DNA of 60,432 bases, filler included, from Nitrospinae bacterium RIFCSPLOWO2_12_FULL_45_22 (GTDB lineage: Bacteria > 2-12-FULL-45-22), in NCBI GenBank assembly GCA_001803565.1. It is 5 parts of 5 records of this genome, joined end to end, with 100 filler letters (N's around TTAATTAATTAA, not from the genome) between each part and the next. Parts side by side here need not be neighbours in the genome. Positions count along the whole stretch, not along the records: positions 46,456 to 54,570 come from MHDQ01000155.1; 4 more parts are not named here. One strand, 5' to 3'. The position numbers and the translations under genes were made by a program. Below, piece after piece: positions 1 through 60,432 of the stretch. Numbering within the stretch: the stretch's first letter is position 1; each line of letters opens with the position of its first letter. The notes under the pieces are model-generated. The model saw only the letters and a program-made list of their open reading frames with translations, had not been told where the DNA came from and made no database searches.

Positions 1-2
1 TT

Positions 3-68
3 CAAGAAAAACTCGACGAGCAACTTGAAACTCCCCCAACGAACCAAACAATCGAAAGGCCATTTTGA
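3..68 (+). CDS. C-terminal end of an upstream gene, possibly the restriction endonuclease partner of the methylase
   Basis: Open frame QEKLDEQLETPPTNQTIERPF* stops 1 nt before the methylase ATG at 70. Identity is inferred from context only. Confidence 0.3.
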   Translation, partial: QEKLDEQLETPPTNQTIERPF

Positions 69-69
69 C

Positions 70-1059
70 ATGTCTACACATAGACAAATATCGTTATTTG
101 CAGAATTATCTGAGGAAATAGAAATACCGAAGCCGGTGAATGTAGCATCTGTCCCCCAGCGAAGTCCCTTCCGATATCCTGGTGGGAAGACATGGTTTGT
201 GCCAACATTTAGACAGTGGATGGCGCGTATGAATCCAAAGCCACGTATCCTGGTCGAACCCTTCGTGGGAGGGGGGATAATCAGCCTTACGGCTCTCTTT
301 GAGAATCTGGTTGAAAAGGCAGTCATGGTCGAATTAGATGACGAAATTGCTACTGTCTGGGAATCCGTTGTCAATGGGGATGCCGAATGGTTGGCCAATC
401 GAATCCTTACTTTCAACCTAAGTAAGGAAGCCGTCTTACAGGAGATCAAGAAAAACCCGAACACTAAGAGAGAGAAAGCGTTTCAGACGATTCTGAAGAA
501 TAGGACTTTGCATGGAGGAATACTCGCCGAAGGCTCACGATTTATCAAATATGGAGAGAGTGGGAAAGGAATTCGTTCTCGCTGGTACCCCGGGACTCTC
601 GCCAAAAGGCTTGTAAACCTAAATCATGTTGTGAACAGAATTGATTTCCGATGCGACGATGGATTGAAAGTAATGATGGAATTTTCTGCTACTGAAGAAG
701 TGGTCTACTTCATAGATCCTCCATACACTGCTGGCGGAAAGAAGGCTGGCAAGCGTCTATACAAACACTATGATCTCGACCATGAGGGCTTGTTTACGGT
801 GTGCGAGTCACTAAAGGGTGATTTCCTCATGACGTATGATCATGCAGAAGAAGTGAAGGAAATGGCACGCAGGCATGGATTTCAAATGTGCCTGATTCCT
901 ATGACGAATACTCATCACACGACACTGAAGGAATTAGTCATTGGTAGGGATTTGTCATGGATGGACAGATTTCCCGCAGTGCATGAGCCTGAAGCTAACT
1001 ATCGGGTCAAGAAGAAAAAGGAGAAACGTCCTAACAAAGGGGTGGAGCGGATGCGCTAA
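70..1059 (+). CDS. DNA N6-adenine methyltransferase (Dam/D12 class)
   Basis: Motifs SPFRYPGGK, EPFVGGG (SAM binding) and YFIDPPY (catalytic). ATG at 70 preferred over TTG at 25, which overlaps the upstream gene. Confidence 0.92.
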   Translation: MSTHRQISLFAELSEEIEIPKPVNVASVPQRSPFRYPGGKTWFVPTFRQWMARMNPKPRILVEPFVGGGIISLTALFENLVEKAVMVELDDEIATVWESVVNGDAEWLANRILTFNLSKEAVLQEIKKNPNTKREKAFQTILKNRTLHGGILAEGSRFIKYGESGKGIRSRWYPGTLAKRLVNLNHVVNRIDFRCDDGLKVMMEFSATEEVVYFIDPPYTAGGKKAGKRLYKHYDLDHEGLFTVCESLKGDFLMTYDHAEEVKEMARRHGFQMCLIPMTNTHHTTLKELVIGRDLSWMDRFPAVHEPEANYRVKKKKEKRPNKGVERMR

Positions 1060-1089
1060 TCGCGCGCCGCTCACCCCTGATCGTTCGGA
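1029..1089 (+). mobile_element. Integron attC site
   Basis: Starts TCCTAAC, ends GTTCGGA. Arms GGGGTG(G)AGCGG / CCGCTCACCCC pair with one extrahelical G. Overlaps the methylase stop codon. Confidence 0.8.
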
Positions 1090-1094
1090 GAAAA

Positions 1095-1344
1095 AATGGT
1101 TTTGACTCGACCCCCGAGTCGAACCCGATACCTTAGGCCGAGAAAGGAGGGAGCATTATGAGATTTAAAAGTTCCCAAATTTCTCATCTGTTGTATCGTG
1201 TTTCGAGAGCTATGGGCTCAACCCTAGCTCGAATTTATAGGCTTTGTTGCGGAATTGAGTTCAGCGGTATCGGGGTTTCTCTGATCCCTGGAATTATTAC
1301 CTGTAACATCAGCTTTCGGGCTGGGGGGTCGGGTCAAAACCATT
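1095..1344. mobile_element. About 250-bp element with 21-bp terminal inverted repeats (MITE-like)
   Basis: AATGGTTTTGACTCGACCCCC (1095-1115) and GGGGGTCGGGTCAAAACCATT (1324-1344) are 20/21 complementary. Confidence 0.6.
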
Positions 1345-1410
1345 ATTCAATTTTTACTTAACTCCCAACTCAATTTGATAGAAAACGATAATTCTCTGAT
1401 AATTGATTGA

Positions 1411-1668
1411 ATGCCGACTGTTAAAAATATTCCAGGGCCATATCGTTTTTTCTTTTATAGCTTTGACTGTAATGAGCCAATGCATGTACATGCTCAGCGG
1501 GAAGGAACAGTTTGTAAGTTTTGGTTGGAACCTGTTGTGTTGAGCAAAAATCACGGCTTTACGTCAAAGGAGCTAAATACTATACGGGAAATCATTTATA
1601 ATAATAGAAACAAAATAGTGGAGGCATGGCATGAGCACTGCGGTAAAACTTCAGGAAGTAAGAATTAA
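1411..1668 (+). CDS. DUF4160-family protein (putative toxin-antitoxin component)
   Basis: MPTV..GPYRFFFYS.D..EPMHVH...CKFWL pattern; overlaps the DUF2442-like gene. Confidence 0.85.
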   Translation: MPTVKNIPGPYRFFFYSFDCNEPMHVHAQREGTVCKFWLEPVVLSKNHGFTSKELNTIREIIYNNRNKIVEAWHEHCGKTSGSKN

Positions 1669-1927
1669 GGATATAAGTGTTACCGAGGACACAATTACTG
1701 CCTATCTTATTGATGGCCGGATAATTAGTGTTCCTCTTGCTTGGTCATGGAGATTGTCAGAGGCAACACCTGAGCAGCGTGCTAATTACGAGATTATCGG
1801 AGATGGTCAGGGCGTACATTGGCCAGATATCGATGAGGATATTAGCGCAGAAGGGATGTTATATGGTATCCCTGCTCCCAGACCTCGAAAATCTCACAAG
1901 TTAAGGTTAAAATCTAAAAAAGACTAA
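1631..1927 (+). CDS. DUF2442-family protein (putative toxin-antitoxin component)
   Basis: L.DGR.ISVPLAW...L..ATPEQR...G.GVHWPDIDEDIS pattern. Confidence 0.88.
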   Translation: MSTAVKLQEVRIKDISVTEDTITAYLIDGRIISVPLAWSWRLSEATPEQRANYEIIGDGQGVHWPDIDEDISAEGMLYGIPAPRPRKSHKLRLKSKKD

Positions 1928-1955
1928 AGTGATGATGCATAGCCAATCACTCCTC

Positions 1956-2312
1956 GTGCCAAGCAAAATCCAGGTCGAAGGGATCGGGCGGTAGCCCATG
2001 AAATTCGATAATGTTACCCAGTGGGTGAGGGCCGACACGGCCCAAGTCCCACCTGACTAAAGTTTAGCCAACAGGTCAGTAGGGAAGTCTGCGGGTAAGC
2101 CCGGTAACGGGAGTCCGAAGCCGGATGGATTAAGGGTGCAGGCTCTGAATTGAGCCCCGAAATATGTATAGTTGTGGTCATTAGGATAGCCTCTCGGAGT
2201 GGAGAGAGTGAAAGCCGACGGCAAGGAAGATGGTAAGAAGAGGCCGATAAGCAAACCCTGCTTTGAGGACAAGATAGTCCAGAGGGCGGTGGTGATGATA
2301 TTGGAGGCAATT
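1956..2312 (+). pseudogene. Internally deleted group II intron remnant: 5' ribozyme domain I joined to a 30-codon reverse transcriptase fragment
   Basis: Domain I-like tracts (CCCAGTGGGTGA..AAGTCCCACC, GGTAACGGG..CGAAGC, TTGAGCCCCGAAAT). 2223-2312 translates KEDGKKRPISKPCFEDKIVQRAVVMILEAI, typical of RT motifs 1-2 of intron-encoded proteins. The 5' boundary is approximate. Confidence 0.8.
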
Positions 2313-2384
2313 AGCCGTAATCGGCATGCCAAAGCGGTAGAAGGATGTTACTTGAATAAGTGATGACCTAAGGAGAGGATATGC

Positions 2385-3614
2385 TTATTCGTACCTCAGG
2401 GCTTCGATGGGATGGAGTTTGGAGGCCCTGCGAGCCGGGTAGAGGCCAAAAAATATCCCTACGGCAGCGGCAAATAAGAAGGCCAGCAGGATAGCCGGGC
2501 CAGTAACCAGTATCGGCCACCCGAAGAAATGGCCTATTAAATAAGCTCCGCCAATACCCAACAAGAGTCCAAACAGGCCACCACTCACGCTTAATACTAC
2601 TGCCTCGATCAGGAATTGACTCAGGATATCCCGTTCCCTGGCCCCTACCGCTATACGAATACCGATCTCTTTGGTCCTTTCGGTGACTGAGACCAACATA
2701 ATATTCATAATACCTATCCCACCAACGATAAGAGAGATGGAGGCAATCGCCCCTAAAAGGAAAGACATTACCCTGGCCGATTGTTCGGCGGCCGCCATCA
2801 TTTCACTCAGGTTGCGGATAGAAAAGTCATCCTCCTGCTCCTCCCGGGAAAGGCCATGTCGTTGCCGTAATAAAGTCCTTATCTGTTCTTCTGCTTCTGC
2901 CATGCGCTCAATAGACTTGGCCTTTACCATAATATAACGGACTACACCAGGTAGCTCCTCCCGGAATAATCGCTTCATGGCGGTGGTGAGAGGCACGAGA
3001 ATAGCATCATCCTGATCCTGTCCCAGGGGGGATTGGCCCTTATATACAAGAACCCCAATTACCCGGAAGGGAACCTTATTAATGCGGATGATCTGGCCTA
3101 AAGGCTCTGAGTCGCCAAAGAGTTGCTTAACCACAGTCTGGCCCAGGAGGCAGACCTTGACTGCCCCATCCATCTCTAAACGGCTAAAGAATCTCCCTTT
3201 CACTGGTTTCCAGCCCCGAACTTCTTCATAATCCGGGGTGACACCACTGACTAAAGTACTCCAGTTCTGATTGCCATAGACCACCTGAGCCGTGCCGGGG
3301 AAGATAGGAGCGGCATATTGCGCAGCATCACACTCCTGTTCTATAGCTCTGGCATCATCGAGGGTGAGGGTTGGTTTAGAGCCAAAACCCATACGTAAAC
3401 CACCACTGGTAGTACTACCGGGGATGATAATCAACAGATTAGAGCCGATGCTGGCTATTTGTTGGGAGATAGTTTGTTGGGCACCGGTTCCTATAGCAAT
3501 CATAACAATGACAGCCGCTACGCCTATGATTACTCCTAGCATAGTCAACGAAGAGCGGGTTTTGTTAGCCAGCAGGGCCTTCGAAGCAGTCTTGATGCTA
3601 AGCACCAGGGTCAT
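2385..3614 (-). CDS. MacB/FtsX-family ABC transporter permease
   Basis: RSSLTMLGVIIGVAAV and VGGIGIMNIMLVSVTERTKEIGIR motifs. Confidence 0.95.
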   Translation of the reverse strand: MTLVLSIKTASKALLANKTRSSLTMLGVIIGVAAVIVMIAIGTGAQQTISQQIASIGSNLLIIIPGSTTSGGLRMGFGSKPTLTLDDARAIEQECDAAQYAAPIFPGTAQVVYGNQNWSTLVSGVTPDYEEVRGWKPVKGRFFSRLEMDGAVKVCLLGQTVVKQLFGDSEPLGQIIRINKVPFRVIGVLVYKGQSPLGQDQDDAILVPLTTAMKRLFREELPGVVRYIMVKAKSIERMAEAEEQIRTLLRQRHGLSREEQEDDFSIRNLSEMMAAAEQSARVMSFLLGAIASISLIVGGIGIMNIMLVSVTERTKEIGIRIAVGARERDILSQFLIEAVVLSVSGGLFGLLLGIGGAYLIGHFFGWPILVTGPAILLAFLFAAAVGIFFGLYPARRASKLHPIEALRYE

Positions 3615-4309
3615 AGGGTTATCCTTTCGTCTTTCATGATCTGGCCGTCCCTAAAATATACCCGGCGTTGGCAAAAGGCAGCAATATCTGCCTCATGAGT
3701 AACCAGGACGATGGTGATTCCTTTTTCCCGGTTCAATCGCTGGAAGATTTCCATTATCTCCAGGCTGGTCTTGGAATCTAGATTACCCGTAGGTTCATCT
3801 GCCAGGATAATCTCTGGCTCATTGATCAGGGCCCGGGCAATAGCTACCCGCTGCTGCTCACCGCCGGATAATTGGGTAGGGAGATGATACTCTCTTCCTT
3901 CTAGGCCGACATTCTTTAGGCCAGCTAAGCTAATCTCTTGTCGCCTTTTTCCTGAGATAGCACCGGCATTGTAGAGCAGAGGCAGTTCAACATTTTCCAG
4001 GGCGGTAGCCCGGGGCAAGAGGTTGAAGCCCTGAAAGATAAAGCCAACATATTTGTTCCGGATATGGGCCAGTTGGTTATTGCTTAGGCTTTCTACATCA
4101 GTACCCTTAAATAGATAAGTCCCTTTAGTAGGCCGGTCCAAGCATCCCAATACATTCAACAAGCTGGATTTGCCGGAACCAGAAGCCCCTAAGATAGCGA
4201 TAAAGTCCCCCGGGGCAATACTCAAAGATATCCCCTGCAATGCCGGAATCTGTACTGTACCCCGGGTATAGCTCTTCTCCAGCCCGTGCACTTCCATTAA
4301 ATTAGGCAT
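3611..4309 (-). CDS. MacB/LolD-type ABC transporter ATP-binding protein
   Basis: Walker [17 protein letters not shown] signature, [11 protein letters not shown]. Confidence 0.95.
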
Positions 4310-4356
4310 CTTAAAATTTGGGTAATTACACAGGTTTAACCGAAACAGTTTTTGCT

Positions 4357-4508
4357 TTCATTGCAAAATTAGCAATTAACAATGCTAGGCGAGAGGCTAT
4401 GGGCAAGAGGCAATGGGAAGCAAATAAAGAATTCATAGCCCATCGCCTATTGCCCTTTTCCTCTATTATTTTGAAATGCTAATTGATAATTTTGCATTTT
4501 GCATTGAA
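4357..4508. repeat. Heptamer-periodic palindromic element (TTCATTGCAAAATTAGCAAT...TTTTGCATTTTGCATTGAA) enclosing a second heptamer palindrome
   Basis: Left 20 bp identical and right 40/41 bp identical to 54281-54408. Inner AGGCGAG-AGGCTAT-GGGCAAG-AGGCAAT is answered by CATAGCC-CATCGCC-TATTGCC. Confidence 0.8.
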
Positions 4509-4516
4509 TATACAAA

Positions 4517-5719
4517 TTAGAAGAATCTTATCCGGCCTGGCTGGGAGCGCCCCTTCTGGCCAGAACCAGAGACCTCATCTAATATGCCTATTACTACCTC
4601 TTGCCCTTCCTTCAAACTGCCCTCTTTGATCTCGGTAAAGATACCATCACTTATCCCCACCCTAACCGGCACCTGAACCAGCTCGCGATCACGATTTAAG
4701 ACCCAGAGAGAATTATTTTTACCAGGGTTTCTATTTCCCCTATTGCTTTTGTCCCCTTCGGCTAGCGATTCAGGTTGAAAGCGGAAGGCGCTGGTAGGTA
4801 CCTTCAAGATACCCTCCTTATGTGCTGTGATGAGTGAGACCGTAGCGGTCATACCCGGTTTAATCTTATATTCAGGATTTTTTACCTCCATGATCACATC
4901 ATAGGTAACGACATTCTGAATAGACCTGGGATTGTTCCGTATCTGAGAGACCGTCCCGGGAAATGTCTCGTTAGGGTAGGCATCTACATAAAAAGTGCCT
5001 TTCTGGCCCACTGCTACCTGGCCGATATCTGCCTCGTCTACATTAGCTTCAAGCTGCATCCTGGTAAGATCCTGGGCAATAGTGAATAGGATAGGGGTCT
5101 GGAAGCTGGCAGCCACGGTCTGCCCTACATCTACATGCCGTGCGATGACTATGCCATCCACCGGTGAAGGGATAGTAGTATACCGGAGATTGGTCTCTGC
5201 CAATTCCAGATTAGCTTTAGCCTGGTCTACCTGGGCCCCGGCTGACTTGAGCTGAGCCACAGCCATTTCATAGTTAGTAAGGGCAGTATCCAGCTCGTCC
5301 TCCGAGATAACTTTTCTGGCAAAAAGGGCCTGATGTCTCTTCAGGGTCCTCTGGGTATCTTTTACCCGCACCTTAGCTATCTCCAGGTTGGCCTCCGCAT
5401 TTTTTAGATTAGCCCTGGCCTGGGTGAACTGGGCCTTAAAAGGCGCTGGGTCAATTTGGGCTACTATCTGCCCTTGCTTTACCGGGGAGTTGAAATCAAC
5501 AAATATGGACTGGATACGGCCAGAGACCTGGCTACCAACCAGCACCGTAGTCAAGGGATTCAAGGTACCGGTGGCAGAAATGGTAGCGGTAATGGCGCCC
5601 CGCTCCACCCGGACAGTCTTATATTGCGTAGTCGAGGCTTTTCCTCTGAATAATAAATAACCCAGTAATATAGTTACTGCCAGGATCAGAGATAGGCTGA
5701 TAATGATCTTTGCTTTCAT
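4517..5719 (-). CDS. MacA-like efflux periplasmic adaptor (membrane fusion protein)
   Basis: N-terminal TM segment, VGSQVSGRI, SPVDGIVI, VDEADIG motifs. Start uncertain (5719 or 5728). Confidence 0.92.
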   Translation of the reverse strand: MKAKIIISLSLILAVTILLGYLLFRGKASTTQYKTVRVERGAITATISATGTLNPLTTVLVGSQVSGRIQSIFVDFNSPVKQGQIVAQIDPAPFKAQFTQARANLKNAEANLEIAKVRVKDTQRTLKRHQALFARKVISEDELDTALTNYEMAVAQLKSAGAQVDQAKANLELAETNLRYTTIPSPVDGIVIARHVDVGQTVAASFQTPILFTIAQDLTRMQLEANVDEADIGQVAVGQKGTFYVDAYPNETFPGTVSQIRNNPRSIQNVVTYDVIMEVKNPEYKIKPGMTATVSLITAHKEGILKVPTSAFRFQPESLAEGDKSNRGNRNPGKNNSLWVLNRDRELVQVPVRVGISDGIFTEIKEGSLKEGQEVVIGILDEVSGSGQKGRSQPGRIRFF

Positions 5720-5915
5720 ACTACCCATATAATTAGTGCTGACTTTTCCCGAACGGTACAAACATTCTTCCATATATAAAAATTTTAGCATAAAAGGATT
5801 ACTTTCTTAAGAGACACTAAATGATCATGAAACTCTAATGAGGGAGTGGGTTAAAGAACGAGGTTGGAGTCACTGGGCAGGGTAAGGCCCTGCGGCTATA
5901 TTTTAATCAATCTAA

Positions 5916-7130
5916 TCAATCCCTTGCCAGGATCTCGCGAGATATGATGACCCGCTGGATCTCTGAAGTCCCTTCATAGATAGTAGTTATCCGGGCATCC
6001 CGATAGTGTCGCTCTACCCCATATTCCCGGATATAGCCATAACCACCATGGATCTGTAATGCCTCATCTGCGACTTGTTTAGCCATCTCTGAGGCAAAGA
6101 GCTTAGCCATAGAAGAGGCCAGGAGAAAATCCTCACCCTGATCTTTTAAATAGGCCGCCCCTAAATACATCTTGCGGGCCGCCGTAATACCGACGACCAT
6201 ATCGGCCAGCTTGAATTGGATGGCCTGGAAATTAGATATCGGTTGGTCAAACTGAACCCTTTCCTGTGAGTATTTTAATGCCTTTTGATAAGCGGCTTTA
6301 GCAATACCTACCGCCTGGGCTGCAATCTCTATCCGGCCCCCGGTCAAGCCTCGCAAGACATACGAGAGACCTTTTCCCGGCATACCCAGCAGGTTCTCTT
6401 TAGGTACCAGGCAATTCTCTAATACCAGTTCAGTAGTAGGTGAGGCATGGATTCCCAGCTTTTCTTCTACTTTTCCGATGCCAAATCCCGGGGCTTTTCT
6501 CTCCACCACAAACGCACTTAGACCTTTCTTGCCTTTAGCTCGGTCCGTAGCGGCCAGGACAATGTAGATATCGGCTTTGCCACCATTGGTAATAAACTGC
6601 TTGACTCCATTCAGCAAATAATGATCGCCATCGAGGTCAGCGGCCATCTTGCAGTTGCCTACATCAGAGCCAGCATTAGGTTCAGTAAAGGCAATGGCCC
6701 CCAGCATCTCTCCCCGGGCTAATTTGGGCAGGTATTTTTGGCGGGCTTCCGGGGCGCCTAACTCTACTATAGAGTCAATAGCTGTCCCATGCACCGCCAT
6801 AGCTACAGCTATGCACGGGCAAGCAGCGGCAATAATCTCAATGGTAACAGCATAAAAGGTATATGGCATACCCCCTCCGCCATACTGCTCTGGTATAAAA
6901 GTACCTAATATACCACTTTCCCCCAGCTTTTGTATTATCTCATCCATACCCGAAGGGAGGATTATCTGACCGTTCTCACAACGAATACCTTCCTGGTCAA
7001 AGCGGCCAGCCATAGGCTCTATCTCGGCAGCAAACTTCTGCGCCAAATCCAGCAGCATAAACCCCGTCTCCAGTTGATCGGCAGAAAAGTTCATGCTTTT
7101 CAGTTCCCGTTTTATATCCTTCATGTCCAA
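5916..7130 (-). CDS. Acyl-CoA dehydrogenase
   Basis: TEPNAGSD, KQFITNG, ALQIHGGYGY, YEGTSEIQ with the catalytic Glu. Confidence 0.95.
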   Translation of the reverse strand: MDMKDIKRELKSMNFSADQLETGFMLLDLAQKFAAEIEPMAGRFDQEGIRCENGQIILPSGMDEIIQKLGESGILGTFIPEQYGGGGMPYTFYAVTIEIIAAACPCIAVAMAVHGTAIDSIVELGAPEARQKYLPKLARGEMLGAIAFTEPNAGSDVGNCKMAADLDGDHYLLNGVKQFITNGGKADIYIVLAATDRAKGKKGLSAFVVERKAPGFGIGKVEEKLGIHASPTTELVLENCLVPKENLLGMPGKGLSYVLRGLTGGRIEIAAQAVGIAKAAYQKALKYSQERVQFDQPISNFQAIQFKLADMVVGITAARKMYLGAAYLKDQGEDFLLASSMAKLFASEMAKQVADEALQIHGGYGYIREYGVERHYRDARITTIYEGTSEIQRVIISREILARD

Positions 7131-7162
7131 TAACCTTATCCAGGGCTTGTCGAAAAATCTTA

Positions 7163-8218
7163 TTAATAATTACTTAATAACCGGCTGACTGCGTTGGCAG
7201 TATAATCAACTATAGCAATAATGCGGGGATATTCCATCCTTTTAGGCCCGATTATCCCCAGGGTGCCAACCGTCTTATTCCCATATTTATAGGTATGCGT
7301 AACCAGGCTACAATCTTGCATTTCTTCCACCATACTCTCTGACCCGATTAATATCCTTACCCCTTCTTCCTCCATACATTTATCTAAGAGTTTAATAAGG
7401 TTACTTTTTTCTTCGAAGGCGGTAAAGATAGCCTTCATTTTTTCTATATTACTGGCAAACTCCGGTTGGTCGAGGATGTTAACCGTCCCACCCAGATAGA
7501 TTTCTCCCTCTAAACCCGTTTGTTCAGAAAAGGTTCTTTTACTTAATTGGATAGCTTTTTTTAACAGGTTATCATATTCTTCCTTTTCCTTGCGCATCAT
7601 TTTTTCAACCTTATGGCGTATCTCCCGCAAGGTCATACCGGCAAACTCATGGTTCAGATAATGTGATATACTTTCTAGCTTGTCCTGCGAAATATCTTCA
7701 TCTAGCTCGATAATTTTGTTATGTACCAGGCCAGATTCAGTCACAAATATAACCAGAGCCTGATCAGCACGCATACGGATAAATTCTATATGCTTAAATA
7801 CGCTGATGGATAATTTAGGAAGGAATACTAACCCTGCCTGCCTGGAGATAGCAGAGAGCATCCTGGAGGTAGTTTCCATAATTTGTTCAAGCTCGTTGAG
7901 ATTCTCTTTCAGTCTCCGGTCTATCTGATCAGTTTCAGCCTTTGACAGAGGGGGAATATTTACCAGGTTGTCCACATAAATCCGATACGCCCGGTCAGTA
8001 GGCATGCGGCCTGCAGAGGTGTGGGGTTGAGTCAATAAACCCATCTCTTCTAAGTCTGCCATAGTATTCCTTATAGTGGCTGGGCTCAAGCCCAGGGTGT
8101 ACTTCTTAGAAATGGTTCTAGAGCCCACAGGTTCTGCAGTAGCAATATGGCTATCAACTAGAGCCATCAAAATTGCTCTATTCCTTTCACTTAATAGGTA
8201 TTGATCGGCTATAGACAT
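7163..8218 (-). CDS. hrcA: Heat-inducible transcription repressor HrcA
   Basis: EPVGSRTI, LSPATIRN.MADLE, QPHTSAGR, GIIGPKRMEY motifs. Confidence 0.97.
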   Translation of the reverse strand: MSIADQYLLSERNRAILMALVDSHIATAEPVGSRTISKKYTLGLSPATIRNTMADLEEMGLLTQPHTSAGRMPTDRAYRIYVDNLVNIPPLSKAETDQIDRRLKENLNELEQIMETTSRMLSAISRQAGLVFLPKLSISVFKHIEFIRMRADQALVIFVTESGLVHNKIIELDEDISQDKLESISHYLNHEFAGMTLREIRHKVEKMMRKEKEEYDNLLKKAIQLSKRTFSEQTGLEGEIYLGGTVNILDQPEFASNIEKMKAIFTAFEEKSNLIKLLDKCMEEEGVRILIGSESMVEEMQDCSLVTHTYKYGNKTVGTLGIIGPKRMEYPRIIAIVDYTANAVSRLLSNY

Positions 8219-8318
8219 GATAAGACTACCCCTCCCCCTTTAAATATGCGCAACTTAACCCTCGGGAGATAGTAAAAAATTATATATTTAATGGGTAGAA
8301 TTTTCAACTTCATCTCGC

Positions 8319-8347
8319 TTATTACCAACTTATCGTACCTTTGTCAA
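8319..8347 (-). promoter_or_regulatory. Putative sigma70 promoter of hrcA
   Basis: TTGACA-N17-TAATAA on the minus strand. Confidence 0.55.
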
Positions 8348-8497
8348 GCAAACTTAATCTGGACATTCCCCAAAAATTTATCCCTGGAAGGGTAAATTAA
8401 CGTATGGGACATGGTTTTAGAAGATAGGAAAGGTGAAATTTTCCGGGGAGACTCCAAACACAAAATTCTTCTTGACCTTTGAAGGATATTTATATTA

Positions 8498-8627
8498 TCC
8501 TGAATTAGGCAAACATATGCCTAAGCTTTTGTAGGGCGGGGCTTTAGTCCGGTAACTGTGGTGATATAACTCAAGCCTAAAGGCTTGCCCGACAATGCTT
8601 TGCAATGAAGATTGCATAATTCGGTAT
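8498..8627. repeat. Imperfect inverted-repeat element enclosing a GTAG-type REP-like doublet
   Basis: ATCCTGAATTAGGCAA / TTGCATAATTCGGTAT match at 13/16. Inside: GTAGGGCGGGGCTTTAGTCC...CAAGCCTAAAGGCTTGCCCGAC. Confidence 0.5.
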
Positions 8628-8735
8628 CTTTAGTATCTTTACCCCGTTAGAAAGGAAGTTCGCTCGGTAAAGGCGGGGAGGGGAAAATTAAGGGTGTAGG
8701 GGGTTTATAATCTTTAGTTTAGGGGAGGCTAGGTT

Positions 8736-9758
8736 ATGGCTTACGAGGTGCTTAAAAAAGCGGACCTTATGAAATCTAAGCGGCAACTAGCAATGGTCAT
8801 TGACCTCAATAAATGCATAGGGTGCCATACCTGTACTATTGGCTGCAAGAGACTCTGGACAGAAGACGAAGGCATGGCCCATATGTATTGGAATGATGTG
8901 GTGACGGTACCTGGTCGGGGCTATCCCCGGGATTGGCAAAAACTTGGGGGCGGTTATAAAGACCAGATGCCCCAGAAAGGTACCCTTCCCACTAAGGCCG
9001 ACTATGGGGAGGCCTGGGAATTTAATTATGAGGAGGTATTTTTTCAAGGCAAAGGTTTGGATACCCATCTCAAGCCCACAGGTACTGCTACGGATTGGGG
9101 CCCCAACTGGGAAGAAGATCAGGGGGCCGGGGAATATCCCAATAGCTATTACTTCTATTTACCGCGTATCTGTAACCACTGCAGCAAACCTGCCTGTGTA
9201 GAGGCCTGCCCCAGGAACGCTCTGTATAAGAGGCCAGAGGATGGCATTGTCCTCCAGGACCAGGAGCGCTGTCAGGGGTACCGTTACTGTAATGAGGCCT
9301 GTCCGTACAAAAAGACCTATTTCAATTTTAAAAAGGCTAAGAGTCAAAAATGTATCTTCTGCTATCCCCGGCTGGAGAAGAAGGTAGCCAATGCCTGTGC
9401 CCGGATGTGCCCCGGCCGGGTCCGGTGGGTAAGCTATAAGGAAGATAAGAGCGGGCCGGTTTATAAATTGACCGAGAAATGGAAAGTGGCTTTACCCTTA
9501 CACCCAGAGTTTGAGACCGAACCTAATGTCTTTTATGTCCCACCCCTATCACCACCTCAATATGGTCCTGATGGTAGTCTGCTGGACGAGCCCAGGATAC
9601 CTATCGAGTATCTCAAGTCGCTCTTTGGGCCGGCAGTAGAAGAGGCATTAAATACTTTGAAGGAAGAGATGGGCAAGAGGAGAAATGGCGGCTCGTCAGA
9701 ACTCCTGGATATCCTTATAGCCAGAAGATTTAATGATATGTTTAAATTGGAGGTCTAA
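8736..9758 (+). CDS. Type II DMSO-reductase-family iron-sulfur beta subunit (EbdB/DdhB/SerB/NarH-like)
   Basis: DLNKCIGCHTCTIGCK, WGPNWEED, YLPRICNHCSKPACVEACP, CQGYRYCNEACPYKK, KCIFCYPR, LPLHPEF.TEPNVFYVPP. Confidence 0.93.
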   Translation: MAYEVLKKADLMKSKRQLAMVIDLNKCIGCHTCTIGCKRLWTEDEGMAHMYWNDVVTVPGRGYPRDWQKLGGGYKDQMPQKGTLPTKADYGEAWEFNYEEVFFQGKGLDTHLKPTGTATDWGPNWEEDQGAGEYPNSYYFYLPRICNHCSKPACVEACPRNALYKRPEDGIVLQDQERCQGYRYCNEACPYKKTYFNFKKAKSQKCIFCYPRLEKKVANACARMCPGRVRWVSYKEDKSGPVYKLTEKWKVALPLHPEFETEPNVFYVPPLSPPQYGPDGSLLDEPRIPIEYLKSLFGPAVEEALNTLKEEMGKRRNGGSSELLDILIARRFNDMFKLEV

Positions 9759-9761
9759 GCC

Positions 9762-10445
9762 ATGAAATGCGACAAGGTTAACCATACCAAAGAAGAGATA
9801 TTAGATCCTGGTTCCCCGGTCTGGGACGGGGTCAAGGCAGAAAAGATCGCCCTTGACTCTACCCCTATAAATACCATCCCTACTTCTAAATATATAGTTG
9901 AGACTATCAAACGGGAAAAGATCGGTAAGGTAAAATCCATCGAGGTAAAATCCCTCCATAATGGGAAGGAGATATTCTTCTGGTGTCGCTGGAAAGACGA
10001 TACAGAAAATAGAGAGATTACCGATGTAAATACCTTTGTGGATGGGCTGGGCATGATGTTCCCCATGAAGGGGGATGCCAAGATCGAAGAGATGGGCTCA
10101 AAAAAAGAGCCGGTAAATCTCTGGTACTGGCGGGCAGATTTTGATGATAAGCCGCACAACCTTACTGCCCAAGGTATAGGCTCTACCCAGGCAAGTGAGA
10201 AGAGCTTCTTATTCTCTAAATCCAAATGGGAAAATGGTTACTGGACAGTGATTATGGGCCGACCTCTGACCGTTAAAGCGCAATTGAAAGAAGCGGTTCA
10301 GTTCAAGCCCGGGCAGACCTTCAAGGCCGGCTGGGCAGTGATGGAAGGGAGTAATAATGAGCGGGGTGGGGCCATGTCTTTCTCGGTTTATTTTAGAAAC
10401 CTGGATTTAGTTGACGGTGCCCCGGCCAAGGCCAGGAAAGGCTAA
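9762..10445 (+). CDS. Heme b gamma subunit of a type II DMSO-reductase-family enzyme (EbdC/DdhC-like)
   Basis: HNG.EIF...RW.D, F.DG...MFP, MGS...PVNLWYW, W..G.W.V...RPL, GSN.ER.G motifs; directly after the beta subunit. Confidence 0.88.
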   Translation: MKCDKVNHTKEEILDPGSPVWDGVKAEKIALDSTPINTIPTSKYIVETIKREKIGKVKSIEVKSLHNGKEIFFWCRWKDDTENREITDVNTFVDGLGMMFPMKGDAKIEEMGSKKEPVNLWYWRADFDDKPHNLTAQGIGSTQASEKSFLFSKSKWENGYWTVIMGRPLTVKAQLKEAVQFKPGQTFKAGWAVMEGSNNERGGAMSFSVYFRNLDLVDGAPAKARKG

Positions 10446-10523
10446 AGTATACCAACCAATTTACTTAATACCTCAATGATTAAGCGAGTTAAAACGGATT
10501 GCATATTAATTGTGACCCCCTAC

Positions 10524-10582
10524 AAAATTGTTAAATCCTGTTAATCCTGTCTAAAAATCCCCGCCGAAGGCGGTTAATTTAA
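10524..10582 (+). repeat. About 58-bp dispersed repeat (copy 1) upstream of purA
   Basis: AAAATTG(T)TAAATCCTGTTAATCCTGTCTAAAAA..CCCGCCGAAGGCGGTTAATTTAA, near-identical to 15782-15839. Confidence 0.85.
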
Positions 10583-10596
10583 ACCAGAGGTAAGAG

Positions 10597-11889
10597 ATGT
10601 CGGTACAAGTAGTAGTAGGCGCCCAATGGGGTGACGAAGGGAAGGGTAAGATAGTAGACGTATTATCAGAAAAGGCCGACGTGATTGCCCGCTATCAGGG
10701 GGGGCCTAATGCTGGCCATACCGTGGTCTTAGAGCAGGACAAGTTTGTCCTGCATTTGATCCCTTCGGGAATATTACGCCCCGCTAAGGTTTGTATTGTT
10801 GGCCATGGCGTGGTAGTAGACCCAGAAGCCCTCCTGGAAGAGATAGCTGCTTTAGAAAATAAAAATATTAAAGTAAAAGGAAATCTGTTTGCCAGCAAAA
10901 AGGCCCATCTTATTATGCCTTATCACAAGATTATTGACCAGCGCAGTGAACAACTGAGGGGAAATCAGATGATAGGCACCACCGGCCGGGGTATCGGGCC
11001 AGCATATACAGACAAGGTCGCTCGTCTGGGTATTCGGCTGGCCGATCTTTTAGATAGTAACTTGTTTAAAGAAAAGTTGCTGGTAAATCTGCAAGAAAAA
11101 AACTTCCTCTTAAAGAATTTCTATGGCCTCCCCGATCTCTCCTTTGACACAGTATATGCCCAATATATGTCCTATGGTGAAAGATTAAAGGATTATATAA
11201 CCGATACCGATGCCCTTATGAAAGAAGCCCTCGGGCAAGGACGTAGTATCTTGATAGAAGGAGCTCAGGGCACTATGCTGGATGTAGATCATGGCACTTA
11301 TCCTTTTGTGACCTCATCTAGTTCCAGTGTGGGAGGAGTTTGTACTGGCCTGGGGATTGCTCCATCAAGGATTGATGAGGTTATAGGAGTAGCCAAGGCC
11401 TATACTACCCGCGTGGGCAGTGGTCCTTTCCCCACAGAGCTGACGAATGACTCAGGCCAAAAATTACGGGACCGAGGCAATGAATATGGTGCTACTACCG
11501 GTAGGCCCCGGCGCTGTGGCTGGTTTGATGCCGTGGTCGTGCGGCATGCCGTATGGGTTAATGGTATCAAGAAGCTGGCTATTACTAAATTAGATGTACT
11601 GGATCAGTTCGATAAAATCTTTATCTGTACCGGCTATCGCTATAAAGGGGAGATGTTCCGGGATATGCCATGCGAGACAGAGGTGTTAGAAAAGCTCACG
11701 CCGGTATATAAAGAATTGGAGGGTTGGCGGCAAAATACTGCGGGACTCACTTCCTATGAACATTTGCCTTTAAAGGCTAAAAATTATCTAAAGCGCCTTT
11801 CTGACGAGGTAGAAGCAAATATCTCTTTGATCTCTACCGGCCCCCAACGTACCCAAACTATTTTCTTAAAGAATGACGGGATATGCTAG
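10597..11889 (+). CDS. purA: Adenylosuccinate synthetase
   Basis: QWGDEGKGK, GTTGRGIGPAY, EYGATTGRPRRCGW. Confidence 0.99.
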   Translation: MSVQVVVGAQWGDEGKGKIVDVLSEKADVIARYQGGPNAGHTVVLEQDKFVLHLIPSGILRPAKVCIVGHGVVVDPEALLEEIAALENKNIKVKGNLFASKKAHLIMPYHKIIDQRSEQLRGNQMIGTTGRGIGPAYTDKVARLGIRLADLLDSNLFKEKLLVNLQEKNFLLKNFYGLPDLSFDTVYAQYMSYGERLKDYITDTDALMKEALGQGRSILIEGAQGTMLDVDHGTYPFVTSSSSSVGGVCTGLGIAPSRIDEVIGVAKAYTTRVGSGPFPTELTNDSGQKLRDRGNEYGATTGRPRRCGWFDAVVVRHAVWVNGIKKLAITKLDVLDQFDKIFICTGYRYKGEMFRDMPCETEVLEKLTPVYKELEGWRQNTAGLTSYEHLPLKAKNYLKRLSDEVEANISLISTGPQRTQTIFLKNDGIC

Positions 11890-12116
11890 GCATTGGGATG
11901 CAGGAGTTAATACTAATCCTGGTAATTGCTTTAATAGTCTTCGGGCCTAAACGCTTACCAGAACTGGCCCGCTCCATGGGCCGGGCAGTTGCTGAATTCC
12001 GGAAGGCCTCTGAAGATATAAAAGAAAGTCTGACCTTGAACCTTGAGGAAGAGAAGGAGTGGAAAAAGGACCATACGGTAAAAGAGTTAGCTGAAACCAG
12101 TCATGAAACCCCTTAA
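11883..12116 (+). CDS. tatA: Twin-arginine translocase TatA/TatB-family subunit
   Basis: ELILILVIALIVFGPKRLPELARSMG. TatA versus TatB cannot be resolved by eye. Confidence 0.85.
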   Translation: MLGIGMQELILILVIALIVFGPKRLPELARSMGRAVAEFRKASEDIKESLTLNLEEEKEWKKDHTVKELAETSHETP

Positions 12117-12855
12117 ACAGGATGACAAGATACCATTTACCGAACATCTAGAGGAATTACGCACCCGGCTATTGATAGTCCTGGCCTCAATAGCCGTTGG
12201 TTTCATGACCTGTTACTACTTCTCTGGTTGGTTAGTAGAGTTCATCCGGCGACCATTAGGCCGGGAATTAATATTCATAGCCCCTACCGAGGCCTTTTTT
12301 ATCAACTTAAAGCTCGCCTTTTTTGGTGGATTATTTTTGGCTACCCCTATTATTCTATTCCAGACCTGGCGCTTTGTGGCCCCTGGCTTACTGGAAAAAG
12401 AGAAAAGACTTACCCTGCCCATCGTGGCATCATCGTCCATATTTTTTCTCCTGGGTTCCCTCTTTGCCTATTATATTATCCTGCCTATAGGCACCCAGTT
12501 TTTTTTGAGCTTTGCTACCGAAGGGCTCCAGCCCATGATCTCGGTGGGCAATTACCTCTCTTTCTCAACCAAACTGATCCTGGCCTTCGGCATAGTCTTC
12601 CAGTTGCCAGTAGCCATATTCTTTCTCAGTAAATTAGGAATACTCCGGTCTAAGACCTTAAGACAAAACCGGCGTTATGCTATCTTGATAATATTTATTG
12701 TAGCGGCTATCTTAACCCCCCCAGACGTTATCAGTCAGGTAATGATGGCTATCCCTCTCTTACTCCTTTATGAAGGAGGTATCTGGGTAGCGAAACTGGT
12801 GGAGCGGGGCAGAAGTCAGGCAGAGGGACCTGTAGAGGATGAAAGCACAGGATAG
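12103..12855 (+). CDS. tatC: Twin-arginine translocase TatC
   Basis: EHLEELR.RL, FVAPGL...E, AAILTPPD. Confidence 0.97.
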   Translation: MKPLKQDDKIPFTEHLEELRTRLLIVLASIAVGFMTCYYFSGWLVEFIRRPLGRELIFIAPTEAFFINLKLAFFGGLFLATPIILFQTWRFVAPGLLEKEKRLTLPIVASSSIFFLLGSLFAYYIILPIGTQFFLSFATEGLQPMISVGNYLSFSTKLILAFGIVFQLPVAIFFLSKLGILRSKTLRQNRRYAILIIFIVAAILTPPDVISQVMMAIPLLLLYEGGIWVAKLVERGRSQAEGPVEDESTG

Positions 12856-13564
12856 AATTTTTTTGGCCCTGGATGTGAATAGTTATCGCCGGGCCGAAGA
12901 ATTAGTGACCAGGTTAAAAGATTATGTAGGGGGTTTTAAGGTAGGTAGCCAACTCTTTACCCGGGCCGGGCCAAGGGTTCTACGCATGATCAAGAAGGCT
13001 GGGAAGCCTATCTTCCTGGACCTTAAATATCATGATATACCTGCGACGGTCGCCCGGGCGGCAGAGGAAGCTGTCCGCCATGGTGTCTCTATCTTTAATG
13101 TCCATATCTCTGGCGGTTATGAGATGATGTGGGCCTGTGTAGAGACTTGTGGTAAATTATCCCGGGAAAAATCTCTGCCTAAACCACTGATCTTAGGAGT
13201 AACCCTCCTTACCAGCCTAACCGATGCCGACTTGAGCGATCTAGGTATCCAGCGGCGGATAGACGCCCAGGTGTTATCCCTGGGCAGGATGGCACAGAAA
13301 GCTGGCTTAGATGGTGTTGTAGCATCACCGCAAGAAGTAAAAGCGCTACGCGATGCCTTTGGTAAAGATTTCATTATATTATGCCCAGGAGTAAGGCCTG
13401 CTGGCGCCAACAAACATGACCACCACCGGAGCGCTACCCCTAAAGACGCTATTGCAGCAGGGGCCGATTATATAGTAGTAGGAAGGCCGATCCTGGATGC
13501 CCCTGACCCGGTATTGGTTTGTCAACGACTGATACAGGAAATAAAACAGGCTTCGCCCCGCTAG
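12839..13564 (+). CDS. pyrF: Orotidine-5'-phosphate decarboxylase
   Basis: LALD, FLDLKYHDIPATV, PGVRP, VVGRPI. Confidence 0.97.
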   Translation: MKAQDRIFLALDVNSYRRAEELVTRLKDYVGGFKVGSQLFTRAGPRVLRMIKKAGKPIFLDLKYHDIPATVARAAEEAVRHGVSIFNVHISGGYEMMWACVETCGKLSREKSLPKPLILGVTLLTSLTDADLSDLGIQRRIDAQVLSLGRMAQKAGLDGVVASPQEVKALRDAFGKDFIILCPGVRPAGANKHDHHRSATPKDAIAAGADYIVVGRPILDAPDPVLVCQRLIQEIKQASPR

Positions 13565-13695
13565 TAATTAGTTCCCACTGAAAAATGGGATGTCGAGCAA
13601 GCTCGACCACTACAGGCCTTATTAAAACAGTTATGCAATAACAATATGTAGTGGCAAAGCTTGCTTTGCAGAGATTTTTCAGTGGGAACTAATTA
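13565..13695. mobile_element. 131-bp MITE-like element with perfect 22-bp inverted repeats enclosing a REP doublet
   Basis: TAATTAGTTCCCACTGAAAAAT (13565-13586) / ATTTTTCAGTGGGAACTAATTA (13674-13695). Confidence 0.8.
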
Positions 13696-13720
13696 GGGGT
13701 AACAGTTCAGAGGGATTTTT

Positions 13721-15238
13721 ATGCGCAAAATCGTTTATCTGGATGGAGAGACCCTGGGCTTCGAAGAAGTGGAAGAAATAGCGCTGGGGCAAGCCCAAGT
13801 CCAGATTGCGCCCCAGGCATTATCCAGGATGGCCGCTTCCCGTCAATACCTGGAGCAAATCATTGAGACTGGTGCAGTCATTTACGGGATCAATACCGGT
13901 TTTGGCGACCTGAGCAATGTCCGTATTGATCCCCAGGACATTGTTACCCTTCAAAAAAATCTGATCTTGAGTCATAGTGTTGGCGTAGGCCCCTTTTTTG
14001 ATGAGCCAGAAGTAAGGGCTATTATGGCTTTACGGGCTAATGTGTTAGCAAAGGGTTATTCCGGCGTTAGGCCCGCGTTAGCAGAGCTACTGGTAGAGAT
14101 GCTTAATGGGGATGTTATTCCCATTATTCCCCAGAAAGGTTCAGTGGGGGCAAGTGGTGACCTGGCGCCACTGGCCCACTTAGGGCTGGTTATGATTGGC
14201 CAGGGAGAGGCCTTTTATCAAGGCCAGCGGTTATCTGGAAAAGAGGCCCTGGACAAAGCAGGTCTTCAGCCAATAGAACTGCAGGCCAAAGAAGGCCTAT
14301 CCCTAATCAATGGCACCCAGGTAATGACGGCCCTGGGTGTCTTAACCCTGCTCCAGGGAGAGCGACTCATTCACTTAGCTGATGCGGCTGGGGCCATGAC
14401 CCTGGAAGCCGTCAAAGGTACTAATACCCCATTCAGGGACGAGATCCAACAGGTAAGGCCTCATCCCGGCCAAATAGCTACTGCCCGCCATCTACAGGCG
14501 ATGCTCCAGGATAGTGCTATCTTGCTCTCCCATAAGTATTGTCCCAAGATTCAAGATGCTTACTCTTTGCGGTGCATGCCCCAGGTACATGGGGCCATCC
14601 GGGATGCCTTATCCTATGTTAGGCGAGTATTGGAGATAGAAGTCAATGCCGCAACCGATAATCCTCTGGTTTTTCCAGAGGCAGACCTGGTCCTTTCGGG
14701 GGGTAATTTTCATGGTCAGCCCGTGGCCCTGGCATTGGATGTCTTAGGTATAGCCCTGACAGAACTGGGCACTATATCAGAGCGGAGGATAGAAGACCTG
14801 GTCAATCCCACCTTAAGCCATCTGCCAGCTTTCCTTACCGAAAAAGGTGGATTGAATACCGGTTTTATGATGCTTCAGGTTACGGCAGCAGCCCTGGCCT
14901 CAGAAAATAAGCTCCTGGCCACCCCTGCCAGCATACACTCTATACCTACCTCAGCCAATAAGGAGGATTATGTCTGTATGGGAGTAACTGCGGCCAGGAA
15001 GGCCAGAGAGATACTGGAGAATGTCCAACGCATAATAGCTATAGAACTGATCTGTGCGGCTCAGGGGTTAGAATTCAGTAATCCAGAAGAGGCGGGTGTT
15101 GGTGTCAGAAAACTCTATCAGCTTATCCGATCCTATATCCTACCATTGACCGAAGACCGTCCCCTTTATTCAGATATTGACAGGATATATCAATTGATCA
15201 GAAATAACTATCAATTGATTGAAAGCGCCCTATCCTAA
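13721..15238 (+). CDS. hutH: Histidine ammonia-lyase
   Basis: YGINTGFG, MIO-forming GSVGASGDLAPL, QDAYSLRCMPQVHG, SGGNFHG. Confidence 0.95.
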   Translation: MRKIVYLDGETLGFEEVEEIALGQAQVQIAPQALSRMAASRQYLEQIIETGAVIYGINTGFGDLSNVRIDPQDIVTLQKNLILSHSVGVGPFFDEPEVRAIMALRANVLAKGYSGVRPALAELLVEMLNGDVIPIIPQKGSVGASGDLAPLAHLGLVMIGQGEAFYQGQRLSGKEALDKAGLQPIELQAKEGLSLINGTQVMTALGVLTLLQGERLIHLADAAGAMTLEAVKGTNTPFRDEIQQVRPHPGQIATARHLQAMLQDSAILLSHKYCPKIQDAYSLRCMPQVHGAIRDALSYVRRVLEIEVNAATDNPLVFPEADLVLSGGNFHGQPVALALDVLGIALTELGTISERRIEDLVNPTLSHLPAFLTEKGGLNTGFMMLQVTAAALASENKLLATPASIHSIPTSANKEDYVCMGVTAARKAREILENVQRIIAIELICAAQGLEFSNPEEAGVGVRKLYQLIRSYILPLTEDRPLYSDIDRIYQLIRNNYQLIESALS

Positions 15239-15338
15239 NNNNNNNNNNNNNNNNNNNNNNNNNNNNNNNNNNNNNNNNNNNNTTAATTAATTAANNNNNN
15301 NNNNNNNNNNNNNNNNNNNNNNNNNNNNNNNNNNNNNN
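15239..15338. other. Artificial contig linker
   Basis: N44-TTAATTAATTAA-N44, with stops in all six frames. Confidence 0.99.
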
Positions 15339-15339
15339 A

Positions 15340-15552
15340 GCAGTAGCCGAGAGGTCCTTCGAGCTGTTACAAAAAATAGGGATTGAGCGGGATATTATCC
15401 TTAGTGGAGGGACCACAAAGAACATAGGTCTACGAAAGGCATTAGAGCGGATGGCCGGGGAACAACTCCTCTGCCCACCAGACCCCCAGATCACCGGGGC
15501 ATTAGGCGCCGCTCTCATCGCCCAGGATAATTTGCTTTCTGGACGCAGATGA
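15340..15552 (+). CDS. C-terminal part of an ASKHA-type activase subunit (BzdP-like, class I benzoyl-CoA reductase), cut by the contig edge
   Basis: Translates ..LQKIGIERDIILSGGTTKNIGL..PPDPQITGALGAALIA..*, paralogous to the C-terminus of the next gene. Confidence 0.75.
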   Translation, partial: AVAERSFELLQKIGIERDIILSGGTTKNIGLRKALERMAGEQLLCPPDPQITGALGAALIAQDNLLSGRR

Positions 15553-15656
15553 ACGCAGATAATAAATAGTAAGCAGTGAACAGTAAGCAGGGAGCAGTTA
15601 ACTCCTTACGGCTTACTGCTTACGCTTCTATTAATATCATAATAATCTGTGTTCTG
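15542..15656. repeat. Nonamer-periodic palindrome enclosing a heptamer-periodic palindrome
   Basis: Outer GACGCAGATGAACGCAGAT...AATCTGTGTTCTG; inner TAGTAAG-CAGTGAA-CAGTAAG-CAGGGAG / CTTACGG-CTTACTG-CTTACG. Confidence 0.65.
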
Positions 15657-15685
15657 ACTAATTTAATAGTATAGGAATTTTCATT

Positions 15686-15839
15686 TTTTTGACAGGATTT
15701 ACAGGATGAAACAGGATAAAGACAAAAGCCTCTAACCCTGCGGACTGGAAGCCTGTCGGGCCTTTTGGCCCGGAAGGATAAAAAATTGTAAATCCTGTTA
15801 ATCCTGTCTAAAAAGTCCCGCCGAAGGCGGTTAATTTAA
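15686..15839. repeat. Nonamer-periodic palindrome (GACAGGATT / AATCCTGTC) containing copy 2 of the 58-bp repeat
   Basis: GACAGGATTTACAGGATGAAACAGGAT ... AATCCTGTTAATCCTGTC; 15782-15839 matches 10524-10582. Confidence 0.8.
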
Positions 15840-15840
15840 T

Positions 15841-16617
15841 ATGGACTATGTAGCTGGTATTGATATTGGGTCAGCTACCACCAAGGTAGTAATCCTGACT
15901 GATCATAAGATTTTTGCTAGCAGCCTTATTCCCACCGGACCCGATAGCGCTGAGACGGCTACTCTTGCCATGAACCGAGCGCTAGAAAGAACCAATTTAT
16001 CATTGGCCAACATTCGATTCATTGTAGCGACCGGTTATGGCCGGATCATTGTCCCCTTCTCTCATGCTATCCTTACAGAAATATCCTGCCATGCCAAAGG
16101 AGCCCATTTTATCTTCCCGGCAGCCCGTACCATCTTAGATATGGGTGGTCAGGACTGCAAGGCTATTCGGTTAGACGAAGGGGGAGTACAGACCAATTTT
16201 GCCATGAATGACAAATGTGCCGCCGGGACCGGGCGGTTTCTGGAGGCCATGGCCCGTACCTTAAACTTGCCCCTGGAAAGTCTAGGGCCTTTATCCCTCG
16301 AAGCCCAGCAGGAGGTAAAGATCAGTAATATGTGTGCTGTCTTTGCTAAATCAGAGGTTAGTTATCTGGTACGGAAAGGGCTTTCTAAGAATGATATTTT
16401 GGCTGGGCTCCATGAGGCTATCTCCGAGCGGGTTCATGCCTTACTTAAACGCGTAGGGATAGAACCGTTATTTGTTATCACTGGTGGTATAGCCAAGAAT
16501 ATTGGTGTAGTGCGCAAGCTAGAAGAAAAGATAGGACTAACCGCACATATTCCGCCAGAACCCCAATTAGTAGGGGCGTTAGGGGCGGCCCTCTTTGCCA
16601 CGGAGCGTGCCGGCTGA
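15841..16617 (+). CDS. bzdQ: ATP-dependent activase subunit, BzdQ-like (class I benzoyl-CoA reductase / 2-hydroxyacyl-CoA dehydratase activator family)
   Basis: GIDIGS, ATGYGR, TEISCHAKG, LDMGGQDCKAI, MNDKCAAGTGRF, CAVFAKSE. Confidence 0.72.
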   Translation: MDYVAGIDIGSATTKVVILTDHKIFASSLIPTGPDSAETATLAMNRALERTNLSLANIRFIVATGYGRIIVPFSHAILTEISCHAKGAHFIFPAARTILDMGGQDCKAIRLDEGGVQTNFAMNDKCAAGTGRFLEAMARTLNLPLESLGPLSLEAQQEVKISNMCAVFAKSEVSYLVRKGLSKNDILAGLHEAISERVHALLKRVGIEPLFVITGGIAKNIGVVRKLEEKIGLTAHIPPEPQLVGALGAALFATERAG

Positions 16618-16722
16618 TAAAGTTGTAAGCTTTCAGCATATCCTGTGCCCATCGGCTGCGCTTCACGGTTAACGGACAGAGTGTTTTGCTGACTGCTGAT
16701 AGCTGGCGGCTGAATGCTTTAT

Positions 16723-17517
16723 TTAGGCAGGTAGCAAGATAGAGAAGCTGCCAAACCAGGCTTCCAGGGCGGGTTTACCAAAAAAATCTATGGTACGATT
16801 CGGTCTAATTCGGCCGGCTTTGAGCTGCTGAAAGGCCTGATCCAACTCCAAAAGGATATTGTTGTTCAGGATAAATTGGCAATGGCTGGGATAGACCTTT
16901 TTTACCTTAGGGGCCAGGGTAGCCAAGGACCTGGCGCTCTCGCTATATGCCTCCATATCCGCTCCATCAATATTAGCAAATAGCACCCCCTGGTAGACTG
17001 TATCGCCAGTAAAAAGGATGCCCTTTTCTTCTTCCCACAAACAGATACCGCCAGGAGAATGGCCCGGTGTATGCAAGACCTGCAAGCCCCTGCCCCCCAA
17101 ATCAATCCGGTCACCATGCTTAAGGAAGAGGGAGGCCCTGGAGGGGATAATACGATAATTATGGGGATTAAAACCCGCAGGAAAGGGACGGGAAAAACAA
17201 GACCCCTTTATGAAACTCTGCAAGAAATCTTTGGGGACTTCCTGCTCCAGGCATTGGGCCTCTGCCTCATGGATAGCAATCTCTTTAAACTGGTGATTCC
17301 CGCCAATATGGTCCAGATGGGCATGGGTATTGATGACCAACGGTTCCGATGAGCAAAACCCCTTCACCTCTTCATATATATCACCGATCCCCAGGCCGGT
17401 ATCTATTAATAGAGCCCGCTCCTGTCCGATTATCAGAAAAGATGCTACCTGGCCCGGCTCATCTATCAGATAGATCTCATCCCGCAGCGGGTAAGAAGCA
17501 AACCATTTCGCCTCCAT
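16723..17517 (-). CDS. Metallo-beta-lactamase-fold hydrolase
   Basis: THAHLDHIGG, TPGHSPG, LFTGD, PSH. Confidence 0.92.
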   Translation of the reverse strand: MEAKWFASYPLRDEIYLIDEPGQVASFLIIGQERALLIDTGLGIGDIYEEVKGFCSSEPLVINTHAHLDHIGGNHQFKEIAIHEAEAQCLEQEVPKDFLQSFIKGSCFSRPFPAGFNPHNYRIIPSRASLFLKHGDRIDLGGRGLQVLHTPGHSPGGICLWEEEKGILFTGDTVYQGVLFANIDGADMEAYSESARSLATLAPKVKKVYPSHCQFILNNNILLELDQAFQQLKAGRIRPNRTIDFFGKPALEAWFGSFSILLPA

Positions 17518-17884
17518 TTATCACCCTCCCCTAAAAACTTTGATTTAGCTTAACATCCCGGTAAAGCATGCGTCAAGGGACTAATTCACATCTCATTTGC
17601 TGTCCCTTAATGACTTAGTGCTCTAATTCATAATTACGGTGACGTATTTGAGAGAAAGTGCTTATGATAAGGAAACCAGGAATACAGGAGAGGTTAATTT
17701 CCTGGCCTCTTGGCTTCCTAATAAAAAAGAAGGCAAAAAATAGGCATAATACGTAACTGTATTTATGAAATGAAGCACTTATGGGCTGACCGGTTACGAA
17801 AATTGTTGCTTTGCAATAATTACTTACGCTAGAATAGAAATAGAGGCAGAGAATATAGAGTGCAAACGACCTTTGGTTCAAAAA

Positions 17885-18236
17885 TATATAACTTGACTTT
17901 GTCACATTATCTGAATCCATTGATAATCCTACCTTTAATTGTAGGCACGAATTTTAGTAACCGTTCACCGAGCATGGTCATATAAACTTAAGGGGGTATT
18001 TACTTGACTCAGGTTAAAATTATAACCCATTGTTATCATTGATATTTTATCAGCCATAGTTTTTGTGCTTTGTATCGGATAAATCCTTTATTTTCAAGAA
18101 GTTATACCGTTTCTGTAAGATATTTACCTGAGTCAAGTGAATACCCGCCTAAACTTATTTGTGTCAGCTATTTAAAGCACGGATAAATCCGTGCCTACAA
18201 AAAAGGAATTTGAATGTGACAAAGTCAAGCTATATA
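17885..18236. mobile_element. Three nested inverted-repeat elements
   Basis: Outer IR 17885-17908/18213-18236 (23/24). Middle GTAG-REP pair 17940-17954/18185-18199 (14/15). Inner element 17991-18149. Confidence 0.8.
17991..18149. mobile_element. 159-bp MITE with 24-bp IRs and an 8-bp target-site duplication
   Basis: AGGGGGTATTTACTTGACTCAGGT / ACCTGAGTCAAGTGAATACCCGCC (21/24), flanked by TAAACTTA at 17983-17990 and 18150-18157. Confidence 0.85.
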
Positions 18237-18455
18237 GGCTCTAAAAGATTTAAACAAGATTAAAAGCATTCTAGGTAATATGAAAAAAGGAAAAAAGCAA
18301 GAAAATAAGCCCGCGGAGACTTATTATGAAAGTGCCTGCAATATAGGTAGCTCGATTTGGGGTACTATTTCAAAAATTGCAAATACTGTTTTATGTTTAA
18401 AACTGGGGTGCACCCCCAAAAGGTTATACAGAATGTCTAATGGGTAAATGATGTT

Positions 18456-18914
18456 ATGAAAAAGAAGGTTAGGGTATATCTGGATACTTCAGTAATCTCA
18501 GCATTATTTGATGAGAGGAATCCGGAAAGAAAATCACTTACTGCAGCCTTTTTCAAGGATGTAGAAAACATTGAACTATACATTTCTGAGATCACGCTCG
18601 CTGAGATTGAACGAACTCCCAACCTAGAACTCCGAAACAAAATGCGAGAGACAATATCTCAATTTTCAGTGCTCTCGTTAACTGATGAGGTAGAACGATT
18701 AGCAAGCGAGTATGGTCGTTATACTGCGATCCCTGAAGGTTTTGCAGAAGATGCGTACCATATTGCTATTGCTGTGCTAAGCGGGATGGATTATCTTTTA
18801 AGTTGGAACTTCAGACATATTGTGAGGCGAAAAACAAAAGATGTGGTGAGGATGGTAAATACTTTAAATGGAGTTAGTCAAATAGAAATTATGACACCTG
18901 CGGAACTGTTATAG
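18456..18914 (+). CDS. PIN-domain protein (VapC-like)
   Basis: VYLDTSVIS, ISEITLAEI, DAYHIAIA, DYLLSWNFRHIV. Confidence 0.92.
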   Translation: MKKKVRVYLDTSVISALFDERNPERKSLTAAFFKDVENIELYISEITLAEIERTPNLELRNKMRETISQFSVLSLTDEVERLASEYGRYTAIPEGFAEDAYHIAIAVLSGMDYLLSWNFRHIVRRKTKDVVRMVNTLNGVSQIEIMTPAELL

Positions 18915-18918
18915 AGGT

Positions 18919-19116
18919 ATGAATATGAGCAAGGTCACAGAAGAAGAGATGGAAGAAATAAAAAAGATAGTGGAGGAAGCATTCCCGGATGACCCTGCCT
19001 TACAGCAGGTTCATATTGCAAGGAAAATCATAGCCAGAGAAGCGAAACTCCATGGATTAAGTTACCTTGAATATATCAAATCGGGGAAGAAACGAGCTGT
19101 ATTGCAAAATATCTAA
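18919..19116 (+). CDS. Small hypothetical protein, likely partner of the PIN protein
   Basis: GAGG RBS, 4 nt after the PIN stop; FPDDPALQQVHIARKII core. Confidence 0.65.
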   Translation: MNMSKVTEEEMEEIKKIVEEAFPDDPALQQVHIARKIIAREAKLHGLSYLEYIKSGKKRAVLQNI

Positions 19117-19179
19117 AAGACAAGACAATTGTTAGATTGCAGTAGATGAGGAGGCATATGTAATAGAAGGAGGTGGGGT

Positions 19180-19584
19180 ATGAGTCATTGGACGGTATGG
19201 TTTATCCGGATGTCTTTGATCTATTTTTTCCTGGCAACTTTATTGGGACTCCTTATGCTGCTCTGGCCTGGCCAGGGTTGGATCTATTTACCCAGCCATA
19301 CTCACCTGAATCTCCTGGGCTGGATGTGTATGATGATCTATGGTGTGGGTTACCATATCCTTCCCCGGTTCAGCGGGAAGCCTATATTCAGCGAAACCTT
19401 AATAGTAGTCCAGTTTTGGCTGGCTAACCTGGGGCTGGTAGGGATGAGTGTTTTCTGGGGCCTTTATCGCCTTAATGCCCAGGGGCTCTTCCAGGGTATG
19501 CTGCTACTGTCAGCTATTGCCGAGACCTTAGCCATATTTCTTTTTGTTTACAATATATTGCGGACGGTTAAGCCAGCGGGATAA
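19180..19584 (+). CDS. Small four-helix membrane protein, NnrS / heme-copper oxidase subunit I fragment-like
   Basis: Strong RBS; HTHLNLLGWM...YGVGYHILPRFSG motif; four hydrophobic segments. Confidence 0.7.
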   Translation: MSHWTVWFIRMSLIYFFLATLLGLLMLLWPGQGWIYLPSHTHLNLLGWMCMMIYGVGYHILPRFSGKPIFSETLIVVQFWLANLGLVGMSVFWGLYRLNAQGLFQGMLLLSAIAETLAIFLFVYNILRTVKPAG

Positions 19585-19653
19585 AAAATACTTTGTAAAC
19601 CAGCCAATTCGCGGTAAAATGCTATTAACCTTATAACTTTAAATTATTTTTAG

Positions 19654-19722
19654 GACGCAGATTACCGCAGATTCGTACAGATAAAAAGTAGAATCTGTGT
19701 CATCTGCGAAATCTGTGGTTCC
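19654..19722. repeat. Nonamer-periodic palindrome
   Basis: GACGCAGAT-TACCGCAGAT-TCGTACAGAT / ATCTGTGTC-ATCTGCGAA-ATCTGTGGT. Confidence 0.75.
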
Positions 19723-19751
19723 AAAAGGGAAATTATGGAGGAGAGGAAAAA

Positions 19752-21062
19752 ATGAGTCATAAAAAATACGAATCTAAACCTTTAGAGTGCTGGCAGAAAG
19801 TAAAAGAGTTAAGGCTCAATTTTTATAAGTCGGCCATGAAGGCCAAAGCAGAGGGCAAGATGTTCCATACTTCTTGCGGTGAATTTCCCCGGCCTATTGT
19901 CGCCGCTTTTGGCGATTTAGTGCATATCCAGGCAGAGCCTTATGGGGCCAGTTGTGGATTTAACCCCCAGTTTGCCGAGGCCTGTATAGAGGCATTCGAG
20001 GCCAGGGGTTTTGCCCGGGATGTGTGTGCTTATATGCGCAATCACCTGGGCTCCCTCTACCTGAATAAGTACCTTTTTGGCGGCGAGTTCCCTAAGCCAG
20101 ATTTTGTTGTTACCGGGCATGTATGCGATACCCATGGCAAGTGGGCCCAGTTAGTAGCTGAGCACTTTGGGGTCCCTTATTTCTGCCTCGATGGTACGGT
20201 CGGTTATACCGATGAAGGGTCAGTACAACGCCGGGTAGCATATGTTGTCTCCCAGACGCATGAGCTGATAGATTGGCTAGAGGGTGTTACTGGCCGCAAG
20301 TTTGATGAAGGAAGGTTTATGGAGGCAGTTAATAATAGTGCCCGCTGTATGTCTTTATGGGCAGAGATCTGCAACCTGAATAAGGCTATCCCGGCCCCGC
20401 TCGATCAGAAGTCCATGTTTACTCTATACACCATACCTCTATTAATGGCCCATGAGTCAAGGGCAGTAGCTTTTTATGAGACCTGCCGGGATGAGATAAA
20501 ATGGCGGGTTGAGAACCAGATCGCTGCGGTACCGACCGAGCGCTGCCGCCTGTTCCACGACAGTCAACCGCCCTGGAATTTCCTGAAAATCTTTCGCTAT
20601 TTGGAAAAATATGGCGCCGTATGCATTGGTGGCCACTATGGCTTCTTTCTTACTTCTGCCTGGGAGGAACAAGAAGATGGGACGTTGGGCCCCGCCAGGA
20701 CCCCTGGGGAGATGGGCGTTCCTATGAGGAATAAAGATGAGATGATCCAGGCCTATGCTGAGTGGCAGATTCGCTACTGGCCTATATTTGAATGCATGAC
20801 CCATCCCAAGATGAAAAACCAGCAGTTGTTAAGGATGATGAAGGAATGGCATGCGGATGGCATGATCATGCATCTGAACCGGGGTTGTGAAGGGATGGCC
20901 TTTGGCCAGATGGAGAACCGTCTGGCCTTGCTCAAGGCGGGATATCCGGTAGTAACTTATGAAGGCAATATGGCTGATCCCAGGGAGTTTGATGAAGTTC
21001 AAGCCCTGGATAGGATAGAAGCCTTTCTGCAAAGCCTGGGGCTGCAAAAATTGGAAGATTAG
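19752..21062 (+). CDS. bzdO: Benzoyl-CoA reductase Bzd-type subunit O-like (2-hydroxyacyl-CoA dehydratase family)
   Basis: KY..KPL.CW.K.KELR, EPYGAS, RDVCAYMRN, CDTHGKW, MHLNRGCEG, YEGNMAD.REFD. Confidence 0.8.
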   Translation: MSHKKYESKPLECWQKVKELRLNFYKSAMKAKAEGKMFHTSCGEFPRPIVAAFGDLVHIQAEPYGASCGFNPQFAEACIEAFEARGFARDVCAYMRNHLGSLYLNKYLFGGEFPKPDFVVTGHVCDTHGKWAQLVAEHFGVPYFCLDGTVGYTDEGSVQRRVAYVVSQTHELIDWLEGVTGRKFDEGRFMEAVNNSARCMSLWAEICNLNKAIPAPLDQKSMFTLYTIPLLMAHESRAVAFYETCRDEIKWRVENQIAAVPTERCRLFHDSQPPWNFLKIFRYLEKYGAVCIGGHYGFFLTSAWEEQEDGTLGPARTPGEMGVPMRNKDEMIQAYAEWQIRYWPIFECMTHPKMKNQQLLRMMKEWHADGMIMHLNRGCEGMAFGQMENRLALLKAGYPVVTYEGNMADPREFDEVQALDRIEAFLQSLGLQKLED

Positions 21063-21117
21063 CATTCAGATGGTTTTGGCTGGTTATGCTGAAAACTGAC
21101 TGCTGACAACTGAAAGC

Positions 21118-22053
21118 TTACTTAAGGGCTTCCCAGAGGGCCTCGACAGCCGTGTAAGGGTCTAATTCTCTACTCTCTATCTTCTCCAATAATTGAGCAA
21201 AGCGGGCATCGTTTAGCAAGCCGTCCCAGATGCGTTTTTCTAGCTTTTCGGCAATTATATTATGGATTTCTCCCTTTATCTGGGCTATGTGCCGTTCCTT
21301 TAGGCGGCTGTCCTGGGAGAGGAATTTTTTGTGTCCCTGGATCCTGTCCCATAATTCCTCTATCCCCTCCCCGTTGCTGGCAATGGTCTTGACAATCGGG
21401 GGTGTCCAATCCCTGGTTTGGGTGCCTAGCATAAGCATAGTCTCTAGTTCAACAACGGTCTTGTCCGCCCCTTCCTGATCCGCCTTATTGACCACAAATA
21501 TATCCCCAATCTCCATTATCCCAGCCTTCATAACCTGAATAGTATCACCCGTACTGGGCATGGTGACCAGTACGGTAGTATCAGCCGCCTGAGCAATAGA
21601 TATCTCACTCTGGCCCACACCAACCGTTTCTATCAGAATGATTTCATAACCAAAGGCATCCAATAGCAAGGCGGTATCTTGAGTAGCAAAGGCTAATCCT
21701 CCTAAATGCCCCCGGCAGGCCATACTCCTGATAAAAACCCCTGGATCAGTAGCATGGCTCTGCATTCGTATCCGGTCTCCTAATAAGGCGCCACCAGAAA
21801 AAGGACTACTGGGGTCCACCGCAATAACCCCTATTTTAATATCCTTTTTGCGCAATGAGGCGATAATCTTATCTACTAAGCTACTCTTGCCCACGCCTGG
21901 GGCGCCTGTTATACCAATAACATGGGCTTTACCGGTATGGGGATATAAGCGAGCCATGATATTAGATATTTCAGGCGAACGATTCTCTACCAGGGTAATG
22001 AGTTTAGCCAGTGCTAGCCGGTCACCCTTCAGCATCCTCTCTACCAATTCCAT
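21118..22053 (-). CDS. meaB: Methylmalonyl-CoA mutase-associated GTPase MeaB/ArgK
   Basis: GITGAPGVGKS, AVDPSSPFSGGALLGDRIRM, ETVGVGQSE, VVNKAD. Confidence 0.95.
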   Translation of the reverse strand: MELVERMLKGDRLALAKLITLVENRSPEISNIMARLYPHTGKAHVIGITGAPGVGKSSLVDKIIASLRKKDIKIGVIAVDPSSPFSGGALLGDRIRMQSHATDPGVFIRSMACRGHLGGLAFATQDTALLLDAFGYEIILIETVGVGQSEISIAQAADTTVLVTMPSTGDTIQVMKAGIMEIGDIFVVNKADQEGADKTVVELETMLMLGTQTRDWTPPIVKTIASNGEGIEELWDRIQGHKKFLSQDSRLKERHIAQIKGEIHNIIAEKLEKRIWDGLLNDARFAQLLEKIESRELDPYTAVEALWEALK

Positions 22054-22151
22054 ATTGCCAGCTCCTCTATTGCAAACTAGGGTGGGAAAGATATTTGAAC
22101 CATTACTGATTATATCTTTATCCTAACAATTTATCAAGCTGAAGTCAAACA

Positions 22152-22233
22152 GTAGCCGCAGGCTTTAGCCTGCGTAAATACGCAACCTAAAGGCTTCGCC
22201 CTTGATGGCTCAAGCCCGAAGGATTGCGGCTAC
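22152..22233. repeat. GTAG-type REP doublet whose second unit is interrupted by a hairpin insertion
   Basis: GTAGCCGCAGGCTTTAGCCTGCG ... CGCAACCTAAAGG[CTTCGCCCTTGATGGCTCAAGCCCGAAGGA]TTGCGGCTAC. Confidence 0.7.
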
Positions 22234-22445
22234 CCCACATAACTGAGGCATTACGTGAAAGAATGGATTAATTTTCATTTGAAAAAGTTCAATTTTTTTG
22301 TTAAGTTAGATGCAGATGTTCCATAAATAGGAACCACAGGGTATACTGATTCCATTAGTAAGGATAGAGGAGCCTCTATCCGCTAAGAAAGTCCGGGCTA
22401 TCTGTGAAATCTGTGGTTCCATTAGAAGTAGTTCGAGGCGATATT

Positions 22446-23444
22446 ATGCAGCTCCCCAAATTCCAATTGCTCCAACCCAGCTCCCTGGCAGAGGCTATTG
22501 ACCTCCTTAGCCAGCACAAAGGCGAAGCCCAATTACTTGCAGGCGGTACAGACCTCTTGCCGGCTATGAAATTGCGGGTAAGGACCCCGGTCTATCTGGT
22601 AAGCCTCAAAGGAATCCCGCGGTTGGATTATATTGAATACGGGCAAGACAAAGGATGGATAAAGATCGGTCCATTAACAACCCTCAAGGCCCTACAATCT
22701 TCCCCCTTAATCCAGGAAAAGCTACCGGTGCTTGCCCGCACAGTGGGCCTGGTAGGGGCCAGGCAAATACAGAATATGGCTACTATCGGGGGTAATATCT
22801 GCCTGGATACCCGTTGCTGGTACTATAATCAGTCCCATTTCTGGCGCTCGTGCCGATTGCCCTGCTACAAAGCCGGTGGTGAGCTCTGTCATGCTATCCA
22901 GGCCGTGGGCCATTGCCATGCCGTCTATTCCGGCGATTTAGCCCCATGCCTGATCGCATTAGCCGCCCAGGTAAAGATCAAAGATCGCCAGGGGGAAAAG
23001 ATTATACCATTAGAAGAGCTGTATACTGGCAAGGGCAACTGTCCGCTAAATTTAGCCGCCGATGAGATAATAGCTGAGATTCTCATTCCTCTTCCTTCTA
23101 ATTATACCGCTAGCGCCTATCAGAAACTCCGCGACCGGGAGGCCATAGACTTCCCCCTGGCTGGTGTAGCAGTCTGTGTGAGCTTAGACCAGAAAGATGG
23201 TATCTGCACTAATATCCGCATAGTGCTCAATGCCGTCGGCTCGGCCCCCCGGCGGGCAACAAAAGCCGAAGAGCTCCTGACGGGGAAGGTTATTGATGAA
23301 GCGGTGATAGAAGAGGCCGGCAAAGAGTGTTTCCGGCAAGCCCACCCGGTCCCCAATACCCCCAACTCGCCGGCTTACCGGAAAAAGGCCGTGCCGGTAC
23401 TATTACGCCGGGCTATCCAGGGAGCCCTTAGCCAAATTCATTAA
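22446..23444 (+). CDS. FAD-binding subunit of the xanthine dehydrogenase family with a [4Fe-4S] insert (4-hydroxybenzoyl-CoA reductase HcrB-like)
   Basis: LAGGTDL, QIQNMATIGGN, Cys insert RCWYYNQSHFWR...CYK.GG..CH......C, R.AIDFP. ATG at 22446 follows GAGG. Confidence 0.85.
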   Translation: MQLPKFQLLQPSSLAEAIDLLSQHKGEAQLLAGGTDLLPAMKLRVRTPVYLVSLKGIPRLDYIEYGQDKGWIKIGPLTTLKALQSSPLIQEKLPVLARTVGLVGARQIQNMATIGGNICLDTRCWYYNQSHFWRSCRLPCYKAGGELCHAIQAVGHCHAVYSGDLAPCLIALAAQVKIKDRQGEKIIPLEELYTGKGNCPLNLAADEIIAEILIPLPSNYTASAYQKLRDREAIDFPLAGVAVCVSLDQKDGICTNIRIVLNAVGSAPRRATKAEELLTGKVIDEAVIEEAGKECFRQAHPVPNTPNSPAYRKKAVPVLLRRAIQGALSQIH

Positions 23445-23493
23445 ACTTTTCCTAACCGGGCAAGGGGTCTCCAAACAGGGATAAGGTCAAGAG

Positions 23494-23613
23494 ATGATAA
23501 AAAATCCAGCCCTATTTCAAAAATTTGAAGATCGCTTTATCAGAGATGAAGGGAAGCTCTCATTTGAGCAGTCCATTAAGCTTTTCACATCAATGTGGAA
23601 TGAGGGAGATTGA
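23494..23613 (+). pseudogene. Truncated small gene remnant
   Basis: MIKNPALFQKFEDRFIRDEGKLSFEQSIKLFTSMWNEGD*. Resembles, from memory, the N-half of small proteins found next to nucleotidyltransferase genes. Confidence 0.35.
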
Positions 23614-23668
23614 GAAGACGGAGATTTGGATAACCACGAAAAATCTTCTAATGGTGTAAATTTAAATA

Positions 23669-23696
23669 AATGTAAGATATATTGTATAATGTAAGA
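23669..23696 (+). promoter_or_regulatory. TATAAT -10 box with AATGTAAGA direct repeats (putative antitoxin operator)
   Basis: AATGTAAGA at 23669-23677 and 23688-23696; TATAAT at 23685-23690. Confidence 0.45.
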
Positions 23697-23719
23697 AAAT
23701 CTAAAAAGAGGAGGATAAT

Positions 23720-23977
23720 ATGCCTATTGCAATACTAACATCAAAGGGGCAGATGACGATACCAAAAGAGGTGAGAAAGGCATTAAACCTAAAACCATCG
23801 GAAAAGGTTATTATAATCGTAGAGGGTAATCAGGCTGTAATTAAACCTCTTAGGGGTAATATCCTCGATATTGGAGGCTCGGTAAGAATACCGGATAAGG
23901 AAAAACCTGTAGATTTTCATAAGGTCAGGGATGAAGTTAAAAAAAGAATTGCTAAAAAAGCAGCAACCGGTGAATAG
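23720..23977 (+). CDS. AbrB/MazE-family antitoxin
   Basis: LTSKGQMTIPKEVRKALNLKP; GAGGAGG RBS. Confidence 0.93.
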   Translation: MPIAILTSKGQMTIPKEVRKALNLKPSEKVIIIVEGNQAVIKPLRGNILDIGGSVRIPDKEKPVDFHKVRDEVKKRIAKKAATGE

Positions 23978-23980
23978 GCT

Positions 23981-24388
23981 ATGAGGAAAAAGTTTATTGA
24001 TACAAATATATTCCTCAGGTATCTGACCAAAGATGATCCTTCAACGTATGATAAGTGCAGAGAAATCTTTAAGAAAGGAATAGATGGCAAAATAGCCCTC
24101 GCAACATCCGGAATGGTAATTGCTGAATTGATATGGACGCTTTTATCTTACTACAGGGTTCCGAAAGCCAATGCTATTGAAAAGGTTTCTATTATAGTCA
24201 CCACTGAGAGCCTACATATCCCTGAAAAAGATATTATCGCTGAGGCCCTTGTCCTCTACAGTAGAAAAAATGTCGATTACATTGACGCCTATAACGCTGT
24301 TTTCATGAAATATCATGGTGTTGATGAAATCTATTCATACGATAGAGCTTTTGATGCGATTGAAGGTATCAAGAGAGTGGAGCCATAA
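23981..24388 (+). CDS. VapC-family PIN toxin
   Basis: FIDTNIFLRYL, VIAELIW, DYIDAY, IYSYDRAFD. Confidence 0.93.
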   Translation: MRKKFIDTNIFLRYLTKDDPSTYDKCREIFKKGIDGKIALATSGMVIAELIWTLLSYYRVPKANAIEKVSIIVTTESLHIPEKDIIAEALVLYSRKNVDYIDAYNAVFMKYHGVDEIYSYDRAFDAIEGIKRVEP

Positions 24389-24542
24389 TGAGATTCAAGA
24401 GTTGAGGGATAGCCAACACTGATAACTGAAACGGATACTGATATTTACACTGGACTTACTCGATTGATCTTGGCAAGATACGCTTTGTAACCTCGGTCAT
24501 GATGGAATGAAATGCCATCAAAGAGAATATATTAGAAAAAGG

Positions 24543-24702
24543 ATGAAAACACCTCATACGGATACCCATCCTAATGCTGAACGCCTTCATATGGAAATGA
24601 TTCGTAAAGCACCTCTGTCCCGACGATTACAGATGGTGGCCTCATTAGTTAAGACCACCTACCAACTGTCCTGGATGGGGCTTTGCGAGCGTTATCCAAA
24701 TG
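24543..24702 (+). CDS. Small hypothetical protein, cut by the contig edge
   Basis: MKTPHTDTHPNAERLHMEMIRKAPLSRRL...; the frame stays open up to the linker. Confidence 0.5.
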
Positions 24703-24802
24703 NNNNNNNNNNNNNNNNNNNNNNNNNNNNNNNNNNNNNNNNNNNNTTAATTAATTAANNNNNNNNNNNNNNNNNNNNNNNNNNNNNNNNNNNNNNNNNN
24801 NN
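24703..24802. other. Artificial contig linker
   Basis: N44-TTAATTAATTAA-N44. Confidence 0.99.
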
Positions 24803-25005
24803 TATATCTAGCAATTTCTACTCGACTTAAACATACCCTTACCAGATAAGCATTTCAGGAGAAAATATAGTAGTTAAAATAGTAGTTACTCTATTGAAAA
24901 AATGGGAAGAAATGAGAGGAAATGAGAGAAGGCAAAAATTAGCCTTTTAGCCAATAAAATAAGGGGTCTAGCCTATCCAACAAGGGCTTAGCCAAACCCC
25001 TATTG

Positions 25006-25055
25006 AACGGACTGAAAATCCGTGTGTCCGCAGTTCGATTCTGCGTCCCGGCACC
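25006..25055 (+). mobile_element. 3' two-thirds of tRNA-Phe(GAA): att-site duplication of an integrated element
   Basis: Anticodon arm ACGGA-CTGAAAA-TCCGT, T arm CGCAG-TTCGATT-CTGCG, 3' acceptor strand TCCCGGC-ACC. No D arm or 5' acceptor strand upstream. Confidence 0.88.
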
Positions 25056-25174
25056 TTGGTCATCAAGCCCTCGCAAGAAATGCCAAAACCTTCCTCTCCG
25101 GCTGAGTAGTTAAAGGAGAGAATATTTTTCTCTCTGATAGGCAAATCCTGCCCTTTGTCTCCTAACAAAAACCC

Positions 25175-25198
25175 NNNNNNNNNNNNNNNNNNNNNNNN
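25175..25198. other. 24-nt scaffold gap
   Basis: Run of N without the linker motif. Confidence 0.95.
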
Positions 25199-25270
25199 CC
25201 CTGCTAAAAACCATTTCCTCCCTTCCACAAATCCTTTATCAGTGAATTTAAAGCTGGTCTAATTAGCTAT

Positions 25271-25287
25271 CTGGCATAAAATTTGCT
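25271..25287 (+). promoter_or_regulatory. sigma54 (-24/-12) promoter upstream of the glycosylation cluster
   Basis: CTGGCATAAAATTTGCT with exact GG-N10-GC spacing. Confidence 0.75.
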
Positions 25288-25406
25288 CCCTCACTGAAAC
25301 CAGGGATAATAAAAACACCTCTTCCGCCAATACTATAGTGAACAGCAAAATTTAGTATATTGGCTACAGATGAACACGGATAGGAAGCGAGTAATCAGGA
25401 GAGAGC

Positions 25407-26702
25407 ATGATGGATATAGCTATTATTGGCTCTGGCTATGTAGGGTTGGTTACTGGGGCCTGCCTGGCGGATCTCGGCAACTATGTGATCTGTGTGGACA
25501 ATGACCAGAGCAAAGTAGAGATGCTTAGGAGCGGTATTGTACCTATATATGAACCAGGCCTGGAAGAGCTGCTAGCAGTAAATATCAAGGAGGGGCGTCT
25601 CTGCTTCAGTGATAGTATCCAGGCTGGGGTAGAGAATTCTGAAATCATATTCATAGCTGTAGGTACGCCCCCTAAAAGCAATGGTGAGGCAGACCTCTCT
25701 GCTATCGAAAAGGTATCCAGAGAAGTGGCCCAGAACATGGCCAGTTACCGTTTAATAGTGGAGAAGAGCACTGTACCGGTAAAGACCGGAGAATGGGTAG
25801 CCCGTACTATCACGGAAAACAATATACACCGGGCAGATTTTGATGTGGCCTCTAACCCAGAGTTCCTTAGGGAAGGGTCTGCCCTAGAAGACTTTATGAA
25901 CCCGGACCGGATTATATTGGGAGTATCCAGTGATCGGGCCGCCAATCTATTGGTTAAGTTATATGAACCCCTCAATGCCCCTATCTTGATAACGGATATA
26001 AACAGTGCTGAACTGATAAAACATGCCTCCAATGCCTTTTTGGCCATGAAGATATCTTTTGTCAATTCGGTAGCTAATATCTGCGAGAAAACCGGGGCAG
26101 ATATCCACAAGGTAGCTAAAGGTATAGGTCTGGACAAGAGGATTGGTGAGGCATTTCTCCAGGCAGGGATCGGCTATGGGGGCTCTTGCTTTCCTAAAGA
26201 TGTCCTGGCCTTCATTCATCTGGCCGAAAGGATTGGTTATGACTTCAAGCTGTTAAAGGCAGTGAAAGAAGTCAACGATTACCAAAAGGGAAAGGTTGTT
26301 ACTAAACTTAAGGAGATTAACGGTAACTTGAGAGGCAAGGTCGTTGGTATCCTTGGCCTGGCCTTTAAACCCAATACAGACGATATGCGTGGGGCACCAT
26401 CCCTGGATATAATCACTCTACTGAAGCAAGAAGGGGTCGTAGTTAAGGCTTATGACCCAGTAGCAGAAGCGGTGGCCAGAAGACTGATCCCGGATATTAT
26501 CTATTGCTCCAATCCCTATGAGGCCGCAGATGGTGCTGATGCCCTGGTAGTAGTGACCGAGTGGAAGGAATTCAAGAGACTGGATCTCTTGAAAATCAAA
26601 TCCCTTATGAAATCGCCAGTAATAATAGATGGAAGAAATATCTATGATCCCGCAAAGATGAGGGCCCTAGGATTTGTTTATCGAGGAATAGGCCGGTGCT
26701 AA
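25407..26702 (+). CDS. ugd: UDP-glucose 6-dehydrogenase
   Basis: IGSGYVGL, VEKSTVP, SNPEFLREG, GYGGSCFPKD, GLAFKPNTDD.R. Confidence 0.95.
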   Translation: MMDIAIIGSGYVGLVTGACLADLGNYVICVDNDQSKVEMLRSGIVPIYEPGLEELLAVNIKEGRLCFSDSIQAGVENSEIIFIAVGTPPKSNGEADLSAIEKVSREVAQNMASYRLIVEKSTVPVKTGEWVARTITENNIHRADFDVASNPEFLREGSALEDFMNPDRIILGVSSDRAANLLVKLYEPLNAPILITDINSAELIKHASNAFLAMKISFVNSVANICEKTGADIHKVAKGIGLDKRIGEAFLQAGIGYGGSCFPKDVLAFIHLAERIGYDFKLLKAVKEVNDYQKGKVVTKLKEINGNLRGKVVGILGLAFKPNTDDMRGAPSLDIITLLKQEGVVVKAYDPVAEAVARRLIPDIIYCSNPYEAADGADALVVVTEWKEFKRLDLLKIKSLMKSPVIIDGRNIYDPAKMRALGFVYRGIGRC

Positions 26703-26793
26703 GGGGATAAAGGATGCTGAATAACAGCAATCCGGTCATTATAGTAAATAATGATGAATTTTCTATGTACTGGCAAGATTAAGGGGTAAATCA

Positions 26794-27840
26794 ATGAGTT
26801 TTAACAAGTTTTGTATGAGTTCATATCTAGCTTTTCGATATGTCGCTAAAGAAGGAATTGCCTGGAAAGATGGCGTTATGCCTCTCTATCCACTGATTTC
26901 TCAACGGAAGCAAATAGGTGTTCGCGATGCAGGTCAGATTCTCGAAGTGCTGCGAAACTTGATGGGCCAGATCTGCAAGGATCAAAGTGTGGGAATTTTA
27001 CTCAGCGGAGGGATTGACTCGGGTATATTGGCTGCACTTATGCCGCTTCATTCCCGCGCTTATACCATTCAGTTCCATGCTGAAAATGCGATTGATGAAA
27101 GTTTAAGGGCACGGGCCTATATAGAATGCTACAGTCTGAGACATAGCATCGTCCAGGTTACGTGGGAAGATTATCTTGAGTCAATGGACATTTTGATGCT
27201 TAATAAGAAATCTCCCTTACATCCAGTCGAAGTGGGCCTCTTCAAGGCGGCTTCTACTGCAGCCGCTGATGGTGTTCGAACACTTATTGTAGGCAATGGC
27301 GCTGACTCCACATTTGGCGGCATGGATAAATTGTTATCCCGTGATTGGACATTTGACGAGTTTGACAAACGGTACACCTTTGTAAAGCCTGCAACAGTGC
27401 TTAAAGAACCTGTTCCGATAAGTTCAGTTTATGAAGAATACCGAATAGATGGCGGTGTAGACATCTGTAAGTTTCTGAAAGTTGTGCATGGACGAGGAAT
27501 TATTCAAGCTTTTAACAATGCTATCAGTTCCGCAGGATGTGCAATTATTGAGCCGTATGAATACCTTTTTCTGGATGCCCCCCTGGATATAGCACGCATT
27601 CGAAAAGGAGAGAGCAAATATCTCTTGCGAAGCATATTTCAGCAGCTTTATCCCGGTCTAGATGTGTGCCTAAAGATTCCTTTTGCCCGGCCAATGGATC
27701 AATGGATGAAAAATTGGAATGGTCCCTCAAGGTCGGAATTTTTGGATAACTTAGATGCGAGCGAGTTCACTGGAGAACAGAAATGGCTTATATACTGTTT
27801 GGAAAGGTTCATGAATTTATTTGACGGGAAATGGGCATGA
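26794..27840 (+). CDS. Asparagine-synthase C-terminal (PP-loop ATPase) domain protein without a glutaminase domain
   Basis: GILLSGGIDS PP-loop, G.GAD..FGG, SKYLLR. No N-terminal Cys-Gly Ntn domain. Confidence 0.78.
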   Translation: MSFNKFCMSSYLAFRYVAKEGIAWKDGVMPLYPLISQRKQIGVRDAGQILEVLRNLMGQICKDQSVGILLSGGIDSGILAALMPLHSRAYTIQFHAENAIDESLRARAYIECYSLRHSIVQVTWEDYLESMDILMLNKKSPLHPVEVGLFKAASTAAADGVRTLIVGNGADSTFGGMDKLLSRDWTFDEFDKRYTFVKPATVLKEPVPISSVYEEYRIDGGVDICKFLKVVHGRGIIQAFNNAISSAGCAIIEPYEYLFLDAPLDIARIRKGESKYLLRSIFQQLYPGLDVCLKIPFARPMDQWMKNWNGPSRSEFLDNLDASEFTGEQKWLIYCLERFMNLFDGKWA

Positions 27841-29333
27841 TTAGTCGCGATAGTTTCACACCAGTTGCTATCACTAAGGTTGCTGGCCAATATCCGGACG
27901 TTTTTCCATTTAACCCTGACGAAGCGTATCCGGAGTACTCAGGAAGAAATCTCTCAAATGAGCCCAACTATGTATATCGTGCGGTGCGAGAAAGTCTCCG
28001 ATTGCTTGGCTGTGACACGGAAAAAGTCGGTAGCAAAGAATGGAACCCCCTCGGTTTTCTTATCGAACCAGGCGATAGGGTATTCATAAAACCAAATCTC
28101 CTCACACATGAGTACAGGAACTCCTTTGGACACAACGGAGACATCTATTCAGTGATAACACATCCATCCATAGTTCGGGCGGTAGCTGACTATGCGGCAA
28201 TAGCACTTAAAGGCCAAGGGGAAATCATTATCGGTGACAACCCCTGTATTGATGCCGATTTCAACCGGCTATTAGAGATTACACAGCTTCATTTATTTGA
28301 ATCTTTTTACCGTGATAATTTTGGGGTCAATTGTCGCGTCCTGGATCTCAGGCCAATGAGGACAGATAACCTGTACTACTATGGCTTTAAGTCCAAGACG
28401 AAACAATTGGAAGGTGATCCTGAGTCGAGCTCGATTATCAATCTCGGTGAAAAATCATATTTCTATGGAATGAACCCATTACTTTTTCGAGGAGTATATA
28501 CAAAGCGTTGGGAAACAATAAAACACCATCATGGAAAGGTGCATGAATATTGCATTTCGAATACAGTTCTGAACTCAGACGTTTACATTTCTATTCCAAA
28601 GCTCAAGACCCATCATAAGGTAGGAGTATCACTTAACATCAAGGGTTTAGTCGGCATAAATGCCAACAAGAATTTTCTTATTCATTGGCGTTTGGGGTTT
28701 CCTAAGATGGGGGGAGATGAGTTTCCCCCGCCGCATCGGTTGACCGACTACTTCATCTTAGCCTTGAGGCATCTCTTTCTAGACCTCATCCCGGAAGAAA
28801 AATATTTGTGGTTGAGACAACAGCTAAAAGGCACCAAATTAGACATTCTATTTCAGGATACAAAGTGTCTTTCATTTAAACATTATCGAGGGGCCTGGGA
28901 TGGTAATGATACGTGTTGGCGTATGGCGGCTGACCTCTACAACGTATTCGTAAAAGATATAACGGGTTGGAGGCAAAGGAACGGAAAGAACAGGGGGGTG
29001 AAGACATTTTCAGTCCTTGATGGAGTGGTAGCAGGAGAAGGCGAGGGTCCTTTCTGCCCAACGGCCAAACCGGCTCAGTTTATCATAGCTGGAGAGGATT
29101 TGCTGCTTGTCGATTGTATTGGAGTGCGATTGATGGACTTCAAGCTTGAAGAGGTCAAGTATATCGATCACCTTATCCGAGACAATCAGGTAAATCTGAA
29201 TAAGGTAAGCTTGATTTCTGAAGATTTGGATACGGCAAATTTTTTTGACCAAAATAAGAACTACCTCCAGTTTGTGCCTCCTGTTGACTGGAAAAACTTA
29301 ACCATCGGCAATCATAGAGGAAACAAACAATGA
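27837..29333 (+). CDS. DUF362-family protein
   Basis: V.IKPNL, THP..VRAV, SIPKLKTHHKVGVSL.IK.LVG, DGVVAGEGEGP. ATGA overlap with the previous stop. Confidence 0.82.
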   Translation: MISRDSFTPVAITKVAGQYPDVFPFNPDEAYPEYSGRNLSNEPNYVYRAVRESLRLLGCDTEKVGSKEWNPLGFLIEPGDRVFIKPNLLTHEYRNSFGHNGDIYSVITHPSIVRAVADYAAIALKGQGEIIIGDNPCIDADFNRLLEITQLHLFESFYRDNFGVNCRVLDLRPMRTDNLYYYGFKSKTKQLEGDPESSSIINLGEKSYFYGMNPLLFRGVYTKRWETIKHHHGKVHEYCISNTVLNSDVYISIPKLKTHHKVGVSLNIKGLVGINANKNFLIHWRLGFPKMGGDEFPPPHRLTDYFILALRHLFLDLIPEEKYLWLRQQLKGTKLDILFQDTKCLSFKHYRGAWDGNDTCWRMAADLYNVFVKDITGWRQRNGKNRGVKTFSVLDGVVAGEGEGPFCPTAKPAQFIIAGEDLLLVDCIGVRLMDFKLEEVKYIDHLIRDNQVNLNKVSLISEDLDTANFFDQNKNYLQFVPPVDWKNLTIGNHRGNKQ

Positions 29334-30130
29334 AAATAATTATACTCGCTGCTGGTAAAGGAGAGAGGCTGATGCCCCTCACCAGAAACACACCGAAGCC
29401 TTTGCTGGATATGGGAAATGGAAGTACCTTGCTGGAAGAGCAAATCAGCAACATACAAGAGTCGGGGGTTATTGATGAGATCGTTTTGGTGATTGGCTAT
29501 TTGGCGGAGCAAGTGGAGGCAAAGATCAAGTTGCATCTTATCAATGGCATTAATATCAAGACAGTTTTCAATCCATTTTATGAAGTATCAAATAACTTAA
29601 TGTCATTGTGGTTGACCAAACATGAAATGGATGATGACTTCATGGTTACAAACGGGGACAACTTGTTCAGTCCCGAAGTTTTTAAAGGTTTAGTAGAAGA
29701 GAATAGCGAGGGAATATTTTTATCGGTCAGTATTAAAGACAAGTACGATTACGACGACATGAAAGTCACCCTTCAAGACAATCTAGTAGCCCGGGTAAAT
29801 AAGAGGATTGAAATAGAACAAACCCATGGCGAATCCCCAGGTTTGGCTATGCTCAGAGGCGCCAGGGCTAGAAATCTATTTAAAGATCATTTGGAGATTC
29901 TTGCGAGAAACAAGAGGTATATCAACACCTTCTGGCTCGAAGTGTTTAATCTGCTCTATGAAAGGGGTATCCCCGTGAATCCGTGGATGTTTGATGGAAC
30001 AACCCAGTGGCAAGAGGTTGATTTCCATGTTGACGTGGAGAAAGTAAAATCTGTTTTGCAACCAAAGATGAAGCTATTTTTCTCCATAAGAGACCCCGAA
30101 GCTAAATGCGAAAAAATAGCTACGAGGTAG
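29330..30130 (+). CDS. Nucleotidyltransferase, LicC / phosphocholine- or phosphonate-cytidylyltransferase-like
   Basis: IILAAG.G.RL.PLT..TPKPLL, FNP.Y...NN..SL, NGD, W.EVDF..D. Confidence 0.85.
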   Translation: MKIIILAAGKGERLMPLTRNTPKPLLDMGNGSTLLEEQISNIQESGVIDEIVLVIGYLAEQVEAKIKLHLINGINIKTVFNPFYEVSNNLMSLWLTKHEMDDDFMVTNGDNLFSPEVFKGLVEENSEGIFLSVSIKDKYDYDDMKVTLQDNLVARVNKRIEIEQTHGESPGLAMLRGARARNLFKDHLEILARNKRYINTFWLEVFNLLYERGIPVNPWMFDGTTQWQEVDFHVDVEKVKSVLQPKMKLFFSIRDPEAKCEKIATR

Positions 30131-30131
30131 A

Positions 30132-30944
30132 ATGATGGCCCTCCTCGAAGCACCGCACACAATGTACCAATGCGAAGACCCAATGCTAGAAACAGAGGGG
30201 TACTTTTGGAGATCATCTACAGAACGCCTTGCGAAATATATTACCGACAAATACCAGTTGAATCCCACGTCAAGTTGTATAGTTTTTGATGCCTTGAACG
30301 TCATCGAACAATTCTATAGAACTAGGAAGTCGATAACTTGCAGTGGTCATACTATTGATGTGACATCAAGCCCAATCCTTGCAGAAGAAGGGCGGGTTTT
30401 ATTGCGACTGGCGATAAATGAAAGAGTTCAACATACGCTTGAAGTCGGATTTGGATTTGGCATGTCTACCTGTCATCTGCTCACCGCTCACGAGGTTACC
30501 GGAGGGTTAGAGCATTTGGCTATCGATCCCTTAGAGCAAAGTAAATACTATCAAGGCTGTGGGTTGATGAATGTTTTCCAAGCCAGATTGGGATCACGCT
30601 TCTTGTGGATTAAAGAGCCCTCAAATATTGCCTTGCCAAGGTTGCTTTCCTCGAGGAATCAATTTGATTTCTGCTTTATTGATGGGAGCCATATATTCGG
30701 AGATATATTTGTTGACTCCTATTATATCAATTTTCTACTTGGATACGGAAGGGTGCTGGTTCTGCATGATGCATGGCTTTCTGCAACGCAGACAGTTCGC
30801 AACATTCTTATTACCAATTTTGGATTCAGAGAAGAGCCAGATTCTTCTGTACCTAACTTAGTGATATTGAGAAAAGTTGGGGAAGGCAAACTCGACTGGA
30901 AAGAGTTCTCTACTCAATTTGAGCCATTTAAGGTGTCAGGGTAG
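30132..30944 (+). CDS. Class I SAM-dependent methyltransferase
   Basis: TLEVGFGFGMS, AIDP, FDFCFIDGSH, LHD. Confidence 0.82.
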   Translation: MMALLEAPHTMYQCEDPMLETEGYFWRSSTERLAKYITDKYQLNPTSSCIVFDALNVIEQFYRTRKSITCSGHTIDVTSSPILAEEGRVLLRLAINERVQHTLEVGFGFGMSTCHLLTAHEVTGGLEHLAIDPLEQSKYYQGCGLMNVFQARLGSRFLWIKEPSNIALPRLLSSRNQFDFCFIDGSHIFGDIFVDSYYINFLLGYGRVLVLHDAWLSATQTVRNILITNFGFREEPDSSVPNLVILRKVGEGKLDWKEFSTQFEPFKVSG

Positions 30945-30964
30945 AAACTTCTGAGGTAAATATT

Positions 30965-33900
30965 ATGTTAATTGATTTCTATACCTACAGTATCCACGAG
31001 ATTATTGTTTGGGCGTATATCTGGAAAGCATTGTTACGTCGTGGCGTAGAAGCTCACTTCATCGTTGAACCACCAGGGCTAAACACCACTTATGGCTCGA
31101 AACCCGATAAGACGCGAGGATACCTCGACATAAAAACCGAAAACTTAGTTCCCCTGATGACGCCTGATGCCTATAAAGATATTATTGGTTTTCTTCAAGA
31201 GAGTGGTTATCCATACGAAACCCGTGGTCACTACAATGCCGATGCGGTTGTCACAGCACTTGGAATATACCATTTATATAGATACCGGGGTCTCAAACTT
31301 AGAACGCTCTATGGGTCCCCTGCACACAAAGACGCGTTTGGATATCATGAAATCAATAAGGGTTTGGATGCAGTATTTGTACACGGTGACTTCACCCGGG
31401 AGTGCATTCAAAAGTGGCTCCCAGCAGAAGATGTAATTATTACGGGTTATCCAAAGTACAGCCTTTTTTTTCGTGGGGAGGTTGATACCAATTCTTGGTC
31501 TAAGCGATTTAGGTTGGATCCCAACAAAAAAACGGTCGTATACTTTTCTACATGGGCACACAACAGCTCCCTGGACAGCTTTGCGGAGGAGATTGCACAA
31601 CTGGGAAAAACTTACAATGTGCTATACAAACCCCATCACAATAATTTACACTTCGAGTATGAACGTTATGATTTACTTCGAAAAGTTACTGGAGTGATAG
31701 TTGAGGAGAGAGTGCGCACCATTGTCCCGTTCTATGCAGTAGCTGATATTGTTCTGGCGGACGCACGGAGTGGAAGCTTTACGGAGGCATTCTTAACTAA
31801 TCGCCCAGTTATCGGCTTATCGCCCTATGACGATCCGGAAAAAGACTATCTGATTGATGGTATTTATGAAGCGGCACCTGTATGTCGTAATCCACATGAA
31901 TTACCTGAACTAGTGGCAGAATTGATCGCCCATGATACCTATATCCAAGACCGGCAAAAACTTGCGCGTTATCTTTTCACTAGCTTCGATGGAAGGGACG
32001 ATGAAGTTACCGCTGACGGAATAATAAAAGTTGTAAGGCGGAAAACTGCTAAACCAGCAGTTACCGGAGATCATTTCGTCTCTCATACTAGCGATGGGAG
32101 CAATAGCAGGGCAGCTCCCACAACCTCAAACGGTCCCACATTCAGCATCATCATCCCTACGCACAACCGTTCGGCGATTCTGCGAAAATGCCTCGATGCC
32201 TTAGCGGTTCAGACATTCTCATCCAATGGATTCGAGGTCTTTGTCTGCGATGATGGTTCTACAGATGATACAGAAGAGATTATTAAGGGTTACTCGTCCC
32301 CTTACAAGCTTACTTATCTCCGTCAGAATAATCAGGGACCAGCATCGGCACGTAATAGGGGAATACGCAAAGCAAGAGGGGAATACCTATTATTTTTAAA
32401 TGATGATGCAATTGTCGAACCTGGCACTCTCTCCATACATCACGAAACACTCAATGCCCATAAACGAGAGAAGATTGCAGTGCTTGGAAGGTTTTCGATG
32501 CTGCCTGAGTATACAAAGTCGCCATTCGGTTATCTTTTAGAGAATTTAGGTGTGTTGTTCAGGTACACCATCATGCAGTCTGGGCAACTCTACATCATGC
32601 AGTCTGGACAACTCTATGATTACAACTTTTTTTATACCTGTAACCTTAGTATTTTGCGTCAAATCGTCCTTGATGTCGGGATGTTCGATGAAGACTTCAC
32701 AAGCCCGGCTGGAGAAGACCTTGAGCTGGGATACCGACTTCAGAAATATGGATATCGAGTATTTTATGAGCCTAAAGCTGTCACCTGGCACGATCACCTC
32801 ATCTCTCCTGAAGGTTTTTGCAATATCCATAAAGTTCGTGGTGACGGGTCAGTAACATTGAACGTTAAGCACCCAGGGCTAAACTGGTACAAAGGGCTCA
32901 ACCATACCGTCGTTGATCAATGGAGGCAAAGTATTAATGAACTATCTCAGAAAATCCCCAAGATATTAACCGAAATCAATAAAATAACTAGATCAACACC
33001 ATACAATTGTAATCCGCATACTCTTCACAAAATTGCCGAACAAATCTCTCCAGAAGTGGAACTTCTGCAACAGTACTATAGTACGCAAGGGTCTATATCA
33101 AGCCCGTTGCTGGAGCGTTTGATTGAGATATGTTCAGGTAGTACACGCTCACATAAAAACCATAATTCCCTGGACCCTTCTAAACTTATAGTGGAAGCAG
33201 GGCGTGGACTCATTAAAGAGCCCATCAGAAAAGACCTTTCTGGTTATCCCCTGGTAGTTGGGAAAAAGGCCAAAGAAAAATCGCATAAACCCATGCTATC
33301 TGTAATTATCCCCACAAGGGAGCGGGCAGATGTCCTTAAAGTTTCCCTGGAGGCGTTAGATAAGCAAACCATTCCAAGGGAATTATATGCAGTCGTTATA
33401 ATTGATGATGGATCGGGAAATACCGGCTATGACTGGATAAAAGGATGCGGATACGGGTATCAGATAAAGGTGCTTAACCAAGATAAGAAAGGGCCAGCGG
33501 CGGCGCGGAATCTGGGTATTAGAAATGCTGAAGGAGGCCTTCTCCTATTTATGAATGATGATGCGATTGCTGACCCAAGGCTGCTGGAAGAGCATCTGAA
33601 AGCCCATAATAAGAATGAAGATAGTAAAGTCGCGGTCTTGGGTGGTTTCCACCTAGCAGAGTATAAAGAATCCCTATTTATGAGCCTATTGGAGAATACT
33701 GACTTACTAATGAGCTACCGAGACATGAAACCCGGCCAACTCTATGACTTTAATTATTTCTGGACCTGCAACATTAGTGTTCCCCGAGAGGATGTAATAA
33801 GGGTAGGGCTCTTTGATGAAGATTTCACTGAACCTATGACAGAAGATGTAGAGTTCGGGTATCGGCTGGAAAAGATGGGCTATAAGGTGCTCTATTGGCC

Positions 33901-36487
33901 GGAGGCATACTGTGAGCACAAACACAGCTTTAGTTTTGCCAGCTTCTGCCAAAAACAACTTATGTGTGGTAGAAATTTTGTCAGACTGGTCACCAGGCAT
34001 CCTGAAATAATGGTCCAAGCCTATGGTGTTGACCATTTCACCCCGGAAATATTGGATATTTTCAGAAAAGATTTAGCAACTGATCGTCATAGAATTGATT
34101 CGTTCGAGGGGCTATTCCATTCCATAGAAGGGCTAAGGATAAAAGACTATGCTAAAGTCTCAGAAATCTTTGCCCATACCTTCTCTTCTTTAGAAGAATG
34201 CTTTCAGATATTGGGCCCTCTTATCTGGCAAATCCGGCACTATCACTGGAAGCGAGGTGTGCTACAAGCGATGGAAGCCAGGGATATCACGGTTGAGTCA
34301 TCAACAAGACGGATCCAACAAAAAACTTCTCAGATACCTACTCAAACACCGAGGAAGGTCTTGCTCAGTAATCCACCCTGGTTTGCCGAGAATGGGGCAA
34401 TATGGGGCATACGGGCCGGGAGCCGATGGCCTTTTACCACAGAAGTGGGATGCCCTTACTATCCTTACCCATTCCTCCTGGGATATGCCACCAGTTGCTT
34501 GCTGGAAAATGGGATAAATGCCTGGATGGTGGATTCTATCCTTAGCCGGGAGTCATTAGCTTCTTATTATCGGCGGATTCAAGAAATACAGTTCGATTAT
34601 GTAGTAATTGAGACCTCTACTCCGAGTAGTGATAAAGATCTGGTTATTGCCCAGGAAGTGGCCAGGTATAGTAAAGTCATCCTTACCGGACCGCATGCTA
34701 CTGTCTTTGCTGATGAGCTGGCAACTAAGCCATACATTCATGCCGTCTTGAAGGGGGAGTATGAGAAGAATCTCCTTGAGGCCGTGCGCAGTGGTAAGCC
34801 GGGCATTTACGATTATGACCTGGTAGAAGATATAGATAGCCTCCCCTATCCATACCGTGATTCTACTATTTATCGTTATTGCGACCGCTTCCCGGTAACT
34901 CCCGCCGGCCCAGCCCTCCAGATGTGGGGGAGCCGGGGTTGTCCTTACCGGTGTATATTCTGTCTCTGGCCCCCGGTTATGTATAAAGGCAAGTTCCGCA
35001 TGAAGCGACCAGGAGCCATAATCAGGGAGATCGAAGAAGTACTGGCGGCTTACCCTCGCTTTACCAGTATCTACTTCGATGATGATACATTCAATATAGG
35101 CAAAGACAGAATATGGGAGATATGCGATGGACTAAAACAGATTGGTCTCCCCTGGGCAGCCATGTGCCGGGCAGATACGGTTGATGTGGAAACCTTTAGG
35201 ATCATGAAAGACTCTGGATGCTATGCGGTAAAATTTGGTGTGGAGAGCGGCTGCCAGGAATTGGTAGACCGCTGCCAGAAGAAACTTGATCTGAAAACCG
35301 TGGAAGAAAATATCAGAGAGGTACGGAAGATGGGCATCTTTGTCCATACTACCTTTACCTTTGGCCTGCCCGGGGAGAGTATTAAGTCCATCAAAGCCAC
35401 CCAGCGGTTTTATAGGCACACCCGGCCCGATAGTTATCAACAGAGTTGCTGTACGCCGTTCCCGGGCACACCTTTTTATGATATATGGGGAAAAGCCAAT
35501 ATCAGCAATAGTGATAGTTTCAGGTGGGATAAGCTGGATGGTAATAAGGGTTGTGTGATGGGTGGCAATGGCCTTTCAGCCGAAGAAATCACCTCCCTGG
35601 GAAAGGTAGAGAGCCAATGTTTTGTCTGGGGGCGGATGCTAAGGAGGCATATGGGGCCCTGGCTGGTTAAGGCAGCCCAGGAGTTGGGCTATAGAGCCTT
35701 TGCCTTAGATAATATCGAGCCTCACCCGGTGGCTATTAGCCTGCTTCTAAAGGCCAGTCCCTTAGATATATTTATTGCCGATAGAGGTGTAGGGCTTACA
35801 CCAGACATTCTAAAACTCATCAAGGCCAAGAAGGTCCTCTATTATCCTGATATTCTACCTACCCTCTACGCCACTAATCTTCACGCTGGACTAAGGTATG
35901 CAGAGTTCCGTAACATAGCCCCATATTTCGACTACATAGTTCTTCATGATGACGAAGCGCTGCCCTACTTGATAGAGAAGGGCCATAAAAATATTGTGGG
36001 CAAGATAGTTTTACCCTTTGAGGCAACCCTCCACAAAAAGATACCGCTGCCCAAGGAGTATGACCTTTTATTCTTCGGCACCCCCTCTGAATATCGGCAA
36101 AGCTGGTTGGCATATATCGAGGAGAAATATCCGGTTTTTTACCCCACGGTCTTTGAGGACGAATTAGTCCGGGTGATAAACCGCTCCAGGATTATCCTGA
36201 ATCTTCACTATACACCCTTACCAAATACCGAGCACCGGGTTATTGAGGCTATGGCCTGCGGGGCCTTTGTCCTATCCGAACCCCTGGCTGATAGAGACCT
36301 GTTTGAAGAAGGAAAAGAGCTCGTCTATTTCGATAAATCAGATGTCTTCGATAAGATAGGTTACTACCTTTACCACGAGGAAGAGCGGGAGGAAATAGCT
36401 AGCTGGGCCTGGCAAAAAGTAACCGCTCACTTCTCAGCAAAGGATCAGTTAAAAAACCTTCTGGAACTATGCGGGGAGGAGGTCTAG
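30965..36487 (+). CDS. 1840-aa multidomain enzyme: TagF/TagB-like glycerophosphotransferase + GT2 + GT2 + B12-binding radical SAM + CgeB-like GT-B
   Basis: ITGYPK, TW, KPHH (TagF-like); SIIIPTHNR..DDGS..FLNDD; SVIIPTRER..DDGS..FMNDD; GPHAT and SRGCPYRCIFC; RVIEAMACGAFVLS. Confidence 0.88.
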   Translation: MLIDFYTYSIHEIIVWAYIWKALLRRGVEAHFIVEPPGLNTTYGSKPDKTRGYLDIKTENLVPLMTPDAYKDIIGFLQESGYPYETRGHYNADAVVTALGIYHLYRYRGLKLRTLYGSPAHKDAFGYHEINKGLDAVFVHGDFTRECIQKWLPAEDVIITGYPKYSLFFRGEVDTNSWSKRFRLDPNKKTVVYFSTWAHNSSLDSFAEEIAQLGKTYNVLYKPHHNNLHFEYERYDLLRKVTGVIVEERVRTIVPFYAVADIVLADARSGSFTEAFLTNRPVIGLSPYDDPEKDYLIDGIYEAAPVCRNPHELPELVAELIAHDTYIQDRQKLARYLFTSFDGRDDEVTADGIIKVVRRKTAKPAVTGDHFVSHTSDGSNSRAAPTTSNGPTFSIIIPTHNRSAILRKCLDALAVQTFSSNGFEVFVCDDGSTDDTEEIIKGYSSPYKLTYLRQNNQGPASARNRGIRKARGEYLLFLNDDAIVEPGTLSIHHETLNAHKREKIAVLGRFSMLPEYTKSPFGYLLENLGVLFRYTIMQSGQLYIMQSGQLYDYNFFYTCNLSILRQIVLDVGMFDEDFTSPAGEDLELGYRLQKYGYRVFYEPKAVTWHDHLISPEGFCNIHKVRGDGSVTLNVKHPGLNWYKGLNHTVVDQWRQSINELSQKIPKILTEINKITRSTPYNCNPHTLHKIAEQISPEVELLQQYYSTQGSISSPLLERLIEICSGSTRSHKNHNSLDPSKLIVEAGRGLIKEPIRKDLSGYPLVVGKKAKEKSHKPMLSVIIPTRERADVLKVSLEALDKQTIPRELYAVVIIDDGSGNTGYDWIKGCGYGYQIKVLNQDKKGPAAARNLGIRNAEGGLLLFMNDDAIADPRLLEEHLKAHNKNEDSKVAVLGGFHLAEYKESLFMSLLENTDLLMSYRDMKPGQLYDFNYFWTCNISVPREDVIRVGLFDEDFTEPMTEDVEFGYRLEKMGYKVLYWPEAYCEHKHSFSFASFCQKQLMCGRNFVRLVTRHPEIMVQAYGVDHFTPEILDIFRKDLATDRHRIDSFEGLFHSIEGLRIKDYAKVSEIFAHTFSSLEECFQILGPLIWQIRHYHWKRGVLQAMEARDITVESSTRRIQQKTSQIPTQTPRKVLLSNPPWFAENGAIWGIRAGSRWPFTTEVGCPYYPYPFLLGYATSCLLENGINAWMVDSILSRESLASYYRRIQEIQFDYVVIETSTPSSDKDLVIAQEVARYSKVILTGPHATVFADELATKPYIHAVLKGEYEKNLLEAVRSGKPGIYDYDLVEDIDSLPYPYRDSTIYRYCDRFPVTPAGPALQMWGSRGCPYRCIFCLWPPVMYKGKFRMKRPGAIIREIEEVLAAYPRFTSIYFDDDTFNIGKDRIWEICDGLKQIGLPWAAMCRADTVDVETFRIMKDSGCYAVKFGVESGCQELVDRCQKKLDLKTVEENIREVRKMGIFVHTTFTFGLPGESIKSIKATQRFYRHTRPDSYQQSCCTPFPGTPFYDIWGKANISNSDSFRWDKLDGNKGCVMGGNGLSAEEITSLGKVESQCFVWGRMLRRHMGPWLVKAAQELGYRAFALDNIEPHPVAISLLLKASPLDIFIADRGVGLTPDILKLIKAKKVLYYPDILPTLYATNLHAGLRYAEFRNIAPYFDYIVLHDDEALPYLIEKGHKNIVGKIVLPFEATLHKKIPLPKEYDLLFFGTPSEYRQSWLAYIEEKYPVFYPTVFEDELVRVINRSRIILNLHYTPLPNTEHRVIEAMACGAFVLSEPLADRDLFEEGKELVYFDKSDVFDKIGYYLYHEEEREEIASWAWQKVTAHFSAKDQLKNLLELCGEEV
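32569..32616 (+). repeat. In-frame 24-bp tandem duplication (IMQSGQLY x2)
   Basis: CATCATGCAGTCTGGGCAACTCTA followed by CATCATGCAGTCTGGACAACTCTA (23/24). Confidence 0.92.
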
Positions 36488-36587
36488 TAGCGCTTAATGG
36501 GGGCAGTTAATCCTTACCGATATTTTTGGTAAAGAAAGATTCAGATAAGATAAACAACGAACCATAGTATAGGGGGAAAGAGGTCCA

Positions 36588-39500
36588 TTGAAGATAGGGC
36601 TGCAACTGCCGGTAATCAATACCTTTAGGGCGGCGGTGTGGGGAGATGAAGTAATGGCTGTAGGTCTGGCAGATGCCTTATCCAGCCTGCCTGAGGCAGA
36701 GTTTGCTGAGGTTTATAGCCCGGTCACTATCCACGACAATCTGGATATAGTGATAAATTTTTATCCCTTCCCTGACGTGAGGCAGGTAGCAGGCCCGGCG
36801 CAATTCTGGTGGTACCAGGCCTCTATCTCACCCTGGGTGAGGAACCACCCCGATTTTACTAAGCTGCTTACTCTTTATAGGGGCTTTTTTGTGGCCAGCC
36901 CCAATCTGGCCACCGAATTGATAGAGCTAGGGGTACCGCAAGATAAAATCATGTTTTTGCCTATGTCAGCTAATAGCCGATTTTATCGGCCTGTAGCCCC
37001 ACAAGCTAAGTATGCCCATAACCTGGTCTTCTGTGGTAATAACCACCCGGGTCGGACCAGAGAAACTATTGAGCGCTATCTATTGCCGATACGGGAGCTG
37101 GGCCTGGTGATCTATGGTAATGGTTGGGACGATATACCAGAATTAAAGGATTGCAGCCAGGGACCAATGCATCCCAAGGAGGTACCGGCCCTATACTCTT
37201 CAGCCAGGATCATCCTTTCTACCCATCCGCAATGGCACCGCCTCATGGATGTCCCTACCTCCAGGCTCTGGGAGGCCGCGGCCTGCTCGGCCTTTATCAT
37301 CTCCGATAAATTGCCCACTGCCCGCCAACTCTTCGGAGATACTATAGTCTGGACAGACGGTTGGGATGACCTGCGAGAAAAAGTCCGGTATTATTTAGAG
37401 CATGAGGAAGAGCGGAAGCAGGTTGCTCAGGAGGCCTACCAGCTTGTTCTTTCACAATATACCTTTGACCATTGGGCCAACAAAATTATGGGATTTGTCC
37501 AGGATAGACTTCAGGAAAAGGAGAGACCCTCCCCAGTCATAAATAAATCTTCTACTCAAGAAATACCTTTAGTTAGTGTCATTGTTCCTACTTATAACCG
37601 GCCTGAGATGCTGGAAGGGGCTATAAGAAGCATTTTAAACCAGACTTATTCTGAGATAGAAATCCTGGTAGTCAACGATGGTGGAGAGGAAACAGAACAG
37701 ATCATAAACTCTCTGGATAAAGATCATAAGATTACTTACATTAAACACAGTCAGAACCATGAGCGCTCAGCCGCCAGGAATACAGCCTTGAAGCTGGCTC
37801 GAGGGAAATATATTGCCTATCTGGATGATGCCGATATTTTTTACCCGCATCACCTGGAAACCCTGGTCAATTTCCTGGAGAGCAACCCGTATAAAGTAGC
37901 TTATACCGATGCCCTTAGAGCGCATCAGGTGAAGGAGGAGGATGGGTATAAGATTATCAAAAAAGACCTGCCCTACAGTATGGATTTTTCAAAGGAATTA
38001 TTGCTTGTGCAAAACATCGCCCCCATCCTCTGTTTTATGCATGAAAAGTCCTGCTTAAATGAGGTTGGTCTATTTGATGAAACCCTTACTACCCATGAGG
38101 ATTGGGACCTCTGGATTAGGATGTCCAGAAAATATGATTTTGCCCATATAGAGATGATAACGGCCGAGTTTAGGACGAGGGAAGATGGCTCCAGTACGAC
38201 CAGTGGGCGGCTGCCAGATTTTTTAAGAACCATGGAAATCATATTTAAAAGGTACGAAGAGCATACAAAAAACAAACCCCAGATTATAGAGTTGCAGAAT
38301 AAGCGATTGGAATGGTTAAAGGGAGAAATCCATAAGGCCGCCAATCTTGTAAAATCAGAAAAAAGTCCCGGCCACATCAAGACCAGCATCGTGATAGTAA
38401 CCTACAATTCCCTGTCCGACATTAAATCCTGTCTGGATAGCATTGGGTCTAACACTGGACTCCCCTATGAAATTATCATTATTGATAATGCCTCTACCGA
38501 TGGCACCCAGGAATATTTAAAAACCCTGTCCCAGGCGAAGATACTCCTCAACCGGACCAATAACGGTTTTTCTCGGGCCTGCAATCAGGGGATCAGAGAG
38601 GCTAAAGGGGAATACATTGTTTTGCTGAATCCAGATACCCTGATCACTCAAGGCTGGGACACCAGGATGATTGATCATTTTAAGGATGGCGTTGGTGCGG
38701 TTGGGCCAATATCTAATTATGTGGCTGGCGTACAGAAGTGCGACCTATACCTGAAAGGAAACCTTAATGGAGAAAGGGATATCGAGGGGCTGGCGGCTAG
38801 ATTTTATCAATGGAACCGCGGTCAGGCAGTCGAGACCAAGCTCCTGATTGGTTTTTGCCTCGTTCTGAAGCGGGAGGTAATAGATAAGGTAGGGCTTTTG
38901 GATGAGGAGTTGTTCCTGGGTAATGATGACCTGGAATACTCGTTGAGACTGCGCCGCCACGGCTATAAACTGCTAGTAGCAACCGATACCTTTATCTACC
39001 ATAAAGGTCAGGCTAGCTTCCAATCGGAACTCCAATCGTATACCCAAAGATTGGTTCAGGAAAGCACCGATATCTTATATGAAAAATTGAAAAAGATTTA
39101 TAAGGATGAAGAGGTACCTACCAGTCAGGAGCTATGGGGAATAGACTGGTTTCGTCCCTCCCCTACACTCTTAGACCATGCTCCGGAGTCCACAGGTACA
39201 AGGCTGACTGCCGACTCTCATCAAGGCGATTATCGGACACGAACTACTGATTATAAATCTCGAATACCAGACCCTAATGAAACCCTCACCAGTATTGTTG
39301 TCCTTACTTATAACCAGCTCGAATATACCAGCCAATGTCTCGCCAGTATAGAACAATACACCTCAGGGTATCATGAACTGATCCTGGTAGATAATGGCTC
39401 TACAGACGGTACAGTGGCATACCTGGAGGGCCTGGTAAAAGCGGCTAATGGCCACCGGCATAAACTCATCTGTAATAAAGACAACCTGGGTTTTGCTAAG

Positions 39501-40373
39501 GGTAGCAATCAGGGGATTGAGCAGGCCTCAGGGGACTATATCCTCCTGTTGAATAATGACGTTATAGTCACAGCCGGCTGGTTAGAAAGGATGCTAGCCT
39601 GTTTTGAGCGGGATAGTTCGGCAGGTATAGTAGGGCCCTGCTCCAACCGTGTCAGTGGGCCCCAATTGGACCTAGAGGCAAACTACAATACTGTAGCAGA
39701 GATGCAGGAATATGCCCAGAAATTTAGTTGTAAAAATAAAGGAAGGGTCTTGGAATCACCCAAGCTAGTGGGATTCTGCCTCCTGATAAAGCGAGAGGTA
39801 TTAGACAAGATAGGGCTGTTGGATGAGAGATTTGGCAGTGGTAATTTTGAGGATGATGACCTCTGCCTACGGGCCCGCCAAGCGGGCTACAAATGCCTCA
39901 TTGCCCGGGATGTATTTATCCACCACTTTGGCGGACGGAGTTTTAAAGGGAATAGTATTGATCGGTGGGACCATTATGAGAAGAACTTGGGGCTCTTCGT
40001 TGAGAAATGGGGCTTGAAAGGCCCGGATAAAAAGGAATCCCTCGAAAAGCTCGGCATCCCACGCCGGGTCTATGCTAGCTATTATAATGACCTGGGAGAG
40101 AGATATTACGCTGATGCTGAGCTAGAAAAGGCCAAAGGACTATTTTTAGAGGCCATAGAGATAGATGCTAATTTTCCCCACGCTTATAACAATTTGGGAG
40201 TAATCGCCTGGCAGGAAGGCGATAAAGAAAGGGCCCTCCAGTTGTTCTTACGGGCCTATAGCCTGGATGGGCAGGATGGTGATGCTTTGGCTAATCTGGT
40301 ATCGTGCAGCGGTGAATTGGGCCGTTATCAGGAGCTAGAAGACGCCTTAATAGAAGCCTCGCATAAAGGGTAA
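36588..40373 (+). CDS. 1261-aa multidomain glycosyltransferase: CgeB-like GT-B + three GT2 + TPR
   Basis: RLWEAAAC; VSVIVPTYNR; TSIVIVTYN..LNPD; TSIVVLTYN..LNND; C-terminal AYNNLG TPR. TTG start. Confidence 0.9.
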   Translation: MKIGLQLPVINTFRAAVWGDEVMAVGLADALSSLPEAEFAEVYSPVTIHDNLDIVINFYPFPDVRQVAGPAQFWWYQASISPWVRNHPDFTKLLTLYRGFFVASPNLATELIELGVPQDKIMFLPMSANSRFYRPVAPQAKYAHNLVFCGNNHPGRTRETIERYLLPIRELGLVIYGNGWDDIPELKDCSQGPMHPKEVPALYSSARIILSTHPQWHRLMDVPTSRLWEAAACSAFIISDKLPTARQLFGDTIVWTDGWDDLREKVRYYLEHEEERKQVAQEAYQLVLSQYTFDHWANKIMGFVQDRLQEKERPSPVINKSSTQEIPLVSVIVPTYNRPEMLEGAIRSILNQTYSEIEILVVNDGGEETEQIINSLDKDHKITYIKHSQNHERSAARNTALKLARGKYIAYLDDADIFYPHHLETLVNFLESNPYKVAYTDALRAHQVKEEDGYKIIKKDLPYSMDFSKELLLVQNIAPILCFMHEKSCLNEVGLFDETLTTHEDWDLWIRMSRKYDFAHIEMITAEFRTREDGSSTTSGRLPDFLRTMEIIFKRYEEHTKNKPQIIELQNKRLEWLKGEIHKAANLVKSEKSPGHIKTSIVIVTYNSLSDIKSCLDSIGSNTGLPYEIIIIDNASTDGTQEYLKTLSQAKILLNRTNNGFSRACNQGIREAKGEYIVLLNPDTLITQGWDTRMIDHFKDGVGAVGPISNYVAGVQKCDLYLKGNLNGERDIEGLAARFYQWNRGQAVETKLLIGFCLVLKREVIDKVGLLDEELFLGNDDLEYSLRLRRHGYKLLVATDTFIYHKGQASFQSELQSYTQRLVQESTDILYEKLKKIYKDEEVPTSQELWGIDWFRPSPTLLDHAPESTGTRLTADSHQGDYRTRTTDYKSRIPDPNETLTSIVVLTYNQLEYTSQCLASIEQYTSGYHELILVDNGSTDGTVAYLEGLVKAANGHRHKLICNKDNLGFAKGSNQGIEQASGDYILLLNNDVIVTAGWLERMLACFERDSSAGIVGPCSNRVSGPQLDLEANYNTVAEMQEYAQKFSCKNKGRVLESPKLVGFCLLIKREVLDKIGLLDERFGSGNFEDDDLCLRARQAGYKCLIARDVFIHHFGGRSFKGNSIDRWDHYEKNLGLFVEKWGLKGPDKKESLEKLGIPRRVYASYYNDLGERYYADAELEKAKGLFLEAIEIDANFPHAYNNLGVIAWQEGDKERALQLFLRAYSLDGQDGDALANLVSCSGELGRYQELEDALIEASHKG

Positions 40374-40390
40374 TTAAGGAGAATAAGGTT

Positions 40391-42061
40391 ATGAGAGAGG
40401 AAAGAGCAAAAAACTGTACTACCCCTAAGCTATCGCTCTGTATGATTGTTAAGGATGAGGAGAAGGACATCTCTGGTTGCTTAGAATCGGTTAAAGGAGT
40501 GGTGGATGAAACCATTGTAGTGGATACTGGCTCTACCGACCGGACCGTAGAGATTGCTAAGAGCCTTGGTGCCCGCGTCTATTCCTTTAGCTGGTGTGAT
40601 GACTTTGCGGCGGCCAGGAATGAATCCATCCGTCATGCTACTGGCGACTATATCATCTGGCTCGATGCCGATGATCGAATAGAAGGGGCAGAGGTTCAAA
40701 AACTCCGGGAATTAAAGCAGTGCTTCCCCCGGGCTAAGAACCGGGCTTATGCCCTCCAACTACAGAGCCCTAGAGGTGGTCTGGTAGAAGATTCTTCTTA
40801 TCAAACCAGGATATTTCCTAACCTGCCCGGGGTCTGCTTTGAGGGGATCATCCACGAGCAGGTAGGTCATTCCCTCCAGAGATTACGGGTCCCTTTTGAA
40901 TGTGTCCCCATCAAGGTGACCCATTATGGGTATAGCGATCCTAAACATTTGCCCGAAAAGGCCGAACGGAACCTGGGGCTACTCTTGAGGCAGGAAAAGA
41001 AAAACCCTTCTGATTATGTCAATCAATTCCACCTGGCAGAAACCTATGGGGCATTAGGAAACAAGGCTAAGGCCCTGGAGCATTTCAAAAAAGTCATCTA
41101 CGAAACCAATTGCCAAAACGAAAACCACTATATACTCCTGGCCGCATATCTTGAAATAGCTAAGCTCTATAAAGAAATGTCTTTATACAACATAGCTACG
41201 AATACTCTGCACGAGGCGGCCCAACTCTTCCCTGATAATTCGCTGATAAGATTCCATCAAGGGGAAGTCTATTTCTGCCTGAGGAGATACGAAGATGCCC
41301 TTAAAGAGCTTTTTCTGGTCAAAGAGGACGAACTGGACCTGTTTGTGATCCCGATACCCACAAGGGCCATCAGCTATCTGCTCCATTACTATAAGGCCAG
41401 ATGCTATCAGGTATTAGCTGATCAAGCCGGGGCACAAGATACCCGGGGCAGTTTAGAAAAGGTCAGGGAAGAATATGAAAAGGCCTTGCAGTGGAACCCC
41501 AATGCTGTCGAGTGCCTAACTGATCTGGGTACTATCTATCTTAAAAGTGGTATGCTGGAAAAGGCCCGGGAACTATTAGAAAAGGCCCTGTCCCTGGGTA
41601 GGAAAGATTCGGCTCTTTATTCTAACCTGGCGCTGGTTTATGCCAGGCAGGGTGATGATATGCGGGCAGAACAATGGTATCAAGAGGCCCTTAAAATAGA
41701 GCCAGATTTGATCGAGGCCCTAACCAACCTGGGCCACCTCTATCTGCGAAATAACCGCTTAGAAGAGGCAGAAAGGACCTTTATGCAGGTAGTATCGAAT
41801 GGCCTGGAGAATGGTGGGCTGGTAGATGTGCATCTGGCCTTAGGTTATATCTATGCCCAGAGATTTGAAATAGAGTATTGCGTGAGGGAATGTGATCGGG
41901 CCCTGGCGTTGCTGGATATGCCCAGAGATATGGTACTGGAGAAATTAGAAGACCTGGTACAACTCTATAACGACATTGGGGTAAGATTAGAAAATGATAA
42001 TCGCCTCGCTGAAGCCCTTATGGGGTTCCGTACTGCGGTGCTATTAAGTCGTGCCGGTTGA
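40391..42061 (+). CDS. GT2 + TPR glycosyltransferase, candidate flagellin O-glycosyltransferase
   Basis: LSLCMIVKDEE, VDTGSTD, W.DDFAAARN, WLDAD, IHEQ, HYGY, then TPR repeats; last gene before fliC. Confidence 0.88.
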   Translation: MREERAKNCTTPKLSLCMIVKDEEKDISGCLESVKGVVDETIVVDTGSTDRTVEIAKSLGARVYSFSWCDDFAAARNESIRHATGDYIIWLDADDRIEGAEVQKLRELKQCFPRAKNRAYALQLQSPRGGLVEDSSYQTRIFPNLPGVCFEGIIHEQVGHSLQRLRVPFECVPIKVTHYGYSDPKHLPEKAERNLGLLLRQEKKNPSDYVNQFHLAETYGALGNKAKALEHFKKVIYETNCQNENHYILLAAYLEIAKLYKEMSLYNIATNTLHEAAQLFPDNSLIRFHQGEVYFCLRRYEDALKELFLVKEDELDLFVIPIPTRAISYLLHYYKARCYQVLADQAGAQDTRGSLEKVREEYEKALQWNPNAVECLTDLGTIYLKSGMLEKARELLEKALSLGRKDSALYSNLALVYARQGDDMRAEQWYQEALKIEPDLIEALTNLGHLYLRNNRLEEAERTFMQVVSNGLENGGLVDVHLALGYIYAQRFEIEYCVRECDRALALLDMPRDMVLEKLEDLVQLYNDIGVRLENDNRLAEALMGFRTAVLLSRAG

Positions 42062-42265
42062 AGATACAACAGTTCACCGCAGGCGCAAAGACCCAGAGAA
42101 GACTACTGTAATTTAGGCTAAGGGCAATGGGCGATAGCCTCTTGCCTATTGCATCCTCAGTGTCTCTGTGGTAAATACTCCCCTGAATGCTTACAAAAAA
42201 TGATATCCCCCTCTCCCCATAATCCCCAATTCCCCTTTCTTGCACAAGCTTTATTAAACACATCC

Positions 42266-42292
42266 TAAAGTTTTTTCCTGACATACCGATAA
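42266..42292 (+). promoter_or_regulatory. sigma28 (FliA) promoter of flagellin
   Basis: TAAAGTTT-N11-ACCGATAA against the consensus TAAAGTTT-N11-GCCGATAA. Confidence 0.88.
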
Positions 42293-42400
42293 GAAGGGAT
42301 GTAAGCAGAGCTGGATAAAGGAAGGAGGTGAAAAAGTGGGGGCTGCGGGTTGAGGCCCTGATTTCAACCCATCCAATAACCAATAACCATTTACCAATGT

Positions 42401-42414
42401 GGGCAAGGATGCCC
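42401..42414 (+). promoter_or_regulatory. Putative CsrA-binding hairpin in the flagellin leader
   Basis: GGGCA-AGGA-TGCCC hairpin with GGA in the loop, just before the AAGGAGG RBS. Confidence 0.7.
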
Positions 42415-42437
42415 CGATAATCAAGGAGGATAGAACC

Positions 42438-43262
42438 ATGGGATTAAGAATCGCTAATAATATTGCAGCTATGACTACCCACCGCTGGCTAGCCAAGGCC
42501 GACAATGAGCTGGGTAAGTCACTGGAAAGGTTGTCTTCTGGCTACCGGATCAACCGGGCTGCGGATGATGCTGCGGGTCTTTCGATTAGCAGCAGGTTCC
42601 GGGCACAGATAGTTAGCTTGCAGGCAGCCTCTAGAAACACCTCTGAGGCCAATGCCCTGGTGCAAGTGGCTGAAGGGGCCATGAATGAGACCAATAGTAT
42701 CTTGACCCGATTAAAAGAGCTGGCTACTCAGGCCGCTTCCAGTAACGTTAGCACGGTTGACATAGGGAAGATCAATGAGGAGGCTAACGCACTTCTGCTG
42801 GAAATAGACCGGATTGCCAATTCTACTAAGTATGGTGGTACTGCCTTGCTCAATACCAGTTATGCCGGTACCTTCCAGGTTGGCTATGAGAACGATGTCC
42901 AAAGTCAGATCTCTTTTACTATCTCATCGGTAACTACCACTGGTATAGGTTTGGGCACGGTAGATATAATGAATAGCCAGGCAACGGCCCAGGCGGCCCT
43001 TACTACCATAGACAGCGCTATCAGTACCCTGGCTACCCGCCGTGGTAACCTGGGCGCTATCCAGAACCGACTAACCTATGCCTCAGCTAACCTGGCCAGT
43101 ACCGTCGAGAACTACCAGGCTGCTGAATCGGTCATTCGCGATGTGGATATGGCCTGGGAGATGACGAGTTTTACCAAGAACCAGATCCTACTCCAGTCTG
43201 GTACGGCTATGTTAGCACAGGCAAATCAGTCCTCGCAGGTAGTGCTGCAGCTCTTTGCCTAG
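42438..43262 (+). CDS. fliC: Flagellin (short type, 274 aa)
   Basis: LERLSSGYRINRAADDAAGL, RGNLGAIQNRL, S.IRDVDMA. ATG at 42438 follows AAGGAGG. Confidence 0.98.
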   Translation: MGLRIANNIAAMTTHRWLAKADNELGKSLERLSSGYRINRAADDAAGLSISSRFRAQIVSLQAASRNTSEANALVQVAEGAMNETNSILTRLKELATQAASSNVSTVDIGKINEEANALLLEIDRIANSTKYGGTALLNTSYAGTFQVGYENDVQSQISFTISSVTTTGIGLGTVDIMNSQATAQAALTTIDSAISTLATRRGNLGAIQNRLTYASANLASTVENYQAAESVIRDVDMAWEMTSFTKNQILLQSGTAMLAQANQSSQVVLQLFA

Positions 43263-43390
43263 AGCTAGTATTACAGGGGTGGGGGTTAATATTCCCCCCC
43301 TCTGGGCTAATTTTTAGGGTCAGTGGTTAGGGGTCAAGGCTCTGATAGGTGATCCCTAATCCTGACCACCAATTTGGCAGGTGATATAAA

Positions 43391-43777
43391 ATGGACATTG
43401 AAGGGGTAAAGCTCCAAATCGCAAATATTTTGGGCTCTGGCGACTGGTCCGGTAAAAAGTCTAGGGCTGAGCTCACAACTGCAAAAAAGCCGGTTAGAGC
43501 GGACGAGAAGGAAGAGACCCAGCCAAATCAAAAGGGCGAAAAGCAACGCCTCTCACCTGAAGAGATAAAGGAGGTTCAAGCGCGGATAAATGAGGCTTTA
43601 CGTCATATGAATTACCAGATCAAGTTATATATTGATAAGCCTACGGGGCGTATTGCCGCGGAGATTATTGATAAAGAGACTAATGAGGTTATCCGCGAGA
43701 TACCAGAAAAGGAGCTCCTGAAGCTGGCCGCTAAGATCCGGCAGATGACTGAGAACGTTTTTGAGCACTATGCATAA
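43391..43777 (+). CDS. flaG: Flagellar protein FlaG
   Basis: IIDKETNEVIREIP.KELL motif; lies between fliC and fliD. Confidence 0.9.
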   Translation: MDIEGVKLQIANILGSGDWSGKKSRAELTTAKKPVRADEKEETQPNQKGEKQRLSPEEIKEVQARINEALRHMNYQIKLYIDKPTGRIAAEIIDKETNEVIREIPEKELLKLAAKIRQMTENVFEHYA

Positions 43778-43900
43778 CCATAAGAAGAACAGTAAGCAGT
43801 GAACCGTGGGGAGTGAGTAGTTTACGGCTCACCAGTTTTATCTTCTGTGCGTCTCGGCGTGGTGTAATTTGGGTATTTTTTTAAGGGAAGATTGTGCTAG

Positions 43901-46355
43901 ATGGTAGGTGCTAGTTCTATTAGTGGGTTGGTTTCTGGCCTGGATTGGGCTGAAGTCATCAGTAAACTTATCGCAGTAGAGCGCCGCCCCATAAATATCC
44001 TGGACCAGCGTCAGACCGAGTATGAAAATAAATTATCTGCCTGGCAGTCCCTTAATACTAAACTGCTATCTCTGAAGACCCAGGCGAGCCAACTAAACCT
44101 CAATACCGCCTTTAACCTCTTCAAAAATACCCTGACCTCCTCTTCCTCCACCAAGCCGGAAGATATACTGGCCGTCACCACCAGCACTGATGCTACCCCT
44201 GGGGTTTATAGTGTAGAGGTATCCAGTCTGGCGGCAGCCCGGAAGCTCTCTTCTCAATCCTTTACCAGTAAGACCACCACCCTGGGTTATTCAGGCGATA
44301 TAGTAATCAATGGCCGGGCAATTAATATTGCCACTACTGACACCCTGGTAGATATTCAGGGCAAGATAAATAATGTCAACTCAGGCAGCAATGCCACCAA
44401 GATAACTGCTTCCATCGTATCCTATTCCAGCACCGATTATCGCCTTATCTTAACCAGCGATGATACCGGACAGAATGTCTTCCGGATAGCCGATGCCAGT
44501 GCCAGCAATGTCTTGCAGAGCCTGGGCTTTACCACTAGCTCAGTCAGCATCAATAACCCCACCAGTGATGGGGCAAAGTCTAATACCTTTACCAGTAGCA
44601 CCACGGATATCCGCAGCCTCCTGGGCCTGAGTAGTACCCTGAGCAGTACTACAGTCCAGATAGGAAGTAACAATGTTTCGATAAATCTTGATACCGATTC
44701 TCTACAGACCATTGCGGCAACTATTGATGCCCTCGCTGGTATATCAGCCAGTGTAGTTACCACCACAGTCAATGGTCAGACCCTTTATCAATTAGATATC
44801 AGCGGAACTACCTCTTTTACTGATGCCAACAACATCCTGGAGACCCTGGGTGTCCTGAAAGGTACTAATGGTCAGGGGAACGAGGTCCATGCTGGCAGCA
44901 AGGCAAATACTACTGACGGGAGCACACCTATAACCGCAACCAATACTTTTGATCAGATTTTTGGGGCTAATGTTGGCACAACCGATACTATTACTATCCA
45001 GGGAACCAAGAATGATGGCACCGCTATAACTACTACCACTTACAATATCTATAGTGGTGGTAGCTATAAGAGCATAGGAGACCTTCTTACCACCATAGAG
45101 AGCCTTTATGGCGGAGCTTCCTATGTAGATGCCTATATCAGCGATGGGACGGATGGCAATACGGCGGGACAGGCAGTTATCAAAGACCTCACTGCCGGTA
45201 ATAGCCGTATGACCCTGACCCTGGTCGCTAATAATGAGGGTGGCGGAACTCTCGATTTCGGAGACATCACGGCCCGTACCAAGGGCTATTCTATGCAGGT
45301 GACTGCCGGGGCCGATGCGGTCTTTGCAGTAGATGGTACCACGATGACCCGCACCAGCAATACCATCACTGATGTTATAACCGGAGTCACCCTGGACCTG
45401 AAAAAGGCCGAGGCCGGTACTTCTATCACTTTGAATATCTCCCGGGACCTGGATGCCGTGAAGGAGTTGATCTCGGATTTTGTGGAGACCTATAATGGGG
45501 TCATCGGCTATATTAATGAACAGTATTATTATGATGAAGAGAAGAAGACCGGTGGCGTGCTGATGGATGATGGGAGCCTCAGGTCAGTCCAGTCTGATAT
45601 CCAAAGTATAATCCGCAATACTATAAACGGTCTCCCCACTACCCTTAACGCCCTGGCCTTTATTGGTATAAAAAGCGATTATAACCAGGGTGGTAAGCTG
45701 GCCATTGATGATACCAAGCTTACCAGTATGCTCCAGTCAGACTTTATGGGGGTAAGGAGATTATTTGCAGCCGAGGCTACTGCTTCTAACGCCCAGGTGA
45801 GCTATGTCTACCATACCGAAAATACCAAGGCGGGCGCTTTTGAAATCAGTATTACCCAGGCCGCAACCCAGGCCTCGATCACCGGCACTACCGACCTGAG
45901 TGGTGGCCTGGGTGGGGCTGAGACCCTGACTATTACCGATACTGCTTCTGGTAGGGTAGCTAACATCGGCCTTACTGCGGGCCAATCCCTTACCAGTATC
46001 GTCAATGCCATAAACTCTAAATTAGCTACCGAATATACCGAGGTATTGACCGGTTCAGTGGCCAATACCAAGACTTCGGCCGCGGGTGGCGGTGCTATTA
46101 GCAGCACTACAAAATGGTCTGAGATAAATACCGGGGGTGATAGTAACGATATTTCTAATGGCGGAACCATATCCTTTAGTGGTACTACTCGGACCGGGCA
46201 AGGAGTCTCCGGCACTTATACTATTACCGATAAGAATACCCAGACGGTAGCGGGCTTATTGTCCGCTATTGAATCGGCCTTCAATAACGAGGTCTATGCC
46301 ACCATTGATACCAGTGGCCGGCTGGTCCTGACGGATAAGTATACCGGTGACAGCA
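43901..46355 (+). CDS. fliD: Flagellar filament cap FliD, long form, cut by the contig edge
   Basis: ISGLVSGLD...I.KL..VER, DA...VDG....R.SN.ITDVI.GVTLDL, FVETYN. Confidence 0.95.
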
Positions 46356-46455
46356 NNNNNNNNNNNNNNNNNNNNNNNNNNNNNNNNNNNNNNNNNNNNT
46401 TAATTAATTAANNNNNNNNNNNNNNNNNNNNNNNNNNNNNNNNNNNNNNNNNNNN
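46356..46455. other. Artificial contig linker
   Basis: N44-TTAATTAATTAA-N44. Confidence 0.99.
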
Positions 46456-46782
46456 CAACAAGTCAGGACCCTTTTCCGTCAAGATTTCAAAGACGCCTTC
46501 GAGAAGTGCGATGTTTTAGTAACACCCACCAGCCCTACCCCGGCTTTTAAGATTGGTGAGAAGATTGAAGACCCACTCCAGATGTATCTTTCTGATATCT
46601 TTACTATCTCTATTAACCTGGGTGGAATACCGGCGATTAGTCTCCCTTGTGGCCTTAGTAAGGATAACCTTCCTATTGGTTTTCAGATACTGGGTATGCC
46701 TTTTGCTGAAGAGACTGTCTTGCGGACCGCTTATGCTTACGAGCAGCACAGCGGCCTGGGGCGTTTGCGGCCACAACTATAA
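46456..46782 (+). CDS. gatA: Glu-tRNA(Gln) amidotransferase subunit A, C-terminal part
   Basis: Translates [60 protein letters not shown]. Confidence 0.93.
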
Positions 46783-46900
46783 TCGTAAGCGTATAGCCTT
46801 CGTCTTTCAGCAGGAATGGTTAGTATGCTATTGAGTCGCCGGAATCATTAGGTAATTGGGTTATCGGTTTACCTAATAACCCAATTACCCAATCACGTAG

Positions 46901-48865
46901 TTACCTAACTGCCAGGTGACGGATTTTTTTCAGGAGGGCGATATTTTCTGTGTGGCCAGTCATACGGGCGGTTACCAGCCCCTGAACCCTCTTGCCCAGT
47001 AGGTAGAGATCACCCATGATATCCAGGACTTTATGACGGGGATATTCGTCTTCAAATCGCAATGTAGTATTAATGACCCTTTCTTCGTCTAGCAATATGA
47101 CATTGCTCAACCTTCCTCCCTTAGTCAGACCTTTCTCTTCTAAATATCCCACATCTTTAAGGAAGACAAAAGTCCGGGCTGGGGCAATCTGATTCTTGAA
47201 TCCTTCTCCCCACTTATGAGAATAGAAGAACTCTTGCTGGCCAATAGGCTCAGGGCAATCCATTATATACCGGATAGCCAGGCCAGGATAAGGTTCTATA
47301 GTCAAATATTCCCTTTGCGAGGGGTCACCTACAGCATAAAAGTCATCAATAATTATCCCTTGTTCAGGGCCCTCCTGCTCCTCTATACCACCTTCTTCTA
47401 TCAGTTGACAGAACTCCCTGGCCGACCCATCCATAATCGGTACCTCATCTCCCACCTTAATAAGGACATTACTGATTTCGTAAGCATGTAAAACGGCCAT
47501 AAGGTGCTCAATGGTACCGATGGAGATAGGCCCTTTCTTCAAGACGACAGCATTGTAAGTAGAATCTACCAGGTCGAGACGTGCAGGTATGTTTTGGCCT
47601 GAAGGGATATGAGAAAAGATGATCCCACTGTTAGGTGGTGCCGGTAGCAAGATCAGCCCTCCCTTTATCCCGGAATGGAGTCCCTGACCACACAGCACCA
47701 CACTTTGCTTAAGGGTCTTTTGCCGGGGGTATTTCCTGGCTTTAGCAAGTGGGTATCGTTGGCTATCCCGGCTAGTAGCTATCTCTCTCTGGATAAAAAC
47801 TGGTATGTCCTGAACCCTTATAGTCTCTTCCGGGGTAGAGGAAATTATCCTCAATATGATATTTTTTAATTCTTTAACGTTTCCTGGCCAATGATACCCT
47901 TCTAAGATAGCTAAGGCATCTTTAGTTATCTGCTTGGGTTTGACCCCTAAATAATGGGAGAATTGAGAGATAAAATACTGGACTAGAAAGGGAATATCTT
48001 GCTTCCTTTCTCGCAGCGGCAGAGTCTTGATAACTACCTGGTCCAGGTATTGCCAGAGGTCGTAGTTAAATCCGGTTATTTCAACCTCTTTCTTTAAGCT
48101 CTTGGTGGAAGAGGCGATTATTTTAGGAGGGTTCTCCCTATCTCTCATGATTTTTAAAAGGGTCAGGAGCTCCTGCTGGCTCTCTTGGTCCAGGGCAGCG
48201 ATCTGATCGAAAAAGATAGTTCCGGCTGGTGTTGGGCAGAGGGCCATTAGGGTTTCTTTAGTTAAACCCGGGCAATTGAGACGCAGGAAAGAACTATCTT
48301 CTTTGCCGCTGCTATGGTGAATAGCCCGGCCAATGAGCTCCTTACCCGTCCCTTCCTCGCCTATAATGAGTATGAGAAAATGTTCCTGGGCGAGAATAGG
48401 GATCATCTTTTTCAGCTCAAAAATAGCTGGGCTCTGACCCACAATCTCCTCGTTGGCGGAAGCGAGCCGGCTGGCTTCTCTCCCTTTACGTAAGGTCTTT
48501 TGCTGGGATAATGCCTGGTTAACAGTCTGGACAATATTTTCCAGCGATAACGGCTTTTCTATAAAGTCGAAAGCGCCTAGCTTCGTGGCCTTAACCGCAG
48601 TATCTATATTGCCATGCCCGGACATCATGATTATCTCCAGGTCGGGGCAGATAGCCCGGGCTAACTGCAATAATTCTATACCATCTATCCCTGGCAGCCA
48701 GACATCTAAGATAGCCAGATCGGGCGCTTCTTTCATTATTATATCCAGGGCCTGTGGGCCATTTTGGGCCTGGGATATTTGGAAGCCCTCATCTGTCAAG
48801 ATACCCCCTAACGAGTTCAGGATACTCTTTTCATCATCCACAATAAGTATATGGCCTTTGTTCAA
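46901..48865 (-). CDS. lpxC: Fusion of an NtrX-like receiver, a degenerate sigma54-type AAA+ domain and UDP-3-O-acyl-GlcNAc deacetylase LpxC
   Basis: Receiver: ILIVDDE, LDVWLPGIDG, MMSGHG, FIEKP. AAA+: GEEGTGKE, PLRER.QDIP, WPGNVKEL. LpxC from aa 381: RQKTL, G.GLHSG, TIEHLMA, EVPIMDGSA, APARTF, HKVLD..GDL, GH..N. Confidence 0.93.
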   Translation of the reverse strand: MNKGHILIVDDEKSILNSLGGILTDEGFQISQAQNGPQALDIIMKEAPDLAILDVWLPGIDGIELLQLARAICPDLEIIMMSGHGNIDTAVKATKLGAFDFIEKPLSLENIVQTVNQALSQQKTLRKGREASRLASANEEIVGQSPAIFELKKMIPILAQEHFLILIIGEEGTGKELIGRAIHHSSGKEDSSFLRLNCPGLTKETLMALCPTPAGTIFFDQIAALDQESQQELLTLLKIMRDRENPPKIIASSTKSLKKEVEITGFNYDLWQYLDQVVIKTLPLRERKQDIPFLVQYFISQFSHYLGVKPKQITKDALAILEGYHWPGNVKELKNIILRIISSTPEETIRVQDIPVFIQREIATSRDSQRYPLAKARKYPRQKTLKQSVVLCGQGLHSGIKGGLILLPAPPNSGIIFSHIPSGQNIPARLDLVDSTYNAVVLKKGPISIGTIEHLMAVLHAYEISNVLIKVGDEVPIMDGSAREFCQLIEEGGIEEQEGPEQGIIIDDFYAVGDPSQREYLTIEPYPGLAIRYIMDCPEPIGQQEFFYSHKWGEGFKNQIAPARTFVFLKDVGYLEEKGLTKGGRLSNVILLDEERVINTTLRFEDEYPRHKVLDIMGDLYLLGKRVQGLVTARMTGHTENIALLKKIRHLAVR

Positions 48866-48975
48866 ATTAGCCCCTCCTTTATCAAATTTAAATATAACCG
48901 TATATTATGTGCCCTTGAGCCAATCGGAAAGTCTGTTCGTGATGAGAGTCAGACGCTCGGTGTCAATCTTTCCTA

Positions 48976-49833
48976 TCAATAATACTTGCGGCGGCGGCCA
49001 AAGGTACCGGTCAATTTCCCATCCAGATAATCCAGGTCCTCTTCCTTTTTCAGGAGCACACCCATAAAGGGTAGTTCTTTTTCTACTATAGCCGGTGAGA
49101 TACCACCGGCTATCAGGGCTTGGATCCAATCTATCAGCTCACTGGTAGAGGGCTTCTTACGGAATTCATCCAATTCCCTCAACCAATAGAACTTATTCAG
49201 GCATTGCTGCAAGAGGTCCTGCTGGATATCAGGGTGATGTACCCGCACGATTCGCTCCATCAACTCTGGCCCAGGAAACTCTATGTAATGGAAGACGCAA
49301 CGCCGTAGAAAGGCATCGGGCAGCTCTTTCTCGGAATTGCTGGTAATGATTACAATGGGGCGGTGCCGGGCAATGATGGTCTTATCCAGCTCAGGTATAT
49401 AGAAGGACATCTCATCCAGCTCGTTCAGCAGGTCATTAGGAAACTCTAGATCGGCCTTATCAATCTCATCTAATAGCAGTACCGGCTGCGCTTCGAAAGT
49501 AAAGGCTAGGCCCAGCTTGCCCAGTTTTATATATTGGCTGATGTCGGAGATATCTTTATCACCAAAGCGGCTATCATGGAGGCGCTGGACAGTATCGTAA
49601 AGATAGAGCCCTTCCTGGGCCTTGGTGGTTGACTTAATATTCCAGACAATCAGGGGTTTACTCAGCCCTAAGGCGATATTATGGGCCAGCAAAGTCTTGC
49701 CTGTGCCCGGCTCGCCCTTGACCAGCAAGGGCCTGGCTAAAGCAATAGCGGCATTAACCACATTGCGTAATGCCTCTGAGACGATATATTTATGTGTCCC
49801 TTGAAACCGATCAAAACCATTATCCCTGCTCAT
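48976..49833 (-). CDS. MoxR-family AAA+ ATPase
   Basis: RPLLVKGEPGTGKT, LLDEIDKAD.EFPNDLL, EKELPDAFLRRC, KKPSTSEL. ATG at 49833 follows AAGGTGG. Confidence 0.93.
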   Translation of the reverse strand: MSRDNGFDRFQGTHKYIVSEALRNVVNAAIALARPLLVKGEPGTGKTLLAHNIALGLSKPLIVWNIKSTTKAQEGLYLYDTVQRLHDSRFGDKDISDISQYIKLGKLGLAFTFEAQPVLLLDEIDKADLEFPNDLLNELDEMSFYIPELDKTIIARHRPIVIITSNSEKELPDAFLRRCVFHYIEFPGPELMERIVRVHHPDIQQDLLQQCLNKFYWLRELDEFRKKPSTSELIDWIQALIAGGISPAIVEKELPFMGVLLKKEEDLDYLDGKLTGTFGRRRKYY

Positions 49834-49851
49834 ATCCACCACCTTTCATGC

Positions 49852-49914
49852 GTAACAGTTCACTACGCTTTGCGCTATTCTGAACCCTGCTAACTGAACC
49901 CCGTGAACTGTTAC
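49852..49914. mobile_element. 63-bp MITE with GTAA termini and an 8-bp target duplication (IS66-like ends)
   Basis: Perfect IR GTAACAGTTCAC / GTGAACTGTTAC; flanks TTTCATGC (49844-49851) and TTTCATAC (49915-49922). Confidence 0.72.
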
Positions 49915-49921
49915 TTTCATA

Positions 49922-51073
49922 CTAATTAAAAGCGCTGATACCGAGGACTTCTCGACCGATGATCAGCTTCTGTATCTGGGAAGTCCCCTCGGCCATGGTC
50001 AGGTGCCTGATATCCCGATAGTATCGCTCCACGGGAAATTCACGGGTATAGCCATACCCACCATGTATCTGGATAGCATTAGAAGCAATCTTTAGAGCCG
50101 CCTCAGTAGCAAAGAGCTTGGCCATAGCCGCTTCTTTGGCACAGGGGAGCCCTTTCTGCAAGAGGTGCGCAGCCCTCAAGCCCAATAACCGTGCCGCCTC
50201 ATTCTCCATCACTATCTCGGCTATCATCTCCTGTACCAACTGAAATCCGCCAATAACCTTACCGAACTGCTTCCTCTCCTGGGCATATTTGACGGAGGCA
50301 TCAATACAGGCCTGGGCAACACCAATGACGGCAAAGGCGACGGTACATCTTCCTATATTGAGTCCGGCAAGGGCTATCTTTAACCCCTCGCCCGGCTGGC
50401 CCAATAGGTTTTTACGCGGTACACGGCAGTCCTCAAAATGGAGTTCTGAGATAACCGAGGCCCGCATGCCCATCTTCTCTATATCCCGGGCGGTATAATG
50501 ACAGGTATCGCGCTCGACAAGGAAGGCGCAGATACCTTTTGCCCCTTTACTCCGGTCTATAGTGGCAAAGACTAAACCCATCTCGGCCTTACTGCCATGA
50601 GTGATCAGGGTCTTGGTCCCATTCAAGATATAATCGTCACCATCCAGGGTTGCCCGGCTCTCTAGACTGGCGGCATCAGAGCCGACATTAGGCTCGGTCA
50701 GGCCGAAGAAAGCCAGTTTGTCCCCGTTAAGCATGGGCCTTAAGAAACGTCCTTTCTGTTCTTCAGTGCCATGCTTATAGATATTAGTCAGGATCATGTT
50801 ATTAGTGGTTATAACGGTACGGATAGAGCTCCAGGCCCGGCCCAGCTCTTCTATCAATATAAAATAGGATATATAATCCAGGCCCATACCACCTGCCTCT
50901 TCGGGCAATAAGCCGCCAATATAGCCAAACGGTATGAGCTTTTTTATTATTTCACGGCTGGGGAACTCTTGCTGCTCCTCGTGCTCAGCGACAATGGGGA
51001 TGATCTCGGTATCCATGAACCTGCGGACAGTCTTCTTCAGCGCCTCCTGCTCTTCGGTCAGATCAAAATCCAT
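49922..51073 (-). CDS. Acyl-CoA dehydrogenase
   Basis: FGLTEPNVGSD, NGTK.LIT.G, AIQIHGGYGY, EGTSQIQ. Confidence 0.95.
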   Translation of the reverse strand: MDFDLTEEQEALKKTVRRFMDTEIIPIVAEHEEQQEFPSREIIKKLIPFGYIGGLLPEEAGGMGLDYISYFILIEELGRAWSSIRTVITTNNMILTNIYKHGTEEQKGRFLRPMLNGDKLAFFGLTEPNVGSDAASLESRATLDGDDYILNGTKTLITHGSKAEMGLVFATIDRSKGAKGICAFLVERDTCHYTARDIEKMGMRASVISELHFEDCRVPRKNLLGQPGEGLKIALAGLNIGRCTVAFAVIGVAQACIDASVKYAQERKQFGKVIGGFQLVQEMIAEIVMENEAARLLGLRAAHLLQKGLPCAKEAAMAKLFATEAALKIASNAIQIHGGYGYTREFPVERYYRDIRHLTMAEGTSQIQKLIIGREVLGISAFN

Positions 51074-51109
51074 GTTCCTTTCCCCTTAAGTTTGTTGCTT
51101 TCCTTTTTT

Positions 51110-51141
51110 GACGCACACCCACTTCGTGGGTACCCGACGCA
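51110..51141. repeat. 20-bp hairpin insert flanked by a 6-bp direct repeat
   Basis: GACGCA-[CACCCACTTCGTGGGTACCC]-GACGCA, inside a nonamer-type repeat that runs to about 51190. Confidence 0.65.
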
Positions 51142-51314
51142 GATTTTCAAGATAAAAATATCTGCGTATATCTGTGAAAATCTGTGTCCTAATTAATTCG
51201 GCATTGTCACATTAAAATTGACCCTATAACATGACAAATGTGACAAAGTTACCTTACAGGAACCGGAATGTTGATATTTTACAAGATTATGTCTTTAGAA
51301 GCAATAAAATAGCA

Positions 51315-51445
51315 TAACCATTCAGCCACCAGGGCGCTAAGTCGCCAGGGAACAAGCCGTGAGCAGTGAGGAGTGAGCAGTAAGGAGTAAGGAGTAAAGA
51401 GTTACTGCTCACTTCTCAGCGTTTCCGGCGTTCCCTGCGGTGAAA
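51315..51445. repeat. Nested nonamer/heptamer palindromic repeat
   Basis: Outer CACCAGGGCGCTAAG...GGCGTTCCCTGCGGTG; inner CGTGAG-CAGTGAG-GAGTGAG-CAGTAAG-GAGTAAG / TTACTG-CTCACTT-CTCA. Confidence 0.6.
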
Positions 51446-51559
51446 TTTTGAATAAGGATGATACCTGGTTGTAGAAATTTTTGGGGAAACATCAGTCAAG
51501 AATGGGCGTTGACAAAGAGAAGAGAATGGTTTATATGATAGCAGAATATGGGAGAGGAT

Positions 51560-52273
51560 ATGGAAAACTGGTTAAAAGGAGATTTTCACCTTCATACCGA
51601 GGAAGACTATCGGGAAAGAATTAGCTACAACGCTAAAGAGTTAATTGATAGGGCTGGCCAGCAGGGGTATAAAGTCCTGGCCATAACCAACCATGAGCAG
51701 GTGACTTTTTCCAGGGAATTAAAGGAATATGCTGCGGGGCAGGGGATAATTCTATTGCCCGGTACTGAGGCGACTATCAAAGGAAAGCATGTATTAATAA
51801 TCAGCCCGGACGGCTTCTTTCATCCCGAAAAGATAAAGACCTTTAAAGATTTGCAGCAAGCCCGACAGGATGGCGCCCTAATAATCGCCCCCCACCCCTT
51901 CTTTCCTGGTATCCACTCGCTGCGTTCTAAATTGATCCGATACCTGGGGGTATTTGATGCGATAGAATATTCCCATTTCTATCTCAGCCGGATCAATTTT
52001 AATATACCGGCCGAGAGACTGGCCCGGCAGCATGGTATTCCTCTGGTAGGGACCTCTGATGCCCATTGCTGGCGGCAATTTGGTGCCACATACAGCCTGG
52101 TAAAGGCTAAACAGGAATCAGAAGATATTATCCGGGCCATAAAGGAAGGTGATATAGAGATAGTTAGTCAGCCCCTGGGGGCTATTTCTGCAGCCCGATG
52201 CTATCTGGGAATCTGGTGGAACAGCCTGTGGGGCCTATTTCAATCCCCAAATTCTAGGATAGTGAGGAAGTGA
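51560..52273 (+). CDS. PHP-domain metal-dependent phosphoesterase
   Basis: DFHLHT, AITNHE, PGTE, HVL, APHPF, GTSDAH. ATG at 51560 follows GAGG. Confidence 0.9.
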   Translation: MENWLKGDFHLHTEEDYRERISYNAKELIDRAGQQGYKVLAITNHEQVTFSRELKEYAAGQGIILLPGTEATIKGKHVLIISPDGFFHPEKIKTFKDLQQARQDGALIIAPHPFFPGIHSLRSKLIRYLGVFDAIEYSHFYLSRINFNIPAERLARQHGIPLVGTSDAHCWRQFGATYSLVKAKQESEDIIRAIKEGDIEIVSQPLGAISAARCYLGIWWNSLWGLFQSPNSRIVRK

Positions 52274-52469
52274 GCGTTGAGGGGTAAGGAGTAAGGGATA
52301 ATCCCTTTTAGATTGCTTCGCTCCCCCTTCGCTACGCTCAGGGCTAAGGGCTCACCGCAATGACACTTTGAATGTCAACTTGTTTGAGACGTTCACTATA
52401 ACTGCTCCCGGCTTACAGTTAACTGCCCAGTTTTTTGTGTTCTTTACGGTTCATAATTCCAGATTATCA

Positions 52470-54203
52470 GTGGATAAGCTTGCCAGGTCACGGTATGGCA
52501 CTACTATTTTTGTTTTATTAATTATCTGGTGCTTGCTATCAGGTCAGACAAAGGCCCCTGAATATCTCTTCCCTTTAGCTATGGAACCTGCTATTAGTGG
52601 GACTTTTGGCGAATACCGGGGCTATAGGTTTCATGCTGGGATAGACCTCAGGACTAATGGGGTGATGGGCTATCCAGTGAAGGCCACAGGAGATGGGGAG
52701 GTCTTTCAGGTAAAGCACTTTGTTGGTGCTGATGGCAAGGTGCTGTATTTGCGCCATAGAACCGGCCAGATAACGGTATATGCCCACCTTTTTGAGTTCA
52801 TGCCTGCATTAGAAAAACTGGTTCAGGAAGAGAGACGGCGGACAAATAGGTATGGGTTCAGGCTCTGGCCAGAAAAACCGCTCAGGGTTAATAAAGGTAC
52901 TATTATCGGATATTCAGGTAAATCGGGTACCAGCTCCCCACATCTCCATTTCGAGATTCGCACACCAGATAATCAGCCCCTTAATCCCTTTAAAAAAGGC
53001 CTCCTGATAGCAGATGTTATCCCGCCGGTCTTGAAGTCTATTACCCTGGAACCGGCAGACCCATACTCGGCCGTGGAAGGCGGTTCTGCCAGCCGTAGTT
53101 TTAATTTTGTCCAGCGGGGAGGAGGATACGTTTTAGCGAAAAGACCGCGGGTAGCCGGGCAGGTTCAGATCACGCTAGGGGCCTGTGATGAGACCACCCC
53201 GGGCAGTTGCAATGGGGTCTATCGCATAGAGGTTTATCGGGGATCGGGCCTTCCCGGGCTTAGTCTCTCTTTTGATAAATTCTCTTTTCTAGATAATTTT
53301 AAGGGCCTCTCTGTTTACCAGACAGGCTCCAATTTTTTTCAGGGACGATACCTGTACCGGCTCGTTCCAGCTCCTTCAGCCTGTAATCCTTTCCTGCGTA
53401 ACCCACCCCACCCTTTGTGGCTAAGGGGGATAGGGGCCCGAGGACCTTTATTAATAAAGGTGTATGATGCTGCCGATAATTTTGCTATCGGGAAAGTCCT
53501 GCTTGAAGAAGACCCTGGCGCTTATGATTTTTCTGACCAGATATTGAAATACCCATTCTTCATAAAAGCGGGGGAGAAAAAGGCCCTATCAATAGACAAG
53601 GGGTCTTTTAAGCTTGAGTTTAGCCCGGAAAGTCTATGCAGCCCTGATTATCTGGCTATCCAGGAGAAGAGGGAAGGGGAGGGGACAGTTTATTCGGCAA
53701 GGTTCAAGGATAATTCTTCTGCCCAGCGAATAAAGGTAGCTATGGAACTGACCAACCGGATGCGCTTAGACAAGGTAGGGATATATGCCCGGGCCTCAGC
53801 CGAACAGGGCTGGACATATCTCCCTACAGTTGTGGATAGGAAGAGCCATTATGCCTGCGCCTATTCTACCCTCCCAGGCGATTTTACCCTAAAAGAAGAC
53901 GATAGCAAACCCGTGATTGGCCCAGAGATATACTATGGCAAAGCCCGCAACCTGATCAATCTTAAACGGTATGAGATCTCTTGCTCATTGTATGACTATG
54001 GGAGCGGTTTAGACCCAGACTCCATCAGCTTTCGGGTGGATAATGAGCCGATGTTCTGGGAATTGAATTATCCTGAACAACGTCTCTATTGCTACTTGCG
54101 GGAGCCCCTGCCCGCTGGCAGTCATCAGCTATACCTTAAAGCCGCTGATCGGATAGGCAATATCAGTGAGTACCAGGGTACTTTCCTTGCCCCAGACCCA
54201 TAA
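52470..54203 (+). CDS. M23-family metallopeptidase with a C-terminal extension
   Basis: FGEYR..RFHAGID, YAHL, PHLHFEIR. GTG at 52470 precedes a signal/TM segment; start uncertain. Confidence 0.88.
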   Translation: MDKLARSRYGTTIFVLLIIWCLLSGQTKAPEYLFPLAMEPAISGTFGEYRGYRFHAGIDLRTNGVMGYPVKATGDGEVFQVKHFVGADGKVLYLRHRTGQITVYAHLFEFMPALEKLVQEERRRTNRYGFRLWPEKPLRVNKGTIIGYSGKSGTSSPHLHFEIRTPDNQPLNPFKKGLLIADVIPPVLKSITLEPADPYSAVEGGSASRSFNFVQRGGGYVLAKRPRVAGQVQITLGACDETTPGSCNGVYRIEVYRGSGLPGLSLSFDKFSFLDNFKGLSVYQTGSNFFQGRYLYRLVPAPSACNPFLRNPPHPLWLRGIGARGPLLIKVYDAADNFAIGKVLLEEDPGAYDFSDQILKYPFFIKAGEKKALSIDKGSFKLEFSPESLCSPDYLAIQEKREGEGTVYSARFKDNSSAQRIKVAMELTNRMRLDKVGIYARASAEQGWTYLPTVVDRKSHYACAYSTLPGDFTLKEDDSKPVIGPEIYYGKARNLINLKRYEISCSLYDYGSGLDPDSISFRVDNEPMFWELNYPEQRLYCYLREPLPAGSHQLYLKAADRIGNISEYQGTFLAPDP

Positions 54204-54245
54204 TTGTGTAACCATTCACCCCAGAGCACGCAGAGGAAGCAGTTA

Positions 54246-54432
54246 CTACGGATATAAACAGATAAAGACAGATTTCTGGCTTCATTGCAAAATTAGCAAT
54301 AAAAAATTAGCAATTAACAATTAGAGAGACTAAGAGATTAGGAGACTAATAGAGATTGGATATTGAGATTTTGAAATGCTAATTGCTAATTTTGCATTTT
54401 GCATTGAAAGGGGATCCGTGTTCATCCGTGGC
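54246..54432. repeat. Triple-nested periodic repeat element
   Basis: Outer nonamer CTACGGAT..ACAGAT / ATCCGTGTTCATCCGTGG. Middle 54281-54408 is the same family as 4357-4508. Inner GAGACTAA-GAGATTAG-GAGACTAA tract. Confidence 0.75.
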
Positions 54433-54529
54433 TAAAAATCAAATAATAACTAAACAATTACATTTTATTTAAATGATGTTAAGGCTGGAAGGGTTATCTA
54501 AGAGGTTTGGTAAATTTGTTGCGGTTGAT

Positions 54530-54564
54530 AATATCTCGCTGGAGGTGAACCCCGGCGAGATATT
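54530..54564. terminator. Hairpin, possible terminator
   Basis: AATATCTCGCTGG...CCGGCGAGATATT stem near the contig end. Confidence 0.4.
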
Positions 54565-54570
54565 TGGCTT

Positions 54571-54670
54571 NNNNNNNNNNNNNNNNNNNNNNNNNNNNNN
54601 NNNNNNNNNNNNNNTTAATTAATTAANNNNNNNNNNNNNNNNNNNNNNNNNNNNNNNNNNNNNNNNNNNN
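54571..54670. other. Artificial contig linker
   Basis: N44-TTAATTAATTAA-N44. Confidence 0.99.
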
Positions 54671-54798
54671 ATTTGTCATTTTGGAGGGTTGATATTATTT
54701 AGTATTTCGGATTTCGATTTTAGGATTTAGATAAACCACAGGATATTGCGCTATTATGCTCCTTATAGAATGTGATAAGGGAAGGGAGAAGCTATAAT

Positions 54799-56103
54799 AT
54801 GCCGGTAGAGATGGACAAGATTGTTTCGCTCTGTAAGCGCAGAGGGTTTATCTTCCAGAGCAGTGAGATTTATGGTGGCTTAGGCAGTACCTGGGACTAC
54901 GGTCCCTTAGGGGTAGAATTAAAACGAAATGTCAAAGAAGTATGGTGGCGGGATGTGGTTTATAATCGGGATGACATGGAGGGATTGGATGCCGCTATCC
55001 TGATGCACCCCGAGGTATGGGTGGCCTCCGGGCATGTAGAAGGCTTTACTGATCCTTTAGTTGATTGCAAGTTATGCAAGAAACGGTTTAAGGCCGATGC
55101 TATCAGTACTAATGAGAATAAGTGTCCCGAGTGTGGGGGCGAGTTGACCGAGGCCAGGCAATTCAATCTGATGTTCAAGACCTTTATGGGGCCCGTGGAA
55201 GAAGAGGCCGCCACAGTCTATCTACGGCCCGAGACCGCCCAGGGTATCTTTACTAATTTTTCTAATATCCTTACCACCATGCGCCGCAAGCTCCCCTTCG
55301 GCATAGCCCAGATTGGTAAGGCCTTCCGGAACGAGATAACCCCCGGTAATTTTACCTTCAGGACTAGGGAATTCGAGCAGATGGAGATCGAATATTTTGT
55401 CGAGGCCGGTACAGACCAGCAATGGTACGAATATTGGGTTCAGGAACGTTTTGCCTGGTACCTCAAATATGGTATTAATAAAGATAACCTGCAGGTAAGG
55501 GAACATGCGCCCCAGGAGCTGGCCCATTATGCTAAATGCTGCTCTGATATAGAATATCTATTTCCCATGGGCTGGTCAGAGCTGGAAGGGATAGCTAACC
55601 GAGCCGATTACGACTTGCGACAACATTCTATCCATAGCAATAAAGACCTGAGTTTTTTTGATGAAGATAAGAAACAGAGGTATATCCCTTATGTGATTGA
55701 GCCTTCAGCCGGTGCAGACCGGGCTACCCTGGCCTTCTTGATAGATGCTTACCGAGAAGAGACAGTCCGGGGGGAGAGGCGGGTAGTATTGGGTTTTCAT
55801 AAATCCCTGGCACCCATAAAAGTAGCGGTCCTGCCCTTGCTCAGAAACCGGCCAGAGCTGGTACAATTGGCCCGGACTATAGCCGAAGGGTTACGCAAAA
55901 GATTCTTTACTAAGTATGACGATACCGGCTCTATTGGCCGGCTCTATCGCCGTCAGGACGAGATCGGTACCCTTTATTGTATTACCGTAGATGTCCAATC
56001 CCTGACCGATAAGGCTGTTACCGTACGGGATAGAGATACTATGCTCCAGGATAGAATCCCCCTCGAAGCACTGGAGCGCTACGTTATGGATAAATTCTCC
56101 TGA
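54799..56103 (+). CDS. glyQS: Glycine-tRNA ligase, homodimeric (alpha2) type
   Basis: KRRGFIFQSSEIYGG, YLRPETAQGIF, FRNEITP, FRTREFEQME, IG.LYRRQDEIGT. Confidence 0.97.
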   Translation: MPVEMDKIVSLCKRRGFIFQSSEIYGGLGSTWDYGPLGVELKRNVKEVWWRDVVYNRDDMEGLDAAILMHPEVWVASGHVEGFTDPLVDCKLCKKRFKADAISTNENKCPECGGELTEARQFNLMFKTFMGPVEEEAATVYLRPETAQGIFTNFSNILTTMRRKLPFGIAQIGKAFRNEITPGNFTFRTREFEQMEIEYFVEAGTDQQWYEYWVQERFAWYLKYGINKDNLQVREHAPQELAHYAKCCSDIEYLFPMGWSELEGIANRADYDLRQHSIHSNKDLSFFDEDKKQRYIPYVIEPSAGADRATLAFLIDAYREETVRGERRVVLGFHKSLAPIKVAVLPLLRNRPELVQLARTIAEGLRKRFFTKYDDTGSIGRLYRRQDEIGTLYCITVDVQSLTDKAVTVRDRDTMLQDRIPLEALERYVMDKFS

Positions 56104-56172
56104 TAGGTGTTTTTTTTCTCGACAGAACAGGCACAGAGATACGGCAATGAGCTCTGAGCCCGTACTTCTTCT

Positions 56173-56292
56173 CTAAGGAACAGAAGAGATTTTTCGATAA
56201 TGCACCCTGGACTCGCCCGTCTCTAAGTACCCCTTCAATGCCCCGATTATTTCTTCTGGATCACGGAAGTTAATAGTCTGTACCTCGTCCAT
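56173..56292 (-). pseudogene. Short fragment resembling the Walker B region of BREX BrxL-type ATPases
   Basis: MDEVQTINFRDPEEIIGALKGYLETGESRV; the DEVQTI.F....E...ALKGYLE.G pattern is recognised from memory. Confidence 0.5.
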
Positions 56293-56331
56293 TCTATTGA
56301 CTTTTCTTTATATGGTCGAAGAAGTCTGCAC

Positions 56332-56359
56332 TTGACAATTTAGTCGCAGAAGATAGAAT
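56332..56359 (+). promoter_or_regulatory. sigma70 promoter of the DUF4160/DUF2442 pair
   Basis: TTGACA-N16-TAGAAT. Confidence 0.65.
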
Positions 56360-56390
56360 TATCAGATGCAAGGCGGAGAGGGCCGTACCT

Positions 56391-56663
56391 ATGCCTACAA
56401 TTTCGATGTTTTACGGCATCCTTATCCGGATGTTTTTCTATGATACGGATAGGCATAACGTGCCGCACATACATGCAGAACATCAAGGGCAAGTTGCTGT
56501 GTACTCAATTCACGATGGTTCTGTGTTGGCTGGCGAGCTTCCACCGAAAAAGCACAAATTGGTTGTCGCATGGATTGAAATACACCAGGAGGATCTGCTC
56601 GCCGATTGGGAGCTGGCGGTTGTTGGCAAAAAACCTTTTCCTATTCGAGGACTTGATCAATGA
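56391..56663 (+). CDS. DUF4160-family protein
   Basis: MPTISMFYGILIRM....H..PHIHA, LV.AW.EIH...L.ADW. Confidence 0.9.
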   Translation: MPTISMFYGILIRMFFYDTDRHNVPHIHAEHQGQVAVYSIHDGSVLAGELPPKKHKLVVAWIEIHQEDLLADWELAVVGKKPFPIRGLDQ

Positions 56664-56917
56664 ACATTGAAGAAATTCTTCCGAGAGAGGATCACCTGCT
56701 GTACGTCAAGGCCGATGATGGGCAAGCCGGTCTATTTGACGTAACGCCCTATCTCGAATCAGAAGCTTTTGCACCCCTGAAAGACCGAAGTGAGTTCGAG
56801 CGTATCCACAATGGAAGGTATTTTATTGAATGGGAGTGTGGGGCAGATCTTTCAGCAGATACTATTCAAGCGCGGTGGACGCCTTTAACAAAGGAAGGCG
56901 CCCAACAAGGCGCTTAA
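56660..56917 (+). CDS. DUF2442-family protein
   Basis: G..G.FDV.PYL....F.PLKD...F, IEW.CGADLS.DT. ATGA overlap with the previous gene. Confidence 0.88.
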   Translation: MNIEEILPREDHLLYVKADDGQAGLFDVTPYLESEAFAPLKDRSEFERIHNGRYFIEWECGADLSADTIQARWTPLTKEGAQQGA

Positions 56918-56974
56918 CTCGGACTGCCTCAGTCGCTGCGCTCCTTCGGCAGCCGGTTAGCGCAATCGTTAGGT
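56900..56974 (+). mobile_element. Integron attC site
   Basis: R'' GCCCAAC and R' GTTAGGT. Arms GCGCT(T)AAC(T)CGG / CCGGTTAGCGC with two extrahelical bases. Confidence 0.9.
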
Positions 56975-57000
56975 GCCCTTCAAAAATGTGAGGTGATTTT

Positions 57001-57204
57001 ATGAAGCCCAAGGTAATCGTTCATGAAGCGGAAGAAGGAGGCTACTGGGCCGAAGTCCCGTCTATTCCAGGCTGCGCGACTCAGGGAGAGACTTTCGACG
57101 AACTCCTCGGCAACATCTACGAGGCTGTCGAAGGTTGCTTGTTCGTAGACATAAAAGACATTGAGGTAACGGAGAAGGATAAAGTTCTGGAGATCGCGGT
57201 GTGA
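57001..57204 (+). CDS. hicB: HicB-family antitoxin
   Basis: EEGGYWAEVPSIPGCATQGET.DEL..N..EA; GAGGTG RBS. Confidence 0.92.
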   Translation: MKPKVIVHEAEEGGYWAEVPSIPGCATQGETFDELLGNIYEAVEGCLFVDIKDIEVTEKDKVLEIAV

Positions 57205-57409
57205 AAGCCATTTCAGGGAAGGACTTCGCGAAGCTGCTTGAGAGAAGAGGCTGGGAATTGCGTAGAACGAAGGGACGTCATCACATTTACGCAAAAGCGG
57301 GAAACCCGGCTCGGATTTCCGTGCCCATACATATGGAAATAGCCCACTCAAAATAGGCTTGTTGAGGCACCTCATGAAGGTTGCAGGAATTGACGAAAGC
57401 GAGTTGTGA
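57201..57409 (+). pseudogene. hicA: HicA-family toxin, frameshifted
   Basis: MKAISGKDFAKLLERRGWELRRTKGRHHIY...ISVPIH, then an extra AT at 57333-57334 gives a stop at 57354-57356. Removing the AT restores HGNSPLKIGLLRHLMKVAGIDESEL*. Confidence 0.88.
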
Positions 57410-57417
57410 CATAGAGC

Positions 57418-57490
57418 ACATAACAACGCAATCGAGTCGGACTGGCCTTCCGCTGCGCTCCATTGCAACCGCTTAGCCGAAACGTTAGAC
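57418..57490 (+). mobile_element. Degenerate or chimeric attC site
   Basis: R'' ACATAAC and R' GTTAGAC. GCACATAAC is 8/9 complementary to GTTAGGTGC at the start of the hicBA cassette. Inner arms pair poorly. Confidence 0.72.
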
Positions 57491-57535
57491 GGCAAGACCC
57501 ATCGGGCGGAAGAAAGTAATAAAGGAGGTATTCAA

Positions 57536-57900
57536 ATGATACAATCTTTAACCGGTTTCTTTTTTAAGCTTGCGCGAGATGTTCTATAAGGATCTGGTAA
57601 AGGGAGCAATTGAGAAAAAGTTCAAGACAATCGTTGAGCAAGAAGTAAGGGAAACTCTTGTTGAACACCTTACTAAGGCACAAAAATCAGTTTCCTACCT
57701 CATTCTTCAGTCATGTCGACAACGTCGACTTATTACTTTGAGAGCAATCTGTACAGATTAACGTTCAAATACAGATTCCCCTTACCGACCTGGTGTCTTT
57801 TGAGAACACCAATCTTTTCCTTAATGCCGATGCAAGTCTAATTACGCCACGCTATCTCTGTTGTAAAAGTGGATATTTTCTCTGATATTCAAGATGCCAC
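57536..57900 (+). pseudogene. Degraded cassette ORF
   Basis: AAGGAGGT RBS and ATG at 57536 just after the attC, followed by broken frames. End is approximate. Confidence 0.4.
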
Positions 57901-57980
57901 TGCGCTTACCTTGATATCGCTGGATTTTATCCATGGTAAACTTTCTCAATTCATTCTATGAGAAATGTAGTGGAAACATA

Positions 57981-58559
57981 TTAACCTGGATTTATTGCCT
58001 GGATGACATAAAGGTATTGATAAACCTCTAGCTGGCTAATATCTTTAAACCCAGCTTCAGAGAGTATCCTGATGGCCTCCTGGCAGGGTATCCTATGTTC
58101 TAATGGGGGCCCCATAGGTGATTCTTTTGCCTCCCAGTCTATATTAATAATTTTCCCCTGGGGCTTAAGCACCCTCCTTATTTCCGAAAGCAGGGCTTCC
58201 TTTTGATCTGCTTCATGGAAGGCCATGGCGATGATAACCATATCCAGACACGAGTCGGGCAGCGGTATAGAATTCTCCTGGGATAAGATCGGCTCTATAT
58301 TGGTTATATGCCTCTCTTTCATCCTTTGTTCCAGGATAGATAACATTTCCGGAGAAATATCTACTGCATATACTTTTCCGCCCTGGCCTATTCTATGGGC
58401 CAGAGGAAAGGTATAATATCCCGTCCCACACCCTATATCGGCTGCGATAGTGCCCCCTGGCATTTTCAATAGAGCCAAAAGTTTTTCTGGGTCCTGTATC
58501 TCCCGTCGTTCGGGAGAATCTAGCTTAGCAACTTTCTCGATATCGAATTTATGTCCCAT
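57981..58559 (-). CDS. Class I SAM-dependent methyltransferase
   Basis: ADIGCGTGY, VYAVDIS, RVLKP.G, IDW......GPP..HR. Confidence 0.9.
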   Translation of the reverse strand: MGHKFDIEKVAKLDSPERREIQDPEKLLALLKMPGGTIAADIGCGTGYYTFPLAHRIGQGGKVYAVDISPEMLSILEQRMKERHITNIEPILSQENSIPLPDSCLDMVIIAMAFHEADQKEALLSEIRRVLKPQGKIINIDWEAKESPMGPPLEHRIPCQEAIRILSEAGFKDISQLEVYQYLYVIQAINPG

Positions 58560-58627
58560 TTTCTTCTTCTCCTGTAACGATTCTGTTTGATCCTATTTAA
58601 CCGTTCACCCCCTTATCCTGCCACATT

Positions 58628-58699
58628 GTCATTCTGAGACCTTCGCTCCATGTCATTCTGAGTGAAGCGAAGAATCTCGTTGTTCCGCTCAGGGTGACA
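58628..58699. repeat. TGTCATTCTGAG-type palindromic repeat, nested
   Basis: TGTCATTCTGAG occurs twice and is closed by GCTCAGGGTGACA. Related to CCTTCGCTACGCTCAGGG near 52326. Confidence 0.6.
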
Positions 58700-58714
58700 A
58701 ATCCGGTGAAAGGA

Positions 58715-60397
58715 CTAGCTGTTTTCTGAGGGCATATTGTGTTTCCAACTGGTAATGCCACCAATGAGGTTTTTTACCCGAGTAAAGCCATGGGCCTGCA
58801 AGATACGGCAGGCCAGGTAGGAACGGAGGCCAGTCCCGCAATGTGCCACTAATTCCTCTTTTTTATGACCTGCCAGCTCATCCAGCCGAGAGCGCAACTC
58901 ATCAATAGGTATCAGGGTAGAGCCGGAAATAGAAACAACAGCATGCTCTCTGGGAGTACGTACATCAATGATCCGTACCTTTTTTCCTGCCTCCATATCC
59001 CCCATCAACTCTTTGCTGGTTAAGGCTGCTACCTCACCCTGGAGTATGTTCTGGGCCACAAACCCCGCTGTTATAACCGGGTCGCGGGCCGAGCCAAATT
59101 GTGGTGCATAGGCCAGGTCCAGGTTTCCCAGGTCCGATATGGTGAGCCCGGCATAGAGGGCCGTAGACAAGATATCAATCCTTTTATCCACCCCGCCACG
59201 CCCCACTACCTGGACACCCAGGAGCCGGCCTGAGCCTTTTTCTGCAATCAGCTTGATAGTCAGAGGCTTAGCACCCGGATAGTAGCCGGCATGGTCCTCG
59301 CCATGGGTATAAGAGCAGTAATAATCCAGGCCTTCCTGCTGGGCTTCCCGTTCATTCAAGCCAGTCCGTGCCGCTACCAGGTCACAGACCTTGACAATGG
59401 CAGTCCCCAGTACTCCCTTCATAACCTTGTTGCCCCCAGCGGCATTAGCGCCAGCTACCCGTCCTTGCTTATTAGCCGGCCCGGCCAGGGCTATCCAGAC
59501 CTTTTTCCCGGTAAGCAGGTGGGTGCTTTCAGCACAATCCCCTGCGGCAAAAATATCTGGGTCGCTGGTCTCCATCCGTTCATTCACCTCTATGGCACCC
59601 GTCGTACCGATCTTTAAACCGGCATCTCTGGCCAGCCGGATATCAGGCTTGATACCGATAGATAGAATAGCTATTTCAGCCGGGAGCTTATGGCCGGACT
59701 CCAGGACAATCTCTTGCACCCGATCACTCTTATCCACCAAAAATTCCTTGACCCCATCTCTCAGGATCACTTCTACCCTTTTCTCTCCCAGATGGGCCAG
59801 GATAGGCTGGGACATCTCTCTATCCATGGGAGCTAGCAGTTGGTCGGCTTTCTCTATTACCGTAACCTTTAAGTCCCGGGCCAGCATGGCCTCGGCCATC
59901 TCTAAACCGATATAGCCACCACCTACTATGGCTGCCTGGGTTATGGAATTGTTGGCCAGGTACTGAAAGATATTATCTGTATCGGGTATAGAACGTAATG
60001 GGAAGCAGTTTCTGGCCTGTATTCCCGGCAGAGGAGGGACTATAGGTAAAGCGCCGGGGGCCAGGATCAGCTTATCGTAGGGCTCTTCAAACTCCTTATC
60101 TGTGATCAGGTCTTTCACCAGCACCCGCTTTTTATCCCGTAAAACCTTCAAGACTTCATGGTTAGTCTTGACCTCGATATTGTGTCGTGCTTTAAAGCTC
60201 TCGGGTGTATTTAAGAGGAGGCTTTCCCGCTTAGCAATCTCACCGGAGATATAATAAGGCAGGCCACAATTAGCAAAGGATATATAGGGCCCTTTTTCAA
60301 AGATAATTATCTGGCAAAACTCGTCTTGCCGCCTGGCCTTAGCGGCCGCACTAGCACCGCCTGCTACCCCACCAATTACTACAATCTTCCTCACCAT
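58715..60397 (-). CDS. CoA-disulfide reductase with a C-terminal rhodanese domain
   Basis: IGGVAGGAS, SFANCGLPY, GGGYIGLEMAE, LDLAYAP; rhodanese IDVR..E and HCGTGLRS. Confidence 0.93.
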   Translation of the reverse strand: MVRKIVVIGGVAGGASAAAKARRQDEFCQIIIFEKGPYISFANCGLPYYISGEIAKRESLLLNTPESFKARHNIEVKTNHEVLKVLRDKKRVLVKDLITDKEFEEPYDKLILAPGALPIVPPLPGIQARNCFPLRSIPDTDNIFQYLANNSITQAAIVGGGYIGLEMAEAMLARDLKVTVIEKADQLLAPMDREMSQPILAHLGEKRVEVILRDGVKEFLVDKSDRVQEIVLESGHKLPAEIAILSIGIKPDIRLARDAGLKIGTTGAIEVNERMETSDPDIFAAGDCAESTHLLTGKKVWIALAGPANKQGRVAGANAAGGNKVMKGVLGTAIVKVCDLVAARTGLNEREAQQEGLDYYCSYTHGEDHAGYYPGAKPLTIKLIAEKGSGRLLGVQVVGRGGVDKRIDILSTALYAGLTISDLGNLDLAYAPQFGSARDPVITAGFVAQNILQGEVAALTSKELMGDMEAGKKVRIIDVRTPREHAVVSISGSTLIPIDELRSRLDELAGHKKEELVAHCGTGLRSYLACRILQAHGFTRVKNLIGGITSWKHNMPSENS

Positions 60398-60432
60398 ACG
60401 CTAATCTCCTCCTAAAAATCCTTCTGCTTATA

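Follow-up and report, generated by a model that had tools for sequence, protein, structure and literature searches.

Can a bacterium place an essential biosynthetic enzyme directly under two-component control by fusing it to a response-regulator receiver? The question is raised by a gene in the window (the whole stretch of DNA that was analysed, 60,432 nucleotides of an uncultured Nitrospinae bacterium, filler included), which encodes a receiver, a degenerate AAA+ domain of the sigma54-activator type and LpxC in one frame. [quoted passage not shown] The preliminary description reported one uninterrupted ORF of 654 aa at 46901-48865, and these coordinates are confirmed; the strand, unstated there, is minus. 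The single ORF has a TTG start and a stop codon at 46901-46903, and homologues begin at the same aligned position. Its features are as follows.

46901..48865, minus strand: whole ORF, receiver, degenerate AAA+, lid and LpxC (Pfam, NCBIfam)
48873..48878, minus strand: Shine-Dalgarno sequence AGGAGG, 7 nt ahead of the TTG (read from the sequence)
48521..48850, minus strand: receiver (REC) domain, residues 6-115 (Pfam Response_reg PF00072, E 2.8e-30)
48017..48445, minus strand: AAA+ core of sigma54-activator type, residues 141-283 (Pfam, alignments, AlphaFold2)
47768..48013, minus strand: AAA+ lid, AAA_lid_14, residues 285-366, with PLRERKQDIP and WPGNVKELKN (Pfam PF25601, E 1.4e-22)
47723..47767, minus strand: flexible linker, residues 367-381 (pLDDT < 50 at 368-377; alignment gap against the long forms)
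46922..47722, minus strand: LpxC deacetylase domain, residues 382-648 (Pfam PF03331, E 9e-75)

A regulator gene and a neighbouring lpxC might have been joined artificially, by a chimeric contig, a sequencing error or gene calling, and the preliminary description had made its case depend on read support for the junction near 47730 (LpxC begins at 47722). This support exists: the junction is bridged by contigs from 4 of 4 metagenome runs belonging to 4 studies (X2, 47231-47937; X3, 46844-48214; X10, 47344-47991; X16, 47439-48074), and no indels occur inside the ORF in the contigs of these independent runs. The stretch carrying the fusion was detected in 20 runs of 17 studies, other assemblies have yielded an identical protein (P0002, 100%), and the ORF lies on two metagenome contigs, L034 and L035, at 100% and 99% identity; L035 comes from a strain that is 98.9% identical and in which the 654-aa ORF is likewise intact. 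Since the same fusion is also present in all of the best 120 database relatives, and nothing was found in favour of an artefact, this explanation is refuted by the multi-run junction contigs, the strain and the fused relatives, and we give it practically no chance of being right. The fusion is a real gene. The runs in which it occurs come from groundwater, soil and sediment; no RNA run is among those found, which counts neither for nor against expression. Read depth shows a spike over a 111-nt stretch at 48880-48990; this stretch is single-copy in the window, and the spike is therefore not due to a repeat within the window.

The search for this architecture across genomes, suggested in the preliminary description, places the gene in a large family of uncharacterised proteins. 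We define membership of the NtrX-LpxC fusion family by an N-terminal receiver and a C-terminal LpxC in one ORF and by a sequence in the fused LpxC cluster, and the window protein has both this architecture and a place in that cluster. Several architectures occur within the family: a long form, REC-AAA-HTH-LpxC (P0005, which aligns to full-length NtrX over 5-454); REC-AAA-LpxC, the architecture of the window protein; REC-HTH-LpxC (P0245, P0254); and REC-LpxC without AAA+ (6 of 6 sampled loci of this class, and P0253, P0267, P0273 and P0276). The presence of an HTH was judged from length classes, the alignment of P0005 with NtrX and precomputed Pfam annotation, the last of which lists HTH PF02954 in 5 of the 120 relatives. 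The constant pair of the family is thus the receiver and LpxC, not the AAA+ domain. Conservation is distributed accordingly in an alignment of the 120 relatives (MAFFT, faster settings), with mean pairwise identities of 60.1% for REC and 64.4% for LpxC against 34.1% for the AAA core and 41.8% for the lid.

A tree built on the REC and LpxC columns groups the window protein with P0003 (support 100) and with P0004 and P0032 (support 99), and its well-supported clade includes forms of 718 aa and of 466 aa, the latter a receiver-LpxC protein. By well-supported branches, the short forms require at least four changes. Among the 40 closest LpxC-domain cluster representatives, 37 are fused, and stand-alone LpxCs come next, at no more than 43% identity, which fits one origin.

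The preliminary description had recognised a complete LpxC with EHL, HKxLD and GH motifs, and on this point profiles, conserved residues and modelled fold agree. Pfam PF03331 matches with 252.1 bits (cut-off 27) over positions 1-266 of 268, and NCBIfam TIGR00325 (lpxC) with 235.4 bits (cut-off 187.25). The motifs E453-H454-L, H611-K612-V-L-D615 and G637-H638 align to TVEHLL, KHKILDAIGD and SGH of P. aeruginosa LpxC; the EH, HKxxD..D and GH motifs hold the zinc ligands and acid/base residues of LpxC. Nine catalytic or substrate residues, E453, H454, T565, F566, H611, K612, D615, D619 and H638, are each found in 120 of the best 120 relatives. The identity to solved LpxCs is 35-37%, and the predicted (AlphaFold2) LpxC domain superposes on them with an rmsd of 1.6-2.1 A and a target TM of 0.83-0.95. 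Residues 3-275 of E. coli LpxC (4mdt, 305 aa) align to residues 381-648 of the fusion, which leaves approximately 30 residues at the C-terminus of the E. coli enzyme without counterpart. On sequence and model, the fused LpxC is probably a working lipid A deacetylase.

The same data bear on the reading in which LpxC serves a signalling protein as its output or input, either sensing a ligand or as a pseudo-enzyme, with the true deacetylase encoded elsewhere. Against this stand the fully conserved catalytic residues, a TIGR00325 score above the equivalog cut-off and the close superposition on solved LpxC. Gene content points the same way: in 5 of 5 related genomes nothing but the fusion matches PF03331, and it is the sole LpxC in nearly all fused-form genomes of a phylum sample. 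This sample comprises 151 genomes, 145 of them with LpxC, and contains 15 LpxC matches in open frames of at least 690 aa and 21 in shorter ones, of 417-514 aa; a second, separate LpxC copy was found in one genome only (G039). The fused LpxC is the housekeeping enzyme in the relatives, and a pseudo-enzyme in the window protein is very improbable.

The central part of the protein has lost the properties of a transcriptional activator, largely as the preliminary description had it. Pfam matches it to Sigma54_activat and Sigma54_activ_2 over residues 141-281. Walker A (GEEGTGKE, residues 169-176) is kept, Walker B reads FFDQIA (D220, Q221), with DQ in place of DE and hence no catalytic glutamate, and FNYDLWQYL (266-274) replaces FREDLYYRL, by which both arginine-finger positions of FRxDLYYRL are lost (N267, Y273). 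The ESELFGH-GAFTGA segment is missing: the GAFTGA loop and the loop before sensor I are deleted in the core, which is about 16 and about 8 residues shorter than Brucella NtrX at these sites, respectively. A Fis-type HTH is likewise absent (no HTH_8 match in Pfam), with a linker of 15 low-confidence residues in its position, followed by the complete LpxC. Thus GAFTGA, the Walker B glutamate, the arginine fingers and the HTH, by which a sigma54-dependent enhancer-binding protein of the NtrC family is recognised, are all absent from the fusion. Among the best 120 relatives GAFTGA occurs in none, Walker B 'DE' in 7, and arginine at the two finger positions in 9 and 3, while the Walker A lysine is retained in 118. 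The absence of GAFTGA therefore stands as an observation but not as a decay event of the window protein, because NtrX itself and all 120 family members also lack it. From its sequence, the AAA+ domain is predicted to be a pseudo-ATPase, unable to hydrolyse ATP or to contact sigma54, and the remnant probably still binds nucleotide.

Several lines of evidence agree with the NtrX-like origin proposed for the N-terminal part. Among solved structures the best match is to Brucella NtrX (5m7n, E 7.5e-59), in a single stretch over 5-363. The best NCBIfam match is NtrX (NF051870), with 268.6 bits, a score that does not reach the equivalog cut-off of 600; only the N-terminal part of the fusion is covered. 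Relatives of the fusion have an NtrY-like kinase immediately upstream in 9 of the 37 loci examined, and an NtrY-like match is found upstream in 1 of 6 REC-LpxC loci; at four loci (L001, L002, L007, L013) a protein with NtrY_N, HAMP, PAS, HisKA and HATPase_c domains is encoded on the same strand and stops 10-57 nt short of the fusion. Together, these sequence comparisons indicate that the fusion family descends from an NtrX-type regulator. Like NtrX of Brucella abortus (PDB 5m7n, 5m7o, 5m7p), the fusion combines a receiver with an AAA+ domain of sigma54-activator fold without GAFTGA; NtrX is described in a passage of PMC6158489 as an atypical enhancer-binding protein. In NtrX, Walker B (YLDEVAD), the arginine-finger motif FREDLFHRL and the C-terminal HTH are all present; the fusion has DQ, FNYDLWQYL, shortened loops and no HTH, and LpxC takes the place of DNA action.

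The receiver has been retained in full. As reported previously, the acidic pair, the phospho-acceptor in LDVW, the serine and the KP are all present (D10, D11, D54 in ILDVW, S82, K104, with K104-P105). In the best 120 relatives D10, D54, S/T82 and K104 are found in 120 of 120 and D11 in 119 of 120, and we predict from the sequence that the receiver is a working phospho-acceptor. Its conservation is a sign of selection, with which effects on activity, stability, localisation or partner binding would all be compatible.

These observations are consistent with a putative mechanism, to which we attach a somewhat better than even likelihood, in which receiver phosphorylation controls LpxC after translation by two-component signalling. 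The phosphorylation state of D54 would be set by a histidine kinase whose gene lies elsewhere and which, to judge from the relatives, would be NtrY-like; phosphorylation would alter receiver dimerisation and, through this, the oligomeric or steric state of the attached LpxC. The flux into lipid A would then be tuned post-translationally, in replacement of the FtsH/LapB proteolysis or MurA binding of proteobacteria, and the AAA+ remnant may serve as a folded, nucleotide-binding spacer or scaffold. The AlphaFold2 model of the fusion (mean pLDDT 88.8, mostly 86-96 in the AAA+ stretch; pTM 0.59) has confident domains joined by disordered linkers (131-136 and 368-377) and no defined REC-LpxC or AAA-LpxC interface. 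A predicted complex of the LpxC domain (376-654) with the receiver (1-125), both with alignments, scored 0.00, which counts neither way.

A cognate NtrY-like kinase, envisaged in the preliminary description, was not found within the 60-kb window: none of the 40 window ORFs scanned with Pfam has a histidine kinase domain, and tblastn with NtrY-like kinases at 1e-3 gave no match. Between the window and 13 genome loci no neighbours are conserved besides the fusion, and neither of two conserved gene contexts of the relatives is present in the window. Promoter-like sites between 46400 and 51600 are as frequent as expected (8 against 7.8), terminator-like sites number 8 against 4.7 expected, and no sigma54-type promoter was seen by eye upstream of the fusion gene.

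The lack of a kinase in the 60-kb window would suit a relic, in which receiver and AAA+ domain regulate nothing and LpxC is constitutively active in an orphan, kinase-less lineage. So would the loss of the HTH, the repeated reduction within the family and the decay of the AAA+ core, in which identity to the nearest relative, P0003, is 32% (58% in the lid) against 78% in REC and 75% in LpxC. However, the receiver is not decaying: its phosphorylation residues are invariant or nearly so, its identity to P0003 is as high as that of LpxC, and it is kept in every complete reduced form examined. Moreover, the kinases of orphan response regulators are commonly unlinked. We therefore consider a relic unlikely.

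If the receiver does act, phosphorylation might affect the stability of LpxC instead of its activity, the receiver (with the AAA+ remnant) being a phosphorylation-dependent degron or adaptor site for FtsH, Lon or ClpXP. Regulated proteolysis is the best-known control of LpxC, so that this would be a variation on the E. coli mode, and passages of a review implicate Lon for alphaproteobacterial LpxC (PMC12444477). Because the approximately 30 C-terminal residues of E. coli LpxC are missing from the fusion, a different turnover handle would be needed, and the conservation data fit as well as they do for allostery. On the other hand, neither the window nor any of the 37 loci compared has a protease or adaptor gene linked to the fusion, and no data favour stability over an effect on activity; control by degradation has, in our view, a fairly small likelihood.

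In the preferred reading of receiver-controlled LpxC, the part to be assigned to the AAA+ domain is smaller than first thought. An oligomerisation or allosteric role, as previously proposed, is optional at best, because relatives have dropped the AAA+ domain entirely while keeping receiver and LpxC. The window protein is the shortest form still with AAA+, and its clade contains forms of 718 and 466 aa; it would thus mark a step from a transcription factor to a bare enzyme switch. More tentatively, and with perhaps a modest chance of being right, the P-loop of the dead AAA+ domain may be a second input, either an ATP/ADP energy-state signal or a structural cofactor setting the oligomer, and the window protein a living intermediate between a transcription factor-enzyme hybrid and a minimal receiver-enzyme.

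Receivers fused to enzymes whose activity is gated by phosphorylation are known from CheB, PleD/WspR and RpfG. These provide a working analogy for the mechanism of the fusion, but their outputs are signalling or adaptation enzymes, whereas the fusion has as its output an enzyme at the committed step of an essential biosynthetic pathway, with a dead AAA+ domain between receiver and enzyme. Compared with the stand-alone LpxCs of E. coli, P. aeruginosa and Aquifex aeolicus, the domain, catalytic motifs and fold are the same; the fusion differs in its N-terminal signalling extension of 380 residues, and fused LpxC domains cluster apart. Bifunctional LpxC/FabZ (NCBIfam NF009667, to which the fusion scores 196.9 bits, cut-off 465) is also a multidomain LpxC, but its partner is a C-terminal pathway enzyme and not an N-terminal signalling module. 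A further parallel is transcriptional: in the D. vulgaris DVU2931/DVU2934 two-component system lpxC is given as the regulator's single target (passages of PMC3333781); there too lpxC has a two-component input of its own, by way of an NtrC-family regulator. Unlike in the fusion, regulator and enzyme are separate proteins there; fused forms are also common in the D. vulgaris lineage.

Our literature search retrieved no paper describing a receiver-LpxC fusion or direct two-component switching of LpxC, and, in line with the preliminary description, no published experimental characterisation was found. The words 'fusion' and 'fused' are absent from a 2025 review of lipid A regulation. Sections of the 2025 review PMC12444477 name proteolysis, MurA binding, Ght, Lon and transcriptional two-component control as the controls of LpxC and call the picture in most lineages 'still emerging'. 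Regulation of LpxC outside Enterobacteria and Pseudomonas is largely open, and with a receiver-enzyme fusion a direct post-translational route could be tested on a single purified protein. NtrYX represses lpxC transcription in R. sphaeroides and C. crescentus, as stated in passages of PMC7240162 and PMC12444477. What NtrYX does transcriptionally in alphaproteobacteria is here linked physically, in one polypeptide. The fusion suggests direct two-component control of outer-membrane synthesis in this uncultured bacterium.

The gene at 46901-48865 is an uninterrupted frame of 654 codons, as the preliminary description had claimed; it lies on the minus strand and starts with TTG. The sequence reads AGGAGG 7 nt ahead of this start, and in the alignment the starts of homologues fall at the same position.

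Pfam domains of the 654-aa fusion protein (46901-48865, minus strand)
Residues 6-115: Response_reg (receiver, REC)
Residues 141-281: Sigma54_activat / Sigma54_activ_2
Residues 285-366: AAA_lid_14
Residues 382-648: LpxC (E 9e-75, 266 of 268 profile positions)

The protein passes the NCBIfam lpxC equivalog model (235.4 bits against a cut-off of 187.25). NtrX is its best NCBIfam regulator model, from which it differs in scoring below the equivalog threshold (268.6 bits, cut-off 600). In an AlphaFold2 model from a 120-row alignment (mean pLDDT 88.8), the receiver, AAA+ and LpxC domains are predicted confidently and pLDDT is below 50 solely in the linkers 131-136 and 368-377; with pTM at 0.59, the model does not define how the domains are placed relative to one another. 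In structural comparison, the N-terminal part of the model matches NtrX and its LpxC part fits solved LpxCs at 1.6-2.1 Å.

The AAA/LpxC junction near 47730, on which the preliminary description had made the fusion depend, is sound. A 901-nt stretch over it was found in 20 runs from 17 studies (groundwater, soil and sediment metagenomes). We compared the contigs of four of these runs, leaving out the possible source run, and in all four a single contig bridges 47722-47730 with at least 250 nt on each side.

Contigs bridging the AAA/LpxC junction, by metagenome run
47231-47937: run X2
46844-48214: run X3
47344-47991: run X10
47439-48074: run X16

None of the four bridging runs has an insertion or deletion inside the fusion frame, the sole indel being an 8-nt deletion at 46879, past the stop codon, in contigs of three of them. 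Of two further contigs, L034 is identical and L035 represents a 98.9% identical strain with an equally intact frame. The bridging contigs, together with L034 and L035, refute the idea that the fusion is an artefact, to which we assign a negligible probability.

Contig depth rises sharply at 48887-48976, between the fusion start and the AAA gene upstream of it (68.7 in X3 vs approximately 17 alongside), and in three runs loose contig ends with the same foreign consensus lie at 48905 and 48976. Both observations point to a strain-variable or shared 72-nt segment; within the window the region is single-copy.

Every motif named in the preliminary description was recovered in its place. The receiver has D10, D11, D54, S82 and K104-P105 all intact. 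Walker A (GEEGTGKE) is intact, Walker B reads D220-Q221, and N267 and Y273 replace both arginines of the FRxDLYYRL motif. In the lid, K331 (NVKELKN), which we take to be the sensor-II position, is nearly invariant across the family. Relative to Brucella NtrX, approximately 16 residues are missing at the site of the GAFTGA loop and approximately 8 ahead of sensor I, the two sigma54-contacting loops of true activators, and a 15-residue linker after the lid stands in place of the HTH. Because GAFTGA, the Walker B glutamate, the arginine fingers and the HTH are all absent, the protein is homologous to the sigma54 activators without functioning as one of them, and the module between receiver and LpxC is predicted to be incapable of acting as a sigma54 activator or ATPase. 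The LpxC domain retains E453-H454, T565-F566, H611-K612, D615, D619 and H638, which align with their counterparts in P. aeruginosa LpxC. The protein belongs to both the LpxC and the receiver families.

The preliminary description made presence in related genomes a further test, and the Pfam combination is common to all of the best 120 relatives among 5.8 billion proteins, with source names including Tectomicrobia, Nitrospinae/Nitrospinales, Candidatus Nitronauta and Schekmanbacteria. Lengths are at most 718 aa in 38, at least 720 aa in 81 and 466 aa in one. In the long form P0005, residues 5-450 align to full-length NtrX (5-454); P0005 is therefore a whole NtrX-like regulator, including the HTH, followed by LpxC.

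Conservation of key residues among 120 aligned family members (P0002, identical to the query, dropped)
Receiver D10: 120/120
Receiver D11: 119/120
Receiver D54: 120/120
Receiver S/T82: 120/120
Receiver K104: 120/120
Walker A lysine: 118/120
Walker B DE: 7/120
Arginine at finger position 1: 9/120
Arginine at finger position 2: 3/120
GAFTGA or GAFSGA: 0/120
Each of nine LpxC residues: 120/120

Averaged over 1500 sampled pairs, pairwise identity is 60.1% for REC, 34.1% for the AAA core, 41.8% for the lid and 64.4% for LpxC. Both ends of the protein are strongly constrained, and the middle is a predicted pseudo-ATPase family-wide. Since the P-loop is selectively retained, the AAA+ remnant may still bind nucleotide. 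With all nine LpxC residues invariant, it is very improbable that the LpxC domain is a sensor or pseudo-enzyme. A relic N-terminal module attached to a constitutive LpxC could accommodate the decayed AAA+ core, and is distinctly unlikely given a phospho-acceptor present in every member. Purifying selection keeps a receiver whose phospho-acceptor is intact together with an equally intact LpxC.

In a maximum-likelihood tree built from REC and LpxC columns only, the window protein pairs with P0003 (650 aa; support 100), and the two join P0004 (718 aa, full-length AAA+, without HTH) and P0032 (466 aa, AAA+ wholly absent) with support 99. This clade is separate from a 33-row short clade of Nitrospinales-, Nitronauta- and Nitrospinae-labelled sequences. 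By well-supported branches the label "short" changes at least four times on the tree, a label that covers both loss of the HTH and a shortened AAA (the HTH is still present in P0061, for example). When 1.84 billion cluster representatives were searched with the LpxC domain only, 37 of the top 40 matches had no LpxC start before residue 126, followed by stand-alone LpxCs at no more than 43% identity. Among ten extended matches analyzed by Pfam, four are REC-LpxC, two are REC-HTH_8-LpxC, and four begin within the AAA+/lid and look like truncated gene calls. The receiver-HTH_8-LpxC proteins P0245 (505 aa) and P0254 (491 aa) have lost the AAA+ and retained a Fis-type HTH, the opposite order of loss to that in the window lineage.

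LpxC is present in 145 of 151 sampled genomes from the phylum of G003. Measured as stop-to-stop open frames, 15 matches lie in frames of at least 690 aa, 21 in frames of 417-514 aa (one, from G135, scoring like a stand-alone enzyme) and the remainder in frames of 281-393 aa; all six fetched loci of the middle class are REC-LpxC without AAA+. What stays constant across these architectures is thus the pairing of receiver and LpxC; losses of AAA+ and HTH were repeated and followed no fixed order. Two metagenome-assembled genomes carry the fusion broken up into two or three ORFs (L012:3173-5670 and L013:2920-5093), a possible sign of frameshift, assembly error or pseudogene.

All five genomes examined with related fusions have the fusion as their sole PF03331 match. 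Within the phylum sample, G039 is the one genome in which a stand-alone LpxC accompanies a 442-aa one, and the two matches in G078 are pieces at contig ends. We compared 37 loci (the window, L001-L013 and L034-L056), a set that includes near-duplicates such as L037/L038 and L041/L043/L053. An NtrY-like kinase lies upstream on the same strand in nine, with a gap of 10-57 nt between its end and the fusion in L001, L002, L007 and L013; those of L002 and L007 carry NtrY_N, HAMP, PAS, HisKA and HATPase_c (Pfam). At 21 loci (L004-L012, L040-L056) a NUDIX hydrolase gene overlaps the fusion stop, mostly followed by FabH (KAS III), and many of these have a divergent pfkB-family kinase upstream. This pfkB-fusion-NUDIX-FabH neighbourhood ties the fusion to fatty-acid initiation and perhaps also to sugar-nucleotide metabolism. 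Seven loci have neither context: the window, L034, L035, L003 and the cut loci L048, L051 and L054. The cognate NtrY-like kinase anticipated by the preliminary description was not found in the window, either as a histidine-kinase domain in the 40 ORFs scanned with Pfam or by tblastn with four NtrY-like proteins, and across this range (46.9 kb to one side, 11.6 kb to the other) the fusion is an orphan regulator. Upstream by 110 nt lies a 288-aa AAA ATPase (48976-49842, minus strand) with a weak resemblance to MadB (111.8 bits, cut-off 475), with an acyl-CoA dehydrogenase beyond it on the same strand; the downstream neighbours, flagellin, FlaG and FliD, are convergent.

Directly before these flagellar genes, 26794-46411 holds sugar-nucleotide genes and giant multidomain glycosyltransferase genes, and is probably a flagellin glycosylation island.

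Glycosyltransferases within 26794-46411
1840 aa: two GT2, radical SAM and GT1-like domains
1261 aa: three GT2 domains and TPR
556 aa: GT2 and TPR

Elsewhere, at 8736-10445 (plus strand), a 4Fe-4S dicluster protein adjoins an EB_dh (ethylbenzene-dehydrogenase gamma-like) protein; the pair resembles type II molybdoenzyme beta and gamma subunits, with no alpha subunit gene adjoining. Encoded at 18456-18914, 23981-24388 and 19180-19584 are a pair of PIN-domain proteins and a 134-aa fragment whose match to cytochrome oxidase subunit I is confined to positions 306-398. The G+C content of the window is 43-49%, and its adenylosuccinate synthase is without a close named relative (Candidatus Tectomicrobia 63%, then Nitrospinota and Nitrospirota approximately 60%).

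NtrX has been described as a repressor and as an enhancer-binding protein of atypical kind, its GAFTGA being a variant one (PMC6158489). NtrYX lowers lpxC transcripts: they rise 8.8-fold when ntrYX is mutated in R. sphaeroides, where lpxC is without an NtrX site (PMC7240162). For D. vulgaris DVU2934, lpxC is given as the single target (PMC3333781). A 2025 JBC review of lipid A regulation lists FtsH/LapB/YejM, MurA, Ght, Lon and transcriptional control by NtrYX and ChvGI, and the words "fusion" and "fused" are absent from it (PMC12444477). In agreement with the preliminary description, which knew of no experimental characterisation, we found no paper on a receiver-LpxC fusion in the full-text literature outside subscription journals, as judged by abstracts and listings.

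Relatives of the fusion are wired to NtrY-type kinases, and the fused enzyme is their only LpxC. Phosphorylation of D54 would alter receiver dimerisation, as in NtrC/NtrX-type regulators, and this in turn may change how active or how long-lived LpxC is, or its oligomeric state. We consider phospho-control of LpxC function, in either direction, the probable reading; that control acts on LpxC stability and not on catalysis seems unlikely. The preliminary interpretation of a phospho-switched LpxC was largely right, with its emphasis on the AAA+ module belonging on the receiver. What the window adds is an orphan, kinase-less context, the shortest AAA+-retaining form, with both sigma54-contact loops deleted, and the placement of this form in one clade with 718-aa and 466-aa forms. 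By its domain content, the fusion would be a response regulator with an enzymatic output, in a pathway where such control is undescribed.
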